From the NCBI RefSeq assembly GCF_014023125.1, contig NZ_CP048914.1, positions 708,698 to 772,697 on the forward strand: a DNA stretch of 64,000 nucleotides, in the 5' to 3' direction. Under the pieces are notes generated by a model. The model searched no databases, was not told the origin of the DNA, and saw only the letters and a program-made list of their open reading frames with translations. Below, one piece after another: positions 1 to 64,000 of the stretch. Source of the DNA: Candidatus Xianfuyuplasma coldseepsis (GTDB lineage Bacteria; Bacillota_I; Bacilli_A; Izemoplasmatales; Izemoplasmataceae). The translations under genes and the position numbers were made by a program. The first letter of the stretch is position 1, and every line of letters starts with the position of its first letter.

Positions 1-944
1 ATCAAATCAATGTTGTTATCAATAAACTCTTCGATGTTCGGACGATAATCCGCATCCGAAGATGACGTTAAGTAACAGTAGTTCGATTCTGGGATATTAT
101 TCTCTGATGCAAATGCAACGATTCCTTCCCATGTCATTTGGTTAAATGAATAATCAATACCGCCGGTATCTGTAACCATACCTATTGTATAATAATTAGG
201 ATCAATTTCAGAATCACCACACATAGAGGTTATATTCCAATTGGCATATACAGATATATCTGAATCTACTGGGGTTTCAAAATTGTAGATGGTAGAGAAT
301 GATTCATCTTGATACCATGCATCAAATGTATATCCATCTTTAAACGGATTATCAGGCAAAGTAGGATAATTCCCCTCTTCCACAATTTGAGTGAACAGTA
401 CACTACCGCTGGAACCGATAAACTCAACGGTGTAGTATTCAACAACTTCATCCCATTTTGCATACAAGCTGATATCACGATCAATTGCCGTCTCAAAGTT
501 AAATTGGTTTGTATACTCTGCGTCTGTATACCATCCAATAAAGCTATATCCTCCTTTTGTAGGATCTGTCGGTGTTTGTGCTTGTTCACCTGATACGATA
601 TCCTGAGTCGATAAACTTGCTTCACCATCGTAAAACGATACTTGATAGGTCACGATGACTTCGTCCCATTTTGCATACAGCATTAAGTTTCCATTCACAG
701 TACTGGAAAAATCATATGGAACATTCAGTGACGAATCACTAAACCACCCACCAAAATCGTACCCATCTTTGGTTGGTTGAACAGGTTCGGATACCGTCTG
801 TCCTTCTACTACTTCTTTTACAACATTTGTAGTGTCACTATTATAGACAAATGTTACTGTAAATGTCTCTTTTTGAACAGTCTCGCATCCACTGAGTATA
901 AACACACTCAATACTAGTCCTAACATAACAGCAATCTTTTTCAT
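1..944 (-). CDS. Lipoprotein, partial (runs off the window start): signal peptide with lipobox, three tandem Flg_new / Listeria-Bacteroides-type repeats, then a BMP-family (nucleoside-binding lipoprotein-like) domain
   Basis: The minus-strand ORF is not in the ORF track because it lacks a stop inside the window. It begins ATG at 942-944, preceded by AAGGAGG. The translation starts MKKIAVMLGLVLSVFILSGCE (lipobox). Three repeats of the form DGYxFxGWYxD....FxFxTxIxxDIxLYAKW follow, then GMVTDTGGIDYSFNQMTWEG, which is a BMP-like motif. Confidence 0.7.
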   Translation of the reverse strand, partial: MKKIAVMLGLVLSVFILSGCETVQKETFTVTFVYNSDTTNVVKEVVEGQTVSEPVQPTKDGYDFGGWFSDSSLNVPYDFSSTVNGNLMLYAKWDEVIVTYQVSFYDGEASLSTQDIVSGEQAQTPTDPTKGGYSFIGWYTDAEYTNQFNFETAIDRDISLYAKWDEVVEYYTVEFIGSSGSVLFTQIVEEGNYPTLPDNPFKDGYTFDAWYQDESFSTIYNFETPVDSDISVYANWNITSMCGDSEIDPNYYTIGMVTDTGGIDYSFNQMTWEGIVAFASENNIPESNYCYLTSSSDADYRPNIEEFIDNNIDL

Positions 945-1055
945 GTTTTCCTCCTTGATGTAAAAAAACACAGACTACTTGAGTCCATGTTTCGTTTTCA
1001 TCCCTCTTTGTAGTACTAATATTTTATCATAGATAATCTCTATAGACAATCTGAT

Positions 1056-1685
1056 TTAGAACATATCGATGATATAGTACTCACCATCAATTTTAACGAT
1101 TCCTAACTCATCCATTATATATTCAAAATCACCATAGAACTCATTCTCAGGATATAGGTCTATTGAAATAAACAGCACCTCATATACCCCTTCTAAGTTG
1201 GTAAAATCTACATCTGGATATGATTGATTCATCTCTTCTATTGTAATATCTTCATACTCATATACCTCTTCAACCGCTACAAAATAAGTTTCCATCATAC
1301 CATATTGTGCTATTTCAGACTTCATGTACTCAATATATTCTATGGTATCAGTGTAAAAAGATCCGATAATTATTTCAGCACAATCATCAAAATAGTTATA
1401 CCCCGTCTCTGTATATGATCGATTAAGAGTGACAAAAAAGCGTTCTACTATCTCTACAATCTGTTCTTCATGTGTTGGAACATAAATTTGACTCTCAAGA
1501 TACTCATTCATCAATTGTAGTTCATCTACTTGATTTTGAAGAGTAGTTTTATCATTATTCAGTTCGATAATAGATTGAGCTAAATTGTCAATCTCTAATT
1601 GCATTTCTGCCATCTCATTATTTGAACCACAACCAATTAATATAACCACTAAGAATAGTGTAACAACTATGTTTAATCGTTTCAT
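1056..1685 (-). CDS. Lipoprotein with a coiled-coil N-region, unknown function
   Basis: 209 aa. The signal peptide ends in LIGCGS (lipobox). There is a strong RBS (AAGGAGG) upstream. Confidence 0.6.
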   Translation of the reverse strand: MKRLNIVVTLFLVVILIGCGSNNEMAEMQLEIDNLAQSIIELNNDKTTLQNQVDELQLMNEYLESQIYVPTHEEQIVEIVERFFVTLNRSYTETGYNYFDDCAEIIIGSFYTDTIEYIEYMKSEIAQYGMMETYFVAVEEVYEYEDITIEEMNQSYPDVDFTNLEGVYEVLFISIDLYPENEFYGDFEYIMDELGIVKIDGEYYIIDMF

Positions 1686-1753
1686 ATGATGCCTCCTTAT
1701 ACAAACTATTATATATTAAAACAGCTTTATCTATCAATCAGAAAAAAGAAGCT

Positions 1754-2134
1754 TTAGATAGCTTCTATTAGTTTCGTTCTGATTTCAATTGATTTATCTA
1801 AGATATTCTCAACGGTTTCTCCATACACATCAATGATTATAGTCATTGTATTTGATGACTCATGATATTCAATCTGTATCGTCGAACCATCTTCAATAAC
1901 ATACTTCAGGAATTTTCGCTTTGGAACATCCATTGTCTCTTCTCCCCTGATGGAGTATCTTTTTCGGGTATGGTGGTTCTCAACTTCAATGACATTTTGA
2001 TTGTAATATTTACTTGGTGCAAGCTCTGTATAATGATTGTGTAATTTGTCTAAAAAACCCCCATTTACATTGGAATCCAAGTGAATGTCAATTGTCTCTT
2101 TCAAATTCTGTGTAGAACGCTTATCTTGATTCAT
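1754..2134 (-). CDS. Hypothetical protein (126 aa)
   Basis: An ORF with an upstream RBS-like AAAGGATG. No recognisable motifs. Confidence 0.4.
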   Translation of the reverse strand: MNQDKRSTQNLKETIDIHLDSNVNGGFLDKLHNHYTELAPSKYYNQNVIEVENHHTRKRYSIRGEETMDVPKRKFLKYVIEDGSTIQIEYHESSNTMTIIIDVYGETVENILDKSIEIRTKLIEAI

Positions 2135-2264
2135 GGTTTTACATCCTTTCTTCGTTATATTTTTAGGATACTATGATTTCTTGAATCATGCAATCCAATA
2201 CTTGTTAATTGGAGGTACTTCAAAGACTTAACGAAAAACTTTTTAAAAAATATGTAAAGTTTAC

Positions 2265-2293
2265 TTGACATCAATCGATTATTAAGATATCAT
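2265..2293 (+). promoter_or_regulatory. Sigma70-type promoter (TTGACA-17-TATCAT) for the oxidoreductase gene
   Basis: -35 TTGACA at 2265-2270, a 17-nt spacer, and -10 TATCAT at 2288-2293, about 58 nt upstream of the ATG at 2352. Confidence 0.5.
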
Positions 2294-2351
2294 TACAGTG
2301 TAAAGTTTGTTTTACATATAGTAAACCAAACACGACAAGGAGGAAATAAAT

Positions 2352-3335
2352 ATGAAAGCAATGTATTGCCCCAAATATGGCGGCCCAGAAGTATATAGAC
2401 TAATGGATGTTGAACAACCAATACCATCCGAGAACGAGATTCTTGTTGAAGTCTATAGAAGCATCGTCTCCCCAACGGATGTGAATTTCCGTTCTGGTAA
2501 ACCATTTGTCGCTCGTTTATTTAGCGGACTGACAAAACCGAAGAAGACCATTCATGGAGAAATGTTTGTTGGCAAAGTCGTTCAAGTTGGTAGTGGTGTT
2601 ACAGAATTTAAAGTAGACGATCTGGTGTATGGTACCAACGGAATGAAGCTTGGAGCGTATGCAGAATATGTCGCAGTTGATACAAAAGAAGCCATCAAGA
2701 AAGTTCCAAATGATATCAAGTATAAAGATGCCCTTCCACTATTGGATGGAGGTATAACCGCATTACCTTTTCTGAGGGAACTCGCAAAAGCGAAAAAAGG
2801 AGATACTGTTTTAATTAATGGTGCTTCTGGGGCTGTTGGTTCCATGGCTGTTATGATTGCAAAGCACCTTGGATGCCATGTAACCGGTGTATGTAGTACC
2901 AACAATGTAGAGGCTGTTATGAATGTAGGTGCTGATGAAGTGATTGATTATACCAAAGAGGATTTCACACAAAATAAAAACACCTATGATATAATTTTTG
3001 ATACCGTAGGGAAAGCATCCTACTCGAAAGCCAAACAAGCCCTCACTGAACATGGTCTCTTTATAACTACTGTGCCTACACCAGGAATCATGCTTCAAGC
3101 ATTATTCAAAAAGAACAGTACCAAACGAAGAGCTAGTTTCATGGCTGCGGGTTTACGAAAACCAGCACAAAAAATCAGTGATCTTGAGTACCTCGAAGAA
3201 CTTATCCGTAACAACGAATTAACACCATTACATGGTAACGAGTATCCATTATCAAAACTAGGTGAAGCTCAAACCTATGTCGAAACAGGTCACAAAGTGG
3301 GAAATGTAACAGTAATCGTAAAAAAAGAAGCCTAA
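2352..3335 (+). CDS. Zinc-binding/MDR-superfamily NAD(P)H quinone oxidoreductase or alcohol dehydrogenase
   Basis: 327 aa. The Rossmann motif GASGAVGSMAVMIAKHLG is present and the overall architecture is MDR-like. Confidence 0.75.
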   Translation: MKAMYCPKYGGPEVYRLMDVEQPIPSENEILVEVYRSIVSPTDVNFRSGKPFVARLFSGLTKPKKTIHGEMFVGKVVQVGSGVTEFKVDDLVYGTNGMKLGAYAEYVAVDTKEAIKKVPNDIKYKDALPLLDGGITALPFLRELAKAKKGDTVLINGASGAVGSMAVMIAKHLGCHVTGVCSTNNVEAVMNVGADEVIDYTKEDFTQNKNTYDIIFDTVGKASYSKAKQALTEHGLFITTVPTPGIMLQALFKKNSTKRRASFMAAGLRKPAQKISDLEYLEELIRNNELTPLHGNEYPLSKLGEAQTYVETGHKVGNVTVIVKKEA

Positions 3336-3355
3336 AATAGGCTTCTTTACTTTAT
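3325..3355. terminator. Rho-independent terminator hairpin (AAGAAGCCT-loop-AGGCTTCTT) overlapping the oxidoreductase stop codon
   Basis: A 9-bp perfect stem followed by a T-rich tract (tactttatatt). A near-identical copy occurs at 4734-4763. Confidence 0.6.
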
Positions 3356-3403
3356 ATTGTTCCTAGAATAAGTGGGTGAAAAACCATCCATTCGGTCTCT
3401 AGA

Positions 3404-3955
3404 TCAAATAGTTACTTTTTTGATGGAAACGAAGTGAAAATATGAATTAAACTCTTGATACAAAAAGGTCTCTTGATAATCCACTTCTAAACAGTGCTTT
3501 GATTTCGTAATAATTTCATTCAAATGCTTAACTCTAAAACCACTCTCTTGTACAATGAGAACGAATCGCGCGTTATTCTTCATCTTATCGATAATTCGAT
3601 TAATGGACCTTGTTTCCTCGGCAATATCGTTTTTATAAAAATGAAACATCGAATTCATTAAAATGATATCGTATTCTTGGAAACTCGCAAAATCTTTATA
3701 ATCTGTGACTTCACCAACGACATCTAATTTCTCTTTCGTTGCGATCTCATTTAATTGATTGATTCCAACATCGGATATATCTATTCCTCTTACAGAAAAT
3801 CCCATACGACCTAACTCTAGAGTATCCCTCCCTTGTCCACAACCTACATCTAATATCATACTCGATCGATCAAATCGATCAAAATAACGTATTAATTCAG
3901 GATATGGTTTTCCAAAATAATTAGCCTTTTTATAGTACTTATTATATGAAGACAT
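3404..3955 (-). CDS. Class I SAM-dependent methyltransferase, TehB-like
   Basis: Motif ILDVGCGQGRDTLELGRMGFSVRGIDIS, compared with the TehB signature LDLGCGNGRNS. The start was moved to the internal ATG at 3955 (MSSYNKYY), which has a GGGAG RBS. The ORF-track extension to 4162 runs over the tRNA-like remnant. Confidence 0.6.
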   Translation of the reverse strand: MSSYNKYYKKANYFGKPYPELIRYFDRFDRSSMILDVGCGQGRDTLELGRMGFSVRGIDISDVGINQLNEIATKEKLDVVGEVTDYKDFASFQEYDIILMNSMFHFYKNDIAEETRSINRIIDKMKNNARFVLIVQESGFRVKHLNEIITKSKHCLEVDYQETFLYQEFNSYFHFVSIKKVTI

Positions 3956-4073
3956 GAAATCACTCCCTACGATAATTCTAGCAAAATTCAATGCATATTT
4001 AAAGGTAATTAATCCGTGTGCTTTATATGAAAACAAAAAAAGAAGCAATAACTGGCATCTTTTATTTATATAA

Positions 4074-4150
4074 TGGTAGCGGTGACAGGATTTGAACTGT
4101 ACCAAAGATTTAGAGACCCAAAATGTAATACTTACTCTACCTCCACATAA
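4074..4150 (-). pseudogene. Degenerate tRNA-like remnant, roughly 75% identical to the 3' half of tRNA-Trp. Probably an old att scar.
   Basis: The reverse complement ends ...GGTACAGTTCAAATCCTGTCACCGCTACCA. This T-arm and 3' end resemble tRNA-Trp (GTACGGGTTCAAATCCTGTCACCCCTGCCA), but the acceptor stem cannot pair and the anticodon arm is degraded. Confidence 0.5.
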
Positions 4151-4183
4151 ATAAAGAAACATTCCACGAGGAGTATTTCAGAA

Positions 4184-4621
4184 TTATCCTTTAATATATT
4201 CAAAATCAATTACTACCTTAGATTTTGGCAAATAAGTGATTGATATCTCATCACTAACTTTAGGCATCTTATCTTTACATAGAATGTAGAACTTAATACC
4301 ATTAACAACAAAAACTAATGTATTGTGACCCCTTGTATCAAACCAAACAAAATCATAGACTTTAGAAACTTCTCCTTTGAGTACCTTAGTGTTTAAGTGC
4401 ATATCATCTATGAGTTTTAACCCTCTTATTAATCTTGGTATCATAATGATGTTTAACCCTATCATTATAAATCCACTAACTAAGACAAATGTTGTATCTA
4501 TAGCTTCAATAACATAACCAAGAGTGAAAAATAATGAGAGAATCATTGTTAAAATAATTGCCCCCAACGGCCTATAGAACAAGTCTTTCTTATAGTTTCT
4601 ATACTCTTTTAGTATATTCAT
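4184..4621 (-). CDS. Small membrane protein (2 TM helices plus a C-terminal soluble domain), unknown function
   Basis: 145 aa. Hydrophobic helices at about 20-40 and 45-65. No known motif. Confidence 0.45.
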   Translation of the reverse strand: MNILKEYRNYKKDLFYRPLGAIILTMILSLFFTLGYVIEAIDTTFVLVSGFIMIGLNIIMIPRLIRGLKLIDDMHLNTKVLKGEVSKVYDFVWFDTRGHNTLVFVVNGIKFYILCKDKMPKVSDEISITYLPKSKVVIDFEYIKG

Positions 4622-4733
4622 GCTACCCCTCCAATACTCAACATTATAGTAATTATATCACATCTAGAAATCTAATGTAAGACAGCAAATGCACAATGGT
4701 CTTATCGATATAATTGTGTACATCACAAACAAA

Positions 4734-4763
4734 AAGAAGCCTATCTTGGCTTCTTTACTTTAT
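4734..4763. terminator. Second copy of the AAGAAGCC...GGCTTCTT hairpin, A-run on the left and T-rich on the right. The likely native bidirectional terminator abutting the att site.
   Basis: An 8-bp stem with flanking AAAAA (4731-4735) and TTTACTTTATAT. It is identical in stem and 3' flank to the 3325-3355 hairpin. Confidence 0.5.
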
Positions 4764-4767
4764 ATAG

Positions 4768-4815
4768 TGGCAGGGGTGACAGGATTTGAACCCGTACTAA
4801 CGGTTTTGGAGTCCG
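4768..4815. repeat. attL: 48-bp direct repeat copying the 3' end of tRNA-Trp (47/48 identical to 21773-21820)
   Basis: TGGCAGGGGTGACAGGATTTGAACCCGTACTAACGGTTTTGGAG(T/A)CCG is present at both positions. Confidence 0.85.
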
Positions 4816-5207
4816 ATTATATGTTTTTTCAGCACTCCAATAAGCTAGTAAAGTTCATTACCTTACCCTATACAATAATTATACTAAAGAAAGCGGGTGA
4901 TAACAACATAGACGCACCACAAAAACAGGTCCACTCCCTGGCACGACTATTAAGGGGAGTATGAATTGCAACAAGAGTTCCAAAGTTAAAAGAAAGGATG
5001 TTGCAATCGGTGATCATGTCATAAACTGGCTACCACATTGCCTTCGGGAAAGGGTGGCACTAAACAATGTTAGGCTCTGTTCAAATACAGACTTCATAAG
5101 ACCTACAGCATAAGTTGATCACTTAAACATGATAGTTCGGTACTGCCGCACCTATAAAGAAATCACTATAGTAATAATAAACGAAATAAGAAGAAAAGGA
5201 GAAGGAA

Positions 5208-6290
5208 ATGAAAAAGACGACATCCTTCAATAAAGATTTGTTTAAAAAAAGTTTAGTTAATAGTTTAAGTAATTATAAAGAGGGTTCTAAACAACAAGTA
5301 GAGCGCACTCCTAAGTATTCTACTGGAATAATTCCTTTGGATGATTTACTTGAAGGTGGTTTCCCAATGGGAAGCATAGTTGGCTTTGGTTCAGAAGCCG
5401 GTGTAGGAAAAACAACCATACTTTTACAAGCTTGTGCAAACATTGTTAAGAAGTACAACAAGACTGTTTACTACATTGATGTTGAGAATGGAGCAAAACT
5501 AGACTTGATCTACAAAATGGAATACACAGATATGTTGTACCATCCTGAATCAAATCCAGAAGGCAGGTTTTATCTACTATCATTCAAAACTATACAAGAC
5601 ATTGTGAGTTTTATTAACCAGGCTGCGAAAGGTCAAGATACTGCCGTAATTGTAATTGATTCTGTAACACAAGTTGTGGATGAAGAATCCAAAGAGAAAG
5701 ATGATTTGGATGTATCTAATAAACAAAAGGGAAAAATCGCAACAATGTGGTCTAAAGCATCAAGAGCTTTGAACACTATTATCGGTGACTCTGACATTAG
5801 TCTAATCATGGTTCATCAAGCAAGACAAAAACTAAACGACTTCAACCCTAAAACCACTTCTGCTGGTGGGAATGCTCTAAAACATATCACCTCAGTTGAG
5901 TTATGGGCAAAAAAGGGGAAATACATAAACGAGAAATATGTAACAGTTGACAAGGCGTCAAACTCAATAGGTTTCAATGTTAAACTTCAGAGTTTGAAGT
6001 CTAGATGTGGAGATTCGGACTCTTCAAGAAATCTAGTACTTTTCAAGGGTAAAGGCGCTGTTAATGTTTTTGCTGTAAAGGAATGGCTTGAAGAGTATCA
6101 GTATTATGATAAAAAGAAAGAGGAATACATCCCGTACTTCACTAAAAACGACCCTTGGAAGACATACAACATTCCTCAGTTAAGTATCTACATTAAGGAG
6201 AGATCTTATACAAAAATTCTTGAGCAGCTAAACTACCATAGAGATGAACTTATTCCATATGTTATACAACAACTCGAATCAAATTGGTAG
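5208..6290 (+). CDS. RecA-superfamily (KaiC/RadA/DnaB-C-like) ATPase
   Basis: Walker A GFGSEAGVGKTT, followed by YYIDVE and Walker B-like VIVIDSV. Strong RBS AAAGGAGAAGG. Confidence 0.6.
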   Translation: MKKTTSFNKDLFKKSLVNSLSNYKEGSKQQVERTPKYSTGIIPLDDLLEGGFPMGSIVGFGSEAGVGKTTILLQACANIVKKYNKTVYYIDVENGAKLDLIYKMEYTDMLYHPESNPEGRFYLLSFKTIQDIVSFINQAAKGQDTAVIVIDSVTQVVDEESKEKDDLDVSNKQKGKIATMWSKASRALNTIIGDSDISLIMVHQARQKLNDFNPKTTSAGGNALKHITSVELWAKKGKYINEKYVTVDKASNSIGFNVKLQSLKSRCGDSDSSRNLVLFKGKGAVNVFAVKEWLEEYQYYDKKKEEYIPYFTKNDPWKTYNIPQLSIYIKERSYTKILEQLNYHRDELIPYVIQQLESNW

Positions 6291-6483
6291 ATAATGCCTC
6301 AATAACAACTAAAATACTTATTATCATTATGGGTTCTCACAAATAAACAATCAAAAACACTCCTATATCAATGTGATTTAGAAGTGTTTTTGTAATAAAA
6401 ATCCCAGTAGCTTTCTCAAGATTAGTAAAATTAACCTCTAATCCGTAATTGTGAGAGAGTCACAACTATATTGATTATAGATA

Positions 6484-6966
6484 CTATAAATCATCAATTA
6501 TTTGTTTTCTTTTAGTGTTGTATTCATCCTCAGTGATAATACCTTTGTCTCTTAAAGAAGTTAACTTTTCTAGTCGCTCAGTAACGTCAGTATCTTGCTT
6601 CTGAATTTTCGGTTTAAAGTGTTTGGATTTATCTATCCTACTAAATCTTGTGTTCATAGATTCAAGATATTTATCAATCCATCTAGGTGCTGATTGGAAT
6701 CCAACAGATCCATCCATTGAGTCAGCTTGAATATTAACTTTCGTTCCATCTTCAACTCGACTAAAAGTAATTCTTAACTTGGCAGGATTCAATGGAGGAA
6801 AGAATTTCATTGGGCACTTAATTACTATTGAACCAATTCCCCTATTGTTGCTAACTACCTTACCAATGTCGTTACCAGCATTTATGCATAAGTTAAATGC
6901 ATCATCAAATTCTAAAGGTAGGACCATTTCTCTAGTCCCCTTTTTAAACATTGTACCTACTAACAT
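6484..6966 (-). CDS. SHOCT-domain protein (uncharacterised N-domain plus a C-terminal SHOCT oligomerisation motif)
   Basis: The C-terminus LEKLTSLRDKGIITEDEYNTKRKQIIDDL matches the SHOCT pattern. RBS GGAGGTG. Confidence 0.5.
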   Translation of the reverse strand: MLVGTMFKKGTREMVLPLEFDDAFNLCINAGNDIGKVVSNNRGIGSIVIKCPMKFFPPLNPAKLRITFSRVEDGTKVNIQADSMDGSVGFQSAPRWIDKYLESMNTRFSRIDKSKHFKPKIQKQDTDVTERLEKLTSLRDKGIITEDEYNTKRKQIIDDL

Positions 6967-7135
6967 GTTACACCTCCATAATCCTATATTAAACCAGAAG
7001 TAATCATGTAATCAATAAAAACTGCTTACAAAAAGTCCCGCACAGTGTAATTTTTCATAAAAACTTGATCATTCTTCACCAAGAAAGACATTAAAGGGGG
7101 ATGTATTTTCCTTCCCAAACATACTAACTACAGAG

Positions 7136-7471
7136 TTAGACTTCGTTAGCTCCATCAATGTACTTGTCATAATCGATGTCTTTGGTTTTATCAAGACTGA
7201 TAAAAGTAACCTTATCAGCTACAACTGTTAAGTCTTTTACGATGATCTCTAAGTGTGCCTTAACTCCGATCATGCTTCCAACCTCGATATGTTCTTTAAT
7301 AGCATTTGATAAATGCCTAGATAGTCTTACATTAATCTCATCAGTGTGGTTTTCTGTTTCGTTTACATTAGTAACCAACAACGAGATTAATAACTCTTCA
7401 GGATTTCCAGCACTAGTAACAAAGTCATATATACCAGTAACCTTACCTACCAAAATGACTTGATTCAACAT
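7136..7471 (-). CDS. SSB-like OB-fold protein (short)
   Basis: The N-terminus MLNQVILVGKVTG... resembles the SSB start (MxNxVxLxGRL). The start was set at the ATG with an AAAGGAG RBS. The track ORF begins at an upstream TTG. Confidence 0.45.
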   Translation of the reverse strand: MLNQVILVGKVTGIYDFVTSAGNPEELLISLLVTNVNETENHTDEINVRLSRHLSNAIKEHIEVGSMIGVKAHLEIIVKDLTVVADKVTFISLDKTKDIDYDKYIDGANEV

Positions 7472-7559
7472 GGAAATCAACTCCTTTCAACTATAGTTGA
7501 TGTATTAAGTATAACCGGTTAAGCGCCTAAATGCAGCCCTAAAATAGAAAAAGATGATA

Positions 7560-8234
7560 CTATTGAACTGTATCATCTGTATTCTCTGTATTTGACTTCT
7601 TAGGTGATTTTATTTTCTTGATTGTCACTTTCACTATGTTTTGTAGAACCAGAAAATCTTGTTTGACATCTGTCTTTATTACATCTAGAGTTAAGTATCC
7701 TTTACGAACCAGTACTATTGTTACTACACCACTACCTGTTATCGAAATCCAAAAGAATGATAGGAAGATATAATGAGAGCCAAGTAAATCCCATCTAGTA
7801 ACTTCAATGAATGAAGCATAATGATCGTTGGTATAAAATAACTGCTCACTTGAGAAAACAAATCGCTCAGCACCAACATCATCTGTTGTGGCATTGATAT
7901 ATGCTTCAGTATATGAATATCCGTCTGGTAGTAAAACTGGATCTCTAGTATTGTCGTATACAGCATAAACTGTTACATCGTATTCCCCAGGAGCAACTCC
8001 TTGTGACTTAGGCACGTAATTGCTAGGCAATTCATCATACTCTAGTATATACATTGCGACATGATCATAATCAGTATATGTTTTATAACGTCTAGCATTC
8101 ACATCTGTACTCATTGACATAATTAACAGAAAAAGTACCACAGGAAGGAAAATGTATCTTATCCTTCTTCTAAATGACTCTTGTTCTAAACTTAAAAGAA
8201 ACTTGTCTATACTATCTCTAATCTTCTGATTCAT
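7560..8234 (-). CDS. Membrane protein: N-terminal TM, a roughly 120-aa extracytoplasmic domain, and a C-terminal TM plus Lys-rich tail
   Basis: 224 aa. Hydrophobic segments IFLPVVLFLLIMSMS and IFLSFFWISITGSGVVTIVLV. Its start overlaps the upstream gene by 17 nt. Confidence 0.5.
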   Translation of the reverse strand: MNQKIRDSIDKFLLSLEQESFRRRIRYIFLPVVLFLLIMSMSTDVNARRYKTYTDYDHVAMYILEYDELPSNYVPKSQGVAPGEYDVTVYAVYDNTRDPVLLPDGYSYTEAYINATTDDVGAERFVFSSEQLFYTNDHYASFIEVTRWDLLGSHYIFLSFFWISITGSGVVTIVLVRKGYLTLDVIKTDVKQDFLVLQNIVKVTIKKIKSPKKSNTENTDDTVQ

Positions 8235-9420
8235 CCACTTTATCCATAAGGAACTTTACAGCAGATGTAACTGAGTTCAAATTGAATCTATGATTACTAT
8301 CATATGCATTTGGGATACTGAACACTGCTCCAGCATCAAGTAGTACTTTAGCAATAGCAAGTCCATCTTCAAAATTCACTTCTTCTAAGGCTAGATCTAG
8401 AGATTTCTTATCAACTATGTTGATCAATGCTTTGACAGCCATCAAGTCGTTTGCTTTTACTGCATCAATGATTCCATTGGACATCTGATGTTTGTTAAGA
8501 TTCATATTAGATACTCTATCTTGAACGTATGCTCGATCATTAATTTTCAAGAGATTCTCAACAGTCTTTAGATCATAGTTATCATATAGGAACTTAGCAC
8601 ACTCTGTAGCCTCATAATTAATCGCAAAGTCAAACATGTCCTTGTTCACATTATATTTGCTTCTATCGAGGAAGTACTTAAGAATATGTACTACATCTTT
8701 CTCTATTGCAACCTGAACTAGTTTAGGGACACCCCTGTCTCCCATTCTCACTAATCTTAATTCGGGAATAAGTTTTAATGTCTCGTCATTGGTACAAGCT
8801 AGAACGGCAGAAACGTATTCCTTCATATTCTCTGAGAGGTTTGCATACATGGGTAAAATTTTCTTACCTATTCTTAGCGAACCGCTTCTCTCTGATAATC
8901 TAGGTATCTCTAATTTACCATGATGATAACTAACAACATTGCCTTCTTCATCTTTTATCGGAGTACGGAAACTCGACTGTAGTAATTTCAAATCGTTGTT
9001 CTTAATAAGAAATGCAACAAATCGAGGATTGTTATTCAGTGACTCAATGATAAGTTGTTTAGAAAAGAGAAATTTGAATTTCTCTAAATCGTTACTCTCA
9101 ATACAATAGTCTAATAATGTCTTACCATTACTATCAGGCTGTTCAGGAGCCAAATCTGGATTGATTTTATCAATGTCTTGGTTATAAAACTTGCTTAACA
9201 TTGTTTCTCGCTCTGAACCAGCATATAGGATGTCATCCACTTTTACATCTAGAAACTCTGCAATCATCATTAGGTTCGAGATCTCAAATGAACTCTTACC
9301 ACTTAAATTCTGAGATACTGCTTGTTTGGATATACCAAGATAATCAGCCAAATTCTCTTGTGTATGTCCCTTTAATCTGAGTTGCTCTTTGATAAATTTT
9401 CCAATTTCAACTGTGTTCAT
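8218..9420 (-). CDS. XRE-family HTH protein with a large alpha-helical (possibly ankyrin-like) C-terminal domain
   Basis: The HTH is GHTQENLADYLGISKQAVSQNLSGKSSFEISNLMMIAEFL. Ankyrin-like segments include GLAIAKVLLDAGAVF. The start was set at ATG 9420 (MNTVEIGKF), 7 nt after AGGAGG. The track ORF starts further upstream. Confidence 0.6.
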   Translation of the reverse strand: MNTVEIGKFIKEQLRLKGHTQENLADYLGISKQAVSQNLSGKSSFEISNLMMIAEFLDVKVDDILYAGSERETMLSKFYNQDIDKINPDLAPEQPDSNGKTLLDYCIESNDLEKFKFLFSKQLIIESLNNNPRFVAFLIKNNDLKLLQSSFRTPIKDEEGNVVSYHHGKLEIPRLSERSGSLRIGKKILPMYANLSENMKEYVSAVLACTNDETLKLIPELRLVRMGDRGVPKLVQVAIEKDVVHILKYFLDRSKYNVNKDMFDFAINYEATECAKFLYDNYDLKTVENLLKINDRAYVQDRVSNMNLNKHQMSNGIIDAVKANDLMAVKALINIVDKKSLDLALEEVNFEDGLAIAKVLLDAGAVFSIPNAYDSNHRFNLNSVTSAVKFLMDKVDESED

Positions 9421-9445
9421 TTTGATTCCTCCTTTTGATAACTTC

Positions 9446-9474
9446 ATTATAGTCAAGTTGTGATTTATTTGTAA
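9446..9474 (-). promoter_or_regulatory. Promoter (TTACAA-17-TATAAT, minus strand) for the HTH/membrane gene pair
   Basis: The -10 is 9446-9451 and the -35 is 9469-9474, both read on the minus strand, about 20 nt upstream of the RBS. Confidence 0.45.
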
Positions 9475-9668
9475 GCAACTAATAGTTAATTTCTCCTTTA
9501 CAATATAAAAATGATACATAGTAAAGTAAACCACTCATTAACTTTCTTTTACTTAAGCGGTATTAAGACTATGTATCAAACTATTTCGGAAGTAAATTAC
9601 CCCTTATTTTTATTTTATCATTTTACAAAATAAAGTATAACAAAAATTTTCAAATGTCTCTTCTTGTT

Positions 9669-10766
9669 TTAGAATGGCAGATCATCTTCCGACACTTCAA
9701 TATAAACAGGTTTCTTTTCATTAATACGTACTTCAAGTAGTTTGTTTTGAAAAGAATGTATTAATGCATCCAATAATTCTTCATTTTTGTCTTTCAATGC
9801 TTCGTATATTTTATTTAAAACTTTGATATCTTCAACAGGAATTCCAACATTGCATTTAACTTTTATATCTAAGGAATCAAAAAGATCTTCAGCTCTAACA
9901 GAATGTTCAAACCAATTCCTTTTTATCAATATGTTTAGATTGTCTAAAATCTCTTTAATTGATGCAATACTAAATTCATTATAGACATTAAATCGGGGTT
10001 CAAAATGAACATCTCCATTCCAAATTTCTAATCTATCATAAAATATACTTACCATACTATCTAAAGCCTGTTGTCTCAACTCATCATAATTAATCTCTGG
10101 TTTAGTTTTATCTAAAGGAGATTCTTCGATGGAATCTTTGTTTTCTTCATCGTAATCAATGGTTATTTGAAGTTCTTTCTCTAGCTTATTAAGCTGCCCT
10201 CCATCTATTATTGACATTGAAAAATTAGTTTCATCTAGAAACTCAGTTTTCAAAGCATTAGAGTTGTTTAGAAATCCTTTGTCGGATGTTATAAAGTATA
10301 GGTTTTGATATTTCTTCATTTCAAAGTACTCTAGAAGACTAATCCATATCATACTATCTTTAAAACCTTTGTCGCTTGCATTCTCATTGCTGTTGAAAGG
10401 TGGTAACTTATATCGATCTCTTTCAAGTAACTTGTCAAGCATCTTTTTCTTATTGTAGCTGATAACTTTATCCTTAAAATGATGATCAATATATTTATCA
10501 AGTGACTTCTCATAAAGTATTATCTTGTCTTCAAGATTTACTTTATTATTTATCTCAACATACTCTACTAACTCTTCTTTTAGTACCTCTATTTTTTCAT
10601 AAGATTTTTTTATGTCTCTTGCTTTAATGTTCTTAATCTCTTTAACAACAATTTCAGGGACAAAAACATCATATTGTTTTTTACACTCTACTATAAATCT
10701 TGTTATGTAATTGTCCTTTCGTTGTTCTATTAGAAAATTTGTATCTATTACAATAGCATTTTCCAT
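9669..10766 (-). CDS. PIN-like nuclease domain protein (N-terminal PIN-like, roughly 190-aa uncharacterised C-domain)
   Basis: An N-terminal IVIDTNFLI acidic motif, and a later FITSDKGF motif typical of the last PIN strand. 365 aa. Confidence 0.5.
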   Translation of the reverse strand: MENAIVIDTNFLIEQRKDNYITRFIVECKKQYDVFVPEIVVKEIKNIKARDIKKSYEKIEVLKEELVEYVEINNKVNLEDKIILYEKSLDKYIDHHFKDKVISYNKKKMLDKLLERDRYKLPPFNSNENASDKGFKDSMIWISLLEYFEMKKYQNLYFITSDKGFLNNSNALKTEFLDETNFSMSIIDGGQLNKLEKELQITIDYDEENKDSIEESPLDKTKPEINYDELRQQALDSMVSIFYDRLEIWNGDVHFEPRFNVYNEFSIASIKEILDNLNILIKRNWFEHSVRAEDLFDSLDIKVKCNVGIPVEDIKVLNKIYEALKDKNEELLDALIHSFQNKLLEVRINEKKPVYIEVSEDDLPF

Positions 10767-10865
10767 TATATCTCTCCATCCAAGCCTAATTTAAGTATTT
10801 TCATAAACCAGTTCAATCGTTTCACAATGTACTAGTCTTATGAATTTATACTACCTAGCCTTCTT

Positions 10866-11327
10866 CTATTTTCTTTTCACCCATTTTGCCTCACCCTTTT
10901 TTTTAAAGAGTGTAATAAAATATGATTCAACTGCCGGTGCCATCCAATGTGGTTCTATCAAAAAAGATTTATAATATACAAACCTACTAGGAATTGGCAA
11001 AGTCATTATATAGTCATAGATTTTCTTTATGCAAGATTTTGTTTTTGCTTGAGTGTTTTGCACAATGTGAGACTTGATACGTGTGTTAATACCCTTTTTA
11101 TTTTCCTTCTTACCAATATATTGACACCTACCAAGGTTATCAAATATAAAATAGATGTTATTAGAAGAAGGTTCCAAGACCTTTGTATCTTTTCGTTTCA
11201 ATACTTGGTATCTTTTTGGTTTGTTGTAAACCATTCTTTTGAATTTAGATGGATTTTGAATGTCGTTTTCGATTGTGTCGAGAACGTTCTTTATACATGC
11301 AAAACCACTGAAATTGTAATCGGCCAT
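10866..11327 (-). CDS. Small GIY-YIG-like nuclease domain protein
   Basis: NIYFIFDNLGRCQYIGKKENKKGINTRIKSH matches the GIY-x9-YIG-x8-R-x3-H layout. A downstream ESYFI glutamate is present. RBS GAGGT. Confidence 0.5.
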   Translation of the reverse strand: MADYNFSGFACIKNVLDTIENDIQNPSKFKRMVYNKPKRYQVLKRKDTKVLEPSSNNIYFIFDNLGRCQYIGKKENKKGINTRIKSHIVQNTQAKTKSCIKKIYDYIMTLPIPSRFVYYKSFLIEPHWMAPAVESYFITLFKKKGEAKWVKRK

Positions 11328-11346
11328 AAACTACCTCTTCTTAATA

Positions 11347-12162
11347 CTAAAAATCTGCACTTATATGTGAAAGAGAAATTATTTTGGTTAGCAACAAATC
11401 AATAGACTCCTCTTTATACTTTCTTTCTTTCGACCAGTCTCTAATCTTCTTTATGAGAATTTCAATATCGCTTTTATTATCAACAATAATATATTCAATA
11501 TCTTTAATATCAAGTTTTAACTTGAAGGCACTTTTTAAGTCATCACGAATATCTTTGTTGAACAGGTTCATCTGTTCTTCCCAAATGAACAAACTTTTGC
11601 CTGTCGTATCTTCAAACACATTCTTATTCGGTACGAATCTCCATTCATTTTCTAGATAGTACCTAGTAACCTTATCATCTTTCCTGATTATCATTGGTTT
11701 TGAATAAGTTTTCATCAATCTTAGGTAGTTTAGAGCATTTGTTTGTAGATATAAAGAATCTCCATCTAGTACCTCTTTAGACATTTGATATTCTCTTGAA
11801 TCTGTCACTTTTGCCACCAATAATCTCATCTCAGTGTATATAGGCATCTCTGAGCTATAATACCAAAGTGGGGTCAACCCATTATGCAAACCCCAAGATT
11901 GCTTCATTCCAATGGCAATTCCACCATATTTTGTTTTGTGTTCTTTTATGCTTGTTAATGGGATATCACAAAAGCATACCATTGGGAAGGTACTCGATCC
12001 TAGTTCATCTATTAATTCAGAATCAAATAATTCTTCCTCAAACCCAAATAAATCATCAATTTGTTCTTTATTATAGAAGGGTATAAATCCATGTTCTAAA
12101 ATACTTATAATAGTGTCTATATCTCTTGTAAAATGAAACAATGAGTTAGTTTTATAAGCCAT
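11347..12162 (-). CDS. AbiGi-like abortive-infection family protein (tentative). Its start overlaps the hsdR stop.
   Basis: The N-terminus [29 protein letters not shown] resembles the AbiGi family N-terminus as I recall it. ATG 12162 is preferred because it has a GAGGT RBS. It overlaps the hsdR 3' end by about 11 nt. Confidence 0.4.
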
Positions 12163-15100
12163 ATTGTACCTCATTTTCACACACCAATTCAGTTTGTTCC
12201 ATAATCAATTTCACTGATCGATCGTAGTTGTTTGGGTCTGTTGGATCATCTGGTGGATACTTGTATTTCTTAAGTAGCACTTTGATTTCGAATCTCATTT
12301 TAGCTCTAACTGAATCTCTAATGTTCCAGTCTACGGTAGTGCTTGCTTTAATTTTAACAGTTAGCTCTTTGGCAATATCTTTGAGGACATCAATACCCAT
12401 TACCTCTTGAGCCTTGATGTTTGATGCAAGTGCTTGATAGAATGCATATTCATCTTCAGTGAGTCCAGATTCTTTACCAGCTTCAGCAGCTTTAGTAATA
12501 TCTTTTGCTAAGGCTATCAATTCTTCAATGACTATAGTAGAATCAATAAGTCTCTTGTGATATTTAGCTAGGGAATCCTCTAACATTTCAGAGAACAATC
12601 TTGACTGAACCACTGTTTTGCGTGAAAATGCTCTGATCTTACCTTGGATAAGACGTTTGAGAAGTTCAACTGCAACATTCTTATGATCCATGTTCTTGAA
12701 CTCTTCTAAGAACTCATCTGATAGGATAGAGATATCAGGTTTAGCTAAACCTATTTCAGACATAATATCTATAACCTTGTCAGATTTTAAGGACTTAGAA
12801 ATCAATTGATTCAACTCTCTATCGAGTTGGTCTCTTGATTTCTTTTTATTGTTATCAGTAGTAAGTTTGATAATTCCCGCTCTTACAGACTTATAGAAAC
12901 CTATCTCAACATTGTGCTTCTCTGCTGTTTCAGTAGTAGCACAAAGAGAGTAAGCTTTTGTGAGTTCTGAAGTTAGTTTGATATAATCTTCTTTTCTCTT
13001 AATCGATAAACCAACAATATAGTCTATTGTAGCCATAATGATTTTGAGTTTATCTGTCTGTCTACCTTTGAAATATAGAGAGTAGTCGAACCCATGAAGT
13101 AATTCTCGCACCAGTTCCAGTTTCTCCATCATAACAGAAACAGCTAGTTCTGTATCTACTCCAGTTTGTTCTCTATCACTATCTGTATATTGAGATAGAG
13201 CTTTTTTAAGACTTTCTGCAATACCTATATAGTCAACAATAAGTCCACCTTGTTTCTCTTTAAACACACGATTCACTCGTGCGATTGCTTGCATTAAGTT
13301 ATGTCCTTGCATAGGTTTATCAACATACATGGTATGTAAACTTGGAACATCAAATCCTGTAAGCCACATATCACGTACTATTACGAGTTGTAGTTCATCG
13401 TCATTGTCTTTCATACGTCTAGATAATGTATCTCTAGTTTGTTTATTACCGATATGTGTTTGCCAATGCTCAGGATCTGAAGAACTACCTGTCATAACGA
13501 CTTTTATTTTACCTTTCATCAACTCATCTGAAAGCCAATCAGGCCTTAGTGCAATAATTGCATCATGTAGTTCAACAGCAATTCTACGACTCATAGCTAC
13601 GATCATACCTTTTCCAACTTCGGTTTCCATAGAAGCTTGACGTTTTTCAAAATGTTCTACAAGATCTTTAGCTACAACCTTAATTCTAGGTTCAGCTCCA
13701 ACAATTGCTTCTAACCGTGCCCATTTACGTTTGAGACCTTCTTTTTGGACATCTTCTTGGTATTCGGTTATATCATCATAATTCTCATCTATAAGCTCGT
13801 ATTCTTCAGTGAAGTCAATTCTCGCTATGCGGCTTTCGTAGTAGATTTTAACGGTTGTTCCATCTTCCACTGCACGGGTCATATCATAGACGTCAATATA
13901 GTCTCCAAAGACTGCTCTTGTGTTCTTGTCAGTAGTTTCTATTGGTGTACCAGTAAAACCAATATATGAGGCATTTGGAAGGCTGTCACGCATGTGTTTG
14001 GCATAGCCATACTTCTCATATGCCTCTTCTTTTGTTTTTACAACTTCAGCTTTAAAACCATACTGGCTTCGATGTGCCTCATCAGCCATAACAATAACGT
14101 TCTTACGTTCTGTTAAAGGTGTCACTAACCCTTCTTCGTTAGGAGCAAACTTATGTATAGTAGTAAAGATGATACCTCCTGAATCTCTACCATCTAATAG
14201 TTCTTTTAGATGGTCTCTTGATTCTGCTTGTTGTGGATAGGAACGTAATAAATCTTTTGACTTAGAGAACGTAGAGAACAATTGATCATCTAGATCATTT
14301 CGATCTGTTATTACAACAATAGTTGGATTTGATAGTTCTTGTGAGATTACCATCTTACCAGCATAGAAGACCATAGATAGTGATTTACCACTACCTTGTG
14401 TATGCCATATAACTCCAATACGTCTATCCCCATCTTCACTAGTAGCAGTATAAGTGCTTTCTAATGCAGTATTCACAGCATGGTACTGATGGTATCCAGC
14501 TAATATCTTATTGTAGTCATTGTTGTTCTCTTGGAACAAGATGAACTGTTTGATAATATCCATAAAGATATCTTTACGGAACATACCTTTTAGTAAGGTT
14601 TCTAGTTGAGGTAATACTTTAGGAGCAATATTAATACCATCTATTGTACGCCAAGACATATACCATTCTTCATTTGAAGTAATCGTACCAGCTTTAGCTA
14701 CGTGTCCATCACTAATAACATTGAATGCGTTGTAGACAAATAAATTACTAATAGATTTTTGATAGTTCTTGATTTGTCTGTAAGCATGATGAACTGTCAC
14801 CTTCTCATCCGAAGGTGTTTTAAGTTCGAAGACAACCAATGGTAAACCATTGACAAAAAGAACTATATCAGGACGTTTTTCAACTCTGTTCTCAACAACA
14901 GTGAATTGATTCACAGCAAGGAAGTCATTGTTCTCAATATTCTCAAAGTCAAAGAGTTGGATGTTTGGATATACTGTGCTTCCATCCTCTTCTTTATGTA
15001 GGACAGTAACTCCCTCATTAATCATCTTATGAAAGGCATGATTATTAGCAATCAAAGATACTTGTTTAGGAATGGTGATCTCTCTAATCGCATCTTCAAT

Positions 15101-15304
15101 GACTTGTCTTGGAACTGTATCATTAATACGAAGAAGCGCTTCTCGTAAGCGCTCAATTAATATTACTTCTTCATATGAATCCCTTTCAGGATATTCCCCG
15201 TCAAATGAGATATTAGGACCAAACTCAATATTGTATCCTAATTCTTCTAGCCACTGTAAAGCAGCTTCCTCTACATCCGACTCATAAAATACTTTTACTC
15301 CCAT
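12152..15304 (-). CDS. hsdR: Type I restriction enzyme R subunit (HsdR)
   Basis: About 1050 aa with a DEAH box ([10 protein letters not shown]) and SF2 helicase motifs. Operon position after hsdM/hsdS. ATG at 15304 with a GAGGGG RBS. The track start at 15319 is a TTG. Confidence 0.9.
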
Positions 15305-15308
15305 TTCA

Positions 15309-16634
15309 TCACCCCTCAATAGGTACTTCTATCTCTCCACTCATTAGTTTTGGTAATAGTGTATCTCTAGTTATGGTTAACACTTCATTCTCTTTACCAT
15401 TCTGCTGTATTTGTTCATAAGTATCCAAATAAAAACTAGCTAGTCTGTCTATCCATTCTTTGTTTGGGATTACAATCTTGTATTCATTCAATATAAACTT
15501 CAAATCAAAATTCTTTATTCCAGTAGTCCCATTCTCATAATTGAAGAAAACATTATTGTTATACAAGTATTCAAAAGTAAGACTTATATAAGGTGATAAA
15601 TTTATGTCTTTTGGCTCAATAGCTCTACAAAAATTAGTGCATATAACCTTATCATTATATCTATGTATAAATTCTTTTGATATCAAAGCTGTTCTACCAG
15701 TCGACTGTTTAGGACTTCCCCCCGATATCTCAACTACTATATCTCCAGCTTTCAATTTCTTCTTGAGAAAGTTCTTATTAAGTATATATCTGGTTGGGCA
15801 TTTTCCTTTATCCCCAACTTTGATTGAGTTTATATCTGCACCTCTAATACACACAACTTCAGAAGTATAGTTACCAGTTATTGCTTCTTTACCCCAGTCA
15901 CCTGCAATCGTTGTAGCTACAAGATCTCCTAGACTCCCGACTTCCCATCCTCTAGGAATTAATCCCAAGTCACTTTCTATCATTTCTCCACCACTAGATT
16001 TATATGGTTCTCCATCTTCATTAGGATACTCAAAATCAACAAACCATTGTTTATATAATGCTTGTGCCATTTCTTCAAGGTTCTTATTGATTTTGTTGTT
16101 AAGTTCTATTTTGTCATCAAGTGATGATAAGATGTTTGATATTGTTTTTTGTTCCGCTAAAGGTGGTAAAACAACATTAATATTTTTAATGTTTTTTATA
16201 GGTAATTTTGCTTGTACCGCCCCTACAGTTCCCATTCTAATTTCTTGAATACCATTGGGTGAGTTCAAGTAATAATAAAGAAATCTATAGTCAATTTTCT
16301 CAGAATGATTTGTTAATTTAACGCAATTTTCTGTCAAACTTGCATTATCCAATGTTTTACCTACTATACCCGTTAAACCTATAGTCCCAACTATGGATAA
16401 TAGTACATCTTTATAATTAGTAATGTACCGTGAAATATTACTAAATGTCTCCTCAATAATATATTGAATCCCATCAAATTTCTCAAGTTTTGTAATATTA
16501 TTCAAATCTCGCACACGAATATATGGATGTGTAGTTTTATAATCTACTAAAGAATGTCCTTTAGGTAATCTCTTCCCGCCCTTTATCTCAACTATTTCTT
16601 CTAATTTTACATTTCTCCAATCATCATAACTCAT
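15309..16634 (-). CDS. hsdS: Type I R-M specificity subunit (HsdS), two TRDs
   Basis: Conserved central [14 protein letters not shown] and C-terminal LLPKLMSGE motifs. Overlaps hsdM and abuts hsdR. Confidence 0.9.
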
Positions 16635-18111
16635 AACCTATTCCCCTTAAGTTCTCCTTGATTTTTTCCTCAAGAGATTTAGATTCTTCAAATAGGTCTG
16701 ATAATTCTGAAGTAAGTCTATCCATTTTCTCTTCAAATGGAATACCATCATCTTCCTCTTCTTCAATACCTACATAACGTCCAGGAGTTAAAACATAGTC
16801 ATGTAACTTAATTTCTTCAATTGTAGATGATTTGCAGAATCCATCAACATCTTCATAATTTTCTTCATTTTTCCAATTATGGTAAGTAGTGTAGATTTGT
16901 TCTATCTCTTCATCTTTTAATTCTCTATGTTTTCGCGTTTCCATATATCCCATTTTACGAGCATCTATAAATAATACTTTATCTTTTCTACCGTTCTTAT
17001 TTTTGGAAACAAACCATAAGGATACAGGAATAGCCACATCATAGAATAGTTGTGAAGGCATAGCTACAATACAGTCTACTAATCCTTCTTCTAGGATTGA
17101 TTTACGGATATCGTACTCCTCACTTCTTGATGTTGATAAAGAACCATTAGCTAAAACAAATCCAGCAGTACCTCTTGGACTTAATTTACTTATCATATGT
17201 GAAATCCATGCATAGTTCGCATTTGTTTTTGGTGGAACTCCCCATTTCCATCTAACATCATCTAATAAATGAGGTTGTCCCCAGTCTTTAATATTAAAAG
17301 GTGGATTGGCTAATATATAATCTACTTTCAATGTTTTATGTTGATCGTTAGTAAATGTATCTCCATCTCTTTCACCAAGATTTGCATCAAGTCCTCTGAT
17401 TGCAAGATTCATTTTTGCTAGTCTCCATGTAGTAGCTACATATTCTTGTCCGTAAATTGAGATATCACCAAGTCTACCTTGATGTTCTTCAACAAACTTT
17501 GCAGATTGCACAAACATACCACCACTACCACAACAAGGGTCATATACTCTACCTTTATAAGGTTCAATCATATTTACTAATAATTTAACAATACTGGGTG
17601 GTGTATAAAACTCACCTTCCGTACTACCAAACTTCTTAAGGAAGTACTCATATACTCTACCTAACACATCTTTAGCTCTTGCTTCCTTACTTCCTACGTT
17701 AAAAGAGAATAGGTCTACCAACTCACCTAATCGTGTCTTATCTAGAGCTGGTCTTGCATAGTTCTTAGGTAAGACATTTTTTAATGGAACATTCTCACGC
17801 TCAATAAGGATCATTGCATTATCGATTACTTGTCCGATAGTAGGTTGTTTCGCTTGTGACTTAATATAATCCCATCTAGCTTCTTTCGGTACGAAGAATA
17901 CATTCTCAGACTCGTATGCATCTCGATCTTCTTCCATACCAGGATAGACTTGCTTCACTTCGTTATATCGTTCTTCAAAGGAATCAGAGATGTACTTCAA
18001 AAAAACAAGCCCCAATATAACGTGTTTATATTCAGAGCTTTCAATATTACCCCTTAACTTATCTGCCATTTCCCACAGTTTATTCTCGAATCCTAAATTT
18101 ACTTTTGCCAT
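16624..18111 (-). CDS. hsdM: Type I R-M N6-adenine DNA methyltransferase (HsdM)
   Basis: NPPFN catalytic motif and the HsdM N-terminal domain. 495 aa. Confidence 0.9.
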   Translation of the reverse strand: MAKVNLGFENKLWEMADKLRGNIESSEYKHVILGLVFLKYISDSFEERYNEVKQVYPGMEEDRDAYESENVFFVPKEARWDYIKSQAKQPTIGQVIDNAMILIERENVPLKNVLPKNYARPALDKTRLGELVDLFSFNVGSKEARAKDVLGRVYEYFLKKFGSTEGEFYTPPSIVKLLVNMIEPYKGRVYDPCCGSGGMFVQSAKFVEEHQGRLGDISIYGQEYVATTWRLAKMNLAIRGLDANLGERDGDTFTNDQHKTLKVDYILANPPFNIKDWGQPHLLDDVRWKWGVPPKTNANYAWISHMISKLSPRGTAGFVLANGSLSTSRSEEYDIRKSILEEGLVDCIVAMPSQLFYDVAIPVSLWFVSKNKNGRKDKVLFIDARKMGYMETRKHRELKDEEIEQIYTTYHNWKNEENYEDVDGFCKSSTIEEIKLHDYVLTPGRYVGIEEEEDDGIPFEEKMDRLTSELSDLFEESKSLEEKIKENLRGIGYEL

Positions 18112-18128
18112 AATTAGTACCTTCCTCT

Positions 18129-18488
18129 CTATTTATATACTTCCCTTAAAGATTTTCCTTTGCTATTTACTATTTCATCCCATGCTTTTGTAGTTATGTA
18201 CCCTAAAAAAATACATGCAGCTCTATTGGGTGATGAAAAAACCTCATCAGTTTGTAATTCGTAATAGTTTTGATCATACTCTTGAAGAACCCCTTTGTTT
18301 AGTAAATCTCTTCTTGAGCGTTCAATCCAATTACAGTCAGTCCATTTTTTAGTAATTATAGGTTCTCTTTTCATCAAGGAGCCTTTATGTACTATAACTT
18401 CATTATCTTTACCTTTGGTTTCTCCCGTACCTATATAACTTATAGTAGCAATTAACATACCTTTGTTATTTTTTAGATAAAAATCCAC
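18129..18488 (-). CDS. Small protein leading the hsd operon, DUF4357-like (tentative)
   Basis: 119 aa. The C-terminal VFSSPNRAACIFLGYITTKAWDEI resembles, from memory, the DUF4357 motif seen upstream of hsdM genes. GTG start with a GGTGGTGAG RBS. Confidence 0.4.
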   Translation of the reverse strand: MDFYLKNNKGMLIATISYIGTGETKGKDNEVIVHKGSLMKREPIITKKWTDCNWIERSRRDLLNKGVLQEYDQNYYELQTDEVFSSPNRAACIFLGYITTKAWDEIVNSKGKSLREVYK

Positions 18489-18528
18489 TTAACTCACCAC
18501 CATCTTATTCAGGTTCTTTTCAATTAAA

Positions 18529-18557
18529 ATTATATCAAAAAATGAACGTAAGTTAAA
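18529..18557 (-). promoter_or_regulatory. Putative promoter of the hsd operon (extended -10 TGaTATAAT on the minus strand, weak -35 TTTAAC)
   Basis: Reverse complement ...TTTAAC-17-TATAAT, about 40 nt upstream of GTG 18488. Confidence 0.35.
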
Positions 18558-18706
18558 TAGCTAGTATAAATGAATAATTGCAAGTCTGCAGAAACGTCAT
18601 TGTTAAGCCATCTATCCATTAAATCCCTATCGAAACCTTCCGTATACCAAGATCAGACTGGATTACATATATACTATAGAGTCTGAAAGCTATCTCAAAT
18701 ACGGCA

Positions 18707-18735
18707 TGGACAAACCTGATCCTGCCGCGTATAAT
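18707..18735 (+). promoter_or_regulatory. Promoter TGGACA-17-TATAAT directed toward the serine recombinase gene (about 130-nt leader)
   Basis: -35 at 18707-18712 and -10 at 18730-18735. Confidence 0.45.
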
Positions 18736-18869
18736 GTGGTACACAAATGAAATAAACCACTAATTTTTGCCCTCTCAATTATACTGAGCATTAATTAGTG
18801 AATTAATTCTAATTTGTTGTTGAGTGCACTATAAAAGGATAAATGCACACCATAAAGGAGGGTATCTAA

Positions 18870-19430
18870 ATGAGAATAGGATATATGAGAGTATCAACAG
18901 TCGCTCAAAACTTAGATACACAGAAAGCGGCTCTGGAATCATATGGAGTAGAAAGAATCTTTGAAGAGAAAGCGTCTGGAAGAAACATTGAAAGACCAGT
19001 CCTTAAGGAGTTGCTTAAGTTCATCAGATCAGGGGACACGCTTGTAATATATGATTTATCTAGACTGGGTAGGACAGTACATCAAGTTGTAAAATTATTA
19101 GATGACTTCATAAAAAGAAACATTGGTTTCGTATCGCTTAAGGAATCACTGGACATAACCACACCGATGGGTAAAGCAATGGCACACATAATTGCAGTGT
19201 TTAATCAAATGCAAGTGGATGTTCAAAATGAAAAGACTAGAGAAGGACTACTAATCGCAAAAGCAAATGGTAAAAAACTTGGGAGAAAAGCCATTACTCA
19301 AGATAAGATTCTAATGATACAAGCATTATGTAAAGAAGGGTATTCGAATCAAGAAGTTGCAGATAAATTAGGAGTCTCAAGAAGAACTGTAATTAACTAC
19401 AAGAAGGGCTCTAAACAGATAAAAAACTAA
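18870..19430 (+). CDS. Small serine recombinase (resolvase/invertase family)
   Basis: MRIGYMRVSTVAQNLDTQ N-terminal catalytic motif (S10), and a C-terminal HTH (GYSNQEVADKLGVSRRTV). 186 aa. Confidence 0.85.
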   Translation: MRIGYMRVSTVAQNLDTQKAALESYGVERIFEEKASGRNIERPVLKELLKFIRSGDTLVIYDLSRLGRTVHQVVKLLDDFIKRNIGFVSLKESLDITTPMGKAMAHIIAVFNQMQVDVQNEKTREGLLIAKANGKKLGRKAITQDKILMIQALCKEGYSNQEVADKLGVSRRTVINYKKGSKQIKN

Positions 19431-19446
19431 TGTTGAGGTGTAAACT

Positions 19447-19716
19447 ATGGACGAAGATAAAAGAGCATTTCAGGCTAGTGAAAATCAGCTGCTATATAAA
19501 AAAACTTTAAGTTCAGACAACTTCATTATTGATCAAATAAAACAAGCATATCTATTAAGTCTTCCATATCTACCTATGGATTCCTTAGAAGAGTCTGAGA
19601 AGATCGCTTCATTGTTCGATTTATTGAAGAGGAACATGGCTTATAAGAAGGGGTTAATGGATCAGACTGTTAGTCTTATTACTGAGGATGCATTTAATGA
19701 ATGGTTCAAAACTTAA
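19447..19716 (+). CDS. Hypothetical small protein (89 aa) co-transcribed with the recombinase
   Basis: An RBS GAGGTG 6 nt upstream. No motif. Confidence 0.4.
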   Translation: MDEDKRAFQASENQLLYKKTLSSDNFIIDQIKQAYLLSLPYLPMDSLEESEKIASLFDLLKRNMAYKKGLMDQTVSLITEDAFNEWFKT

Positions 19717-19749
19717 AACAATGCTTAAAACTAAAAAAGATGGGCACTA

Positions 19750-20196
19750 CTACATCCATCTTTCTTTTAGTTTGTGTGAAGCTGACAAAATATTAGCAAC
19801 CTTTAGCATCAATGCCGATTTGATACTAATCAAATCTGCTGACAGTTTATTTAGTTTCTCAGTATCTGCTTCAGAGATACTGTTTTTATTTACTGAATCT
19901 TCCTCCAACCTTTTATGGTGTTCCACAAAATCATATGTTTTCATATCAAATAACACGCCTAACTCAGTAATTGTGAGGTCGCTAAAATCACTGTCAGGAA
20001 TGTCTTTAATGAAAAAGGCTTGAACGGGATAATGGTAGAAATCTGCTAGCCTTTCCAAAATATCAAAAGGAATATTCCTATCACCTAATTCATATCTACT
20101 GTAGTTTTGTATCCTGATATCTAAGTGTTGAGCTATATCCTTTTGCCTGAATCCTTTTTGTTTCCTTAGTGTTCTAAGATTGTTGCATATGTTCAT
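19750..20196 (-). CDS. XRE-family HTH transcriptional regulator (repressor-like)
   Basis: HTH_3 motif LRKQKGFRQKDIAQHLDIRIQNYSRYELGDRNIPFDILERLADFY. Confidence 0.8.
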   Translation of the reverse strand: MNICNNLRTLRKQKGFRQKDIAQHLDIRIQNYSRYELGDRNIPFDILERLADFYHYPVQAFFIKDIPDSDFSDLTITELGVLFDMKTYDFVEHHKRLEEDSVNKNSISEADTEKLNKLSADLISIKSALMLKVANILSASHKLKERWM

Positions 20197-20229
20197 ATAA
20201 TCTCACCTCATCTAAATTATAACATCCTA

Positions 20230-20305
20230 TCACCATTTTGGTGAATATTTCTTCAAACCTATACACCCCTGAATTGAAAAACTAATTTATTCACCGTTTT
20301 GGTGA
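20230..20305. promoter_or_regulatory. Two copies of the 15-bp palindrome TCACC-N5-GGTGA (20230-20244 and 20291-20305), centres 61 bp apart. Candidate operators of the XRE repressor in the XRE/int divergent region.
   Basis: TCACCATTTTGGTGA and TCACCGTTTTGGTGA are both perfect 5-N5-5 inverted repeats. Confidence 0.45.
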
Positions 20306-20450
20306 TTTTATTGGAAAGAGCACATGAAATGTCCTGTATTTAAACCGCATAATAAAGCCATCTTGTTAAAATGGGCTTTTTTGGCTCAAAAAAAACACAC
20401 CTCTAGTATATACGTAGGTGTATAGTGCTTGACACATCCAACAATAAAAA

Positions 20451-21683
20451 ATGAAGGAGTTGATAAAAGTGAAAATGAATCAAGCCCTAGATAATTTTTT
20501 AAAGCTGAAAGAGGCAACGTTTAAACCTGAAACTGTAAGATACTATAAAGGAAAGATACCTACGATTAAGAAGTTCATGGGTAATCTAGATGTTGAAGAA
20601 GTAACAGATGTTGACATTGCAGACTTTCTACTCAAACTCAAAGAAAGAAACCCGGAAATCTCCAAACGAACACAAAGGAAATACGTTGACATCATCATGA
20701 GTATAGTCAACAAAGGAAAAAAAGAAGCTGATAAACTTAAATTTACCAGACCAAAACCTGTTTTGAAAAAGATTAAAAAGGTATCAGATGAAAACATAGC
20801 TCTGATACTTAATTACTATGTATCAAATCTTAGCTATGCAAATAATCACAAGTACTACTTGTTAATCAATCTTCTTCTTGATACAGGTGTCCGCATTAAT
20901 GAACTAGTAAACATTAAGATGAAGAACATCAATCTATCTATGAATAGCATCCATCTAGATGTGACCAAGACAGATTCAGATCGAACTGTGTATTTTAGTG
21001 ATAGGACAAGACAAATACTTCTAAGCTACATTAACAAACACATTGATGGTCACGAATATCTCTTCTACAGCCAGGATGGTAAGGGTCATATTCATAGAGA
21101 CTCTGTATACAAATCTATAGCGAGATTGCAAAAAAGACTAAACATAAAACAATCAATAAGTCCACATAAGTTTCGTCATGCTTTTGCAACAAAGCTTCTT
21201 AGAAAAACAGGTGACATCGAAGTGGTAAGACAATTGCTTGGGCATAAGCATCTTGAAACCACACAAATATATCTAGACTATGAAGACGAGTACTTGAAGA
21301 AGGTCTACGATAAAGCAATGAATAACAATGGTATGTATAATGCCAAAAATCAAAATAAGGAGGATCAAGATTTGAGCAAAGCTAAAGTACTTCAAGATCA
21401 TTATCAAGTGAAATGTGATGTGTGTAACACAGACATAAACACTCCAAAAGATGACATACAGATATATTGTCCAAAATGTGGATCAGTTATCACAGTGTTA
21501 CACGATAAAGACAATCATGCTTATGCAATTGAAACCGGAGTTCTTGTTGCATCTTCATTTCTCCCTGGAGAACCTAAGAAATATGTTATACACAAAGATG
21601 GTAATCGAGGTAACAATAACGTTGCAAATCTACAATGGAGCGATCACCCCGACTATCCAAGCCAAGATAAACAAATCAACTAG
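20451..21683 (+). CDS. int: Tyrosine site-specific integrase with a C-terminal Zn-ribbon plus HNH_3-like extension
   Basis: R (TGVRINEL), HKFRHAF, and LGHKHLETTQIYLDY catalytic motifs. The C-terminal roughly 120 aa contain CDVC...CPKC and HKDGNRGNNNVANLQW. The true start is possibly GTG 20469 or ATG 20475, after AAGGAG. Confidence 0.85.
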   Translation: MKELIKVKMNQALDNFLKLKEATFKPETVRYYKGKIPTIKKFMGNLDVEEVTDVDIADFLLKLKERNPEISKRTQRKYVDIIMSIVNKGKKEADKLKFTRPKPVLKKIKKVSDENIALILNYYVSNLSYANNHKYYLLINLLLDTGVRINELVNIKMKNINLSMNSIHLDVTKTDSDRTVYFSDRTRQILLSYINKHIDGHEYLFYSQDGKGHIHRDSVYKSIARLQKRLNIKQSISPHKFRHAFATKLLRKTGDIEVVRQLLGHKHLETTQIYLDYEDEYLKKVYDKAMNNNGMYNAKNQNKEDQDLSKAKVLQDHYQVKCDVCNTDINTPKDDIQIYCPKCGSVITVLHDKDNHAYAIETGVLVASSFLPGEPKKYVIHKDGNRGNNNVANLQWSDHPDYPSQDKQIN

Positions 21684-21772
21684 GTAATACATAAAAATGG
21701 TATGTACTAGCGGTCATTTCAAGACTAGAGCAAATAAAAAAGCAAACCTAATGGCTTGCCTAAGCTCTTAAG

Positions 21773-21847
21773 TGGCAGGGGTGACAGGATTTGAACCCGT
21801 ACTAACGGTTTTGGAGACCGCTGTGCTACCATTGACACCACACCCCT
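21773..21847 (-). tRNA. tRNA-Trp: tRNA-Trp (CCA anticodon), the integration target
   Basis: Reverse complement AGGGGTGTGGTGTCAATGGTAGCACAGCGGTCTCCAAAACCGTTAGTACGGGTTCAAATCCTGTCACCCCTGCCA. The acceptor stem pairs, and the anticodon loop is CTCCAAA. Confidence 0.9.
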
Positions 21848-21851
21848 AAGA

Positions 21852-21935
21852 TGGTGGGAGGGGACGGATTTGAACCGCCGAACCCGAGGGAACAGAGTTA
21901 CAGTCTGTCGCGTTTAACCACTTCGCTACCCGCCC
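21852..21935 (-). tRNA. tRNA-Tyr: tRNA-Tyr (GTA anticodon, long variable arm)
   Basis: Reverse complement GGGCGGGTAGCGAAGTGGTTAAACGCGACAGACTGTAACTCTG...TTCAAATCCGTCCCCTCCCACCA, with anticodon loop CTGTAAC. Confidence 0.85.
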
Positions 21936-21968
21936 ACTAATCTGGCTCTATTTCTAGAGCGCTATTAT

Positions 21969-21997
21969 ATTATAGCAAAGTGATATTATAAAATCAA
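21969..21997 (-). promoter_or_regulatory. Promoter of the tRNA-Tyr/tRNA-Trp operon (TTGATT-17-TATAAT, minus strand)
   Basis: -10 at 21969-21974 and -35 at 21992-21997, read on the minus strand. Confidence 0.5.
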
Positions 21998-22349
21998 TGG
22001 TTTTGTGTATAGAAAAAAGACTGGATAAAATCCAGCCTCTTGTTCGCTTGACAATTATGTGTGTAATCCGTCTTTATTGTGAGAAAACTTAATGGATTAA
22101 ATAGATAACACGACTATCCCTTACGATAGTTTCCTTGAAATCCGCTTGTGTTACAAATAGAACCATATGATGTGTACGTTATGAAGTTATGACCTAACGG
22201 AACCACCTTATAATGCAAACGAATGTAGAAGAGAAAACGTTATATAGAACTGAATAATCCCCTTGATTATTTCAGAACTACAGTATGGATTATATCATGT
22301 TTAAAATGAAAATACAAAAAAAGCAAAGCGGAGAGCAATCTCCGCTTTG

Positions 22350-24737
22350 TTACTTGATTGTATAGCCTTTTTGTTCAATCGCTTCTCGTGCAACTGCGAC
22401 CGATCTTCCATCTAAATCAAAGTTGACAATCTTGGTATCAAGATCAATGATAATGTTGGAAAACCCTTTTTCTGATAAGGCTTTTTCAATCGTCATCTTG
22501 CAATGATTGCAAGTCATATCAGGTACTTCTAGTTTTGCCATATCGGTTGTACCTCCTTTTTCAGATTTGAATTCTGGTAATTTATATGCTTTTAAGCGTA
22601 ATGCGTTTAAGACAACAGTAATACTACTGAAGGCCATTGCTGCTGCTGCGACAACCATACTAAGGCGTCCGGTTGCAGCAAGTGGAATCGCTACAAGGTT
22701 GTAACTAAATGCCCAACCAAAGTTTTGATAAATGTTTTTTAGTGTTGCTTTGGACATATCAATCGCTTTAATAACAAGACCGAGATCATAACTCATTAAG
22801 GTAACGTCACTACTATCAATTGCAACGTCGGTACCATGTCCCATGGCAATTCCAACATCAGCCAATTTTAAAGCTGGTGCATCATTGATTCCGTCACCAA
22901 CAAAGGCTACAACATGTCCTTCTGCTTGAATGCTCTCTATGATTTTTGCTTTTTCGTGTGGTAGGACTTCACTATGGACATGCTCAATGCCAAGTTCTTT
23001 GGCGATTTGATTGGCAACCACATGGTTATCACCTGTAATCATATAAGGTATTAATCCTCGTGCTTTCATTTCGGTGATGACTTGTTTTGACGTATCTTTG
23101 ATTTCATCACGAACAGCATACATTGCTTCTACTTTATTATCAACAATCACAAAGTTTACTGTTTTTGCCTGATTGATTAATGTTGTATGCTCATCCGCAA
23201 AAGGATTCGTGAGAGATAAATCATGGAGTAATTTATGGGATCCAACGACAATGTCTTTCCCATCAACAACACCTTTAATCCCTTTTCCTTCAATCGTTTC
23301 AAATTGTTTGACAGGTAAGGATTTGATATTGTGATCCTTCATATAATCCAGCACTGCACCACTAATTGGGTGATTACTGTCTTTTTCTAAGGAGTATAGA
23401 AGTTGTAATACGTCTTCATTTCCCACATAATCCGTAACACTCGGTTTCCCAACGGTTAGGGTTCCGGTTTTATCAAAGGCAATCGCTTCGATTTTGTTCG
23501 CGAGTTCAAAGAATTCGCCACCTTTATATAAAATATGATGTTGCGCAGCTTTACCATTTCCAACAAGAATACTTGTAGGTGTCGCTAACCCAAGAGCACA
23601 CGGACAACTAATAACGAGGATTGCTATGGTCCGTTCAAAGGCAATACTGAAATCATACCCTAAGAAAGCAAAATGAATAATGAAGTTCAATAATGCAATG
23701 GATACAACAATCGGAACGAAGTATGATGCGATTTTGTCCGCTGATCGCTGAATCGGTGGTTTTTCTGCACTGGCTTCTTCTACGTGCTGAATGATTTGTG
23801 CCAACATCGTATCACTACCAATTTTTGTTGCTTCAATAATGATTCGTTGACGTTGATTAATGGTTGCACCAATGACCTTGGATCCCGCCTCTTTCTTAAC
23901 TGGGATACTTTCTCCAGTAATCATCGATTCATCGATATAAGTCGTTCCTTCAACAACTTTTCCGTCTACAGGAATTTTCTCATTGGCTAAGACAACCAGG
24001 TGATCTCCTAAGAAGACCTCATCGATGTCAACCATCTGTTCCTTGCCGTCTTTTAGAACACGGGCTTCTTTTGCTCCTAAGTTCATCAGTTCGACTAATG
24101 CATCTGTCGTCCGTTCTTTGGCAATATGTTCAATGTAATTCCCGATTAATACCATCGTTATAATTAAGGCACTAATTTCAAAGTAATAGGTTGGGTGCAT
24201 AACAGGATTTTGAAGTTGTTCAATCAGTAAATAGATACTGTATAAGTACGCACTGGTGGTTCCCATAACAACCAAGATATCCATACCAAGTACTTTTTTC
24301 TTAATACTGTGGTAGGCTGCTAAATAGAACCGTTTCCCAATATAGAACTGAACGATCCCAGCAACAACTAATTGGAAGATCCCATCTTTTAATAGTTCTG
24401 GTACCCAGATAAAGGATGTAAATGACAAGTGACTAAACATCGCCCAGAGCAATGGAATACTGAAGAATACGGAGATGTAGATTTCCTTCCGCATTTTCAT
24501 TCGTAGTTTTTTGGCATCATCGAGGTTTTCTTCAATGACGGGTTCATACCCGATTTCTTCGACGATTTTAGCGATATCAATTAATGTATAGGTTTCTTCA
24601 TCGTAGGTAAAAATAACTTTCCCCGCACCGACATTAACATTGGCGCTAATTCCTTCATAGTGCTCAAATGTGTTGGTAATCGTTTTGGCACACATCGCGC
24701 ATGTCATCCCATTGACTTTCATGCTTTTCTTAATCAT
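22350..24737 (-). CDS. copA: Copper-translocating P1B-type ATPase with an N-terminal HMA domain and an extra C-terminal HMA (CopZ-like) domain
   Basis: MTCAMC (N-terminal HMA), CPC transmembrane motif, DKTGTLT phosphorylation site, GDGINDAP, and C-terminal MTCNHC. Confidence 0.9.
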   Translation of the reverse strand: MIKKSMKVNGMTCAMCAKTITNTFEHYEGISANVNVGAGKVIFTYDEETYTLIDIAKIVEEIGYEPVIEENLDDAKKLRMKMRKEIYISVFFSIPLLWAMFSHLSFTSFIWVPELLKDGIFQLVVAGIVQFYIGKRFYLAAYHSIKKKVLGMDILVVMGTTSAYLYSIYLLIEQLQNPVMHPTYYFEISALIITMVLIGNYIEHIAKERTTDALVELMNLGAKEARVLKDGKEQMVDIDEVFLGDHLVVLANEKIPVDGKVVEGTTYIDESMITGESIPVKKEAGSKVIGATINQRQRIIIEATKIGSDTMLAQIIQHVEEASAEKPPIQRSADKIASYFVPIVVSIALLNFIIHFAFLGYDFSIAFERTIAILVISCPCALGLATPTSILVGNGKAAQHHILYKGGEFFELANKIEAIAFDKTGTLTVGKPSVTDYVGNEDVLQLLYSLEKDSNHPISGAVLDYMKDHNIKSLPVKQFETIEGKGIKGVVDGKDIVVGSHKLLHDLSLTNPFADEHTTLINQAKTVNFVIVDNKVEAMYAVRDEIKDTSKQVITEMKARGLIPYMITGDNHVVANQIAKELGIEHVHSEVLPHEKAKIIESIQAEGHVVAFVGDGINDAPALKLADVGIAMGHGTDVAIDSSDVTLMSYDLGLVIKAIDMSKATLKNIYQNFGWAFSYNLVAIPLAATGRLSMVVAAAAMAFSSITVVLNALRLKAYKLPEFKSEKGGTTDMAKLEVPDMTCNHCKMTIEKALSEKGFSNIIIDLDTKIVNFDLDGRSVAVAREAIEQKGYTIK

Positions 24738-24740
24738 CTG

Positions 24741-25109
24741 TTAACTCGCCTCGTTTCGATATGTACGACAAACATAGATGTTGTCATCTTTTACATCTTC
24801 ATGATGTAGAAATTCTTCATAATCTTGCTGTAATAATGGCTCTGCAAAGCGTAAATCTTTAATATGGTTAATCAAGTGCTCGTTTTCTTTGAATGTATCG
24901 GTTATGAAATAAAACCCACGTTGTTTATCACGCCTCACATCAACGATGTTGGCGTCTTTTAAACTACTTAGATTCTTTGATATGTTCACTTGTCGGATGT
25001 TTGTGATCTCTTCGAGTTCACAGACACATAGTTCATTCTCCAACAGCAAACTAACCAGTCGTAGTTTGGTATTATTACTGATACTCTTTAAATAGGTTAG
25101 ACTCTTCAT
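24741..25109 (-). CDS. ArsR/SmtB-family metalloregulator
   Basis: The ELCVCEL metal-site motif in an HTH context. Immediately upstream of copA. Confidence 0.7.
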   Translation of the reverse strand: MKSLTYLKSISNNTKLRLVSLLLENELCVCELEEITNIRQVNISKNLSSLKDANIVDVRRDKQRGFYFITDTFKENEHLINHIKDLRFAEPLLQQDYEEFLHHEDVKDDNIYVCRTYRNEAS

Positions 25110-25144
25110 CTAATCACCTCGCATGTTCATATTACCACATCGTT

Positions 25145-25164
25145 ATATTCCATTGAAGGAATAT
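25145..25164. promoter_or_regulatory. Inverted repeat ATATTCC-N6-GGAATAT, a candidate ArsR/SmtB operator upstream of the regulator-copA operon
   Basis: Perfect 7-N6-7 palindrome, about 40 bp upstream of the start codon at 25109. Confidence 0.4.
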
Positions 25165-25203
25165 ACGTTATTTTCTAAATAACAAGCCCCTGAAACATGT
25201 TTC

Positions 25204-25232
25204 TTGACAAATAAGTTGTTTGTTTGTATACT
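25204..25232 (+). promoter_or_regulatory. Promoter TTGACA-17-TATACT for the thioredoxin-like gene
   Basis: -35 at 25204-25209 and -10 at 25227-25232. Confidence 0.5.
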
Positions 25233-25308
25233 AACTTTCGTATTACATAATGACTTTTGTAATCACCTATTGTATACTACAATTGTCAACCCATATATTG
25301 GAGGTACG

Positions 25309-25621
25309 TATGAACGTATTAACGACCTATAAAGAGATTGAAATAACATTGCAGAAAGACTTTGTGATGGTGATTGCGAAATCCCATACTTGTACCGCTT
25401 GTCAAAGCATTTTAAATATGTTAGAACACAATGTGAAAAACTTGGATCAAATTGAGATTTATAACGTCTTTATTGATGATATGGATCAATTCCGAGGGGA
25501 TCACTTGATTTTTAGTGTACCAACCGTCTTAATATTTAGTGAAGGTAAAGAATTATTACGAGAATCACGCTATATTAACTATAGTAAAATAGAACGCTTA
25601 ATCGATTTATATCGCAATTAA
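25309..25621 (+). CDS. Thioredoxin-family protein
   Basis: CTAC (CxxC) motif. The start was chosen at the ATG after GGAGGT. The track ORF starts further upstream. Confidence 0.55.
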
Positions 25622-25622
25622 A

Positions 25623-25646
25623 AAGGATGCTCAGCATCCTTTTTTG
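25623..25646. terminator. Bidirectional rho-independent terminator (AAAAAGGATGCTCAGCATCCTTTTTT)
   Basis: A perfect hairpin with A and T runs on both sides, between convergent genes. Confidence 0.75.
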
Positions 25647-25647
25647 T

Positions 25648-26631
25648 TTACCATAAATAATGAACAGGGTCTTTGATATACTTGTTATAAATATCTTCGA
25701 CTGCTTTCATTTGCTTTTTTGTTAATGGTGGCAGCTCTGCAGCTTCGGCATTGGAGATAATATGTTCGGCTTTACTAGCGCCAGGAATGACGGTGCTAAC
25801 CGCATCAAACATTAAAATCCAACGCAATGCAATTTGAGCTAAGTTTTGATTTGGGAATACTTTTTTAAGCTCTTCAACTGCTTCCAATCCTAATTCGTAA
25901 TCCACACCACTAAAGGTTTCGCCCTTATCAAATGCTTCCCCGTTACGATTAAATGTACGGTGATCCCCAGGACTGAAGGTTGTTTTTTTGGTGTATTTAC
26001 CGGTTAAAAGTCCACTAGCAAGAGGAACCCGAACAATAATGGCTACATCGTTCTTCTTCGCTTGTTCAAATAGTAGTTCTAATGGACGTAAACGGAACAT
26101 ATTAAAGATGACTTCAATTGCTGCTACACCTTCATATTCCATCGCTTTTAAGCCTTCTTCGACTTTTTCGATACTGACACCATAATGCGTTATTTTACCT
26201 TCTTCTTTTAACGTATCTAGAAGTTTAAATACATCGGGATTATAATACACATCGGTTGGTGGACAGTGCAATAGAACCATATCGAGTGATTCAACATCTA
26301 AGCGTTTACGACTATCATCAATAAAATAACGAATGTTTTCTTCGTTGTATCCCTCAGCAACATGGGGATTAAGTCGTCGCCCGGTCTTTGTGATCACAAA
26401 TGGCTTTTCATCTAAGGTCTTGATGTATTGCCCAATCGCTTCCTCACTCGCTCCGCCTTGATATACATCCGCCGTATCATAGCAGTTTATATCTTGTGCC
26501 GTAGCCCCTTCTAATGTTTCTTGTGCTACTTTGGCATCAAATGGATCTCCCCATTTGGAACCAAGTTGCCATGTTCCAAGAGAAATTTCTGATACCATTA
26601 CATCGGTTTTACCAAATCGTCTTTTCTTCAT
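25648..26631 (-). CDS. Aldo/keto reductase family oxidoreductase
   Basis: AKR fold motifs. Start at the ATG (MKKRRFGKT) with an AAGGAGG RBS. Confidence 0.8.
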   Translation of the reverse strand: MKKRRFGKTDVMVSEISLGTWQLGSKWGDPFDAKVAQETLEGATAQDINCYDTADVYQGGASEEAIGQYIKTLDEKPFVITKTGRRLNPHVAEGYNEENIRYFIDDSRKRLDVESLDMVLLHCPPTDVYYNPDVFKLLDTLKEEGKITHYGVSIEKVEEGLKAMEYEGVAAIEVIFNMFRLRPLELLFEQAKKNDVAIIVRVPLASGLLTGKYTKKTTFSPGDHRTFNRNGEAFDKGETFSGVDYELGLEAVEELKKVFPNQNLAQIALRWILMFDAVSTVIPGASKAEHIISNAEAAELPPLTKKQMKAVEDIYNKYIKDPVHYLW

Positions 26632-26750
26632 AAAAATCCTCCTTCTATTCACTTACTATTATACAACATCCCCACGGAAAAACACATTTATAACAAATAT
26701 ATTATTAGAATCAAAGATTTATACGGTATACTGTATATGAGGTGATCATC

Positions 26751-27113
26751 ATGAAAATAGCCATCATCGCACATGATAAGAAAAAAGACGAAATGATAAC
26801 ATTCTGTAAACGACATAAGGATATTCTTGCTCGACATCAATTGTTTGCCACAGGTACCACCGGACATCGTGTTATGGAAGAAACTGGACTGATAATCCAT
26901 TGTTTTAAATCCGGTCCACTTGGTGGAGACCAAGAAATTGGGGCTCGTGTTGCCAATGGAGATATTGATTTAATCCTGTTTTTCCGCGATCCATTAACCG
27001 CTCAACCACATGAACCGGATGTTTCCGCATTATTCCGCTTAAGCGATGTATACAAAATTCCGCTCGCTAGTAATATCAATACCGCAGAAATGTTCTTTAA
27101 AACATTAAAATAA
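26751..27113 (+). CDS. mgsA: Methylglyoxal synthase
   Basis: [15 protein letters not shown]...LFATGTTG. Typical MgsA N-terminus and length. Confidence 0.85.
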
Positions 27114-27137
27114 CGCTCAAGTGAGCGTTATTTTTTT
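27114..27137. terminator. Bidirectional terminator (AACGCTCAAGTGAGCGTTATTTTTTT)
   Basis: A hairpin plus a T-run, between mgsA and the convergent ABC permease. Confidence 0.7.
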
Positions 27138-27903
27138 AGTTGATATCTAATTTTTGAACCTTCCAGACGGATAGTCCTAAGAAGCCGAGTGTAAACAATA
27201 CCGTTACGATAATATTCCAAACAAACACACCGGTTTCATTCACCTCGTATAAAACTCCTACAATACTGTTAACGAGCATTCCAGGTAGTACTTCAAAGAC
27301 AGGAACGTCCCCAAATATGGTAAATATACTTATCAGTATGTATACTCCAAACGTTAATGAAATAGCTGGTAAATAGTTCTTGGTGATGGTGGCAAAGAAC
27401 ATTGCAATTGCCGAGATAAAGGCTAGATAAAGCAGATATAACGACATCATCGCAAGTCCCTTGGCAAAGAAGATTTCATCAAATAAGAAGTACGTGTAAT
27501 ATGTGAATAATAAATATCCAATAAAGGTGGATATGGTAATCATAATCATAAATGCCAGATACTTACTGAGTACGTATTTTGTACGATTAATTGGTTTACT
27601 GAAAATTAACGCAGCAAGACCTTTGGATTTATCACGAATGAAGATGCTTACCGAGACAAATAATACAACGAAGAAGATGGTTTCGAATAAATCAGAGATG
27701 TACTGTTCATAGGCGGTATATACCGTTGGTGTACCAAAATCAATCTGGATATCGGTACCGCCAGTTAACGCTTCTAAAATTTCTCCAATGTATTTTGCGG
27801 TAAGTGGTGACAAAATGGAAAAGAGAACAAATACAGCGGCAAAAACGGTTAATTTATGGGTTTTGATCAGATAGAAGAAATCGTATTTAAGTAGTTTTTT
27901 CAT
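27136..27903 (-). CDS. ABC-2 type transporter permease
   Basis: 255 aa with 6 TM helices, overlapping the upstream ATPase gene. Confidence 0.6.
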   Translation of the reverse strand: MKKLLKYDFFYLIKTHKLTVFAAVFVLFSILSPLTAKYIGEILEALTGGTDIQIDFGTPTVYTAYEQYISDLFETIFFVVLFVSVSIFIRDKSKGLAALIFSKPINRTKYVLSKYLAFMIMITISTFIGYLLFTYYTYFLFDEIFFAKGLAMMSLYLLYLAFISAIAMFFATITKNYLPAISLTFGVYILISIFTIFGDVPVFEVLPGMLVNSIVGVLYEVNETGVFVWNIIVTVLFTLGFLGLSVWKVQKLDIN

Positions 27904-28807
27904 TGGTTACCTTGATGAACACGTCTTCTAGTGTCGCATTAACACGTTTAAACTCTTGTATTGTAAACCCATTATCAACCAATACTTTTAAAACGTCTTG
28001 TGCGGTTTGTGCTCCATTTGTTTCACATATAATTCCATTCTTATGTTTTTCAATGGTATTTTGAATACTCTGTTGTTCTAGAAATTCAAACACAGTAGTC
28101 GAATCTTCCTTGGTCGTAATTAGCATTTGATTTTGATAGTAGTTCTTTTGAATGTTTTCAATGGAATCTTCTAATAAAAGCGTTCCATTATCGATTAAGC
28201 CAATATGATCACAAACTTTTTCAACGTCTTCAAGGATGTGTGTTGAATAGAAGATGGTTTTCGTACCTTTTAGCTTAAGGATGATATTCATGACATCTTT
28301 ACGACCGATCGGGTCCAATGCACTGGTAGGTTCATCCATAATGATAATTTCCGGATCATGAACCAACGCTTGAGCGATTGCTAAACGTTGTTTCATTCCA
28401 CGGGAGTACGCGCCAATCCGCTTCTTGTGATCATGTAAATCGACAAACTGTAATACTTCTTGAACTTTTTGCGGAATGGCTTCTCTTGGAATATCAAACA
28501 TATCACAAGTATATGTAATGTATTCTTTGGCATTCATATAATTGGGAAATACCGGTACGTCTGGTACAAATCCAATCGTTCGTTTGTAATGCTGATCATT
28601 AAAAACTACTTCTTTATCATTTATCTTTACGTTTCCTTCACTTTTATGAATCAACGATAAAAGAATGTTGATTGTCGTTGTTTTTCCAGCTCCATTACGC
28701 CCAATAAAACCATAGACGTCACCTTTTTTAACATGGATATCCACGTTGTCTAAAGCGCGTTTACGATCGTATTGTTTACATAGTTTTGTTGTCTCAATGG
28801 CGTACAT
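27887..28807 (-). CDS. ABC transporter ATP-binding protein
   Basis: Walker A GRNGAGKTT, LSGGQ-like YSRGMKQRL, and Walker B IIIMDEP. Confidence 0.85.
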   Translation of the reverse strand: MYAIETTKLCKQYDRKRALDNVDIHVKKGDVYGFIGRNGAGKTTTINILLSLIHKSEGNVKINDKEVVFNDQHYKRTIGFVPDVPVFPNYMNAKEYITYTCDMFDIPREAIPQKVQEVLQFVDLHDHKKRIGAYSRGMKQRLAIAQALVHDPEIIIMDEPTSALDPIGRKDVMNIILKLKGTKTIFYSTHILEDVEKVCDHIGLIDNGTLLLEDSIENIQKNYYQNQMLITTKEDSTTVFEFLEQQSIQNTIEKHKNGIICETNGAQTAQDVLKVLVDNGFTIQEFKRVNATLEDVFIKVTNEKTT

Positions 28808-29013
28808 TAGTCATCTCTCCCGATCAGGAAGTAGATGATCCAACCAAAGTAACTTACCAATCCAACAATTAAAATCCAGACAATTTTGTTGTTTCCTTTT
28901 ACTTGCCGTTCTTGTTTGACGATGTCGATAATCGCAAAGATACGAAAACCGATGTCGATTAAGACAATCGGTATCAGTAACGGCAGTAATTCTTGAAGTT
29001 GTTCTAGCATCAA
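28807..29013 (-). CDS. PLDc_N-domain small membrane protein
   Basis: KIVWILIVGLVSYFGWIIYFLIGR matches the PLD-nuclease N-terminal (PLDc_N) pattern. Confidence 0.5.
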   Translation of the reverse strand: MMLEQLQELLPLLIPIVLIDIGFRIFAIIDIVKQERQVKGNNKIVWILIVGLVSYFGWIIYFLIGRDD

Positions 29014-29031
29014 GAATCCTCCTTTATGATG

Positions 29032-29472
29032 TTATATTCCGTCGCGTATATTACGTTCTTCACGGTGTCCACTATAACCGGATACACCGCTGATTAAATA
29101 CATTATAGCTGTTACTTGATTAAATAGGACATTGATTCCACCCCAAATAGCTTGATAAAGGTAGACTTTTTTTGCAGATTCTTCATCATATTTACCTTGT
29201 AGTAATTTGACGAATAGAACGAGATTCACAAGAAAAACAACTCCCATGACAATTGCTAATACAAATAAAATATCACCAAGCCATGCGAACAATTCAACGA
29301 CTTCATTGAAGTCTTGTTGTGTTAAATCCATCGTTTCTGCACTGATCCCAGGAAAGGAATCAAAATTCATCATAACCCACGCACCAAACAAGGTGCTTGG
29401 AGCTCCGATACCTTCAAATATTAACCCAATAATTGTTAATATTCGTGGTGTTTTATCCATCTGATGCATCAT
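29032..29472 (-). CDS. Membrane protein (DUF-type, 4 TM)
   Basis: Hydrophobic profile only. Confidence 0.4.
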   Translation of the reverse strand: MMHQMDKTPRILTIIGLIFEGIGAPSTLFGAWVMMNFDSFPGISAETMDLTQQDFNEVVELFAWLGDILFVLAIVMGVVFLVNLVLFVKLLQGKYDEESAKKVYLYQAIWGGINVLFNQVTAIMYLISGVSGYSGHREERNIRDGI

Positions 29473-29477
29473 AATAC

Positions 29478-29804
29478 CTAGTCTAATTTAACAGCTGTCC
29501 CGTAGGCGATGATTTCCGCAGCTCCACCCATGACTGCACTGGTTTGGAGACGGAATCCAACAACAGCATCTGCACCCATTTCGTCCGCTTCTCGTAGTAG
29601 TCGTTCTGTCGCAATCTTACGTGCATCATTCATCATTTCCGTATAGGATTGGATTTCACCACCAATGAGACTTTTCAATCCCGCCAAAATATCCTTTCCA
29701 ACATTCTTTGTTTGGACGGTAGATCCTTTAACATATCCCAGTACTTCCGTGATATTACGTCCTGGATACTCGTTAATGGTGATTAATTCTTTTCTTGTAA
29801 TCAT
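29478..29804 (-). CDS. YbjQ/UPF0145 family protein
   Basis: Full-length similarity pattern (GADAVVGFR...YGTAVKL). Confidence 0.7.
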   Translation of the reverse strand: MITRKELITINEYPGRNITEVLGYVKGSTVQTKNVGKDILAGLKSLIGGEIQSYTEMMNDARKIATERLLREADEMGADAVVGFRLQTSAVMGGAAEIIAYGTAVKLD

Positions 29805-29982
29805 GAAATAAATCTCCTCTCTGGTTTCTTACCAAACACTTTCTACCATTATTATAACCTCATAATTAATTAAAATCAACTATTTATTATTTTTAATTAT
29901 TTTTTTGTATATAGTTTTGATTTCAACACTATTTTTATGAATTTGTAGCGTTTAAAACTCCATTGGTTTATACTATTATTAC

Positions 29983-30744
29983 ATGGAGGTGGTACTCTTG
30001 CCTACATTCTTTACTCGTATCCCATTAGATGGGGAAAAGGAGTTTTATCTTGGGTCTCCCCCTCATATTATAGCACTTGTTGTCGCACTTATACTACTAG
30101 TAATTGTCTACATCTATTTACCTAGACTTCAACGATACAAACACGAACGATCTATTCGTTATGGAATCGTTGGTTTCTTACTACTAACATCTATTATCAA
30201 ACAATCGTTCCTGTTTTTTAGTGATGTACCCTGGTATCAACATCTACCTGAAGCCACATGTGGCTACGCGATTATCACAAGTTCGATCATGTTACTCACA
30301 AAGAATAGGACATTATTCGTGATTACATTCTTCTGGGGATGGGGTGCATTCTTAGCTTTATTTGCTCCAAACCTATTAGAAACATGGAATCGATTGTATT
30401 TCTATCAGTTTTATCTACGGCATATGATGATTGTTATTGCTGGACTGTATATGATTCGTGTACATAAGTTTTCAGTCTACAAACGTGATTATCAAACGTA
30501 TATTACAATTACATTAAGTTTAGCCATTATTGGATACATTGTATCAACCCTTATCAATCATCCCAATCAGTTTAATATGATGTATATGGTTCAACCACCC
30601 GTAGAAAATATCATCTTGTATAGCATCTACGATGTGCATCCTCTTCTTTATACATCCTTCTGGGTTAGTGTTGCGTTTCTCTTTGGATATCTCTATGGAT
30701 TACCATTTTATCAAACAAGTTCAAAACACGATGTAGTTGCATAA
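29983..30744 (+). CDS. Integral membrane protein (about 7 TM), YwaF-like
   Basis: Hydrophobic profile. The start is possibly TTG 29998 after GGAGGTG. Confidence 0.45.
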   Translation: MEVVLLPTFFTRIPLDGEKEFYLGSPPHIIALVVALILLVIVYIYLPRLQRYKHERSIRYGIVGFLLLTSIIKQSFLFFSDVPWYQHLPEATCGYAIITSSIMLLTKNRTLFVITFFWGWGAFLALFAPNLLETWNRLYFYQFYLRHMMIVIAGLYMIRVHKFSVYKRDYQTYITITLSLAIIGYIVSTLINHPNQFNMMYMVQPPVENIILYSIYDVHPLLYTSFWVSVAFLFGYLYGLPFYQTSSKHDVVA

Positions 30745-30803
30745 TAGCAATAATCAAAAACCTACTGGTGATAGAATATAAGTAGACAATAAAGGAGGAT
30801 CCT

Positions 30804-31208
30804 ATGAGCCAATTTTTAATACCATACGTCATGTTTGAAGACACAATGAAAGCTGTTGAATACTATAATAGTATATTTGGTGGAGAAGTACGTTATACAA
30901 TGATGGGTAAAGATATGCCCAATTGTCCGGAAGAGGATTTAGACAAAGTTATGCATCTGGAGTATGTATTTAATGACACTGTCTTTTACTTTGGTGATTT
31001 GCCACTTGAGGATCAAGGACGTATTCAGCTACATCTTAACTTCAGATACGAAGATGCTGAATTTATGGAGGAAGCGTTTAACAAGATGAAAAAGCAAGGA
31101 ACTGTAATCCAAGAATTAAAAGAAGAGTTTTGGGGTGCCGTATACGGTAATATCAAAGATCCATTTGGTGTTACTTGGCAATTTCATCGACCCGCACAAA
31201 AACGCTAA
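30804..31208 (+). CDS. VOC/glyoxalase-family protein (PhnB-like)
   Basis: 134 aa with a PhnB-like N-terminus, IPYVMFED...AVEYY. Confidence 0.55.
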   Translation: MSQFLIPYVMFEDTMKAVEYYNSIFGGEVRYTMMGKDMPNCPEEDLDKVMHLEYVFNDTVFYFGDLPLEDQGRIQLHLNFRYEDAEFMEEAFNKMKKQGTVIQELKEEFWGAVYGNIKDPFGVTWQFHRPAQKR

Positions 31209-31213
31209 ACAAA

Positions 31214-31244
31214 AAGGAATGACAACTGTCATTCCTTTTTGTTT
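31214..31244. terminator. Bidirectional terminator (AAAGGAATGACAACTGTCATTCCTTTTT)
   Basis: A perfect 11-bp stem between convergent genes. Confidence 0.75.
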
Positions 31245-31246
31245 AA

Positions 31247-32773
31247 TTACGCTTTTTTTGTTGGTTTTGGTTCGGGTGCTGGTTTCGATGCTGGTTTGGG
31301 TTCTGTCTTTGGTGTTTCCTTGACAGTTGGTTCATCGGTTTTGTCTGCAAGTTTATGTGCAGCAACACCACCGAGTGCTCCACTTAATAAACCACCTAAA
31401 TCAATACCTAATGTTTCTTTTACACCTTCTAAGATGTTGGTTCCAGTTTTCATGATGTCTTTTGATAGCTTCGCAGCATTTCCTTCCCCATACATAACAA
31501 TCTTATCTGTTTGAGCAAGTGGTGCAGCAGCTGCTTCAACAATTTTAGGTAATACATCGGAATCAAGAACAAGTCCAAGGATAGCGGCTTCTTCCATTTT
31601 CTTCATAGCGAGTGCTTTCTTTTCAATGGCAGCAGCTTCGGCAAGACCGACTGCTTCGATCCCTTTTGCACGGGCTAAAGCTGCTTCGCGTTCCGCATCA
31701 GCGACTACTTTGATCGCAGCCGCACGGTTGGTTTCTTCAGCTAATTCTGCTTCCGCATCTTTTGTTCGAGTAAATAAATCTGCTTGTGCTTTTTGTTCCG
31801 CAGCGTATTTATCCGCATCCGCTTGTTTCTTAATGCTCGCTTCTAAGAACCGTTCTTGAACGCGTACTTCACGTTCTTTTAACTCAATTTCTTTTTCTTT
31901 GCGAGCGATTAATGCGTTTTGTTCGGCAACGTTGATTTTAAGTTGTTCTTCTTGTTGACGAATCGAATACGCAGCATCTGCAGTAGCTTGTTCCGTTTGT
32001 GCTTTGCGCTTCAAGGCTGCTTTTTTAAGGTCTAACTCCGTATTTTGTTCAGCGATTAATAATTCGGCTTTAATACGAGCTTGATTGGCAACTTCTTTAG
32101 CTTCTGATGTTTTGACTTCAACATCTCGCTGCGCTTCTGCTTTCGCAATGCTTGCATCTTTACGGATTTGTTCTACATTGTCAACCCCAAGATCTTGAAT
32201 TACACCGTTATTATCAGTAAAGTTTTGAATGGTGATGTTGATGATTTCAAGACCCATTTTTTCCATGTCTTGCATCGCTGTAGTGCGTACTTCGTCGGCG
32301 AATTTATCACGGTTTTGAACCAGTTCGGTTAATTTCATCTGACCGATGATTTCCCGCATGTTCCCTTCCAAGATTTCCTCGGCGATTTTCTTTACTTGAT
32401 CGCGTCCCATCATGAGGAAAATCTCTGCAGCACGTTTGATATCACCTACATCATGTCGTACTTTGATGTTGGCAACACCGTCAACAAAGATGTCAATGAA
32501 CTCGTTTGTTGGTACAGCTGATGTTGTTTTGATATCCACTTGGATAATATCTAGTGGAATCACATCTACTCGAGATATGAACGGCATCCGCCAAGTGGCT
32601 TTCCCTGTTACGACGCGAGAAGTTTTTTGTGGGCTTGTGATGATGTATGCTTGGTTTGGTCGTGCTTTCACGTATCCTAATGCGAAGATAACCAATCCAA
32701 TCCCAAGAATCACAACACCAGCGGTAACCCATACTCCTGTTGCTAATAATGCCATATGTAGTTCTCCTTTCAA
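31247..32773 (-). CDS. Flotillin / SPFH (band-7) family protein with a coiled-coil and a Pro/Lys-rich tail
   Basis: N-terminal TM, SPFH domain, a long Ala/Glu/Lys coiled coil, and the C-terminal KPASKPAPEPKP. Confidence 0.75.
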   Translation of the reverse strand: MKGELHMALLATGVWVTAGVVILGIGLVIFALGYVKARPNQAYIITSPQKTSRVVTGKATWRMPFISRVDVIPLDIIQVDIKTTSAVPTNEFIDIFVDGVANIKVRHDVGDIKRAAEIFLMMGRDQVKKIAEEILEGNMREIIGQMKLTELVQNRDKFADEVRTTAMQDMEKMGLEIINITIQNFTDNNGVIQDLGVDNVEQIRKDASIAKAEAQRDVEVKTSEAKEVANQARIKAELLIAEQNTELDLKKAALKRKAQTEQATADAAYSIRQQEEQLKINVAEQNALIARKEKEIELKEREVRVQERFLEASIKKQADADKYAAEQKAQADLFTRTKDAEAELAEETNRAAAIKVVADAEREAALARAKGIEAVGLAEAAAIEKKALAMKKMEEAAILGLVLDSDVLPKIVEAAAAPLAQTDKIVMYGEGNAAKLSKDIMKTGTNILEGVKETLGIDLGGLLSGALGGVAAHKLADKTDEPTVKETPKTEPKPASKPAPEPKPTKKA

Positions 32774-32945
32774 ATTTGTAGTTCATACTGCATAAAAAAA
32801 GCCCATAGAAAGGGCTTTATCCCTTACAATATGTCAAGCATATTATACCATGATAAATACCATTGTGACAAAATTATTTTTGCAAATGAAAAAACATCTA
32901 AATAAAGCGCTTAATTGGCAAATTAAAAAGGACTTATTTGTCCTT

Positions 32946-34208
32946 TTATTGGTTTAATTTAAAGAGCTCTTCTACAGCAAAATGCAACTTCGTTACCGCA
33001 AACGATTGATCGATTGGATACAAATAGAACGTATCATTGATATTCGAGAAACTAAACCCGTCTCCTTTGCCAAAATAATCAAACTCCAAATGGAGGCTGT
33101 AGTTGGCTGAAACTGGTTTTTGAATGTCCAAATCACCATGGTCCCAGTGGCCGGTTAAGTGGAACCCATCGGCATTATGTGTAATATGACCCTTACCCAA
33201 TCGATAAAAACCAGTACTGTTGGGAAGAATATCGACTTGAACATCCATATCAACGTGATATTCATCTCGTAAAATCTCCTCGCGTACTTGTGATCGAATC
33301 CACTCATACCAATCCGGTATATGAGAAAAAGTCGTGTTTCCTGATGTGTTATGAAGTACTCCATATTCATCCATGTTATGAACTTCACCGCAAGCCTCAC
33401 AAATGAGTTGGTTCGCTTTACTTGTCATTTTAAACTCGGTTTTACAGGAGGGGCATTGATATAATATTTTATGCAGTCCCTTGGCACGGTTGGGGTATGT
33501 AATCCGTATTTTATGATCACGTTGATACTGATAATCATCATATTGGAAATGTGTGCGAATCCGTTGATTAATCTCATCCACGCTTAAGGTTTGAATCTCG
33601 TCTTTGGTAATAATCTGCGTAATGTCAGATGTTGTATGAAGTTTTCGTTTGTTAAGGTTCCAAACCGGTTGACGCAAATGGTGTCCGTGGGATATTAAGG
33701 TAACAACAGGATGGCCTAACTTTTTACATAATTTCCCAAGGCTATCGGGTAAAATTGCCGTTGTCCCTACGAGTGAATACCGTGCTTCGGCATAGATTTG
33801 ACAAATCGATCGGTTGACATTAAGACTATGTTTGATTTGGCGAAACATGGTTGAATCCGTGACAAACTTACGCTTTCCAAAACACCCCACATTCCGCAAT
33901 AATTCTTCGCGATTGATAAAACCATCAATGGCGACAATGTAATTTGAACGATGGGGAAAAACCGCTTTTGTAGCGACTTTGAAATCCAAAAAACTATTGT
34001 GATTACAAAGTAATACGTAGGGTGGTTTGAGACCCTTCATATTGATTTTTGTTACTTTGGCTCTTGTAGCAATGGTTTCTGGAAAACTTAACATCCATGC
34101 AACAATCTGCAGATACCACTTCGCTTTTCGAGGAGGTTCTAATAAATCAAACCGGGGCATTGCATTCATTTCATCTACTGTCGTATACACAACATCACTA
34201 ATTTTCAT
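32946..34208 (-). CDS. Acyltransferase-domain protein (PlsC-like HX4D motif) with a C-terminal extension
   Basis: NHNSFLD (H-x4-D). 420 aa. A terminator hairpin at 32921-32944 lies downstream. Confidence 0.45.
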   Translation of the reverse strand: MKISDVVYTTVDEMNAMPRFDLLEPPRKAKWYLQIVAWMLSFPETIATRAKVTKINMKGLKPPYVLLCNHNSFLDFKVATKAVFPHRSNYIVAIDGFINREELLRNVGCFGKRKFVTDSTMFRQIKHSLNVNRSICQIYAEARYSLVGTTAILPDSLGKLCKKLGHPVVTLISHGHHLRQPVWNLNKRKLHTTSDITQIITKDEIQTLSVDEINQRIRTHFQYDDYQYQRDHKIRITYPNRAKGLHKILYQCPSCKTEFKMTSKANQLICEACGEVHNMDEYGVLHNTSGNTTFSHIPDWYEWIRSQVREEILRDEYHVDMDVQVDILPNSTGFYRLGKGHITHNADGFHLTGHWDHGDLDIQKPVSANYSLHLEFDYFGKGDGFSFSNINDTFYLYPIDQSFAVTKLHFAVEELFKLNQ

Positions 34209-34386
34209 ATGAATACCTCATAACCTCTCCATCCCTAGTAAAAGCACTTACTACCATTATACTCTAGAACATTTTAGGATACAAAATAATCTTTCAAGTT
34301 TCCAAACTGGATAGATTTTTTGTATGAGAATAGAAAAATCAAACGGATTACGATATACTGAATATAGAGAAAAAAGGAGGGTTTAT

Positions 34387-34740
34387 ATGACCATCGCACG
34401 AGTATTAGGATATGCCATACTAGTCTTTTTTATCCTTGCATCATTAAATGGAGCAAAACGATACACCAAAAACACATTGGTGCGAGCAATTGCCAAACAG
34501 CATCAGATATATGCGGGAATAGCCGTTCTATTAGCTCTTGTTCATTTGATTGTTAACGTAAGCAATAACAACCTATCACCTACTGGATTGATAACATTGC
34601 TGTTACTAATCGCAACTGGTGTCATGGGAGCATTGTTCAAGCATTTTAAGAAACGCAATTTATATCTTGCCCATCGAATCTTAGGACCCTTAGCATTTGT
34701 ATCCGCATTGATTCATGTACTTACAAACCTACTCGCGTAG
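34387..34740 (+). CDS. Small membrane protein (3-4 TM)
   Basis: Start at the ATG after AAAGGAGGG. Hydrophobic. Confidence 0.45.
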   Translation: MTIARVLGYAILVFFILASLNGAKRYTKNTLVRAIAKQHQIYAGIAVLLALVHLIVNVSNNNLSPTGLITLLLLIATGVMGALFKHFKKRNLYLAHRILGPLAFVSALIHVLTNLLA

Positions 34741-34766
34741 GTTTTCTTCGCAAAAGGAGGTGGCTT

Positions 34767-35327
34767 ATGGACTATAATACAACCGGTGTTATTTGTACGA
34801 AACGACGCCTTTGGAAACAACAATCAACCGTCGTTGCCATCATTTCACACTTACAAGATCAAGGCTATCATTTTAAGGAAGTAGTTCTTGGAGAACCCAA
34901 CAACTTCATTTTCGCTGATACAGTACATGAACTCGATGAGATCTTTGCAAAAAAAGGATATTACGGTATCCGTATCAAAATGGACAATGATGATACCTTA
35001 ATTGAAATCAATTCCAACACCGATGGAATCAACAACGTTCAATACACCATTTTCGCTGAATCCGAAGAACTCCTAGTAAGAGCAAAACAACATATGGAAG
35101 AACTAGTATTCATTATTCGTCCTTCGAATAATACGTTCGCACAATTTAGTGAGTGGCTAGGGACTCATAAACAAATACGAAACATTGCAGTATTAGTTCT
35201 CATTGCGATTACATTATATTTTTTAGGTGTACATGTATTCATCTTTAGTTTCTTGCAGATGATTCTATCCTTTTCTCCATTTCTAACGATTTATATCATC
35301 TATCTATTATTACGAAGAAGACGTTAA
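34767..35327 (+). CDS. Hypothetical protein with a C-terminal TM anchor
   Basis: RBS AAAGGAGGTGG. No motif. Confidence 0.45.
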   Translation: MDYNTTGVICTKRRLWKQQSTVVAIISHLQDQGYHFKEVVLGEPNNFIFADTVHELDEIFAKKGYYGIRIKMDNDDTLIEINSNTDGINNVQYTIFAESEELLVRAKQHMEELVFIIRPSNNTFAQFSEWLGTHKQIRNIAVLVLIAITLYFLGVHVFIFSFLQMILSFSPFLTIYIIYLLLRRRR

Positions 35328-35348
35328 AAAAGGCACTCATGTGCCTTT

Positions 35349-35930
35349 TTATATGGTTTCTACGATAATTATTACACCACTATACGCAAGTAATAGCGCC
35401 ATAATAATATTAAATACTGTTCGATGGTTCTTCATTACTTGCTTCAACGCTTTTCCGAAGTAGCCCCACACAAGAACACTGACAAAACATAAAAATGCAT
35501 TGATGAAACTGAGTAGAAACATCCCATCAGATGGGAATGATAACCCCAAGTAGAATGCTGCAACCGTTAATCCAAAAATAATCGCTTTGGGATTGATCAA
35601 TGTCAAGACAACCGCCATATAGAAGTAGCGATCATTTTGGATCATCATTTTACCTTCTTCGTGCCTTGTTTTAAACATTCCATATGCTAAGTATAAAATA
35701 AAGAGTCCCCCTAATATTCCGATATAGCGAGTTATTACAGGAACTTGTTCTGCTAAGAACACATTAAATATTCCTGTGATATAAAATACAATAAATGTTC
35801 CTACGAAAACCCCGGCCATAAATGGTAGGGTCTTCACAATTCCAACCTTGGAACTGGATGCTGAGGAAAACAAATTGTTGGGTCCTGGTGTAAAAATTGA
35901 TACCAGGATATAGATAATAAAAGCATCCAT
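35349..35930 (-). CDS. LysE/RhtB-family amino-acid exporter
   Basis: N-terminal FTPGPNN motif. 6 TM. Confidence 0.65.
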   Translation of the reverse strand: MDAFIIYILVSIFTPGPNNLFSSASSSKVGIVKTLPFMAGVFVGTFIVFYITGIFNVFLAEQVPVITRYIGILGGLFILYLAYGMFKTRHEEGKMMIQNDRYFYMAVVLTLINPKAIIFGLTVAAFYLGLSFPSDGMFLLSFINAFLCFVSVLVWGYFGKALKQVMKNHRTVFNIIMALLLAYSGVIIIVETI

Positions 35931-35967
35931 ATCATCACACCTACTATATTTTTTTGTTAGTTCTACA

Positions 35968-36699
35968 CTATTGATACTCTTTCATCACATCATATCGTTG
36001 TAGTATCTCATTTGTTTCACCGGTATATTTTATATCATACTTCATGATACGATCAATACGATCAGCTGTTTTAGTGATTGTATCTACGGGTACTTCATGC
36101 TTCAATAGAAATTGTAATACATCGTCTTTCGTTGGTGTAGAGCGAATCAAATTCATAAGTTCACGGTAATCATACTCTGTGATTCGATCTTTATCCAGTT
36201 GAATCATTTTACGAAATGTTCGTCGTTCGCGATAAGAGATTTTGTCATCATCATGTTTTAGAACATAGGCAAACATCATCGCAAAAACTTTCATCGCAAG
36301 TGTTTTTTGCTTATAGTCCCACTGATCATAGATGGATCGTGGCTGTGGTTGCGTTTTTTGGACCATAAAGAAATCTTCAACACCGTATCGCAATCGTTCG
36401 GATAACGTATACCCCCATAAATGGTTATTTCGATGTCTCGTAGGTACCAAACGAGGTGTACTGTGAATTTGCTTCGTCGGAGGTAATGGATTGGTACGTA
36501 GTTTATCCCAGATATTCGTCGACCGAGATTGTGCAGAAAAATTCCGAAATGCCGTTGAACTAGAGGTTGAACGAATCCGTGGTCCCGAAAAACTACGCCC
36601 CGATACTCTCGTACTCATTCTTGTACTGTGTGTTCGTGTTCGTCCAACTGATGAGGACCGGAATCCTGAAAACCCTGATTTTTTTCCCATAAATAACAC
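35968..36699 (-). CDS. Hypothetical protein: Arg/Ser-rich disordered N-terminus plus a conserved C-domain (paralog of the next gene)
   Basis: Shares WD.KQKTL...AYV...DDDK.S.RERR.F......KD...E.DY.....LIR with the 36706-37290 product. Confidence 0.5.
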   Translation of the reverse strand: MLFMGKKSGFSGFRSSSVGRTRTHSTRMSTRVSGRSFSGPRIRSTSSSTAFRNFSAQSRSTNIWDKLRTNPLPPTKQIHSTPRLVPTRHRNNHLWGYTLSERLRYGVEDFFMVQKTQPQPRSIYDQWDYKQKTLAMKVFAMMFAYVLKHDDDKISYRERRTFRKMIQLDKDRITEYDYRELMNLIRSTPTKDDVLQFLLKHEVPVDTITKTADRIDRIMKYDIKYTGETNEILQRYDVMKEYQ

Positions 36700-36705
36700 C
36701 CTAAT

Positions 36706-37290
36706 TTATTCAACATTGTTAATGAATTGAATCTCAAGTTGTTGTAACAATGAAAGATACTGTTGCTTATTGCGTAAAATTCTTTTAATACGTTCTATTA
36801 CTTTTTGCATGATGCTGTAATGTACTGTATTTGATTCCATGAAATCAATGATGGATTGTTTGTCGATACGCAATCGTATCAATGACTCAATATCGGTATA
36901 GTCCTCTTCGGATAAATCATCTTTTGCGACTTTAAGAACACGTTTAAACCACCGACGTTCTCTCATTGATACCTTGTCGTCATCATTCACAAAAACATAT
37001 GCTAATACCAGACATGTCAGTCTTACTTCAAGTGTTTTTTGTCTTGCATCCCACGTTTCATATACATTGTTTCTTTTTTCCAATTTACCAAAACCACCAA
37101 ACATATTTGCAGCACGATCATTACCCCCATGTGCTGACATGGATCCTTGTACAGGTGTTGTTCTATTGCTTGGCAATGTATTCTCATTCATATCAGATTG
37201 CTTCTTTGATGTCTTTTTCACTATATTGCTCACCCTTTCATAGGCACTATTATACATTACATAAGTACTTATAGTCAAAAGAGTCTTCAT
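36706..37290 (-). CDS. Hypothetical protein, a tandem paralog of 35968-36699
   Basis: The same conserved C-domain. Polar N-terminus. Confidence 0.5.
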   Translation of the reverse strand: MKTLLTISTYVMYNSAYERVSNIVKKTSKKQSDMNENTLPSNRTTPVQGSMSAHGGNDRAANMFGGFGKLEKRNNVYETWDARQKTLEVRLTCLVLAYVFVNDDDKVSMRERRWFKRVLKVAKDDLSEEDYTDIESLIRLRIDKQSIIDFMESNTVHYSIMQKVIERIKRILRNKQQYLSLLQQLEIQFINNVE

Positions 37291-37354
37291 TCAAAATGCT
37301 TTTATAATCGTTTTAAATTGAGTATAATTAGGATACAAGAAAAAGGAGGTACTT

Positions 37355-39046
37355 ATGAAATTTAGTGAATTTACATATGAGCGTCCCGACTTAGAACAAT
37401 ACAAAGCTCAAATGACGGACATTCTTAACAAAATGAAGGATACCCCAACCGTAGGTGAAGAACTCGCTCTCATTAAGAGCGTCTTTGATTTACAAGATGA
37501 ACTATCGACTATGGCTGGACTAGTCTCCACCAGACACAGTATTGATACTAGAGATGAATTCTACGAAAAAGAACAACAGTTCTTCAACGAAAACATTCCT
37601 CACTTGCAACAATACGACCAACAATTCTCGATCGCATTATTGGAATCTAAAAATCGCAAAGCGTTGGAACAAGAATTTGGAACACTGTTATTTGATCAAG
37701 CGGAATTACAACGAAAAACATTTTCCGAAGAAATTATCCCAGAATTACAACTTGAAAACAAACTATCGATGGAGTATCAAAAACTCTTAAGTAGTGCGAA
37801 AATCGAGTTTAAAGATGGAACATATAATCTCAGTCAAATGCGTCCATTTACCCAAGACTTGGATCGTCAAACACGCCATGATGCCCAACTTGTTGTATCA
37901 AAATGGTTTGAAGACCACGAAAAAGAGATTGATGATATCTACGATAAAATGGTCGAAGCACGTCATTCAATGGCGATAAAACTCGGATACGAGAACTATG
38001 TCCAATTAGGCTATGACAAACTCGGTCGTACCGATTATAACTGGAAAGACGTGAAAACCTATCGTGATCAAATCTATCAAGATGTTGTTCCGGTTGTCAA
38101 TGAACTTGCGGAACGCAAAGGAAAGCGAATTGGTATTGACAATCCCAAATCCTACGACTTAACACTCTCCTTCTTAGATGGTAACCCGACACCAAAAGGA
38201 GATAGTAAATGGCAGTTAAATGTAGCGAAAACCATGTATGAAGAAATGTCACCAAAAACCGGTGAGTTCATTAATTTCATGATTGACAAAGAACTGCTTG
38301 AACTAGACGCCAAAGAAGGAAAATCCGGTGGTGGATATTGTACGTATTTCCCAACATTTGAAACCCCATTTATCTTTGCCAACTTCAACGGCACCAGCGG
38401 TGATGTGGATGTCTTAACCCATGAAGCAGGACATGCGTTCCAAGTCTATTCCAGTCGTCACAACATCCCTGTGTATCGCTGGCCAACATTAGAAGCTGCT
38501 GAAATCCACTCGATGAGTATGGAATTCCTTGCTTGGCCATGGATTGATGGATTCTTTAAAGAGGATACACCAAAATATAAGTTCGATCATCTTGCTTCCG
38601 CACTTAGCTTCTTACCCTATGGTGTAGCGGTTGATGAATTCCAACATGGTATCTATGAGAATCCCAAGTTAACCCCAGATGAGCGAAAAACTTTATGGCG
38701 TAGTATTGAAAAGAAATACCTTCCATTCAAAGATTACGATGACGATGCCTTTTTAGACAAAGGAACGTTCTGGTACCGACAAGGACATATCTTCGGTGTA
38801 CCATTTTATTACATCGATTACACCCTTGCTCAAGTTGTCGCCTTCCAATATTGGATTAAGAGCCAGGAAAATCATAGCAAAGCGCTGGAAGAATACATTG
38901 CCCTTTGTGAACGTGGTGGATCCAAAAGCTTTGTTGCTCTACTAGATAGTGCATCGCTAGAAAATCCATTCATTCAAGGTACAGTTAGCAAAATTGTTAA
39001 ACCCATCAAAGCCTATTTAGATGGCATTGACGACACAACCTTATAA
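37355..39046 (+). CDS. pepF: M3-family oligoendopeptidase (PepF-like)
   Basis: HEAGHAF zinc motif. 563 aa. Confidence 0.8.
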   Translation: MKFSEFTYERPDLEQYKAQMTDILNKMKDTPTVGEELALIKSVFDLQDELSTMAGLVSTRHSIDTRDEFYEKEQQFFNENIPHLQQYDQQFSIALLESKNRKALEQEFGTLLFDQAELQRKTFSEEIIPELQLENKLSMEYQKLLSSAKIEFKDGTYNLSQMRPFTQDLDRQTRHDAQLVVSKWFEDHEKEIDDIYDKMVEARHSMAIKLGYENYVQLGYDKLGRTDYNWKDVKTYRDQIYQDVVPVVNELAERKGKRIGIDNPKSYDLTLSFLDGNPTPKGDSKWQLNVAKTMYEEMSPKTGEFINFMIDKELLELDAKEGKSGGGYCTYFPTFETPFIFANFNGTSGDVDVLTHEAGHAFQVYSSRHNIPVYRWPTLEAAEIHSMSMEFLAWPWIDGFFKEDTPKYKFDHLASALSFLPYGVAVDEFQHGIYENPKLTPDERKTLWRSIEKKYLPFKDYDDDAFLDKGTFWYRQGHIFGVPFYYIDYTLAQVVAFQYWIKSQENHSKALEEYIALCERGGSKSFVALLDSASLENPFIQGTVSKIVKPIKAYLDGIDDTTL

Positions 39047-39049
39047 CAA

Positions 39050-39083
39050 TTAAAAAGCATAATGCCACATGCATTATGCTTTT
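39050..39083 (+). terminator. Rho-independent terminator (AAAAAGCATAATGC...GCATTATGCTTTTTT)
   Basis: A long hairpin plus a T-run after pepF. Confidence 0.7.
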
Positions 39084-39086
39084 TTC

Positions 39087-39305
39087 TTATACTAAATATT
39101 TTAAGTCGTTATTGAGAATTACAGATACCAAATCAACAATAAAGAATAGTGGGAACAATACAATGTTCAATATGACTAATACAAGATTCTTCTTACTTAA
39201 ACGATACAAGACCCCAAGAATAATATTTGTAATGGGAATAATCGCTAAAATTAAGGATACAATAAACGGTTGTTTCAAATACGCTTTGTTCGTTTTGGCT
39301 GCCAT
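39087..39305 (-). CDS. Small membrane protein (72 aa, 2 TM)
   Basis: AGGAGG RBS. Preferred over the overlapping plus-strand ORF 39076-39354. Confidence 0.35.
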   Translation of the reverse strand: MAAKTNKAYLKQPFIVSLILAIIPITNIILGVLYRLSKKNLVLVILNIVLFPLFFIVDLVSVILNNDLKYLV

Positions 39306-39437
39306 ATTTCCTCCTACTTTTTTCTTTATTCTACCACATAGATTGAAAACATAAAAGCATATTTCACTATGTGTGTTATTTCAACTTTTTATCGTGTTTT
39401 GTTTTTGATACAATAAAAGTAGATAGGAGGTAGTGGT

Positions 39438-40307
39438 ATGGAATCATTGTTTTATACAGTATTATCAGAGCAAGCAGTCCATTGTCATGTATGTGAACAT
39501 CACTGTGTTATCAAAGATAATGACATGGGTATTTGCGGTGTCCGAAAAAACAATAATGGCGTATTAAAGGTCTTAAACTACAATAAAACCATTTCTGTCT
39601 CCATTGATCCGATACGTAAAAAACCTCTCTATCACTTTCTTCAAAACACGAATACGTATAGTTTTGCGGCGATAGGTTGCAATCTACGATGTGCGTGGTG
39701 TCAAAACTATTCCATCTCCCAATCACAACATACCTTCAATAGTATCCCCGGTAAACCAATCAAACCACAACAGCATGTAGATCAAGCCATTCACTATGGT
39801 TGTCCGTCCATATCCTACACCTACTCAGAACCAACAATATACGTTGAATACGCATTAGAAACAATGAAACTAGCTCATAAACAAGGTCTCAAGAATATTT
39901 GGGTTACCAATGGCTTCATGTCAGAACAAACAATACGAGCTATCATCCCGTATCTAGACGCAGTAAACATTGATTATAAAGCTTCAAGTGAAGAAATATA
40001 TTCATCCTACATTGGGGGACGACCTGAACCAATCCTACGCAACATGAAGCTATTTAAAGAAGCTAGTGTTCATATAGAAGTAACGACACTAATAATTCCT
40101 GGAGTGAACGATTCAACCAAAGAATTAACAAGTATTGTGGAGGATCTAACAAATACGTTAAGACATGATTTCATCTGGCACATATCTCGCTTCTTCCCTT
40201 CCTATAAAATGAAGAGTACAAGTCCAACACCAATGAATACGTTACGAACAGCAAAAGATATTGGAACATCATACGGAATTCAACACATCTATCTCGGTAA
40301 TGTATAA
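39438..40307 (+). CDS. amrS: AmmeMemoRadiSam system radical SAM enzyme
   Basis: CNLRCAWC radical-SAM cysteine triad, with an additional N-terminal Cys cluster. It precedes a Memo/AMMECR1 gene. Confidence 0.75.
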   Translation: MESLFYTVLSEQAVHCHVCEHHCVIKDNDMGICGVRKNNNGVLKVLNYNKTISVSIDPIRKKPLYHFLQNTNTYSFAAIGCNLRCAWCQNYSISQSQHTFNSIPGKPIKPQQHVDQAIHYGCPSISYTYSEPTIYVEYALETMKLAHKQGLKNIWVTNGFMSEQTIRAIIPYLDAVNIDYKASSEEIYSSYIGGRPEPILRNMKLFKEASVHIEVTTLIIPGVNDSTKELTSIVEDLTNTLRHDFIWHISRFFPSYKMKSTSPTPMNTLRTAKDIGTSYGIQHIYLGNV

Positions 40308-40318
40308 GGAGTGATTTG

Positions 40319-41698
40319 ATGATTCTAAAAGCATATACCGTTCCCCACCCCCCAATTATTATTCCAGAGATTGGTCGAGGTGAAGAACGTAAAATACAAG
40401 CAACGATTGATGCCTATCATGCGATTGCCAAGGAGATTCGAGATCTACAACCGGATACGATCATCATCTCCTCGCCTCACTCAACTGTATACTCCAATTA
40501 CTTTCACATATCTCCCCATTCAAAAGCATCCGGTTCCTTTATCTCTTTTGGATTCCCCACAATCTCAACCAATGTCTCCTATGATACAACTCTCGTGCAA
40601 CGAATCGAAGAACTAGCCATCCTTAGCGATATTCCTGCGGGAACGCAAGGTGAACGAGATAACCAGCTTGATCATGGTGTCTTGGTTCCACTGTACTTTA
40701 TTAACCAATATTATAGCGACTATAAACTTGTCCGCATTGGTCCGTCAGGACTCTCTTCACAAGAACACTATCGCCTAGGACAAACCATCCAAAAAGCATT
40801 GGATTCAGATAAGAAAGTAATCTACATCGCAAGTGGTGATTTATCCCATAAATTAAAAAAAGATGGTCCTTATGGCTTTGTTAAAGAAGGTCCTATCTTT
40901 GATCGGGAAATCGTCTCCATATTGAACGAGGCAAACTTCTTAAAACTGTTATCTCTTGATTCCACCCTATGTCACAAAGCAGCCGAATGTGGATATGGAT
41001 CATTTAATATTATGGCTGGTGTATTAGATGGTTATGATGTGATATCAAACGTATACAGCTATGAAGGGCCATTTGGTGTCGGTTATGTCGTTGCTGGATT
41101 CACACCAACATCCCCAAACATAAATCGCCACTTTTTATCTCAATATAATGAATCACTACAGGAAGGGCAACGCTCTATCCGCAACCACGAAGATGAATAT
41201 GTAACCTTAGCACGACAATCCTTGGAGTACTACATCAATCATCACAAACCATTACCCCGACCGAAAAACTTGTCCAAAGAATTAACCTCTTCCAAAGCTG
41301 GAGTCTTTGTCTCATTACATAAAAACGGACGTTTACGAGGATGCATCGGTACTACAGGTCCAACAACCATTTGTATCGCTGATGAAATTATTCATAATGC
41401 GATTAGTGCTGGCACAAGAGATCCTCGCTTTCCAAAAGTTACTGCAAAGGAACTGCCTGACATTATCTATTCTGTGGATGTCTTATTCCCTCCAGAAGCA
41501 ATCACATCCATCAACGATCTTGATCCGAAACGATACGGTGTTATCGTTAAGAGTGGTTACAAATCTGGATTGTTACTTCCCAATCTAAATGGAGTTGATA
41601 CTGCTGAGGAGCAGGTTGACATCGCCCGTCAAAAAGCTGGAATCCATAAAAAAGATAACTATACGTTAAAACGGTTTGAAGTGATACGCCATCATTAA
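40319..41698 (+). CDS. Fused AmmeMemoRadiSam protein B (Memo-like dioxygenase fold) and protein A (AMMECR1 domain)
   Basis: 459 aa. Memo-like N-half (HSPHS..., SGDLSH). The C-half GVFVSLHKNGRLRGCIGT is the AMMECR1 signature. Confidence 0.7.
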   Translation: MILKAYTVPHPPIIIPEIGRGEERKIQATIDAYHAIAKEIRDLQPDTIIISSPHSTVYSNYFHISPHSKASGSFISFGFPTISTNVSYDTTLVQRIEELAILSDIPAGTQGERDNQLDHGVLVPLYFINQYYSDYKLVRIGPSGLSSQEHYRLGQTIQKALDSDKKVIYIASGDLSHKLKKDGPYGFVKEGPIFDREIVSILNEANFLKLLSLDSTLCHKAAECGYGSFNIMAGVLDGYDVISNVYSYEGPFGVGYVVAGFTPTSPNINRHFLSQYNESLQEGQRSIRNHEDEYVTLARQSLEYYINHHKPLPRPKNLSKELTSSKAGVFVSLHKNGRLRGCIGTTGPTTICIADEIIHNAISAGTRDPRFPKVTAKELPDIIYSVDVLFPPEAITSINDLDPKRYGVIVKSGYKSGLLLPNLNGVDTAEEQVDIARQKAGIHKKDNYTLKRFEVIRHH

Positions 41699-41726
41699 AT
41701 AAATAAAAAATCCATGAGTGGATTTT

Positions 41727-41921
41727 TTATTTTAAGATGTTTTTTTCAATGATCCAGTATAGGATTACACCTACATATGGAAGTAGAATAATGATAATTG
41801 CCCATACCAACTTACTAAGATTCTTCGGTTTTTTACCAGTTACAAGAACATAGAGTGTATACACGACTAAAATGAACCACACAAAACCTAATATACCTTG
41901 AAAAGCGTTAACTAATAACAT
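41727..41921 (-). CDS. PLDc_N-domain small membrane protein (second copy in the window)
   Basis: LSKLVWAIIIILLPYVGVILYWIIE. Confidence 0.45.
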   Translation of the reverse strand: MLLVNAFQGILGFVWFILVVYTLYVLVTGKKPKNLSKLVWAIIIILLPYVGVILYWIIEKNILK

Positions 41922-42059
41922 TGTGTCCTCCTTAGATTATTTACTATAGTATACCATACCCAACAATCATCTACGAAGTACTACAGTAAAATATGCGTAA
42001 AGTATTATCCGTTTTGGACATAATATACTATAATAGAGCTATATGTTTGAGGTGACTCT

Positions 42060-43445
42060 ATGGGATCTGCTACTTACAAGAATGAAGCAACCTTATTTCA
42101 GATTAGTGCGTTTTCTGGTAACAATGCAGCGACAACATCATTGTCGTTAATTTTTACCGGCTTTTTTTTAGCATATGGAACCAATGTATATTCCTTTAGT
42201 CCAATTACAATTGGTGGAATTATGATGATCACTCGTATCCTAGACGCCTTCACAGATCCAATCATTGGTATTTTGGTCGACCGGACACATACTCGATTTG
42301 GACGGTTCCGTCCATGGATATTATTTGGATCCCTTTTAATGTGTCTTTCGTTCTTCTTGCTCTTTTTGGGACATGATTTTGGTAGTAATACCGCGAATTT
42401 AATCTGGATAATCAGTATGTATGTCCTTTGGGTAATCGGGTATACATTTCAAACAACCATCACCAAAGCGGGACAGAATGTTCTAACGAATCACCCCAAA
42501 CAACGAACATTGTACAGTGCCTTTACGCAGTTCTATTCAATGTTTCTATTACTATTCATTTACACGATAATGGTTCCTTTCCTAGATCGATTTGGAGGCT
42601 TCGCAAGTGCAGAAGCTTGGCGTAATCTAAGTCTCGTGATGATTGCGATTCAACTAGTCTTTACTGGATTTGCCCTAGCTGGATTGTGGAAAAAAGATGT
42701 GATCGAGAACTATGGTAAGAATCATGATGAGTTTCATCCTAAAGTTCGAGACTATATTCAAATGTTTAAGAATAATCGTGCCTTGACAATGCTCATTATT
42801 GCGGCATCCACAAATAAAACAGCGAATACAATGGTAAATGGTTTGGTTGTCTTCTTCTATGTGTACGTTGCTCAAGATGTTAGTAACCAAACACGGGTAA
42901 CTCCGTTTATGGGGATTGCGATGGCAATTGCCATTGTAATCACTACGATACTAACCAATCGAATTGGACGTAAAACTACATTTCTGCGTTCATCACAACT
43001 GGCATTTCTCTTTGGTCCAATTGCAATACTGGCAATTGCTTTAGCACCAACGCCAACACCCTTCATCGTCTTAGTATTTGTCTTTATGCTCTTTGCATTC
43101 ATCACTGCTGCGACCGAACTAAATATCATTCCAATGATTGGGGATACAGCGGATTACGAATACCACTTGTCAAAGCAGTTTGTTCCCGGAATGATTGGAT
43201 CTGCATTTAGCTTAATTGACAAGTTTATTAGTAGTTTTGCCGGACTATTTAACGGGTTAATCCTAGCTCTATTAGGCTATGTTAGTTTTGCTGATACTCC
43301 TCCAAACAATACTCTATTTTGGGGAATCTTAATTACCATTGCTGCGGTTCCTTCATTAGCTCATTTAGCAAGCATTATTGCGATATATTTCTATCCAATT
43401 GATGATGATACACTTCAAGAAACACTCGCATCTTCTCAAGTATAG
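42060..43445 (+). CDS. MFS/GPH-family transporter
   Basis: 12 TM helices with a GPH-like N-terminus. 461 aa. Confidence 0.65.
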   Translation: MGSATYKNEATLFQISAFSGNNAATTSLSLIFTGFFLAYGTNVYSFSPITIGGIMMITRILDAFTDPIIGILVDRTHTRFGRFRPWILFGSLLMCLSFFLLFLGHDFGSNTANLIWIISMYVLWVIGYTFQTTITKAGQNVLTNHPKQRTLYSAFTQFYSMFLLLFIYTIMVPFLDRFGGFASAEAWRNLSLVMIAIQLVFTGFALAGLWKKDVIENYGKNHDEFHPKVRDYIQMFKNNRALTMLIIAASTNKTANTMVNGLVVFFYVYVAQDVSNQTRVTPFMGIAMAIAIVITTILTNRIGRKTTFLRSSQLAFLFGPIAILAIALAPTPTPFIVLVFVFMLFAFITAATELNIIPMIGDTADYEYHLSKQFVPGMIGSAFSLIDKFISSFAGLFNGLILALLGYVSFADTPPNNTLFWGILITIAAVPSLAHLASIIAIYFYPIDDDTLQETLASSQV

Positions 43446-43515
43446 ACGCCACATTGGCGTTTTTATTTTGGCAATAAAAAAGTCCGTTCTATTCGAACAG
43501 ACTTTGTCGTTATTA

Positions 43516-43592
43516 TGGTGACCCGTACGGGATTCGAACCCGTGAATGCATGCGTGAAAGGCATGTGAGTTAAACCGCTTCTCCAACGGGCC
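43516..43592 (-). tRNA. tRNA-Glu: tRNA-Glu (TTC anticodon)
   Basis: Reverse complement GGCCCGTTGGAGAAGCGGTTTAACTCACATGCCTTTCACGCATGCATTCACGGGTTCGAATCCCGTACGGGTCACCA. Confidence 0.8.
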
Positions 43593-43609
43593 AACTAGAA
43601 CGCTTTTTC

Positions 43610-43639
43610 ATTATAACAAAAACCATTCTTTAAAGTCAA
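43610..43639 (-). promoter_or_regulatory. Promoter of tRNA-Glu (TTGACT-17/18-TATAAT, minus strand)
   Basis: Read on the minus strand just upstream of the tRNA 5' end. The arsC terminator hairpin (43636-43656) is adjacent. Confidence 0.45.
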
Positions 43640-43659
43640 TAGGCAGAAAAAAAAGGAGA

Positions 43660-44061
43660 TTATAATTCTCCTTTTTGTACTCTTTCAATTAATTCAATGA
43701 CTTTTTCCTTTATGATATCACGGGTTTCCTCAAACCCTTCTTTCGGTCCTCCACTTGGATCGTCCAGTCCCCAATCCTCACGATGATTCGTAGGAACATA
43801 CGGACATTCTACACCACATCCCATAGTAATCAGGATATCCAATTCAGAAGGAATATCACTTAGTAACTTACTACTGGCATGTGACATATCGACACCAGCA
43901 TCATTCATAACTTCTAATGCCATAGGTTTGGGTCCAGGATAGACTTCAGTTCCTGCAGAGTATACATCCAGTACATCCGCTCCTAGTTCCCGTGCCCAAC
44001 CTTCGGCCATAATACTACGACAACTATTATGAACGCAGACAAATGCGACGACTTTTTTCAT
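43660..44061 (-). CDS. arsC: Arsenate reductase, LMW-PTP family (thioredoxin-coupled ArsC)
   Basis: CVHNSCRS P-loop. 133 aa. Confidence 0.8.
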   Translation of the reverse strand: MKKVVAFVCVHNSCRSIMAEGWARELGADVLDVYSAGTEVYPGPKPMALEVMNDAGVDMSHASSKLLSDIPSELDILITMGCGVECPYVPTNHREDWGLDDPSGGPKEGFEETRDIIKEKVIELIERVQKGEL

Positions 44062-44160
44062 ATTTCAAACCTCCTTGTTATGCACCTATATTATATCGGA
44101 TGAAAATGCAATGGGCAATCAATTTACATAACGATAACATTTCTTATAAAAAAAGAGACC

Positions 44161-44382
44161 TTAGTCGGTCTCCTCAAATGTAATCTGAATCACATCATCG
44201 ACTGGAATATCAAAGATTTGTGCGATTTTAGCTACAAGCACAAAAGATGGAGAATACTTGTTTTGTTCCAAGGAGATAATGGTCTGTCTAGTGCATCCGA
44301 CTAAATTCGCCAGAACCTCTTGACTCATTTGATGTTGATAGCGATAATCTTTTATCGTGTTCGATACCTGTTTAATCTTCAT
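44161..44382 (-). CDS. XRE-family HTH regulator (short)
   Basis: HTH QEVLANLVGCTRQTIISLEQNKYSPSFVLVAKIAQIF. Start set at MKIKQ. Confidence 0.6.
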   Translation of the reverse strand: MKIKQVSNTIKDYRYQHQMSQEVLANLVGCTRQTIISLEQNKYSPSFVLVAKIAQIFDIPVDDVIQITFEETD

Positions 44383-44806
44383 ACCCAACACCCTTGTGTT
44401 CGAAGAGTAGATATAAGCCACTATGTAGCATGAATGCCACAAAAATCGTCGTATAGGCGATAAACCACAACCACGCAACAGGTAGACCTACTTCGAACTC
44501 ATAGGAAATATATAGCGTCATGACCAAGGCATACACATAGAGTAATATTCCAATTACAGAAACACTACTTGTCCGGTACTGAATCAACTGTGTTCGTTCA
44601 TCCAATGGTTCTACCTTATCTTTTGATAACAATAGGATTTGGATTACTCCACCGACAAATAAAAGAATCGCAGAGAGTAATCGAAACAGCTGATTTTCCT
44701 GCCATTGATCAACATCTTTCAAGACAAAAAACAACACAATAAATACTGTCATAATCACACTCCACATTACAAGTGATATCACTGCACTTTGACGTCTCAT
44801 TCTCAT
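44372..44806 (-). CDS. Membrane protein (4 TM) upstream of the HTH regulator
   Basis: Hydrophobic profile. Operonic overlap. Confidence 0.5.
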   Translation of the reverse strand: MRMRRQSAVISLVMWSVIMTVFIVLFFVLKDVDQWQENQLFRLLSAILLFVGGVIQILLLSKDKVEPLDERTQLIQYRTSSVSVIGILLYVYALVMTLYISYEFEVGLPVAWLWFIAYTTIFVAFMLHSGLYLLFEHKGVGYED

Positions 44807-44954
44807 TGGATTACCTCCATATTTCTTGATATTATTATTGTAATATATTTTTTACATAGTGTCAAATATATATTACATTCATTTCGTAGGCAACCAACCG
44901 GTATACGTCTTAATATAAACAAAAAACGGACATTTGTCCGTTTTCATTTTTAAA

Positions 44955-45045
44955 TGGCGGAGTAGGAGAGATTTGAACTCTCGCGCCGCGTCAACGACCT
45001 ATACCCTTAGCAGGGGCACCTCTTCAGCCACTTGAGTACTACTCC
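44955..45045 (-). tRNA. tRNA-Ser: tRNA-Ser (GCT anticodon, long variable arm)
   Basis: Reverse complement GGAGTAGTACTCAAGTGGCTGAAGAGGTGCCCCTGCTAAGGGTATAGGTCGTTGACGCGGCGCGAGAGTTCAAATCTCTCCTACTCCGCCA. Confidence 0.85.
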
Positions 45046-45061
45046 AACTGTTAGCCTTTAT

Positions 45062-45090
45062 ATAATAATATATTTTAGGCTAACTGTCAA
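45062..45090 (-). promoter_or_regulatory. Promoter of tRNA-Ser (TTGACA-17-TATTAT, minus strand)
   Basis: -35 at 45085-45090 and -10 at 45062-45067, read on the minus strand. Confidence 0.5.
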
Positions 45091-45112
45091 TAAGATGTGT
45101 TCTTAATTTAAC

Positions 45113-47317
45113 CTACTTTGTATAAGGGGCATTTTCCTTTATCATAGTCAGTTGTAAACGATGACGTTTTAAGTCAACATCTTTGACCCAAACAGTCACA
45201 ATCTCCCCAACACTAACAACGTCAAGAGGATGTTTGACATATCCTTTTGCAAGTTGTGATATATGGACTAATCCATCATCTTTAACACCACAATCGACGA
45301 AGGCACCAAAGTCAACGACATTACGAACGGTACCTTGGAGTTCCATACCAGGACGTAAATCTTCTAACTTCAATACATCACTACGAAGAATTGGTGGTTC
45401 AACATCATCACGAGGATCACGAAGTGGTGCGACAAAGATATCCATAATATCCTCAACAGTATGTAATCCAGCGTCAAGTTTTTTGGCGATTTGCATTTTA
45501 CTCATATTAGCGAACTTCAATTTAAGAATAATGTTTCCAATATCATCATAATCCAATTTCAACTCTTCCATTAAACGAAGCGCTAAATCATAACTTTCGG
45601 GGTGAATTCCAGTTTTGTCAAAGGGGTTGTCCCCATTTAGTATTCGCAAGAATCCAACCGCTTGTTCATATGCTTTTTCACCTAAACGTGGTACTTTTAG
45701 TAGTTGTTCACGATTGGTGAACGGTCCATTTTTCTCACGATATTTAACGATATTTTCAGCAACAGTTTTATTTAATCCAGCAACATATTGTAGTAATTGA
45801 ACGGATGCAGTATTGACATTCACACCAACTTGGTTAACAGCCGTTTCGACGACAAAATCAAGAGAATCGCTTAAGTTCTTTTGTGAAACGTCATGTTGGT
45901 ATTGTCCGACACCGATGCTTTTTGGATCGATTTTAACCAATTCACTAAGCGGATCTTGTAGACGACGGGCAATACTTACTGCACTACGTTCTTCGACAGC
46001 GAGTTTCGGAAACTCATCTTTCGCTAGTTCACTTGCACTGTATACCGAAGCTCCCGCTTCATTTACGATAACATAGAATAACTTTTTACCCATGTCTTTT
46101 TCAACATACTTGATAACGTTAATGATAAATTGTTCCGTTTCACGAGATGCTGTACCATTACCGATAGCAATGATGTCTATATCGTATTTTTTAATCAAGT
46201 TTGTAACTTTAAATCCTGCTTCATTACGGCGGATTTGAGAGACATTTTCACCAGGGAATTTTTGATGGGGATAAATCACATCAATTTCTTGCATGGTTCC
46301 CATTTTATCAACGACTGCCAGTTTACATCCGGTTCGGTACGCTGGGTCTACACCGAGAACCATTTTTCCCTTCATTGGAGGTTGTAACAGTAAACTCCGT
46401 AAATTTTCACTAAATATATGAATCGCATTTTGATCGGCTTTTTCCGTTAATTCACTACGAATTTCACGTTCAATCGATGGTCCAATCAACCGTTTATATG
46501 CATCACGTACGGCGTCTTTAATAAACGGTACGACATACGATGCTTTGTTCTTGATGACTTGACGATCTAAATATTCATGAATTTTCTCATCATTGATATT
46601 AACTTTTACCGTCAGAACTTTTTCCTTTTCTGCTCTGTTTAAAGCCAATACACGATACAATTTAATGTTGCGGATTGGTTCTGAAAATTCATAATACATT
46701 TCATAGATTTTCATCTCATCTTTAGCATTTTTCTTAATCGATGAATCCAGTGTTCCTTGCTTAAACGTATGGTTACGAATCCATTTACGATAATCACTGG
46801 AATCACTAATGTCTTCCGCAATAATGTACAGAGCACCTTGAATCGCATCCTCAACAGTAGGTACTTCTTCGGTTACAAACTCTTCCGCTTTTTCTTCCAA
46901 AGATCCTTCCGTAGGAAACGTTTCAATGAACTCCGCAAGGGGTTTTAGTCCTTGTTTCACTGCGATTGTCGCCTTGGTTTTCTTTTTCTCTTTAAACGGA
47001 CGATACAAGTCTTCGACATCAACCAGTTTCTCCGCTTTCATAATCTCTTCGTGTAATTCCTCGGTTAACAGACCTTTTTCATCAATTAAGCGAATAACGT
47101 CTTCTTTACGTTTTAGTAAGTTAACACTGTATTCATATTCCTTGTTAATTTCGCGAATTTGCTCTTCATCAAGAGCCCCGGTTTGCTCTTTCCGATACCG
47201 TGCTATAAAAGGTACGGTATTCCCTTCTTCGAGCATTTCAAGTACCGTCTTAATCTGTTTGCGGGAAATGTTTAAATTGGCCGCAATGTCATTCATAAGT
47301 TTGTTGTTAAATTCCAT
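45113..47317 (-). CDS. tex: Transcription accessory protein Tex
   Basis: 734 aa with YqgF/HhH/S1 domains (C-terminal S1: GTVRNVVDFGAFVD). Confidence 0.85.
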   Translation of the reverse strand: MEFNNKLMNDIAANLNISRKQIKTVLEMLEEGNTVPFIARYRKEQTGALDEEQIREINKEYEYSVNLLKRKEDVIRLIDEKGLLTEELHEEIMKAEKLVDVEDLYRPFKEKKKTKATIAVKQGLKPLAEFIETFPTEGSLEEKAEEFVTEEVPTVEDAIQGALYIIAEDISDSSDYRKWIRNHTFKQGTLDSSIKKNAKDEMKIYEMYYEFSEPIRNIKLYRVLALNRAEKEKVLTVKVNINDEKIHEYLDRQVIKNKASYVVPFIKDAVRDAYKRLIGPSIEREIRSELTEKADQNAIHIFSENLRSLLLQPPMKGKMVLGVDPAYRTGCKLAVVDKMGTMQEIDVIYPHQKFPGENVSQIRRNEAGFKVTNLIKKYDIDIIAIGNGTASRETEQFIINVIKYVEKDMGKKLFYVIVNEAGASVYSASELAKDEFPKLAVEERSAVSIARRLQDPLSELVKIDPKSIGVGQYQHDVSQKNLSDSLDFVVETAVNQVGVNVNTASVQLLQYVAGLNKTVAENIVKYREKNGPFTNREQLLKVPRLGEKAYEQAVGFLRILNGDNPFDKTGIHPESYDLALRLMEELKLDYDDIGNIILKLKFANMSKMQIAKKLDAGLHTVEDIMDIFVAPLRDPRDDVEPPILRSDVLKLEDLRPGMELQGTVRNVVDFGAFVDCGVKDDGLVHISQLAKGYVKHPLDVVSVGEIVTVWVKDVDLKRHRLQLTMIKENAPYTK

Positions 47318-47364
47318 TCTAATTCCTCCTAAAAAAGATAAAAATAGCCTAACTTGTAGGCTAT

Positions 47365-47847
47365 TTAGTTAAAGTCATAAGTTCCATCATTGATCGCTTC
47401 GAACGTATCCAATACCTGAACATAGCCTGGTGCCATATGGGTGATTTGTCCATCTACAACTGTGATAAGTGATGGTGTCCCATCCATTGTCGCGAGTGTA
47501 TCAGGATCAGTCACAATCCGATCTTTACCAGTTGACGCGAGATTATCAAGGAAATACACCTTTACATCCGCTTCATTATCATCAGCAAAATTCAATACTT
47601 GTAATTTTATATCGGTACAAATACTGCATGACTCGCTATAAAAATAGACCAAATACTGATCTTCTGGCTGATCTTCGATATCATAGAAATCGGTAATATG
47701 ATCAAAGCTATCATAGGTTAGTTCTTCGCTAAAAATGTTGTATAAGATTAATCCTACAACAAGGGAAACGATAACTGCAGCAAATCCAACAAGCAAATAC
47801 GTTAGAAAACGGTCATTGTTAGATTTTGCAAAAGAACTCTTTGCCAT
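47365..47847 (-). CDS. Membrane-anchored thioredoxin-like protein
   Basis: N-terminal TM and a CSIC (CxxC) motif. Confidence 0.5.
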   Translation of the reverse strand: MAKSSFAKSNNDRFLTYLLVGFAAVIVSLVVGLILYNIFSEELTYDSFDHITDFYDIEDQPEDQYLVYFYSESCSICTDIKLQVLNFADDNEADVKVYFLDNLASTGKDRIVTDPDTLATMDGTPSLITVVDGQITHMAPGYVQVLDTFEAINDGTYDFN

Positions 47848-47935
47848 AAATCATCAACTCCTAGCCTAATCTATTGTATTAGAAATAGGAAAATTTTGCA
47901 AGAATAAAACCCATCAAAAAAACACCCGAAGGTGT

Positions 47936-48283
47936 TTATTCTTTTGTAACTATGGCAACGGCATAGTGCCGTGAGTGGGAAATACTAACGTGCAGTGTAT
48001 CTTCAGGATGATATGAACTAACAATATAGGGTGCACCAAATTCATCATTTACTATCGATACGTCGGTAAAATTGAGTGGCTCGTTAAACTGTTTATACAC
48101 CTTAGAGTAGGCTTCCTTTGCCGCAAAGCGTCCCATCAGATATTGAATTCGACGGTCTGTATTCTTAATCCGATGATACCTTTCTAGTTCTTGTTCACTT
48201 AATATCCGGTGGACGAAACGATCGCTCATACGTTCCTTAATCTCTTCCATCTCTACGATATCGATTCCAATGGCTTTACTCAT
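47936..48283 (-). CDS. acpS: Holo-[acyl-carrier-protein] synthase
   Basis: GIDIVEMEEI and HVSISHS motifs. Confidence 0.8.
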   Translation of the reverse strand: MSKAIGIDIVEMEEIKERMSDRFVHRILSEQELERYHRIKNTDRRIQYLMGRFAAKEAYSKVYKQFNEPLNFTDVSIVNDEFGAPYIVSSYHPEDTLHVSISHSRHYAVAIVTKE

Positions 48284-49217
48284 GTAAGTTCTCCATAATT
48301 TGGTCCGCGAGTTCGTTTATATTACGAAATCGATGGTTTAACGCAGATTTTGAAATGGATTTGTTAAAGAGATCATAACTATAATCCGCAAGTTCATTGA
48401 GCGATGACTCGGGATAGGTTTTACGTAACGTAATCGCTTCTTTCATACTGTTAGGTAGTTTAGTGATGTCCGTCATATTTTCTAAGACACTAATACTTCG
48501 AAGTTGTTTATCTGCCGCTTCTAATGTTTTATTCTGATTGGCAATATCCATGTTCATTACTCGAGTAATCGAATTGACAAAATCCCGTTTTATTCGTTCA
48601 TCTTCATATACAAACAGAGCATTCATTGCCCCAACAACACGGAGAAAGTCGGCAATTTTTTCCGATTCTTTAATGTAGGATATAAAACCTCGTTTACGTT
48701 TTAAGCTTTTGGCATTTAAGTGATAATAATTGAGTAAATCTGTAACCGCAGTAACATCTTCTTCGCTGTAAGAATGAATCTCCAAATGGTAACTACTGGA
48801 TTTTGGTGAGTTGATGGATCCACTGGCTAAGAATGCTCCACGTAAAAAACTACGTTTACAACATTCCTTTACCATGAGTGGTTCGTCAATAATCGCTTCT
48901 TGATTATTCATTAACGATAGTTCATTGATAATTTTATTCGCTTCTTGTTTCATTCGCACAATGTACATGTCGTGCTTGTACAACTTCATTTGCTTCTTCG
49001 ATACAACTTCTACATCGATCTTGTATAACTCCTTAACACTAGAAATCACACGGCGAGCAATCTTTAAGTTGGTTGTATGAAACTCTACCGATAGACCATT
49101 GCTGGATATGTGGATATCCCCGTTAATGCGTAAAAGAGCGGATAATTCTGCTAAAACACAGCAATTATCTGCCTTGACACTCAACAATTCACTTTTAACA
49201 TCAGCTGCAAAACTCAT
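48276..49217 (-). CDS. whiA: DNA-binding protein WhiA
   Basis: The MSFAADVKSEL N-terminus and a C-terminal HTH. Start set at the internal ATG, since the track ORF is extended upstream. Confidence 0.75.
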   Translation of the reverse strand: MSFAADVKSELLSVKADNCCVLAELSALLRINGDIHISSNGLSVEFHTTNLKIARRVISSVKELYKIDVEVVSKKQMKLYKHDMYIVRMKQEANKIINELSLMNNQEAIIDEPLMVKECCKRSFLRGAFLASGSINSPKSSSYHLEIHSYSEEDVTAVTDLLNYYHLNAKSLKRKRGFISYIKESEKIADFLRVVGAMNALFVYEDERIKRDFVNSITRVMNMDIANQNKTLEAADKQLRSISVLENMTDITKLPNSMKEAITLRKTYPESSLNELADYSYDLFNKSISKSALNHRFRNINELADQIMENLHE

Positions 49218-49283
49218 ATCATCACCAATCCTACCAAAATTATAACATGACGGTAAAAAAAAGAATAGGCACAAGTCCTATTC

Positions 49284-50222
49284 TTACCAAACTTTATTCG
49301 ATTTACCTAAGTATTTACCAACTTGGATTGCAGCAATGCTTCCATCGTTTGCAGCGGTAATGATTTGGCGTAATTCTTTATCGACAACATCACCAATGGC
49401 ATAAATACCAGGTACTTTTGTTGCCATGTTTTCATCCACTTCAATGTATCCCCATTTATTGGTGATACCCAAATCTTTTACAAAGTCTGTTTTTGGAATT
49501 TGGCCAATAAAGACGAATGCACCTTGAACAGCGATGTCTTGTTCTTCTTTGGTTTCAACATTTCGTACTGTAACACTTTCCATTTTATCCGTACCGTTGA
49601 AGGATACTACTTCGTATCCAAGTAAGAAGTCTGCTTTACCAGTTTCTTTTAACTCATCAATAGCTACAGCATCCGCTTGCAAAGTCGGTAAGATGTTGAC
49701 AACGGTTATGTGGTTTACTGTTTTTGCAAGAAACGCAGCTTCTTCAATAGCACTGTTTCCTCCACCAACAACGACGATATCCAAATCTTTAAAGAAGGCA
49801 CCGTCACACACTGCACACCAACTAACACCTTTTCCGGATAATTCGGATTCACCAGGGGCGTTTGTACTGCGTGGTATGGTTCCTGTACCGATAATCACAG
49901 CTGCTGTTTGATACACTTCACCAGATGCGGTGTGAACTTCCTTATAGTCACCTTTGTCAACGACGTTGACAACGTCACCGTAACGATATTCGACACCGAG
50001 TTCTTGTGTATGATTAAACATTTTTTCACTTAACTCAAATCCAGAAATGTTTCCAAATCCTGTATAGTTTTCAATTTCCCAAGTGGTCATCATTTTCCCA
50101 CCAGGAGCGGCTTTTTCCAACATCAACGTTTTCAAACTAGAACGTTGTGTATAAATTGCAGCAGTCATCCCTCCGGGACCTGCACCGATAATAATAACAT
50201 CAAATTTTTCCATCATTTTCAC
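49284..50222 (-). CDS. trxB: Thioredoxin-disulfide reductase
   Basis: GAGPGG FAD motif, CAVCDG redox site, and an NADPH GGGNSA motif. Confidence 0.9.
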   Translation of the reverse strand: MKMMEKFDVIIIGAGPGGMTAAIYTQRSSLKTLMLEKAAPGGKMMTTWEIENYTGFGNISGFELSEKMFNHTQELGVEYRYGDVVNVVDKGDYKEVHTASGEVYQTAAVIIGTGTIPRSTNAPGESELSGKGVSWCAVCDGAFFKDLDIVVVGGGNSAIEEAAFLAKTVNHITVVNILPTLQADAVAIDELKETGKADFLLGYEVVSFNGTDKMESVTVRNVETKEEQDIAVQGAFVFIGQIPKTDFVKDLGITNKWGYIEVDENMATKVPGIYAIGDVVDKELRQIITAANDGSIAAIQVGKYLGKSNKVW

Positions 50223-50234
50223 CTCGATTATTTA

Positions 50235-51233
50235 TTATACTCCTTCTACTTCATTTTGTTCAGCGTTTTGCTCAGCGACCTCAGCTAAGACCTCGTAATA
50301 CTTTTTCTGTGGCCATATTGTACGCGTTAATGCGAGCAACGCAATTCCACCAGCAATCATCACAAGACTGATGACTTGTGCTGTTCGGATATTGGTATCG
50401 CCGATGTACAAACTATCTGTCCGCATACCTTCAATAAAGTAACGACCAACACTATACCAAATCAAATATACCGGTAATAAGTCCCCACGAGTTAAGATCT
50501 TTGTTCGTCGTAATATCAACATGATGATGAATCCAACCACATTCCACATACTTTCATAGAAGAATGTTGGATGATAGTAATTTACGCGTACCATTTCGCC
50601 AAACATATCTTCTACAAGATATCCTGGGTCTCCCGGTTCAATCTCAATCAACATTTGATTGGTGATAAAATCAGGTAGTTTTAAGGTACCAGATAAAAAC
50701 TCCCGTTGTTCATCAAGCGACAACGCTGGCGCTCCATCGGTTGTTCCACCAATAATGCCTCCATGTGCTTCTTGATTAAAGAAGTTCCCCCAACGCCCAA
50801 ATGCTTGAGCAATCAAGAATCCAGGTGCCATGATATCAAAAACACTAAAGATATTGATTCCGCGCTTCTTGGTATAGAAATAAGCACTAACAAAGGCGGT
50901 TATGAATCCTCCGTGTATGGCAAGTCCTCCATCGCGAATATTAAATACGTTGATGATTCCATCAACAAAACCGTATGTTTGGAAATAAGGCCAATATGAA
51001 TTGCCCCATTCAAATAGTACATACCATAAACGGGTTCCGACTATCGATAATGGAACGATGATTAAAACACCGTCCAAGATATGATCCGTTGAAATTCCTA
51101 GTTTATTCCCTTCTCGTATTCCTAGTAAGATGGCTGTCAGTAGACCCAGCATAATCATTAAACTATATTTCTGCCAGGAAAATGAATCAAAGAGTGTGAT
51201 AAACGTTGGGTCTATCGGATTAAATACATGCAT
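50235..51233 (-). CDS. lgt: Prolipoprotein diacylglyceryl transferase
   Basis: GRWGNFFNQEAHG signature. Confidence 0.85.
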   Translation of the reverse strand: MHVFNPIDPTFITLFDSFSWQKYSLMIMLGLLTAILLGIREGNKLGISTDHILDGVLIIVPLSIVGTRLWYVLFEWGNSYWPYFQTYGFVDGIINVFNIRDGGLAIHGGFITAFVSAYFYTKKRGINIFSVFDIMAPGFLIAQAFGRWGNFFNQEAHGGIIGGTTDGAPALSLDEQREFLSGTLKLPDFITNQMLIEIEPGDPGYLVEDMFGEMVRVNYYHPTFFYESMWNVVGFIIMLILRRTKILTRGDLLPVYLIWYSVGRYFIEGMRTDSLYIGDTNIRTAQVISLVMIAGGIALLALTRTIWPQKKYYEVLAEVAEQNAEQNEVEGV

Positions 51234-51244
51234 TGTAATGACCT

Positions 51245-52171
51245 CTATTCTGTTTGTTTCTGTTTTAAATATTCATCAAGTGCATCAGAAAACTCTTGTG
51301 CGGCATTTTCACCCAAAAATTTCAACCGGGCGTTTACCGATGCGGCTTCTACGAGGGAAGCGACATTCCGACCTTCTGATATGGGAATCTTTATATGTTC
51401 GACATCAGAATCAAAGAATCGAATCGTATGACTTTCCAATCCTAATCGATCATATTCTTGTTTGTAATCCCAGGGTTCCAAATCGATAACCAACATGATT
51501 TTCTTGTTTTCTTTGTAGGCCTTAGCGCCAAACATCTTCACCACATTGACAATACCGATACCGCGAATTTCCAAGTAACGGCGTAATAATTCAGGTGCTT
51601 CACCAACAATAACACCAATTTCTCGTTGATAGATATCAACACGATCATCAGCAACCAATTGATGCCCACGACGAACCAGTTCCAAGGCAACTTCACTTTT
51701 TCCTAACCCGCTTTTCCCACGAATTAATACACCGACACCACTAACATCTAACAGTGTACCATGTAAACTCTGACGGGGAGCAAGTTTCGCACTTAAATAT
51801 TGATATAAATTACTTAATAGTGCGGATGTCTTCTTGTTGCTTTTTACGATCGGAATCTGATACTCATTCCCTTTGCGAATAAACACTTCGGGAACCTCCG
51901 CATTATGAGAGAAGATAAACATGGGTGGTTGTGCTTGAAACAACATATCCACACGAATCTCTTGATCCTGATGGTTTAACCACCCAAAAAAGGCCACTTC
52001 TTTACTACCGAATACTTGAACACGATCGTGCTCATAGAAATCAAACAAACCCGCTAGTTCAATCCCTGGACGAGATACTTGTGGTTTTGTGATTTCACGT
52101 AGTAAGCCTTCACTACCACTGATTACAGCTAGTCGATGTTCTTCGACTACGGTTTGCACGGTTAAACCCAT
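51245..52171 (-). CDS. hprK: HPr kinase/phosphorylase
   Basis: Walker A GKSGLGKSE and an HprK C-terminal domain. Confidence 0.9.
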   Translation of the reverse strand: MGLTVQTVVEEHRLAVISGSEGLLREITKPQVSRPGIELAGLFDFYEHDRVQVFGSKEVAFFGWLNHQDQEIRVDMLFQAQPPMFIFSHNAEVPEVFIRKGNEYQIPIVKSNKKTSALLSNLYQYLSAKLAPRQSLHGTLLDVSGVGVLIRGKSGLGKSEVALELVRRGHQLVADDRVDIYQREIGVIVGEAPELLRRYLEIRGIGIVNVVKMFGAKAYKENKKIMLVIDLEPWDYKQEYDRLGLESHTIRFFDSDVEHIKIPISEGRNVASLVEAASVNARLKFLGENAAQEFSDALDEYLKQKQTE

Positions 52172-52175
52172 CCAA

Positions 52176-52718
52176 TCACCTCGATTCTACACGTCGTAAG
52201 AAACGACGCAAATATGTTCCAAAGAAATACCGTGTTAAGGTAAATATTAAGACAAAGAACGCAAGTAATGTCCCATTGACAAAGTTAAATGTCTTAATAA
52301 ATACATATTGATCTAATACAAAGAAAATCACAATATATCCGAAGAAGAAAATTGTACCAAAAGATTTCAATATTAATGAGAAATGCTTCATTAAAAGGTA
52401 CGTTCGATAGAACTCTTCCACGACACTATACAGTAGCATCAGTGCTACCATGTTTATAATATCACTATAGACGGCGAAATCAAAGATTTCGATCACGAAG
52501 AAGGCAAATGTAAAGTTCAAGATAAAACTAAATACAAAATTTATAATACGATTATGATGAAAAACCCCGCCAAATTCAATTGCGATAAATGGCCGACGAG
52601 GTCGTTTTTTAGGAGTTTTGTTTTGTTGCTTTTGAAGCTCTTCAAGTTTTTTAATCACTTCCCGAAGTTCTTCCAACTCCTCTTCATTTTGATTATTTTT
52701 TTCTGGTTCTTGATTCAT
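52176..52718 (-). CDS. Membrane protein with a charged coiled-coil N-terminus (YvlD / phage-holin-4_2-like)
   Basis: 3-4 TM helices. Position between uvrA and hprK, as in Bacillus-type genomes. Confidence 0.45.
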   Translation of the reverse strand: MNQEPEKNNQNEEELEELREVIKKLEELQKQQNKTPKKRPRRPFIAIEFGGVFHHNRIINFVFSFILNFTFAFFVIEIFDFAVYSDIINMVALMLLYSVVEEFYRTYLLMKHFSLILKSFGTIFFFGYIVIFFVLDQYVFIKTFNFVNGTLLAFFVLIFTLTRYFFGTYLRRFLRRVESR

Positions 52719-52722
52719 CCAA

Positions 52723-55533
52723 TCACCTCAGAACTTTTTTGAGGTATTCTCCCGTATAACTTTGTGGATTTGCGGCTACTTCTTCAGGGGTTCCTGTTGC
52801 AATAACTTCGCCACCCATGTCGCCACCTTCTGGTCCTAAATCAATAATATGATCGGCAACTTTTATGACATCGAGATTATGTTCTATTATAACAACTGTA
52901 GCGCCCATGTCAACGATATGTTGAATCACCTGCAACAGGCGTTTTACATCATCTGCATGCAATCCCGTTGTGGGTTCGTCTAGGATATATAGCGTGTTTT
53001 CCGTAATTCTCTTATGTAGCTCTTTAGCAAGTTTCACCCGTTGTGCCTCACCACCACTAAGCGTGGTTGCGGGTTGTCCCAGTTTTAAATACCCGAGTCC
53101 AACATTATTCAATGTTTCGAGTTTCCGTTTTGCTTTGGGGATATTCTTGAAGAATTCAACCGATTCCTCAATTGTCATATCTAACACGTCACTAATGTTT
53201 TTTCCTTTATATTTTACTTCTAATGTTTCACTATTATACCGTTTCCCATTACAAACTTCACAAGGTACATAGACATCTGGTAAGAAGTGCATTTCAATCT
53301 TAATTAATCCATCACCACTACAGGTTTCGCATCGTCCACCCTTCACATTGAAACTAAAACGTCCTTTTTTATATCCGCGCATTTTCGCCTCATTCGTCAT
53401 CGCAAAAATATCCCGAATATCATCAAATACCTTGGTATAGGTCGCTGGATTGCTTCGTGGGGTTCGTCCAATAGGTGATTGATCAATGTTGATTATTTTT
53501 TCAAACTGATCAATGTTCTTGATCGCATCAAAATCACCCTGTGGGATTTTTTTACGATAGATTATATTATGTAGCCCTTTGTATAAACATTCATTCACAA
53601 GACTTGATTTTCCACTTCCAGAAACGCCAGTAATGACATTCAATACGCCTTTGGGTATCTGAACATCAATATTCTTTAAGTTGTTCTGACGGGCACCAAG
53701 CAGTTCAATATATCCTCGTTCGTGAGATCGTCTTGTTTGTGGTACATCAATCTGCAATTGTTTTGAGAGGTATTTTCCTGTAATGCTCTTGGTATCTTTT
53801 AGGATTTCTTCGACGGTACCTTGGAATGTGACTTCACCACCATAAATACCAGCACCAGGACCAATATCAATGATTTGATCCGCTTCATACATGGTTTCCT
53901 CGTCGTGTTCTACAACGAGTAATGTATTTCCTAAATCCCGCATTTTCTTCAGCGTTGTGATTAGTTTATGGTTATCCCGTTGATGAAGTCCAATCGAAGG
54001 TTCATCTAGTACATACAGAACTCCAGTTAACTGAGACCCAATTTGAGTTGCCAACCGAATCCGTTGGCTCTCACCACCACTTAATGTGGCCGCTTGTCGT
54101 GATAACGTTAAGTAGTTCAGACCAACATTATCTAAGAAAGACAAACGCTCAATGACTTCTTTTAACGCCATTTCACTAATCTTTTGATCTTTATCCGATA
54201 GGGTTAATTGTTGAAAGAACTGAATAATTTCTTTCACAGCCATATCGGTTACTTCAATGATATCTCGTTGTCCTATTTTGACACTAAGAGCTTTATCGTT
54301 TAGTTTTTTACCTTGACATGTTGGACAGGGTACTTCTGCCATATAGTTTTCAATCCATTCACGCATAAATCGTGACGTTGTCTCGATATAACGCCGTTCT
54401 AGATTGTTGATAACGCCTTCATATTTAGCGACATTTTCGTGGCGATACCCACCTCTTCCATTGCCACCAAACTTGAAGTGAATTCGTTCTTTTGTCCCGT
54501 ATAAGAATAAATCCAGTTCCTTTTGCTTCATGGCCTTAACTGGTTGATTCAAATCCACACCATAATGTTTGGCAACCTGACGAATCATACTGAAGCCGTA
54601 TGTATCGGTATTTTGCCATCCTTTGATTGCCCCGTCTTCAATGGAAATTGTTTTATCGGGTATCAGTAAGTCTGGGTCGATTTTGCGACTATGGCCAAGT
54701 CCATGACAAGTAGGGCAAGCGCCGTATGGAGCGTTAAATGAAAATAAACGCGGTTCTAAGTCACCAATGCTAAAATCACAGTGGGGACAAGCGTAATGTT
54801 CACTAAAGACGTGTTCTTCATCATTGATGAGAACAAGAACTTTCCCTTCACCCTTTTTCGCAGCGGTTTCTAAACTATCGAACAATCGACTGCGAACACC
54901 TTCTTTTAGACGTAAGCGATCAACAACCACTTCAATCGTATGGCGTTTGTTCTTTTCCAAATTAATATCATCATCAAGATCATAAACTTCACCATTGACA
55001 CGAGCTCGTACATATCCTTCTTTACGAAGTTGATCCAATGTTTTGACGTGGGTTCCCTTTCGTTCTTTCACAAGGGGAGCTAATATAATGACTCGGCCCT
55101 CATTATATTCTAGAACTTTATCCGTCATTTCTTCAATCGATTGTCCTGTAATTTCAACACCATGAGTTGGGCAAATCGGGGTTCCAATTCGAGCAAATAA
55201 CAAGCGTAAATAATCGTAGATTTCGGTTACCGTTCCTACGGTAGAACGAGGGTTCTTCGATGTGGTCTTTTGATCGATGGAAATCGCTGGAGATAGCCCC
55301 TCAATGCTTTCAACATTGGGTTTCTCCATATTGCCTAAAAACTGACGGGCATACGCACTTAAACTCTCGACATAGCGTCGTTGCCCTTCTTTGTATATCG
55401 TATCAAAGGCCAGGGATGATTTCCCGCTCCCTGAAAGACCCGTCATCACGACGAACTTGTTTTTCGGGATGCGGATGTCCAAGTTTTTTAAGTTGTTTTC
55501 CTTGGCTCCTTTTACATAAATATCGTGTAACAT
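52723..55533 (-). CDS. uvrA: Excinuclease ABC subunit A
   Basis: 936 aa with two ABC ATPase modules ([20 protein letters not shown]) and zinc fingers. Confidence 0.95.
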
Positions 55534-55541
55534 ATAATCAC

Positions 55542-57560
<2,019 letters not shown>

Positions 57561-59735
57561 TTACTTCTTCTTTGATATTGCAGGATGATCTTTTAGCAAT
57601 GTCTTTATGCCGTGGGGAACTTGAAATGCGATAACGCAATGATCCCCTGCAACCGATACGACAACACCATCACCAAATACTTTGTGGATAACCTTATCTC
57701 CTTTGTTCAAATCATTGGTATTATCTTTGGAAAGCAATGACTTCCGTTTTTGATCAATTTGTCGTTTATATTCCGGTCTTTGATAGACGCTATTTACATT
57801 TTTAGAGCGATTTACCGCGACACTATATCCTTCACGATGTAATAGTTCTGCGGGGATTTCTTCAATGAATACGCTATCGGCATTACGCAATGTTTCACCG
57901 TATGTTTGTCTGGTATCCGCGTTGGTGACAAACAATTTCTCTTTCGCTCGTGTAACACCAACATACATCAAGCGTCGCTCTTCTTCGAACTCAAATCGAT
58001 CACCAAATGTCCGAGATAATGGGAACATTCCCATTTCTAAAGCAACAATGAAAACCACTCGAAACTCCAGTCCTTTTGCGGAATGCAAGGTCATCAGAGT
58101 AACACCGTTTTCGACGTCTTCTTTCGTCTCCTCACTCTTCAAGGCAATGTCTTCTAAAATGTAAGTTAGCATCTCTTCTTTGGTTAAATCTTCATATATT
58201 TCGTTATTTTCGGCTAATATTGTCTTAAATTCGAGTAAATTCTCATAACGTACATCGCCTTTATCATCCAACTTCAACATGTCGATGTATCCTGTCTTAT
58301 CCAAGACATAGTCGACGAAATCTGTAAATGGGATGTCATCAAGTTGCGTTCTAAAATCAACCATCATGTCCATAAATGCTGTTATTTTATTACTCGCAGT
58401 TTTACCAAGAAAATCTGAGGATAGTCTTAATGCATCGCTAAATGCTAATCCATTATTCGCAGCATAATCTACGACTCGTTCAATGGTTACCGGTCCAATA
58501 CCACGGCGTGGTGCACTAACAGCACGAATAAAGCTAAAGGCATCATCGTTGTTTAAAATAAACCGAAGGTATGCGGTAAAATCTTTAATTTCCTTTCGTT
58601 TGAAGAAGCTTGTATTACCAAAAATACGATAGGGAATTTGTTTTTGCAGAAAAACATCTTCAAATGATCGAGACGTACTATTTGCCCGATACAGTATCGC
58701 AAAATCATTGTATTCATAGCCTTTACGCACCATATGTATGATTTTCATTGCGACATATTCAACTTCATCTCTTGCAGTAACCCCTTTGTAGTGGGTAATA
58801 GGCTCTCCTTTTCCTTTTTCAGAAAATAGGTTTTTCGGTATTCTTGTCGAGTTATTTTGAATGATATTATTCGCAGCATTCAATATATTGTTTGTACTAC
58901 GATAGTTTTGTTCTAGAAGGACAAGATAATAGTTCTTATAATCTCGTTTGAATTTATTGATGTTTTCTATGTTTGCCCCTCGGAAGGCATATATACTTTG
59001 ATCCTCATCACCAACAATGAAGATATTCTTGTTCTCATTTACGAGCAGTTTAATCAACTCATATTGAACATTGTTTGTATCTTGAAACTCATCCACAAGA
59101 ACGTAATGAAATTTATTATTGAAGTACGCTTTGACGTCTTGTTCTTGCTTTAACAGTTTAATTGTTAACAGAAGTAAGTCTTCAAAATCAACCAGATTAC
59201 TTTCGAATAAGTAGCTTTGGTACTTTTTGTATATAATCGCAACAACTTCATTAATTGGTGCTTCAATCGATTTGATGAAGTCTTCGTCAAACTTCATTTT
59301 AAGGACTAGATTGCGAATTATCTTCGGATTAAACAATTTCGTATCTATATTGCTTTTCTTCATCAAGTTCTTTACTAATTGATGGGTATCGTCATCATCG
59401 ATGATTTGAAAGTTGCGTTTGTAGCCTAATCGTTCAATATAATCTCGCAAAATGCGGGCACCCATTGAATGAAACGTACTAATCCACATGTCGTAAGTAT
59501 TAATTCCGAGAGCTTGTCGGACTCGTTGTTTCATTTCGTTTGCAGCTTTGTTTGTGAAGGTGATTGCAAGAATGTTTTGCGGGTTCACATTCTTCTCAAA
59601 GATTAAATAAGCGATTCTTTTCGTAAGAACGCTTGTTTTTCCGCTTCCAGCACCCGCTATAGCCATTACTGGCCCTTCGGTTTGAAGGACTGCTTCGCGC
59701 TGTTTTTCGTTCAATCCAATCAGTAAATCATTCAT
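57561..59735 (-). CDS. pcrA: ATP-dependent DNA helicase PcrA/UvrD
   Basis: GAGSGKT and DEFQDTN, with the overall SF1 layout. Confidence 0.9.
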   Translation of the reverse strand: MNDLLIGLNEKQREAVLQTEGPVMAIAGAGSGKTSVLTKRIAYLIFEKNVNPQNILAITFTNKAANEMKQRVRQALGINTYDMWISTFHSMGARILRDYIERLGYKRNFQIIDDDDTHQLVKNLMKKSNIDTKLFNPKIIRNLVLKMKFDEDFIKSIEAPINEVVAIIYKKYQSYLFESNLVDFEDLLLLTIKLLKQEQDVKAYFNNKFHYVLVDEFQDTNNVQYELIKLLVNENKNIFIVGDEDQSIYAFRGANIENINKFKRDYKNYYLVLLEQNYRSTNNILNAANNIIQNNSTRIPKNLFSEKGKGEPITHYKGVTARDEVEYVAMKIIHMVRKGYEYNDFAILYRANSTSRSFEDVFLQKQIPYRIFGNTSFFKRKEIKDFTAYLRFILNNDDAFSFIRAVSAPRRGIGPVTIERVVDYAANNGLAFSDALRLSSDFLGKTASNKITAFMDMMVDFRTQLDDIPFTDFVDYVLDKTGYIDMLKLDDKGDVRYENLLEFKTILAENNEIYEDLTKEEMLTYILEDIALKSEETKEDVENGVTLMTLHSAKGLEFRVVFIVALEMGMFPLSRTFGDRFEFEEERRLMYVGVTRAKEKLFVTNADTRQTYGETLRNADSVFIEEIPAELLHREGYSVAVNRSKNVNSVYQRPEYKRQIDQKRKSLLSKDNTNDLNKGDKVIHKVFGDGVVVSVAGDHCVIAFQVPHGIKTLLKDHPAISKKK

Positions 59736-59799
59736 GTTATCACCTATAAAAATTATATCAAAAAAAGCACTAAAATCATAGTGCTTTAACCCTTAAATT

Positions 59800-60117
59800 T
59801 TAATCAAATTGATATAAATATTTCTTCAAATCAACCCGTTTATTTTGTACCTCAATTCCTTCACTAATAAGCATGTTTGTTTGGACAAATCCACCTTCAC
59901 CAGTAAGTGAAATTCCTCCTTTTGAATTGATGACACGATGCCATGGTAGTTGATGAGATCCGCTCATAGAATTAAGTATTCTTGATACTTGTCTAGCTCC
60001 TCTGGGATTACCAGCAACTGCAGCAATTTGGCCATAGGTCATGACTTTACCATGGGGAATACTTTTAATAATATCCAACACTTGCTTTGTAAAATCTGTC
60101 ACTTTATCACCTCTCAC
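59800..60117 (-). CDS. atl: Alkyltransferase-like (ATL) protein: the MGMT DNA-binding fold with PWHRV replacing the catalytic PCHRV
   Basis: LPWHRVINSKG has Trp at the position of the MGMT active-site Cys. 105 aa. Confidence 0.65.
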   Translation of the reverse strand: MRGDKVTDFTKQVLDIIKSIPHGKVMTYGQIAAVAGNPRGARQVSRILNSMSGSHQLPWHRVINSKGGISLTGEGGFVQTNMLISEGIEVQNKRVDLKKYLYQFD

Positions 60118-60164
60118 CCAAATTATAGCATAAAAAAAGACCGTTTCCGGTCTTTTTCGTTACA

Positions 60165-60362
60165 TTATAAAGCTGTTACGTTTGCTGCTTGAGGACCTTT
60201 GTCTCCATCAACTACGTCGAATTGTACTTCTTCGTTTTCTTCTAATGTTTTGAATCCGTCTTTTTGGATTTGTGAGTAATGAACGAATAAGTCGCTTCCT
60301 TCTTCAGTTGTAATGAATCCGTAACCTTTTTCAGCGTTGAACCATTTAACTTTACCAGTCAT
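60165..60362 (-). CDS. csp: Cold-shock protein (CspA family)
   Basis: [15 protein letters not shown], with RNP motifs. Confidence 0.9.
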
Positions 60363-60515
60363 GTGTGTTACCTCCTTGTTTTTTTGTTGATTTCATACAA
60401 ATTGCATATTATTTCAAGGTAACACTGTTACTTTTCTTAATATTCCTTCATATTACGTCTACTCTATAATACTACATATTTTTAAAAATGCAAGAAAAAA
60501 GAAAAGGCAAAACAT

Positions 60516-62168
60516 TTATTTTGCCTTTGGTTTGTAGGACGAACGTAGTTCGACTACTCGATTGAATACAATATAATCTTTTGTCGTGTCTGAATCAACA
60601 CTGTAGTAGCCATTTCGAGCAAATTGGAATGTATCTCCAATGTTTGGATTAATATGTTCTTCGATAAATCCTTCTTTGACAATTAAACTTTCAGGATTGA
60701 TTTTTTCACGGAATGGTGTATCTTTATCATCCATATCTGTTATCAATTCATCAAAAAGACGAATTTCTGCTTTCTTATTGTGAGTAGCATCTACAAAATG
60801 AATGTTTCCGTTTGGTTTGCGATCATTAAACCCGGATCCTGATTTGGTATTTGGATCGTATGTACAGTGAACTTCAATGATGTTTCCATCGTCATCCTTG
60901 ACAACAGAGTTCGCTTTGACAAAGTAGGCATGCATTAGGCGTACTTCAACATCTAGAGCTAAACGTCGCCATTTTTTGTTTGGTTTCTGTTCGATAAAGT
61001 CTTCGCGTTCAATATATACTTCCCGACTGAAAGGAATGCTTTTGCTTCCTAAGTCTGGATTTTCGCGATTATTGACAACATCTAAGTATTCTACTTGTCC
61101 TTCTGGATAATTATCAATCACAAGTTTTAATGGATCGAGTACCGCAAAGGTTACGGGTGCATCGTGTTTTAGATGATCACGAACGTATTGGTATAGCATA
61201 TCAATTTCGGTTTCACCTTGGCTTTTTGGTAATCCTAGGGCAATGATAAAATCATGAATCGCCATCGGTGGAATTCCGCGACGACGAAGCCCGCTTAAAG
61301 TAATCAGACGAGGATCGTCCCAGCCCATTACTAAGCCTTCTTCCACTAATTGCTTAATGTATCGTTTACCCGTTACAGCACCAGCTATATACAGTTTACC
61401 AAATTCGATTTGACGTGGTACTTCTTCCATTTCACAATGTTCGACAACCCAGTCATATAATGGACGATGGTCTTCAAATTCTAAGCTACATAAACTATGC
61501 GTGATTCCTTCAATTGCATCCTCAATTGGATGCGCATAATCATACATCGGATAAATACACCATTTGTCACCGGTATTATGATGTGTTGCTCGTTGGATTC
61601 GATAAATAACAGGATCTCGTAAGTTAATATTTGGACTTGCCATGTCGATTTTTGCCCGAAGGACACGAGATCCATCATCGAATTGGCCATCTTTCATTGC
61701 AATAAATAGATCCATATTCTCTTTAATAGAGCGGTTACGATAAGGACTTTCTTTACCGGGCGTGGTGAAATCACCACGATACTCGCGAATTTCCTCTGCG
61801 CTTAAATCATCGACATAGGCATCGCCCTTTTCTATCAGCAATAATGCCCGTTTATACATTTCATCAAAATAGTCGCTAGCGAATAGGAGATTCTTCCAAT
61901 GACAGCCCAACCAAGCGATATCCTTCTTGATACCTTCAACAAAAACCGTGTCTTCTTTCACGGGGTTGGTGTCGTCAAAACGAAGATTAAAATACCCACC
62001 ATGTTGTTGAGCCATCGTATAGTTCGTAATGATGGCACGCGCATGTCCTAAATGTAGTAGTCCATTAGGTTCTGGAGGAAATCGTGTGATTGCCTTTTCA
62101 TGTTTACCACTGCGGATATCCTCTTCAATAATTGTGTTTATAAAATGATTAATTTCCATTGTTTTCAC
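60516..62168 (-). CDS. glnS: Glutaminyl-tRNA synthetase
   Basis: RFPPEPNG-LHLGHA (HIGH) and NLRFDDTNP, which are closely GlnRS-like. About 550 aa. Confidence 0.8.
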   Translation of the reverse strand: MKTMEINHFINTIIEEDIRSGKHEKAITRFPPEPNGLLHLGHARAIITNYTMAQQHGGYFNLRFDDTNPVKEDTVFVEGIKKDIAWLGCHWKNLLFASDYFDEMYKRALLLIEKGDAYVDDLSAEEIREYRGDFTTPGKESPYRNRSIKENMDLFIAMKDGQFDDGSRVLRAKIDMASPNINLRDPVIYRIQRATHHNTGDKWCIYPMYDYAHPIEDAIEGITHSLCSLEFEDHRPLYDWVVEHCEMEEVPRQIEFGKLYIAGAVTGKRYIKQLVEEGLVMGWDDPRLITLSGLRRRGIPPMAIHDFIIALGLPKSQGETEIDMLYQYVRDHLKHDAPVTFAVLDPLKLVIDNYPEGQVEYLDVVNNRENPDLGSKSIPFSREVYIEREDFIEQKPNKKWRRLALDVEVRLMHAYFVKANSVVKDDDGNIIEVHCTYDPNTKSGSGFNDRKPNGNIHFVDATHNKKAEIRLFDELITDMDDKDTPFREKINPESLIVKEGFIEEHINPNIGDTFQFARNGYYSVDSDTTKDYIVFNRVVELRSSYKPKAK

Positions 62169-62306
62169 CCTTCTATATACTGTTTAGTTATGTCTATACT
62201 GTTTGATTATTCGGGTGTTCTGCTGGACCTTCATATATCTCACCTACTTCACTTATGTAGATATTGTATATTTTAACACATTTTTTTACAAGAGAAAAAC
62301 CGAGAA

Positions 62307-63293
62307 TTACGATTTCTTCTCGGTTTTCGCTTTAATCTCTTTAAATTCTTGTAGACTTTGGTTAAATACACCGCTTTTCTTTCCAATCCATCCAAAGAAT
62401 CGTTCATCTGCAAGGACATCTTGGGCGACGGAATCAATTTCGAGGTAGTTGTCATTTAAATACGTAATGAAATCTTCAACGGTTTTGTATTTTTTACGTC
62501 GGAACTTATATAGATTTTGATCTTTTACATCTTCAATACCCTGACCTTTTTTCTCACGTTTTTTGCGTCGTCTAAGCTCTTTACGAGAGTATTTCTTGCG
62601 GTCTCGTCGTTTTAATTTTTTCTTTTTCAACTTGCTGGTTTCAAAGAATGTGTTTAAATCAACTTTTTCTTCTTCTGTAACAACATCTTCTACCGGTGGT
62701 GCAATCATATCTTCCGGTCGTTTTTGTGGTTGTTCCTCCACAACCTTGTGTCGGCGTTTTTTCCGTTTGTTACGTTTCTCTTCTTTTTCTCGCTCTAATC
62801 GTTCTTGTTCCAGGCGTTTTCGTTCTTTTCGGGATAGTTTCTTTTGCGGTAAATCACAAGCATCAACATCGGTCCAAACAAATCCTTGTTGAACTACTGG
62901 ACTGTCATCTGGTTCTTCCTCAACCGTTTCTGGTTTCGGCATTTTTACTTCTTCAGAGTCTTCTTGATTCTCTTCAAGAATCTCTTGAATGATGTCTTGG
63001 GATTCCTCTGAGATGGGTTCGGTAGTGATTGCTTCAACGAGTTCTTCTTCATCTTCTACATCTCTAGATTTAGCGGTTTCCTGTTCATCTAGTTCGATTG
63101 TTTCTTCTTGATTTTCTACGACTTGATGATTAGGTTTAGCTTCGAGTTCTTCGTCGACTTCGGGTTGAACTTGATCTTGTTTCGGAGTGCTTTCCTCATC
63201 GATAGCTTGTGCAATGTCAGCAGCTGTTACAACGAGTTCATCTTCTAAAAGACGTTCAATTTGTTGTTGTTTCTTATTCTTTTTCTTAAACAC
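62307..63293 (-). CDS. Highly charged Glu/Lys/Arg-rich protein, unknown function
   Basis: 328 aa with long EEE/KKR tracts, then a C-terminal conserved-looking domain (YITYLNDNYLEIDSVAQDVLADERFFGWIGKK). Confidence 0.5.
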   Translation of the reverse strand: MFKKKNKKQQQIERLLEDELVVTAADIAQAIDEESTPKQDQVQPEVDEELEAKPNHQVVENQEETIELDEQETAKSRDVEDEEELVEAITTEPISEESQDIIQEILEENQEDSEEVKMPKPETVEEEPDDSPVVQQGFVWTDVDACDLPQKKLSRKERKRLEQERLEREKEEKRNKRKKRRHKVVEEQPQKRPEDMIAPPVEDVVTEEEKVDLNTFFETSKLKKKKLKRRDRKKYSRKELRRRKKREKKGQGIEDVKDQNLYKFRRKKYKTVEDFITYLNDNYLEIDSVAQDVLADERFFGWIGKKSGVFNQSLQEFKEIKAKTEKKS

Positions 63294-63942
63294 TTAACCA
63301 CCCCATTTGCATGAGGATACCTAGTCCAATAAAAGCAACATAGGCTAGTACTGCAAAAACATACATCCAGCGTAGTGCACGACGGAATGTTTTGTAATAT
63401 TTCGTCATGATGTCATACTTACGTTCAATCATTTGAACATAGTCTTTTAGACGTTGCAACCAGATTTCTGGTTCTTCTAGTTTGGACAGTTCTAATACAG
63501 ATTTTTGTGGTTTCTTAATGACACGTTCAACATAATCTTCTAAGTATCCTGCTTGTTTCAGTCGGGCATCTTTCATATCTTGGTCCCATTTGTCGAATGT
63601 TTTAATCGCGTGTTTGCTTTTTTCACTACGAATATCCCGCATATAACGACTAAAGAAGTTGTTTGATACGGCAAATAGAACAAATAGCAGGATTCCAAAA
63701 TTCGCAATTAATGCCATCCACCAGTATTGGATTAACAACTCTTCATAATATTCAATAAATGGTGTGATAAATCCTAGGAATGGGGATTTAAGGCTATCTG
63801 GTGATACCATCAGCATCATTCCTAAAACTGCCATAAGAACGGCAAATAGGAAGAATATCTTACTGGCTTTTTTGTATTTTTTGTTCTTTTTTGGAAAACG
63901 ACTGATCATTTCCTTGAGATTTTCCATTTGACGTATTGACAT
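63286..63942 (-). CDS. Membrane protein (2-4 TM), unknown function, overlapping the downstream charged-protein gene
   Basis: Hydrophobic segments. An 8-nt overlap suggests an operon. Confidence 0.5.
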   Translation of the reverse strand: MSIRQMENLKEMISRFPKKNKKYKKASKIFFLFAVLMAVLGMMLMVSPDSLKSPFLGFITPFIEYYEELLIQYWWMALIANFGILLFVLFAVSNNFFSRYMRDIRSEKSKHAIKTFDKWDQDMKDARLKQAGYLEDYVERVIKKPQKSVLELSKLEEPEIWLQRLKDYVQMIERKYDIMTKYYKTFRRALRWMYVFAVLAYVAFIGLGILMQMGWLSV

Positions 63943-63955
63943 TTCCCGATATTCT

Positions 63956-64000
63956 TCAACCCAACCATCTAAAATATCGTATAAGATGCTTTCTCGATGA
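63956..64000 (-). CDS. 3' end of a gene running off the window (C-terminus ...SSRKHLIRYFRWLG)
   Basis: An open frame from the window edge to TGA at 63956-63958. Confidence 0.25.
   Translation of the reverse strand, partial: SSRKHLIRYFRWLG

What the first reader, a model, noticed from the sequence alone, without database searches (positions are those of the whole stretch)
20230..20305. Two perfect TCACC-N5-GGTGA palindromes 61 bp apart between the XRE repressor and the integrase
Identical half-sites spaced about six helical turns apart, immediately upstream of the repressor gene, look like cooperative operator sites. They would control the divergent repressor and the int/recombinase transcription. 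A third palindrome (CACCT-N13-AGGTG) lies at about 20398-20420.
Basis: seen in the sequence. Interest (0 to 1): 0.5.

Follow-up and report, generated by a model that had tools for sequence, protein, structure and literature searches.

The report
Repressor operator pair on a genomic island
The two identical 15-bp palindromes are very probably the DNA sites where a mobile island's own helix-turn-helix repressor binds to shut off its own promoter and probably the integrase gene, which is an ordinary kind of switch seen here in a little-studied bacterial lineage.

Summary
TCACCATTTTGGTGA (20230-20244) and TCACCGTTTTGGTGA (20291-20305) are the only TCACC-N5-GGTGA matches in 64 kb, against 0.02 expected.

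They lie upstream of a 148-aa XRE/HTH_3 gene (19750-20196, minus strand). That gene is divergent from a tyrosine integrase on a ~17-kb tRNA-Trp defence island of Candidatus Xianfuyuplasma coldseepsis.

The proximal palindrome contains the -35 hexamer of the strongest promoter in the region, TTCACC-18-TGtTATAAT, which drives the XRE gene.

The main evidence is comparative. In three independent related islands the XRE proteins are only 28-35% identical to this one. There the motif (one mismatch or fewer) occurs only in the XRE 5' intergenic region. In one of them, related sites lie inside a 12/12 consensus promoter for a rep-int operon. A fourth relative has a degenerate copy in the same promoter register. 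361 kb of control loci show no such placement.

So these are operators of an island master repressor. Autorepression is well supported. Control of int is inferred by analogy. Six-turn cooperativity is not conserved (28-38 bp spacing elsewhere). The third palindrome has a different spacing and is not conserved.

This is a new member of a known kind, of low-to-moderate interest. Binding itself remains untested.

The parts
20230..20244 (.). Proximal operator O1, TCACCATTTTGGTGA. It covers about -21 to -35 of the predicted XRE promoter.
   Evidence: exact match. (the -35 hexamer TTCACC at 20245..20240 overlaps it). (same register in L005 and L092: palindrome, 8 nt, TATAAT).
20291..20305 (.). Distal operator O2, TCACCGTTTTGGTGA, 61 bp upstream of O1. 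It lies at about -82 to -96 of the XRE promoter.
   Evidence: A second or third site is also present in L005, L010 and L011, but at other spacings.
20216..20245 (-). Predicted sigma-A type promoter of the XRE gene: -35 TTCACC, 18-nt spacer, extended -10 TGtTATAAT. The predicted transcription start is about 20209, immediately before the RBS GAGGTGA (20209..20203).
   Evidence: 10/12 plus TG. (score 11.6; only 16 of about 128,000 positions in the window score 12 or more, and 65 score 10 or more). Contig L101 ends at 20190, consistent with an mRNA 5' end here (the RNA-seq origin of the contig is an inference).
19750..20196 (-). XRE/Cro-CI type repressor gene (148 aa). The protein has an N-terminal five-helix HTH domain followed by two long C-terminal helices.
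   Evidence: HTH_3 1.4e-10. (AlphaFold2 pLDDT 92; helices 76-102 and 109-147). (closest solved relatives: 9sf2_A at 7e-15, named as the phage Phi106 repressor, and the ICEBs1 ImmR DNA-binding domain at 1e-12). (PHROG transcriptional regulator and repressor families).
20475..21683 (+). Tyrosine integrase (402 aa as annotated by NCBI), divergent from the XRE gene and the presumed regulatory target. It carries a C-terminal HNH-like extension at 21330-21683.
20381..20409 (+). Best candidate rightward promoter for int: TTGGCT-17-TAGTAT. The evidence is weak.
   Evidence: score 8.6; 221 positions in the window score 8 or more.
20396..20421 (.). Third palindrome ACACCT-N13-AGGTGT, which brackets the -10 of the candidate int promoter. 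It is probably not an XRE operator of the same type.
   Evidence: unique in the window. (absent from relatives). (hairpin -6.9 kcal/mol, z = -1.0).
21773..21847 (-). tRNA-Trp, the integration site of the island. Its 3' portion is repeated at 4747-4815, the other island end.

Best explanation
The two palindromes are operator sites of the island-encoded XRE (Cro/CI-type) repressor.

Each 15-bp site has two TCACC half-sites whose centres are about 10 bp apart. One XRE dimer would bind per site, with the helix-turn-helix domains in successive major grooves and the two long C-terminal helices providing dimerisation. This binding mode is inferred.

The proximal site covers the -35 hexamer and spacer of the XRE gene's own strong extended -10 promoter. 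Bound repressor would therefore exclude RNA polymerase, giving negative autoregulation. This is shown only by geometry and by conservation of that geometry.

The distal site most likely raises local occupancy, or blocks rightward transcription that would otherwise reach the integrase gene. That would keep the ~17-kb tRNA-Trp defence island integrated. This step is inferred by analogy with relatives in which the same motif lies inside the promoter of a rep-int operon.
For: 1. Significance. There are 2 perfect sites against 0.02 expected in 64 kb, and no other site with one mismatch or fewer.

2. Phylogenetic footprint. In the window and three independent loci whose XRE proteins are 28-35% identical (alignment A3), all 6 hits with one mismatch or fewer fall in the XRE 5' intergenic regions. 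Those regions make up 1.9% of 98 kb (naive P about 5e-11; joint chance for the three relatives about 7e-6 using the control-locus background rate).
- L005: TCACCGAATTGGTAA and TCACCATTTTGGTTA.
- L010: TCACCAAAAAGGTGA, plus GCACCAAATCGGTGC and TAACCAATTTGGTGC.
- L011 (and L094, which carries the same region): TCACCGAAATGGTGA, plus weaker sites.

3. Pattern of conservation. The half-site sequence is conserved while the central 5 bp and the flanks vary. No nucleotide similarity between these intergenic regions was detectable by blastn. This is the pattern of a protein-binding site, not of a hairpin.

4. Promoter register. The layout is conserved as (T)TCACC, TTACC or TTGCC, then N5, then GGTGA or GGTAA, then 8 nt, then TATAAT, with a TG extension, in the window, L005 and L092.

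5. Target promoter in a relative. In L010 one site fills the spacer of a 12/12 TTGACA-17-TATAAT promoter for Rep_trans-int, and another lies just downstream of its -10 hexamer.

6. Recognition helix. It is conserved as Q-x-Y-S/N-R-Y-E. The one relative with P in place of Q (P0062, L092) has the most degenerate half-sites.

7. Negative control. 80 loci encoding more distant HTH proteins with the same signature (361 kb) show 16 scattered hits. None lies in the 500 bp immediately upstream of the HTH gene.

8. Only shared neighbour. The XRE gene is the only gene always adjacent to the motif. In L005 the resolvase and integrase are 1.6-2.2 kb away, and no resolvase gene was called in L010, L011 or L092.

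9. Protein kind. HTH_3; the closest solved relatives are mobile-element repressors (the phage Phi106 repressor and ICEBs1 ImmR); the structure model is confident.
Against: - No binding or expression experiment exists.
- Only four or five related loci could be recovered. The family is rare, so the footprint rests on a small sample.
- Inter-site spacing and helical phasing are not conserved (61, 28, 38 and 30 bp), so cooperative looping is unproven.
- In this window no good rightward promoter overlaps either site, so regulation of int is indirect at best.
- In L005 the homologue precedes hsdM-hsdS rather than facing int. The family's regulatory target is therefore not fixed.
- No anti-repressor or ImmA-type protease partner was found next to the gene.
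Confidence: 0.82

Rival explanations
1. The palindromes act at the RNA level, as small intrinsic terminators or attenuator hairpins. They would stop read-through between the resolvase/XRE region and int.
For: The consensus scan lists both as terminator-like: 6-pair stems with 3 G-C pairs, followed by T-rich tails. Each folds at about -6 kcal/mol, better than shuffled sequence (z about -2.6 on the plus strand). Contigs L001-L003, which are probably RNA-seq derived, show the region is transcribed in some samples.
Against: The stems are only 5-6 bp and about -6 kcal/mol, which is weak for a terminator. In relatives the half-site sequence is conserved rather than covarying, and single mismatches weaken pairing (GGTAA and GGTTA in L005). 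The sites sit upstream of promoters and within promoter spacers, not at gene ends. Contigs L001-L003 run straight through both sites.
Confidence: 0.05
2. They are recombinase sites: res or crossover subsites for the 186-aa serine resolvase, or accessory (arm-type) sites for the tyrosine integrase.
For: Two recombinase genes flank the region. Recombinase sites are commonly short inverted repeats.
Against: The island's attachment repeat was identified elsewhere, at the tRNA-Trp 3' end, about 1.5 kb away. In L005 the motif lies 1.6 kb from the resolvase gene and 2.2 kb from int, but 34-76 bp from the XRE start. No resolvase gene was called in L010, L011 or L092. The integrase of L092 showed only the generic Phage_integrase domain plus a different N-terminal SAM domain. 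A 5-bp spacer is too short for a tyrosine-recombinase core, which needs 6-8 bp by established knowledge.
Confidence: 0.04
3. The XRE protein is a restriction-modification controller (C protein, HsdC-like) and the palindromes are its C-boxes. Their role would be to time expression of the island's type I R-M system rather than island mobility.
For: In the syntenic relative L005 the XRE homologue lies directly upstream of hsdM-hsdS, with 95 bp and no terminator between them. Its two sites overlap that operon's promoter. HsdC regulators inside type I hsd operons are described for Mollicutes (PMC5282649). C.BclI, C.AhdI and C.Esp1396I are among the structural matches for the HTH domain.
Against: In this window the XRE gene is separated from the hsd operon by the convergent resolvase and 89-aa genes. 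The hsd operon has its own leader gene and 5' region, and no motif copy lies there. In L010, L011 and L092 the homologue faces rep-int or int genes. The protein is 148 aa with a C-terminal helical domain, unlike the small single-domain C proteins described in PMC5282649. The motif differs from every C-box and HsdC motif listed in that paper.
Confidence: 0.07

Closest known systems
ICEBs1 immunity repressor ImmR and its operators in the immR/xis intergenic region (Bacillus subtilis)
   Same: Both are XRE-family HTH repressors encoded next to int on an integrative element inserted in a tRNA gene. Both have multiple repeated sites in a promoter-bearing intergenic region, with autoregulation and repression of excision or transfer genes. 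The ImmR side of this comparison is from my own knowledge of the ICEBs1 literature. The ImmR DNA-binding domain (7t8i) is the second-best solved sequence match (E=1.4e-12).
   Different: In ICEBs1 immR is co-transcribed with immA and int, and ImmA cleaves ImmR. Here the XRE gene is monocistronic and divergent from int, and no ImmA-like protease gene was found among the neighbours scanned. The C-terminal domain and the operator sequence are different.
Temperate-phage CI-type repressors with palindromic operators, including the phage Phi106 repressor of arbitrium phages (PDB 9sf2)
   Same: 9sf2_A is the best solved sequence match, over residues 3-116 including the start of the C-terminal region (E=7e-15; named). 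Both have palindromic operators overlapping -35/-10 elements and a repressor gene divergent from the genes it represses.
   Different: There is no phage here. The island carries type I R-M, AbiGi and PIN genes and no structural genes. No AimX-like or other antirepressor was identified. Only two operators are present, 61 bp apart.
R-M controller proteins and C-boxes, including Mollicutes HsdC (PMC5282649)
   Same: Both are small HTH_3 regulators that autoregulate through paired repeats overlapping their own promoter. The L005 homologue has the HsdC gene order, C then hsdM then hsdS.
   Different: The motif TCACC-N5-GGTGA differs from GACT/AGTC C-boxes, (GTGTTAN5)2, (AACGAATN12)3 and GGACN5GTCC. 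In this window the gene is not in the hsd operon. The protein has an extra helical C-terminal domain.

Membership tests
XRE / Cro-CI helix-turn-helix (Pfam HTH_3) regulators | A five-helix HTH_3 domain scoring above the curated threshold | tested here: met
   HTH_3 scores 41.5 bits against a cut-off of 23, E=1.4e-10. The AlphaFold2 model shows five N-terminal helices at pLDDT above 90.
Mobile-element immunity repressor with operator module (CI/ImmR-like) | The repressor gene is adjacent to, and divergent from, integration, excision or replication genes on an integrated element | tested here: met
   The XRE gene (minus strand) is divergent from int (plus strand), 1.5 kb from the tRNA-Trp attachment site. 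Homologues face int in L092 and rep-int in L010 and L011.
Mobile-element immunity repressor with operator module (CI/ImmR-like) | Repeated operator sites overlap core promoter elements in the intergenic region | tested here: met
   The proximal site overlaps the -35 of P_xre. The motif and its register are conserved in relatives.
Mobile-element immunity repressor with operator module (CI/ImmR-like) | The repressor physically binds the sites and represses transcription | not testable with these tools
   This needs EMSA, footprinting or reporter assays.
Mobile-element immunity repressor with operator module (CI/ImmR-like) | An induction mechanism exists: a self-cleaving S24 domain, an ImmA-type protease or an antirepressor | tested here: not met
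   The protein has no S24 or peptidase domain. Pfam scans of 14 other island ORFs found no ImmA/IrrE-type protease or known antirepressor. PHROGs found nothing for the 89-aa neighbour. An unrecognised partner cannot be excluded.
R-M controller (C) protein with C-box | The regulator gene lies within, or immediately upstream of, the R-M operon it controls | tested here: not met
   In the window the XRE gene is separated from hsdM by the opposite-strand resolvase and 89-aa genes and by DUF4357. The feature is met only in relative L005.
R-M controller (C) protein with C-box | The binding motif matches a described C-box or HsdC motif | tested here: not met
   TCACC-N5-GGTGA differs from every motif listed in PMC5282649.
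Intrinsic (Rho-independent) terminator | A stable G+C-rich stem followed by a U-tract at the 3' end of a transcription unit | tested here: not met
   The stems are 5-6 bp at about -6 kcal/mol. They lie upstream of, or inside, promoters. The sequence is conserved rather than covarying in relatives.
Site-specific recombination sites (res or att) | The site lies next to the recombinase gene or at the element boundary, with a crossover spacer of suitable length | tested here: not met
   The att repeats are at 4747-4815 and 21752-21820. In L005 the motif is more than 1.6 kb from both recombinase genes.

The most novel reading that the evidence does not exclude
The XRE gene with its TCACC-N5-GGTGA operators may be a portable switch cassette of Izemoplasmatales tRNA-Trp defence islands. 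The same repressor family would gate island mobility in some islands (the rep-int or int promoters, as in L010, L011 and this window) and the type I R-M operon in others (L005, arranged like HsdC).

In this window the two operators also lie in the path of a resolvase-to-int read-through transcript that converges on P_xre. Repressor roadblock combined with convergent-promoter interference would then form a bistable excision switch.
Probability: 0.15. Interest if true: 0.5.

Novelty: new member of a known kind. Interest (0 to 1): 0.3.

Why it matters
The result gives a defined operator motif, and a testable regulator-operator pair, for integrative defence islands carrying type I R-M or BREX cargo. 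The lineage, Izemoplasmatales (free-living wall-less bacteria), has essentially no described transcription-factor sites.

Practically, it offers a handle for asking what triggers excision of these tRNA-Trp islands. It is also a possible repressor/operator part for genetic tools in the one cultured representative, strain zrk13.

Conceptually it is the familiar repressor-operator logic of phages and integrative and conjugative elements.

Tried and rejected
- **Plasmid and phage DNA searches.** Searches with window 19400-21700 (megablast against plasmids, blastn against phages) found nothing.
- **Word-index protein search with the XRE protein.** It returned only the protein itself. The exhaustive representative search was needed to see the family.
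- **Related-locus scans.** The first scan of genome contigs found no relative, and a 13-sequence alignment was too diverse to search with. The second scan returned 80 distant HTH loci, which served only as a negative control.
- **Other scans and look-ups.** The viral-contig scan gave one unrelated phage locus, L095. Integrase relatives P0154, P0158 and P0159 lay on short contigs with no XRE gene and no motif. L093 (P0132) has only 94 bp upstream of the gene and no clear motif.
- **Rfam.** The region matched only the two tRNAs. Folding 20300-20475 gave nothing better than shuffled sequence (z = +0.6).
- **Apparent terminator at 20354-20385.** It is not significant (z = -0.8).
- **Weaker motif copies near the hsd/resolvase promoter region or elsewhere on the island.** None were found.
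- **The 89-aa neighbour as a conserved partner.** It has no family hit and no similarity to the 89-aa ORF of L009.
- **Invertible-DNA explanation for the contig breaks near 18770.** I considered and dropped this, because contig L101 runs straight through that point.

Full report
**1.

Reading the sequence shows TCACCATTTTGGTGA at 20230-20244 and TCACCGTTTTGGTGA at 20291-20305, 61 bp start-to-start. A search for TCACC-N5-GGTGA on both strands of the 64-kb window returns exactly these two sites. Shuffles expect 0.02, and none of 100 shuffles had two or more. Allowing one mismatch adds nothing. Two mismatches give 17 scattered hits, mostly in coding sequence, which is about the chance number. The 'third palindrome' is real as ACACCT-N13-AGGTGT at 20396-20421. 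Its CACC/GGTG cores are 15 nt apart rather than 5.

**2. Context**

- The gene to the left (19750-20196, minus strand, 148 aa) is an HTH_3/XRE protein (E=1.4e-10).
- The gene to the right (20475-21683, plus strand) is a tyrosine integrase.
- Further left are an 89-aa ORF and a 186-aa serine resolvase, both on the plus strand and convergent with the XRE gene. Beyond them lies a type I R-M operon.
- tRNA-Trp and tRNA-Tyr follow the integrase directly.
- The 3' part of tRNA-Trp is repeated at 4747-4815, with a more degenerate copy at 4053-4121.

The locus is therefore the right end of a ~17-kb island integrated in tRNA-Trp. Its cargo includes hsdRMS, an AbiGi-like gene, a PIN-domain gene, a second HTH protein, and SSB-like and RecA-like genes.

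The XRE protein is identical to a protein of Candidatus Xianfuyuplasma coldseepsis. This is the cultured Izemoplasma strain zrk13 (PMC8397711).

**3. Promoter geometry**

The consensus scan finds TTCACC-18-TATAAT with a TG extension on the minus strand (20245..20216; 10/12). With a simple weight-matrix score it reaches 11.6. It is the best site on either strand of 20150-20500. Of about 128,000 positions in the window, only 16 score 12 or more and 65 score 10 or more.

Its -35 hexamer is the left half-site of the proximal palindrome. The palindrome ends 8 nt before the -10 hexamer. The predicted transcription start, about 20209, lies at the 5' edge of the GAGGTGA ribosome-binding site. A protein bound at 20230-20244 would occupy roughly -21 to -35.

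No comparable rightward promoter overlaps either palindrome. The best plus-strand candidate is TTGGCT-17-TAGTAT at 20381-20409 (score 8.6), about 100 bp beyond the distal site. The third palindrome brackets its -10 hexamer.

**4. Comparative evidence, the main result**

The XRE protein has no close relatives in the word-indexed search. An exhaustive HMMER search finds a thin family of 128-163-aa proteins that share both the HTH domain and the C-terminal region. Loci for five members were recovered.

- **L005** (with L004 and L006-L008; a metagenome relative with the same copA/tRNA-Trp chromosomal context, about 68% nucleotide identity in flanking genes). The island carries a 69%-identical integrase, a resolvase and a 141-aa XRE homologue. 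Its only two motif hits with one mismatch or fewer in 15.8 kb are TCACCGAATTGGTAA and TCACCATTTTGGTTA. They lie 34-76 bp upstream of the XRE start. The proximal one sits in TTTACC-18-TGaTATAAT.
- **L010** (an Izemoplasmatales contig). A 188-aa homologue is divergent from a Rep_trans-int operon. The 165-bp intergenic region holds TCACCAAAAAGGTGA, overlapping the -35 of the XRE promoter. It also holds GCACCAAATCGGTGC, exactly within the spacer of a 12/12 TTGACA-17-TATAAT rightward promoter, and TAACCAATTTGGTGC just downstream of that promoter's -10 hexamer.
- **L011 and L094.** A 163-aa homologue is divergent from a Rep (Viral_Rep plus helicase)-integrase pair, next to a BREX island. The intergenic region holds a perfect TCACCGAAATGGTGA plus weaker copies: TCACCTTTCTGGCAA, AAACCTTTTTGGTTA and TCACCTATTTGGAAA.
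- **L092** (152-aa homologue, divergent from another integrase). A degenerate TTGCCGAAACGGTAA sits in TTGCCG-17-TGgTATAAT.

Anchored on the -10 hexamer, the window, L005 and L092 share one layout. It reads: half-site, N5, half-site, 8 nt, TATAAT, 6-7 nt, GAGGTG.

Across the window, L005, L010 and L011, all six hits with one mismatch or fewer fall in the 1.9% of sequence that is XRE 5' intergenic DNA. For the three relatives the joint chance probability is about 7e-6, using the background rate from the control loci.

As a control, 80 loci encoding more distant HTH proteins with the same Q-x-Y-S/N-R-Y-E signature (361 kb) contain 16 scattered hits. None lies in the 500 bp immediately upstream of the HTH gene.

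The intergenic regions share no blastn-detectable similarity. What is conserved is the half-site sequence, not the spacer, the flanks or mere complementarity.

**5. What this excludes**

- *RNA hairpins or terminators.* The stems are 5-6 bp at about -6 kcal/mol. They lie upstream of, or inside, promoters. They are conserved in sequence rather than by covariation.
- *Recombinase sites.* The att repeats are elsewhere. In L005 the motif is 1.6-2.2 kb from both recombinase genes but adjacent to the XRE gene. No resolvase gene was called in L010, L011 or L092.
- *A host global regulator.* There is no other copy in about 47 kb of flanking chromosome in the window, nor in the chromosomal part of L005. 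The motif travels with the XRE gene into different element types.

The XRE protein is the only common neighbour of the motif.

**6. The protein**

AlphaFold2 with the 13-sequence family alignment gives a confident model (pLDDT 92). It shows a five-helix HTH domain, a short less-confident linker, and two long helices at 76-102 and 109-147. That is a plausible dimerisation hairpin, which suits a 15-bp two-fold symmetric site.

The best solved sequence relatives are 9sf2_A (E=7e-15, reaching into the C-terminal region) and the ICEBs1 ImmR DNA-binding domain (E=1.4e-12). One search names 9sf2 as the phage Phi106 repressor in complex with AimX. R-M controller proteins, DdrO, SinR and CylR2 match the HTH domain only. 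PHROG matches are transcriptional regulators and repressors.

**7. Transcript hints (inference)**

Five Logan contigs from runs SRR12681134, SRR12681135, SRR12834251 and SRR12908979 are 100% identical to the window, and four of the five are short, 1.9-9.2 kb. Their ends fall at 20190, 18773 and 18763-18786. The other ends fall in the att repeat (21800) or inside int (21210 and 20671).

The strain's transcriptome reads were deposited in autumn 2020 (PMC8397711). I could not verify which run belongs to which project, so the RNA-seq origin is an inference.

- The 20190 end lies 19 nt inside the predicted P_xre start.
- The 18763 end lies about 21 nt inside the start predicted from TGGACA-17-TATAAT (18707-18735), upstream of the resolvase gene.

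If these are RNA-seq assemblies, they support the P_xre assignment. They also show that in three runs the operator region is transcribed contiguously from the resolvase gene into int. That would allow a model in which bound XRE blocks read-through into int.

**8. Mechanism, with status of each step**

- *Shown by sequence and comparison:* two identical sites; the proximal one overlaps the -35 and spacer of P_xre; the motif co-occurs with the XRE family.
- *Inferred:* one XRE dimer binds per site; the gene is negatively autoregulated; the distal site adds occupancy or blocks rightward transcription towards int; repression keeps the island integrated.
- *Not supported:* a conserved six-turn phasing (spacings elsewhere are 28, 38 and 30 bp); membership of the third palindrome in the set.
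- *Unknown:* the inducing signal. No S24 domain, ImmA-type protease or antirepressor was found.

**9. Comparison with known systems**

The module works like the CI/ImmR class of mobile-element immunity repressors. It fails one membership feature, a recognisable induction partner.

It is not a C-protein/C-box system in this window, because the gene is not in the hsd operon and the motif differs. However, the L005 homologue has the HsdC-type position upstream of hsdM-hsdS. That arrangement was already described for Mollicutes, with other motifs (PMC5282649).

**10. Verdict**

This is a genuine and statistically solid pair of operator-type sites for an island repressor. It is a new member of a known kind, of low-to-moderate interest. 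Direct binding and the effect on int remain to be tested.

Noticed in passing
window 4747-4815 and 4053-4121 versus 21752-21820: The 3' part of tRNA-Trp is repeated twice upstream, at 86% and 68% identity to the 4747-4815 reference copy. This delimits a ~17-kb island (about 4815-21773) plus an older remnant of roughly 700 bp, which suggests serial integrations at this tRNA.
   Followed up: partly
window 21330-21683 (C-terminal 117 aa of the integrase): The integrase carries a zinc-ribbon / HNH-endonuclease-like C-terminal extension (PHROG HNH families down to E=1e-8; Pfam HNH_3 24.5 bits, just under the cut-off). Its 285-aa relatives lack this extension. The window has about 375 bp here that L005 does not.
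   Followed up: partly
L005 3101-3526 (XRE homologue) and 1263-3005 (hsdM): In the syntenic metagenomic relative, the XRE homologue sits directly upstream of hsdM-hsdS on the same strand, with 95 bp and no terminator between them. This is an HsdC-like controller arrangement for a type I R-M system, but with the TCACC-N5-GGT motif rather than any published HsdC motif.
   Followed up: partly
window 18763-18786, 18773 and 20190 (ends of contigs L001-L003, L102 and L101): Public short-read assemblies identical to the window break at these positions, about 20 nt inside predicted transcription starts: P_xre, and TGGACA-17-TATAAT at 18707-18735 for the resolvase gene. They behave like RNA-seq contigs of strain zrk13. 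Three of them run without a break from the resolvase gene, antisense through the XRE gene, into int.
   Followed up: partly
window 18749-18770 / 18788-18809: A 22-nt imperfect inverted repeat (77% complementary) lies between the divergent hsd operon and the resolvase gene, where a res-type or regulatory site might be expected. It also coincides with the contig breaks, but contig L101 reads through it.
   Followed up: partly
L011 1-10861 and 11225-14609: A related integrase (P0155, 46% identical) ends a BREX type 1 gene cluster. Beside it is a second unit: an XRE homologue, a Rep (Viral_Rep plus helicase) gene and another integrase, next to the tRNA. This looks like tandem defence and replicative islands at the same tRNA in another Izemoplasmatales genome.
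   Followed up: no
L005 3603-4357: About 750 bp with no called gene lie between the operators and an SSB-like ORF. There is no credible Rfam match. The function is unknown.
   Followed up: partly
window 20325-20432: A 35-codon ORF (MKCPVFKPHNKAILLKWAFLAQKKHTSSIYVGV) with a poorly spaced ribosome-binding site spans the weak hairpin at 20354-20385 and the third palindrome. It is probably not a gene, and I did not look for it in the relatives.
   Followed up: no
window 8218-9534: The same island carries a second, much larger HTH_3 protein (438 aa, with a weak ankyrin-repeat match). It lies next to a 224-aa ORF with a weak, below-cut-off ribonuclease match and a PIN-domain gene. It may be a regulator or a defence component.
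   Followed up: no

Follow-up and report, generated by a model that had tools for sequence, protein, structure and literature searches.

A tyrosine recombinase with a zinc-ribbon and partial HNH_3-like tail at the end of a tRNA-Trp island of Candidatus Xianfuyuplasma coldseepsis

We identified, in a 64-kb window (the whole stretch of DNA that was analysed), a tyrosine recombinase gene whose reading frame continues into a tail that resembles a zinc ribbon followed by part of an HNH_3 domain. The combination of an integrase with a homing-endonuclease-derived domain has no other case in the databases searched and was found in no other protein; the architecture is indeed unusual, as the first-pass annotation of this DNA had proposed. 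The explanation that we favour, with moderate confidence, is an accidental read-through fusion between an island integrase and a nuclease-dead small protein made of a zinc ribbon and an HNH_3-like part (ZnR/HNH3-like), which is probably also expressed separately. The integrase is that of a ~17-kb defence island in tRNA-Trp of Ca. Xianfuyuplasma coldseepsis, and a segment of 369 bp was inserted at the extreme 3′ end of int. This segment would have brought a once free-standing gene, encoding a zinc ribbon and the N-terminal half of a homing endonuclease of the I-HmuI/HNH_3 type, together with its own ribosome-binding site and TTG start. The int stop codon would have been removed by the insertion, and a 16-codon leader, which happens to be open and in frame, would let the ribosomes on int run on to give an Int-linker-ZnR/HNH3-like protein of 404 aa; the internal start probably also gives a free protein of 103 aa. 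The module would be nuclease-dead and at most a tethered binding domain, and the fusion appears to be a recent accident that is selectively neutral or mildly tolerated.

The open reading frame at 20451-21683 of the forward strand was confirmed, with 410 codons counted from the first ATG, and all the motifs quoted from it in the first-pass annotation (TTQIYLDY, CDVC, CPKC, and the HNH_3-like stretch) are present. Its product is 100% identical to an NCBI protein named 'tyrosine-type recombinase/integrase [Candidatus Xianfuyuplasma coldseepsis]', annotated with 402 aa and encoded on a 1.96-Mb contig. The true start is probably the GTG at 20469, giving 404 aa, because the closest homolog (P0002) begins with MKMNQ and an AAGGAG (20454-20459) lies 9 nt upstream. 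Residue numbers are nevertheless those of the first ATG, and the coordinates of the features are collected in Table 1.

Table 1 Features of the integrase gene, its tail, and the island ends (positions in the window)
Feature	Position	Strand	Remarks
Integrase-fusion ORF	20469..21683	+	Probable start GTG 20469; first in-frame ATG 20451; NCBI start 20475; stop TAG 21681-21683
Canonical Xer-like tyrosine integrase	20469..21323	+	Residues 7-291, numbered from ATG 20451
Left direct-repeat copy, ATAACAATGGTATGTA	21322..21337	+	Inside the coding frame; 15/16 identity with 21691-21706
16-codon connector, NNGMYNAKNQNKEDQD	21324..21371	+	Absent from L001; predicted disordered
Internal Shine-Dalgarno, AAGGAGG	21357..21363	+	8 nt upstream of TTG 21372
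Putative captured small gene, zinc ribbon and truncated HNH_3-like domain	21372..21683	+	103 codons from TTG
Zinc-ribbon element, C322-x2-C325-x14-C340-x2-C343	21414..21479	+	
HNH_3-like core, PGEPKKYVIHKDGNRGNNNVANLQ	21570..21641	+	Residues 374-397; H381 and N393 kept; metal-ligand positions I380 and Y402
Right direct-repeat copy, ATAAAAATGGTATGTA	21691..21706	+	Followed by CTAGCGGTCAT, common to the relative L001
att repeat, integrase end	21771..21816		Overlaps the 3′ part of tRNA-Trp (21773-21847, minus strand)
Distal att repeat	4766..4811		46-bp perfect direct repeat with 21771-21816

The first part of the protein is that of an ordinary integrase. Pfam Phage_integrase (PF00589) matched residues 130-278 with an E value of 4e-35 (121.5 bits against a gathering cutoff of 27.1), a SAM-like N-terminal domain scored slightly under its Pfam cutoff, and PHROG integrase families matched the ORF with an E value of 1.8e-47. 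Both Pfam and the AlphaFold model give a core-binding and a catalytic domain only; in the full-length model, pLDDT exceeds 90 across most of residues 1-270 and is 65-83 by residue 290. The catalytic set is intact: R148, K173, H239, R242, H265, and Y274 occupy invariant or nearly invariant columns in an alignment of 32 sequences, with the catalytic tyrosine, Y274, lying within TTQIYLDY (residues 270-277). Judging from profile scores, the protein is not an ortholog of the chromosome-dimer resolvases, since it falls under the NCBIfam equivalog cutoffs for XerA (174.9 vs 220), XerD (134.9 vs 329.6), and XerC (131.2 vs 335). We infer that it recombines by the normal chemistry of tyrosine recombinases at a 46-bp att site in tRNA-Trp.

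The two att repeats delimit an island of ~17 kb, with int at its tRNA end. The cargo comprises a RecA-like ATPase, an SSB-like protein, SHOCT, a ribonuclease-like protein, HTH proteins, PIN_12, and AbiGi, as well as a complete type I restriction-modification (R-M) system (HsdR/S/M), DUF4357, a serine recombinase, and an HTH repressor, a set of the defence type. The interval from the repressor gene to int contains two TCACC-N5-GGTGA palindromes (chance expectation 0.02). A role of the integrase in hsdS phase variation was considered and set aside, as the gene is located at the att-flanked end of the island.

About 120 extra residues had been reported after the catalytic tyrosine. As a count from Y274 this is too low, as 136 residues follow; however, ~17 of these (through N291) are normal in homologs and belong to the integrase C-terminus, so that the true extension is 119 residues long (292-410), close to the earlier figure. 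CDVC (322-325), CPKC (340-343), and HKDGNRGNNNVANLQW (381-396) all fall within it, and the spacer between CDVC and CPKC is of 14 residues rather than the 19 initially given.

The description of this tail as a zinc-ribbon-like element with an HNH_3-homologous segment held up in Pfam, PHROG, and PADLOC matches and in the invariance of its cysteines. In the domain scan, Pfam HNH_3 (PF13392) reached 26.2 bits with the tail alone, above the gathering score of 24.8, but only 24.5 bits with the whole protein, and the match spans only profile positions 14/15-39 of 46. The PHROG HNH-endonuclease families 59 (E = 7e-9), 959 (2e-8), and 1492 matched within a range of 7e-9 to 3.5e-6, the phrog_959 match stopping at position 101/138, and the PADLOC 'HEase' model (E = 7e-7) placed tail residues 8-91 on its positions 10-93 of 178. 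The label 'AP2-type' was not borne out: no AP2 family appears in the Pfam output, AP2 (PF00847) being absent from the matches at E <= 10 for the whole protein and for the tail. A word-indexed homolog search with the tail alone returned no match, and relatives surfaced only in an exhaustive HMMER search. With phmmer, 958 matches at E <= 1e-3 were obtained among 1.84 billion representative proteins; the 150 listed were mostly long proteins with 2-6 matched stretches each, and four of the six matched proteins whose sequences were inspected contained repeated HNH_3-like units.

Zinc-ribbon profile matches are individually weak (Pfam E = 0.002-0.03; LysW in the PDB, E = 0.01). The four cysteines are invariant in the three full-length relatives that were aligned (P0141, P0157, and P0270), and the two CxxC knuckles, predicted on beta-hairpins, are conserved in relatives. 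The AlphaFold model of the tail, built on a 9-sequence alignment, is confident (pLDDT 87, pTM 0.74), and a Foldseek comparison of this model with viral models retrieved hardly anything but phage HNH/NUMOD4 homing endonucleases and unnamed proteins, at TM ~0.44. An open frame of 119 codons has a chance expectation of ~1e-3 in such AT-rich DNA. Taken on these profile and model comparisons, the likeness of the tail to a zinc ribbon and to HNH_3 is more than chance, with a partial HNH_3 match. Additional DNA binding by the tail, which had been proposed earlier, is possible in view of this ancestry; the tail is nevertheless near-neutral (pI 6.2, net charge -2, compared with pI 9.4 for the equivalent I-HmuI region), which weakens both the inference of a DNA-binding domain and any simple electrostatic binding of DNA.

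Nicking at the att site, the other activity that had been proposed, is unlikely. The tail aligns without gaps to I-HmuI (VVD74-H75-KDGNKDNNLST-N87-LRWVTQKI-N96 in I-HmuI; YVI380-H381-KDGNRGNNNVA-N393-LQWSDHPD-Y402 here). In such enzymes the His is the general base, Asn87 hydrogen-bonds this His, and the residue before the His and a distal residue bind the metal (PMC2816704). The catalytic His, on which the first-pass annotation had left a question, is intact: H381 and N393 correspond to H75 and N87 and are both invariant in the small family. Both metal-ligand positions have been lost, as D74 of I-HmuI is replaced by I380 in the tail (K in P0141, P0157, and P0270) and N96, the 'EN' of HNH_3 at +21, by Y402 (L/F in the relatives). 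In addition, the protein ends at residue 410, 14 residues past NLQW and with two prolines, and no helix follows NLQW in the AlphaFold model, so that the catalytic helix is missing. Nicking is thus unlikely on two counts, the absence of both ligands and the end before the catalytic helix. Cleavage by the HNH enzyme HpyAV was lost when either of its metal ligands was mutated; some His-Me nucleases work with a single metal ligand (PMC2816704). As the small family keeps H381, D383, N393, and an Asp at +20 (D401), there is a small possibility of a non-canonical one-ligand active site around D401.

The tail is present in none of ~120 integrase homologs surveyed in a database of 5.8 billion proteins, and no homolog extends over more than ~70% of the query; the nearest homologs (231-314 aa) terminate 0-16 residues from the YDKxM motif. 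Likewise, 344 phage records match the integrase, but in each of them less than 80% of the query is covered. The nearest homolog, P0002 (285 aa, 68% identity), is encoded on a metagenomic contig, L001, which has the gene order hsdS, hsdM, HTH, resolvase, int, tRNA-Trp, tRNA-Tyr, P-type ATPase in common with the window. On L001, int terminates in YDKFMN* and continues with ...CATAAAAAATGCATATACTAGCGGTCAT, and the window has matching sequence only 3′ of the stop codon of the tail; the downstream CATAAAAA..TACTAGCGGTCAT is common to both. Given this synteny, the YDKFMN* end, and the common downstream sequence, the extra 369 bp (123 codons, in frame) are an insertion in the lineage of the window. 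What had been called an extension of the integrase is therefore better described as an inserted, once free-standing gene with its own Shine-Dalgarno sequence and start, which the syntenic relative lacks.

The insert is flanked by direct repeats (consensus ATAA[C/A]AATGGTATGTA, at 21322 and 21691) that are identical at 15/16 positions, or at 18/21 when extended leftwards; the simulated chance of such a match between two junction zones of 60 nt is ~5.5e-5. The junction can be read in two ways. Either the target was duplicated and the ancestral int ended in ...KAMNKNGMY*, or the insert entered the last Asn codon and the present AAC-TAG is the ancestral stop context, as in L001. Neither the insert nor the tail protein recurs anywhere else in the 64-kb window. 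The 16-bp repeat motif was not found beside the free-standing relatives, and a mobile cassette could therefore not be defined. An integron-cassette origin was rejected, as only 7 nt separate the stop codon from the right repeat, too little for an attC.

The 16-codon stretch that separates N291 from the TTG is probably the old 5′ leader of the inserted gene. In the AlphaFold model of the 404-aa protein, residues 288-308 have a pLDDT below 50, and this predicted disordered linker would make the tail a tethered separate domain. Within the window, AAGGAGG sits 4-12 nt before the start codon of an ORF of at least 63 codons in 17 of its 18 occurrences, and is therefore nearly always a true ribosome-binding site here. 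The TTG aligns exactly with Met1 of P0141, P0157, and P0270 and is 14 residues before CDVC. No sigma-70-like promoter was found just upstream of this start. The translation signals make it probable that a free 103-aa protein is also produced.

P0141, P0157, and P0270 are rare free-standing proteins of 107-113 aa (37-44% identity) that are collinear with the whole tail, unnamed, and without a Pfam match on record. The tail and these relatives have in common the invariant CxxC...CxxC, the pattern H-x-DGN-xx-NN-xxx-NL-x-WS-xx-PD, and the same early end; a fuller form of the pattern in relatives of the tail is KK(Y/F)xxHxDGNxxNNxxxNLxWSxxPD. They differ from the tail in being encoded by separate genes with an ATG start and in having a C-terminal ..(E/D)LGF. 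It should be noted that integrase homologs and small proteins were aligned separately; MAFFT misaligned the combined set. Between P0157 and P0270, dN/dS is 0.39, a value from few sites that hints at purifying selection. These free-standing proteins seem to be conserved and not in decay, so that the module would have some function, which counts against the explanation favoured here. The genes of these two proteins (on contigs L006 and L011) lie directly downstream of type I R-M operons, the HsdM of L011 being 82% identical to that of the window, and both contigs carry, downstream of the small gene, a conserved 199-aa ORF of very hydrophobic sequence. L006 and L011 represent, however, one locus in related strains (90% DNA identity across the shared flank), and therefore count as at most one independent co-occurrence. 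A search with the family alignment gave no confirmed locus in the genome and viral contigs and only one already-known contig among the metagenome contigs; either the family is rare, or the search patterns were too narrow.

Other explanations of the locus were weighed against an accidental fusion. In a somewhat unlikely one, the fusion is adaptive, the ZnR/HNH3-like domain having been recruited as a site-recognition or protein-interaction module for a Xer-like integrase without an arm-binding domain; the tail might then aid att recognition, synapsis, or directionality. Such recruitment would fit a compact and confidently modelled domain on a flexible tether, an origin in the DNA-contacting N-terminal half of I-HmuI-type enzymes, and an integrase with a core-binding and a catalytic domain only; multi-repeat HNH_3 proteins also reuse units without the catalytic 'EN', which is compatible with non-catalytic roles. 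However, the fusion is carried by only one genome and its syntenic relative is without the tail, the kept internal ribosome-binding site and start and the flanking repeats indicate a recent insertion, the tail domain is near-neutral or acidic, and no integrase adjoins the free-standing genes in the contigs at hand (0.9-9.4 kb). Moreover, an insert would end up both in frame and with an open 16-codon leader by chance in ~13% of cases (~1/3 x 0.40 = 0.13), so that no selection is needed to explain the fusion. It is unlikely, in our assessment, that the module, as a domesticated and nuclease-dead remnant of a homing endonuclease, truly serves mobile defence islands in an accessory role. In that case it might help the island integrase in site recognition or directionality, as both a tethered domain and a translationally coupled free protein, or be an accessory factor of the type I R-M systems that adjoin the free-standing relatives on L006 and L011; under this reading, the fusion would show a selfish endonuclease gene at the moment of its recruitment by a recombinase.

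That the tail is a working HNH nickase acting at or near att or a homing site seems very improbable to us. The conserved general-base His381 and Asn393, a tail-alone HNH_3 score that exceeds the Pfam gathering score, the conserved Asp at +20 (D401) with D398 and H399 close by, and the sufficiency of a single metal ligand in some His-Me nucleases (PMC2816704) all argue for it. They have to be set against the non-ligand residues at both canonical metal-ligand positions, here and in the free-standing relatives, against an end only 14 residues past NLQW with two prolines and no predicted helix, and against the coverage of only about half of the homing-endonuclease profiles. Even less weight can be given to an assembly artefact, which we hold to be extremely improbable, in which a homopolymer indel in the 48-nt connector (e.g., in the A5 run at 21345-21349) mimics a fusion. 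In the +1 frame, int would then stop at a TGA overlapping the TTG start (TTTGA), giving two coupled genes; the +1 frame does stop at a TGA (21373-21375) that overlaps TTG 21372. A single assembly exists, and it was made with Canu from Nanopore R9.4 and MiSeq reads (PMC8397711). Yet HsdM (495 aa) and HsdR (1047 aa) each match their orthologs over the full length in a single HSP without frameshifts, and the 795-aa P-type ATPase is intact, so that the local rate of indel errors must be low; the A5 run is also short. Even if there were such an error, the insertion and the captured gene would stay real.

Compared with the I-HmuI/HNH_3 homing endonucleases of phages that have NUMOD4-type N-termini (PF13392; PDB 1u3e), the tail has a CxxC-x14-CxxC zinc ribbon in place of the N-terminal NUMOD4 beta-hairpins. 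It also differs from them in its position behind an integrase and in what it lacks: the Asp that precedes the catalytic His, the Asn that serves as distal metal ligand, the catalytic helix, and every C-terminal DNA-binding module. The integrase itself is like the small Xer-like integrases of tRNA islands (PF00589): it has the full R-K-H-R-H-Y set and a SAM-like core-binding domain with a catalytic domain, its gene adjoins the 46-bp att repeat over the 3′ end of tRNA-Trp, and an HTH repressor and operator-like palindromes accompany it. Unlike these, it carries 119 extra C-terminal residues found in no homolog. Phage and prophage zinc-ribbon HNH nicking endonucleases are described as possessing a catalytic His-Asn-His domain that holds a [CxxC]2 zinc site of its own and as adjoining cos sites and terminase genes (PMC3592412). 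The tail is like these enzymes in combining a zinc ribbon with a domain of the HNH superfamily in a small protein of a mobile element and, going by that description, differs from them in its HNH_3 type, its missing metal ligands, and its context. No integrase-HNH_3 fusion is described in the literature searched.

Should the fusion protein be produced and active, the Int-ZnR-HNH3 architecture would represent a natural tyrosine recombinase carrying a domain derived from a homing endonuclease, and one could use it to follow how binding modules are recruited from selfish endonuclease genes. The locus documents how such an architecture can originate, from a small gene that has no promoter but a ribosome-binding site of its own and that was apparently inserted, with flanking repeats, in the last codons of another gene and is read through. 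It also flags a small unannotated family of zinc-ribbon/truncated-HNH_3 proteins, and it carries a lesson for annotation, namely that a match to HNH_3 should not be taken as nuclease activity. Two more distant truncated HNH_3 proteins, P0273 and P0274, are encoded on contigs with many short ORFs and no family matches. These contigs look phage-like, which would fit an origin from free-standing homing-endonuclease genes.

A genomic island of ~17 kb is bounded by a perfect direct repeat, the copies of which are listed in the table below together with the other features discussed here. Its cargo includes a RecA-like ATPase, an SSB-like protein, and a ribonuclease-like protein, as well as SHOCT, PIN_12, AbiGi, DUF4357, and a type I restriction-modification (R-M) system (HsdR/S/M). 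The tyrosine integrase and a serine recombinase both reside in this island, along with an HTH repressor. The position of the serine recombinase is kept in the syntenic metagenomic contig L001, where the protein has 181 aa, and this enzyme could serve in inversion or resolution, or supply a second mobility function.

A 17-bp stretch at 4081-4097, ~700 bp beyond the distal att repeat and outside the island, exactly matches positions 21780-21796 within the tRNA-Trp att segment. It may be the leftover of an older integration event.

Features of the integrase island and its borders (window coordinates)
Feature	Position	Strand	Remark
att direct repeat, 46 bp, perfect	4766-4811 and 21771-21816		overlaps the 3' part of tRNA-Trp
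Serine recombinase, Resolvase + HTH, 186 aa	18870-19430	+	
HTH repressor gene	19750-20196	minus	divergent from int
Palindrome pair TCACC(A/G)TTTTGGTGA	20230-20244 and 20291-20305		intergenic, HTH repressor gene/int
Terminator-like hairpin with T-run	21740-21761	minus	between tRNA-Trp and the 3' end of the fusion ORF

Three start codons are candidates for int: the first ATG (20451), the ATG annotated by NCBI (20475), and a GTG (20469). We favor the GTG as the predicted start, based on the N-termini of homologs and the position of an AAGGAG sequence. The two copies of the palindrome are confined to the region between the repressor gene and int, with 0.02 expected by chance, and are likely operator sites governing integrase expression. 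At the other end of the gene, the hairpin lies directly 3' of tRNA-Trp and may act as a terminator of both convergent transcripts; a hairpin was also read by eye at the corresponding position of L001.

Free-standing relatives of the integrase tail (113 aa) are encoded downstream of type I R-M operons in L011 (1285-8997) and L006 (3-4348), two contigs representing the same locus in related strains. The HsdM of L011 is 82% identical to that of the window, and the HsdM of L006 only 31%. In both contigs, the tail relative is followed by a conserved ORF of 199 aa with a very hydrophobic sequence. This neighborhood may reflect either a variable defense hot spot or a genuine link between the small family and type I R-M systems.

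Among the matches listed, many of the best tail matches were long proteins in which 2-6 NUMOD4/HNH_3-like units are arranged in tandem. Sequences were read for four of them (P0076, P0215, P0224, and P0230); in these, some units end at NLEWS/M.. without the metal-binding 'EN', and canonical HNH_3 units were limited to some of those in P0076 and P0215. Truncated HNH_3 units thus seem to have been reused as non-catalytic modules.
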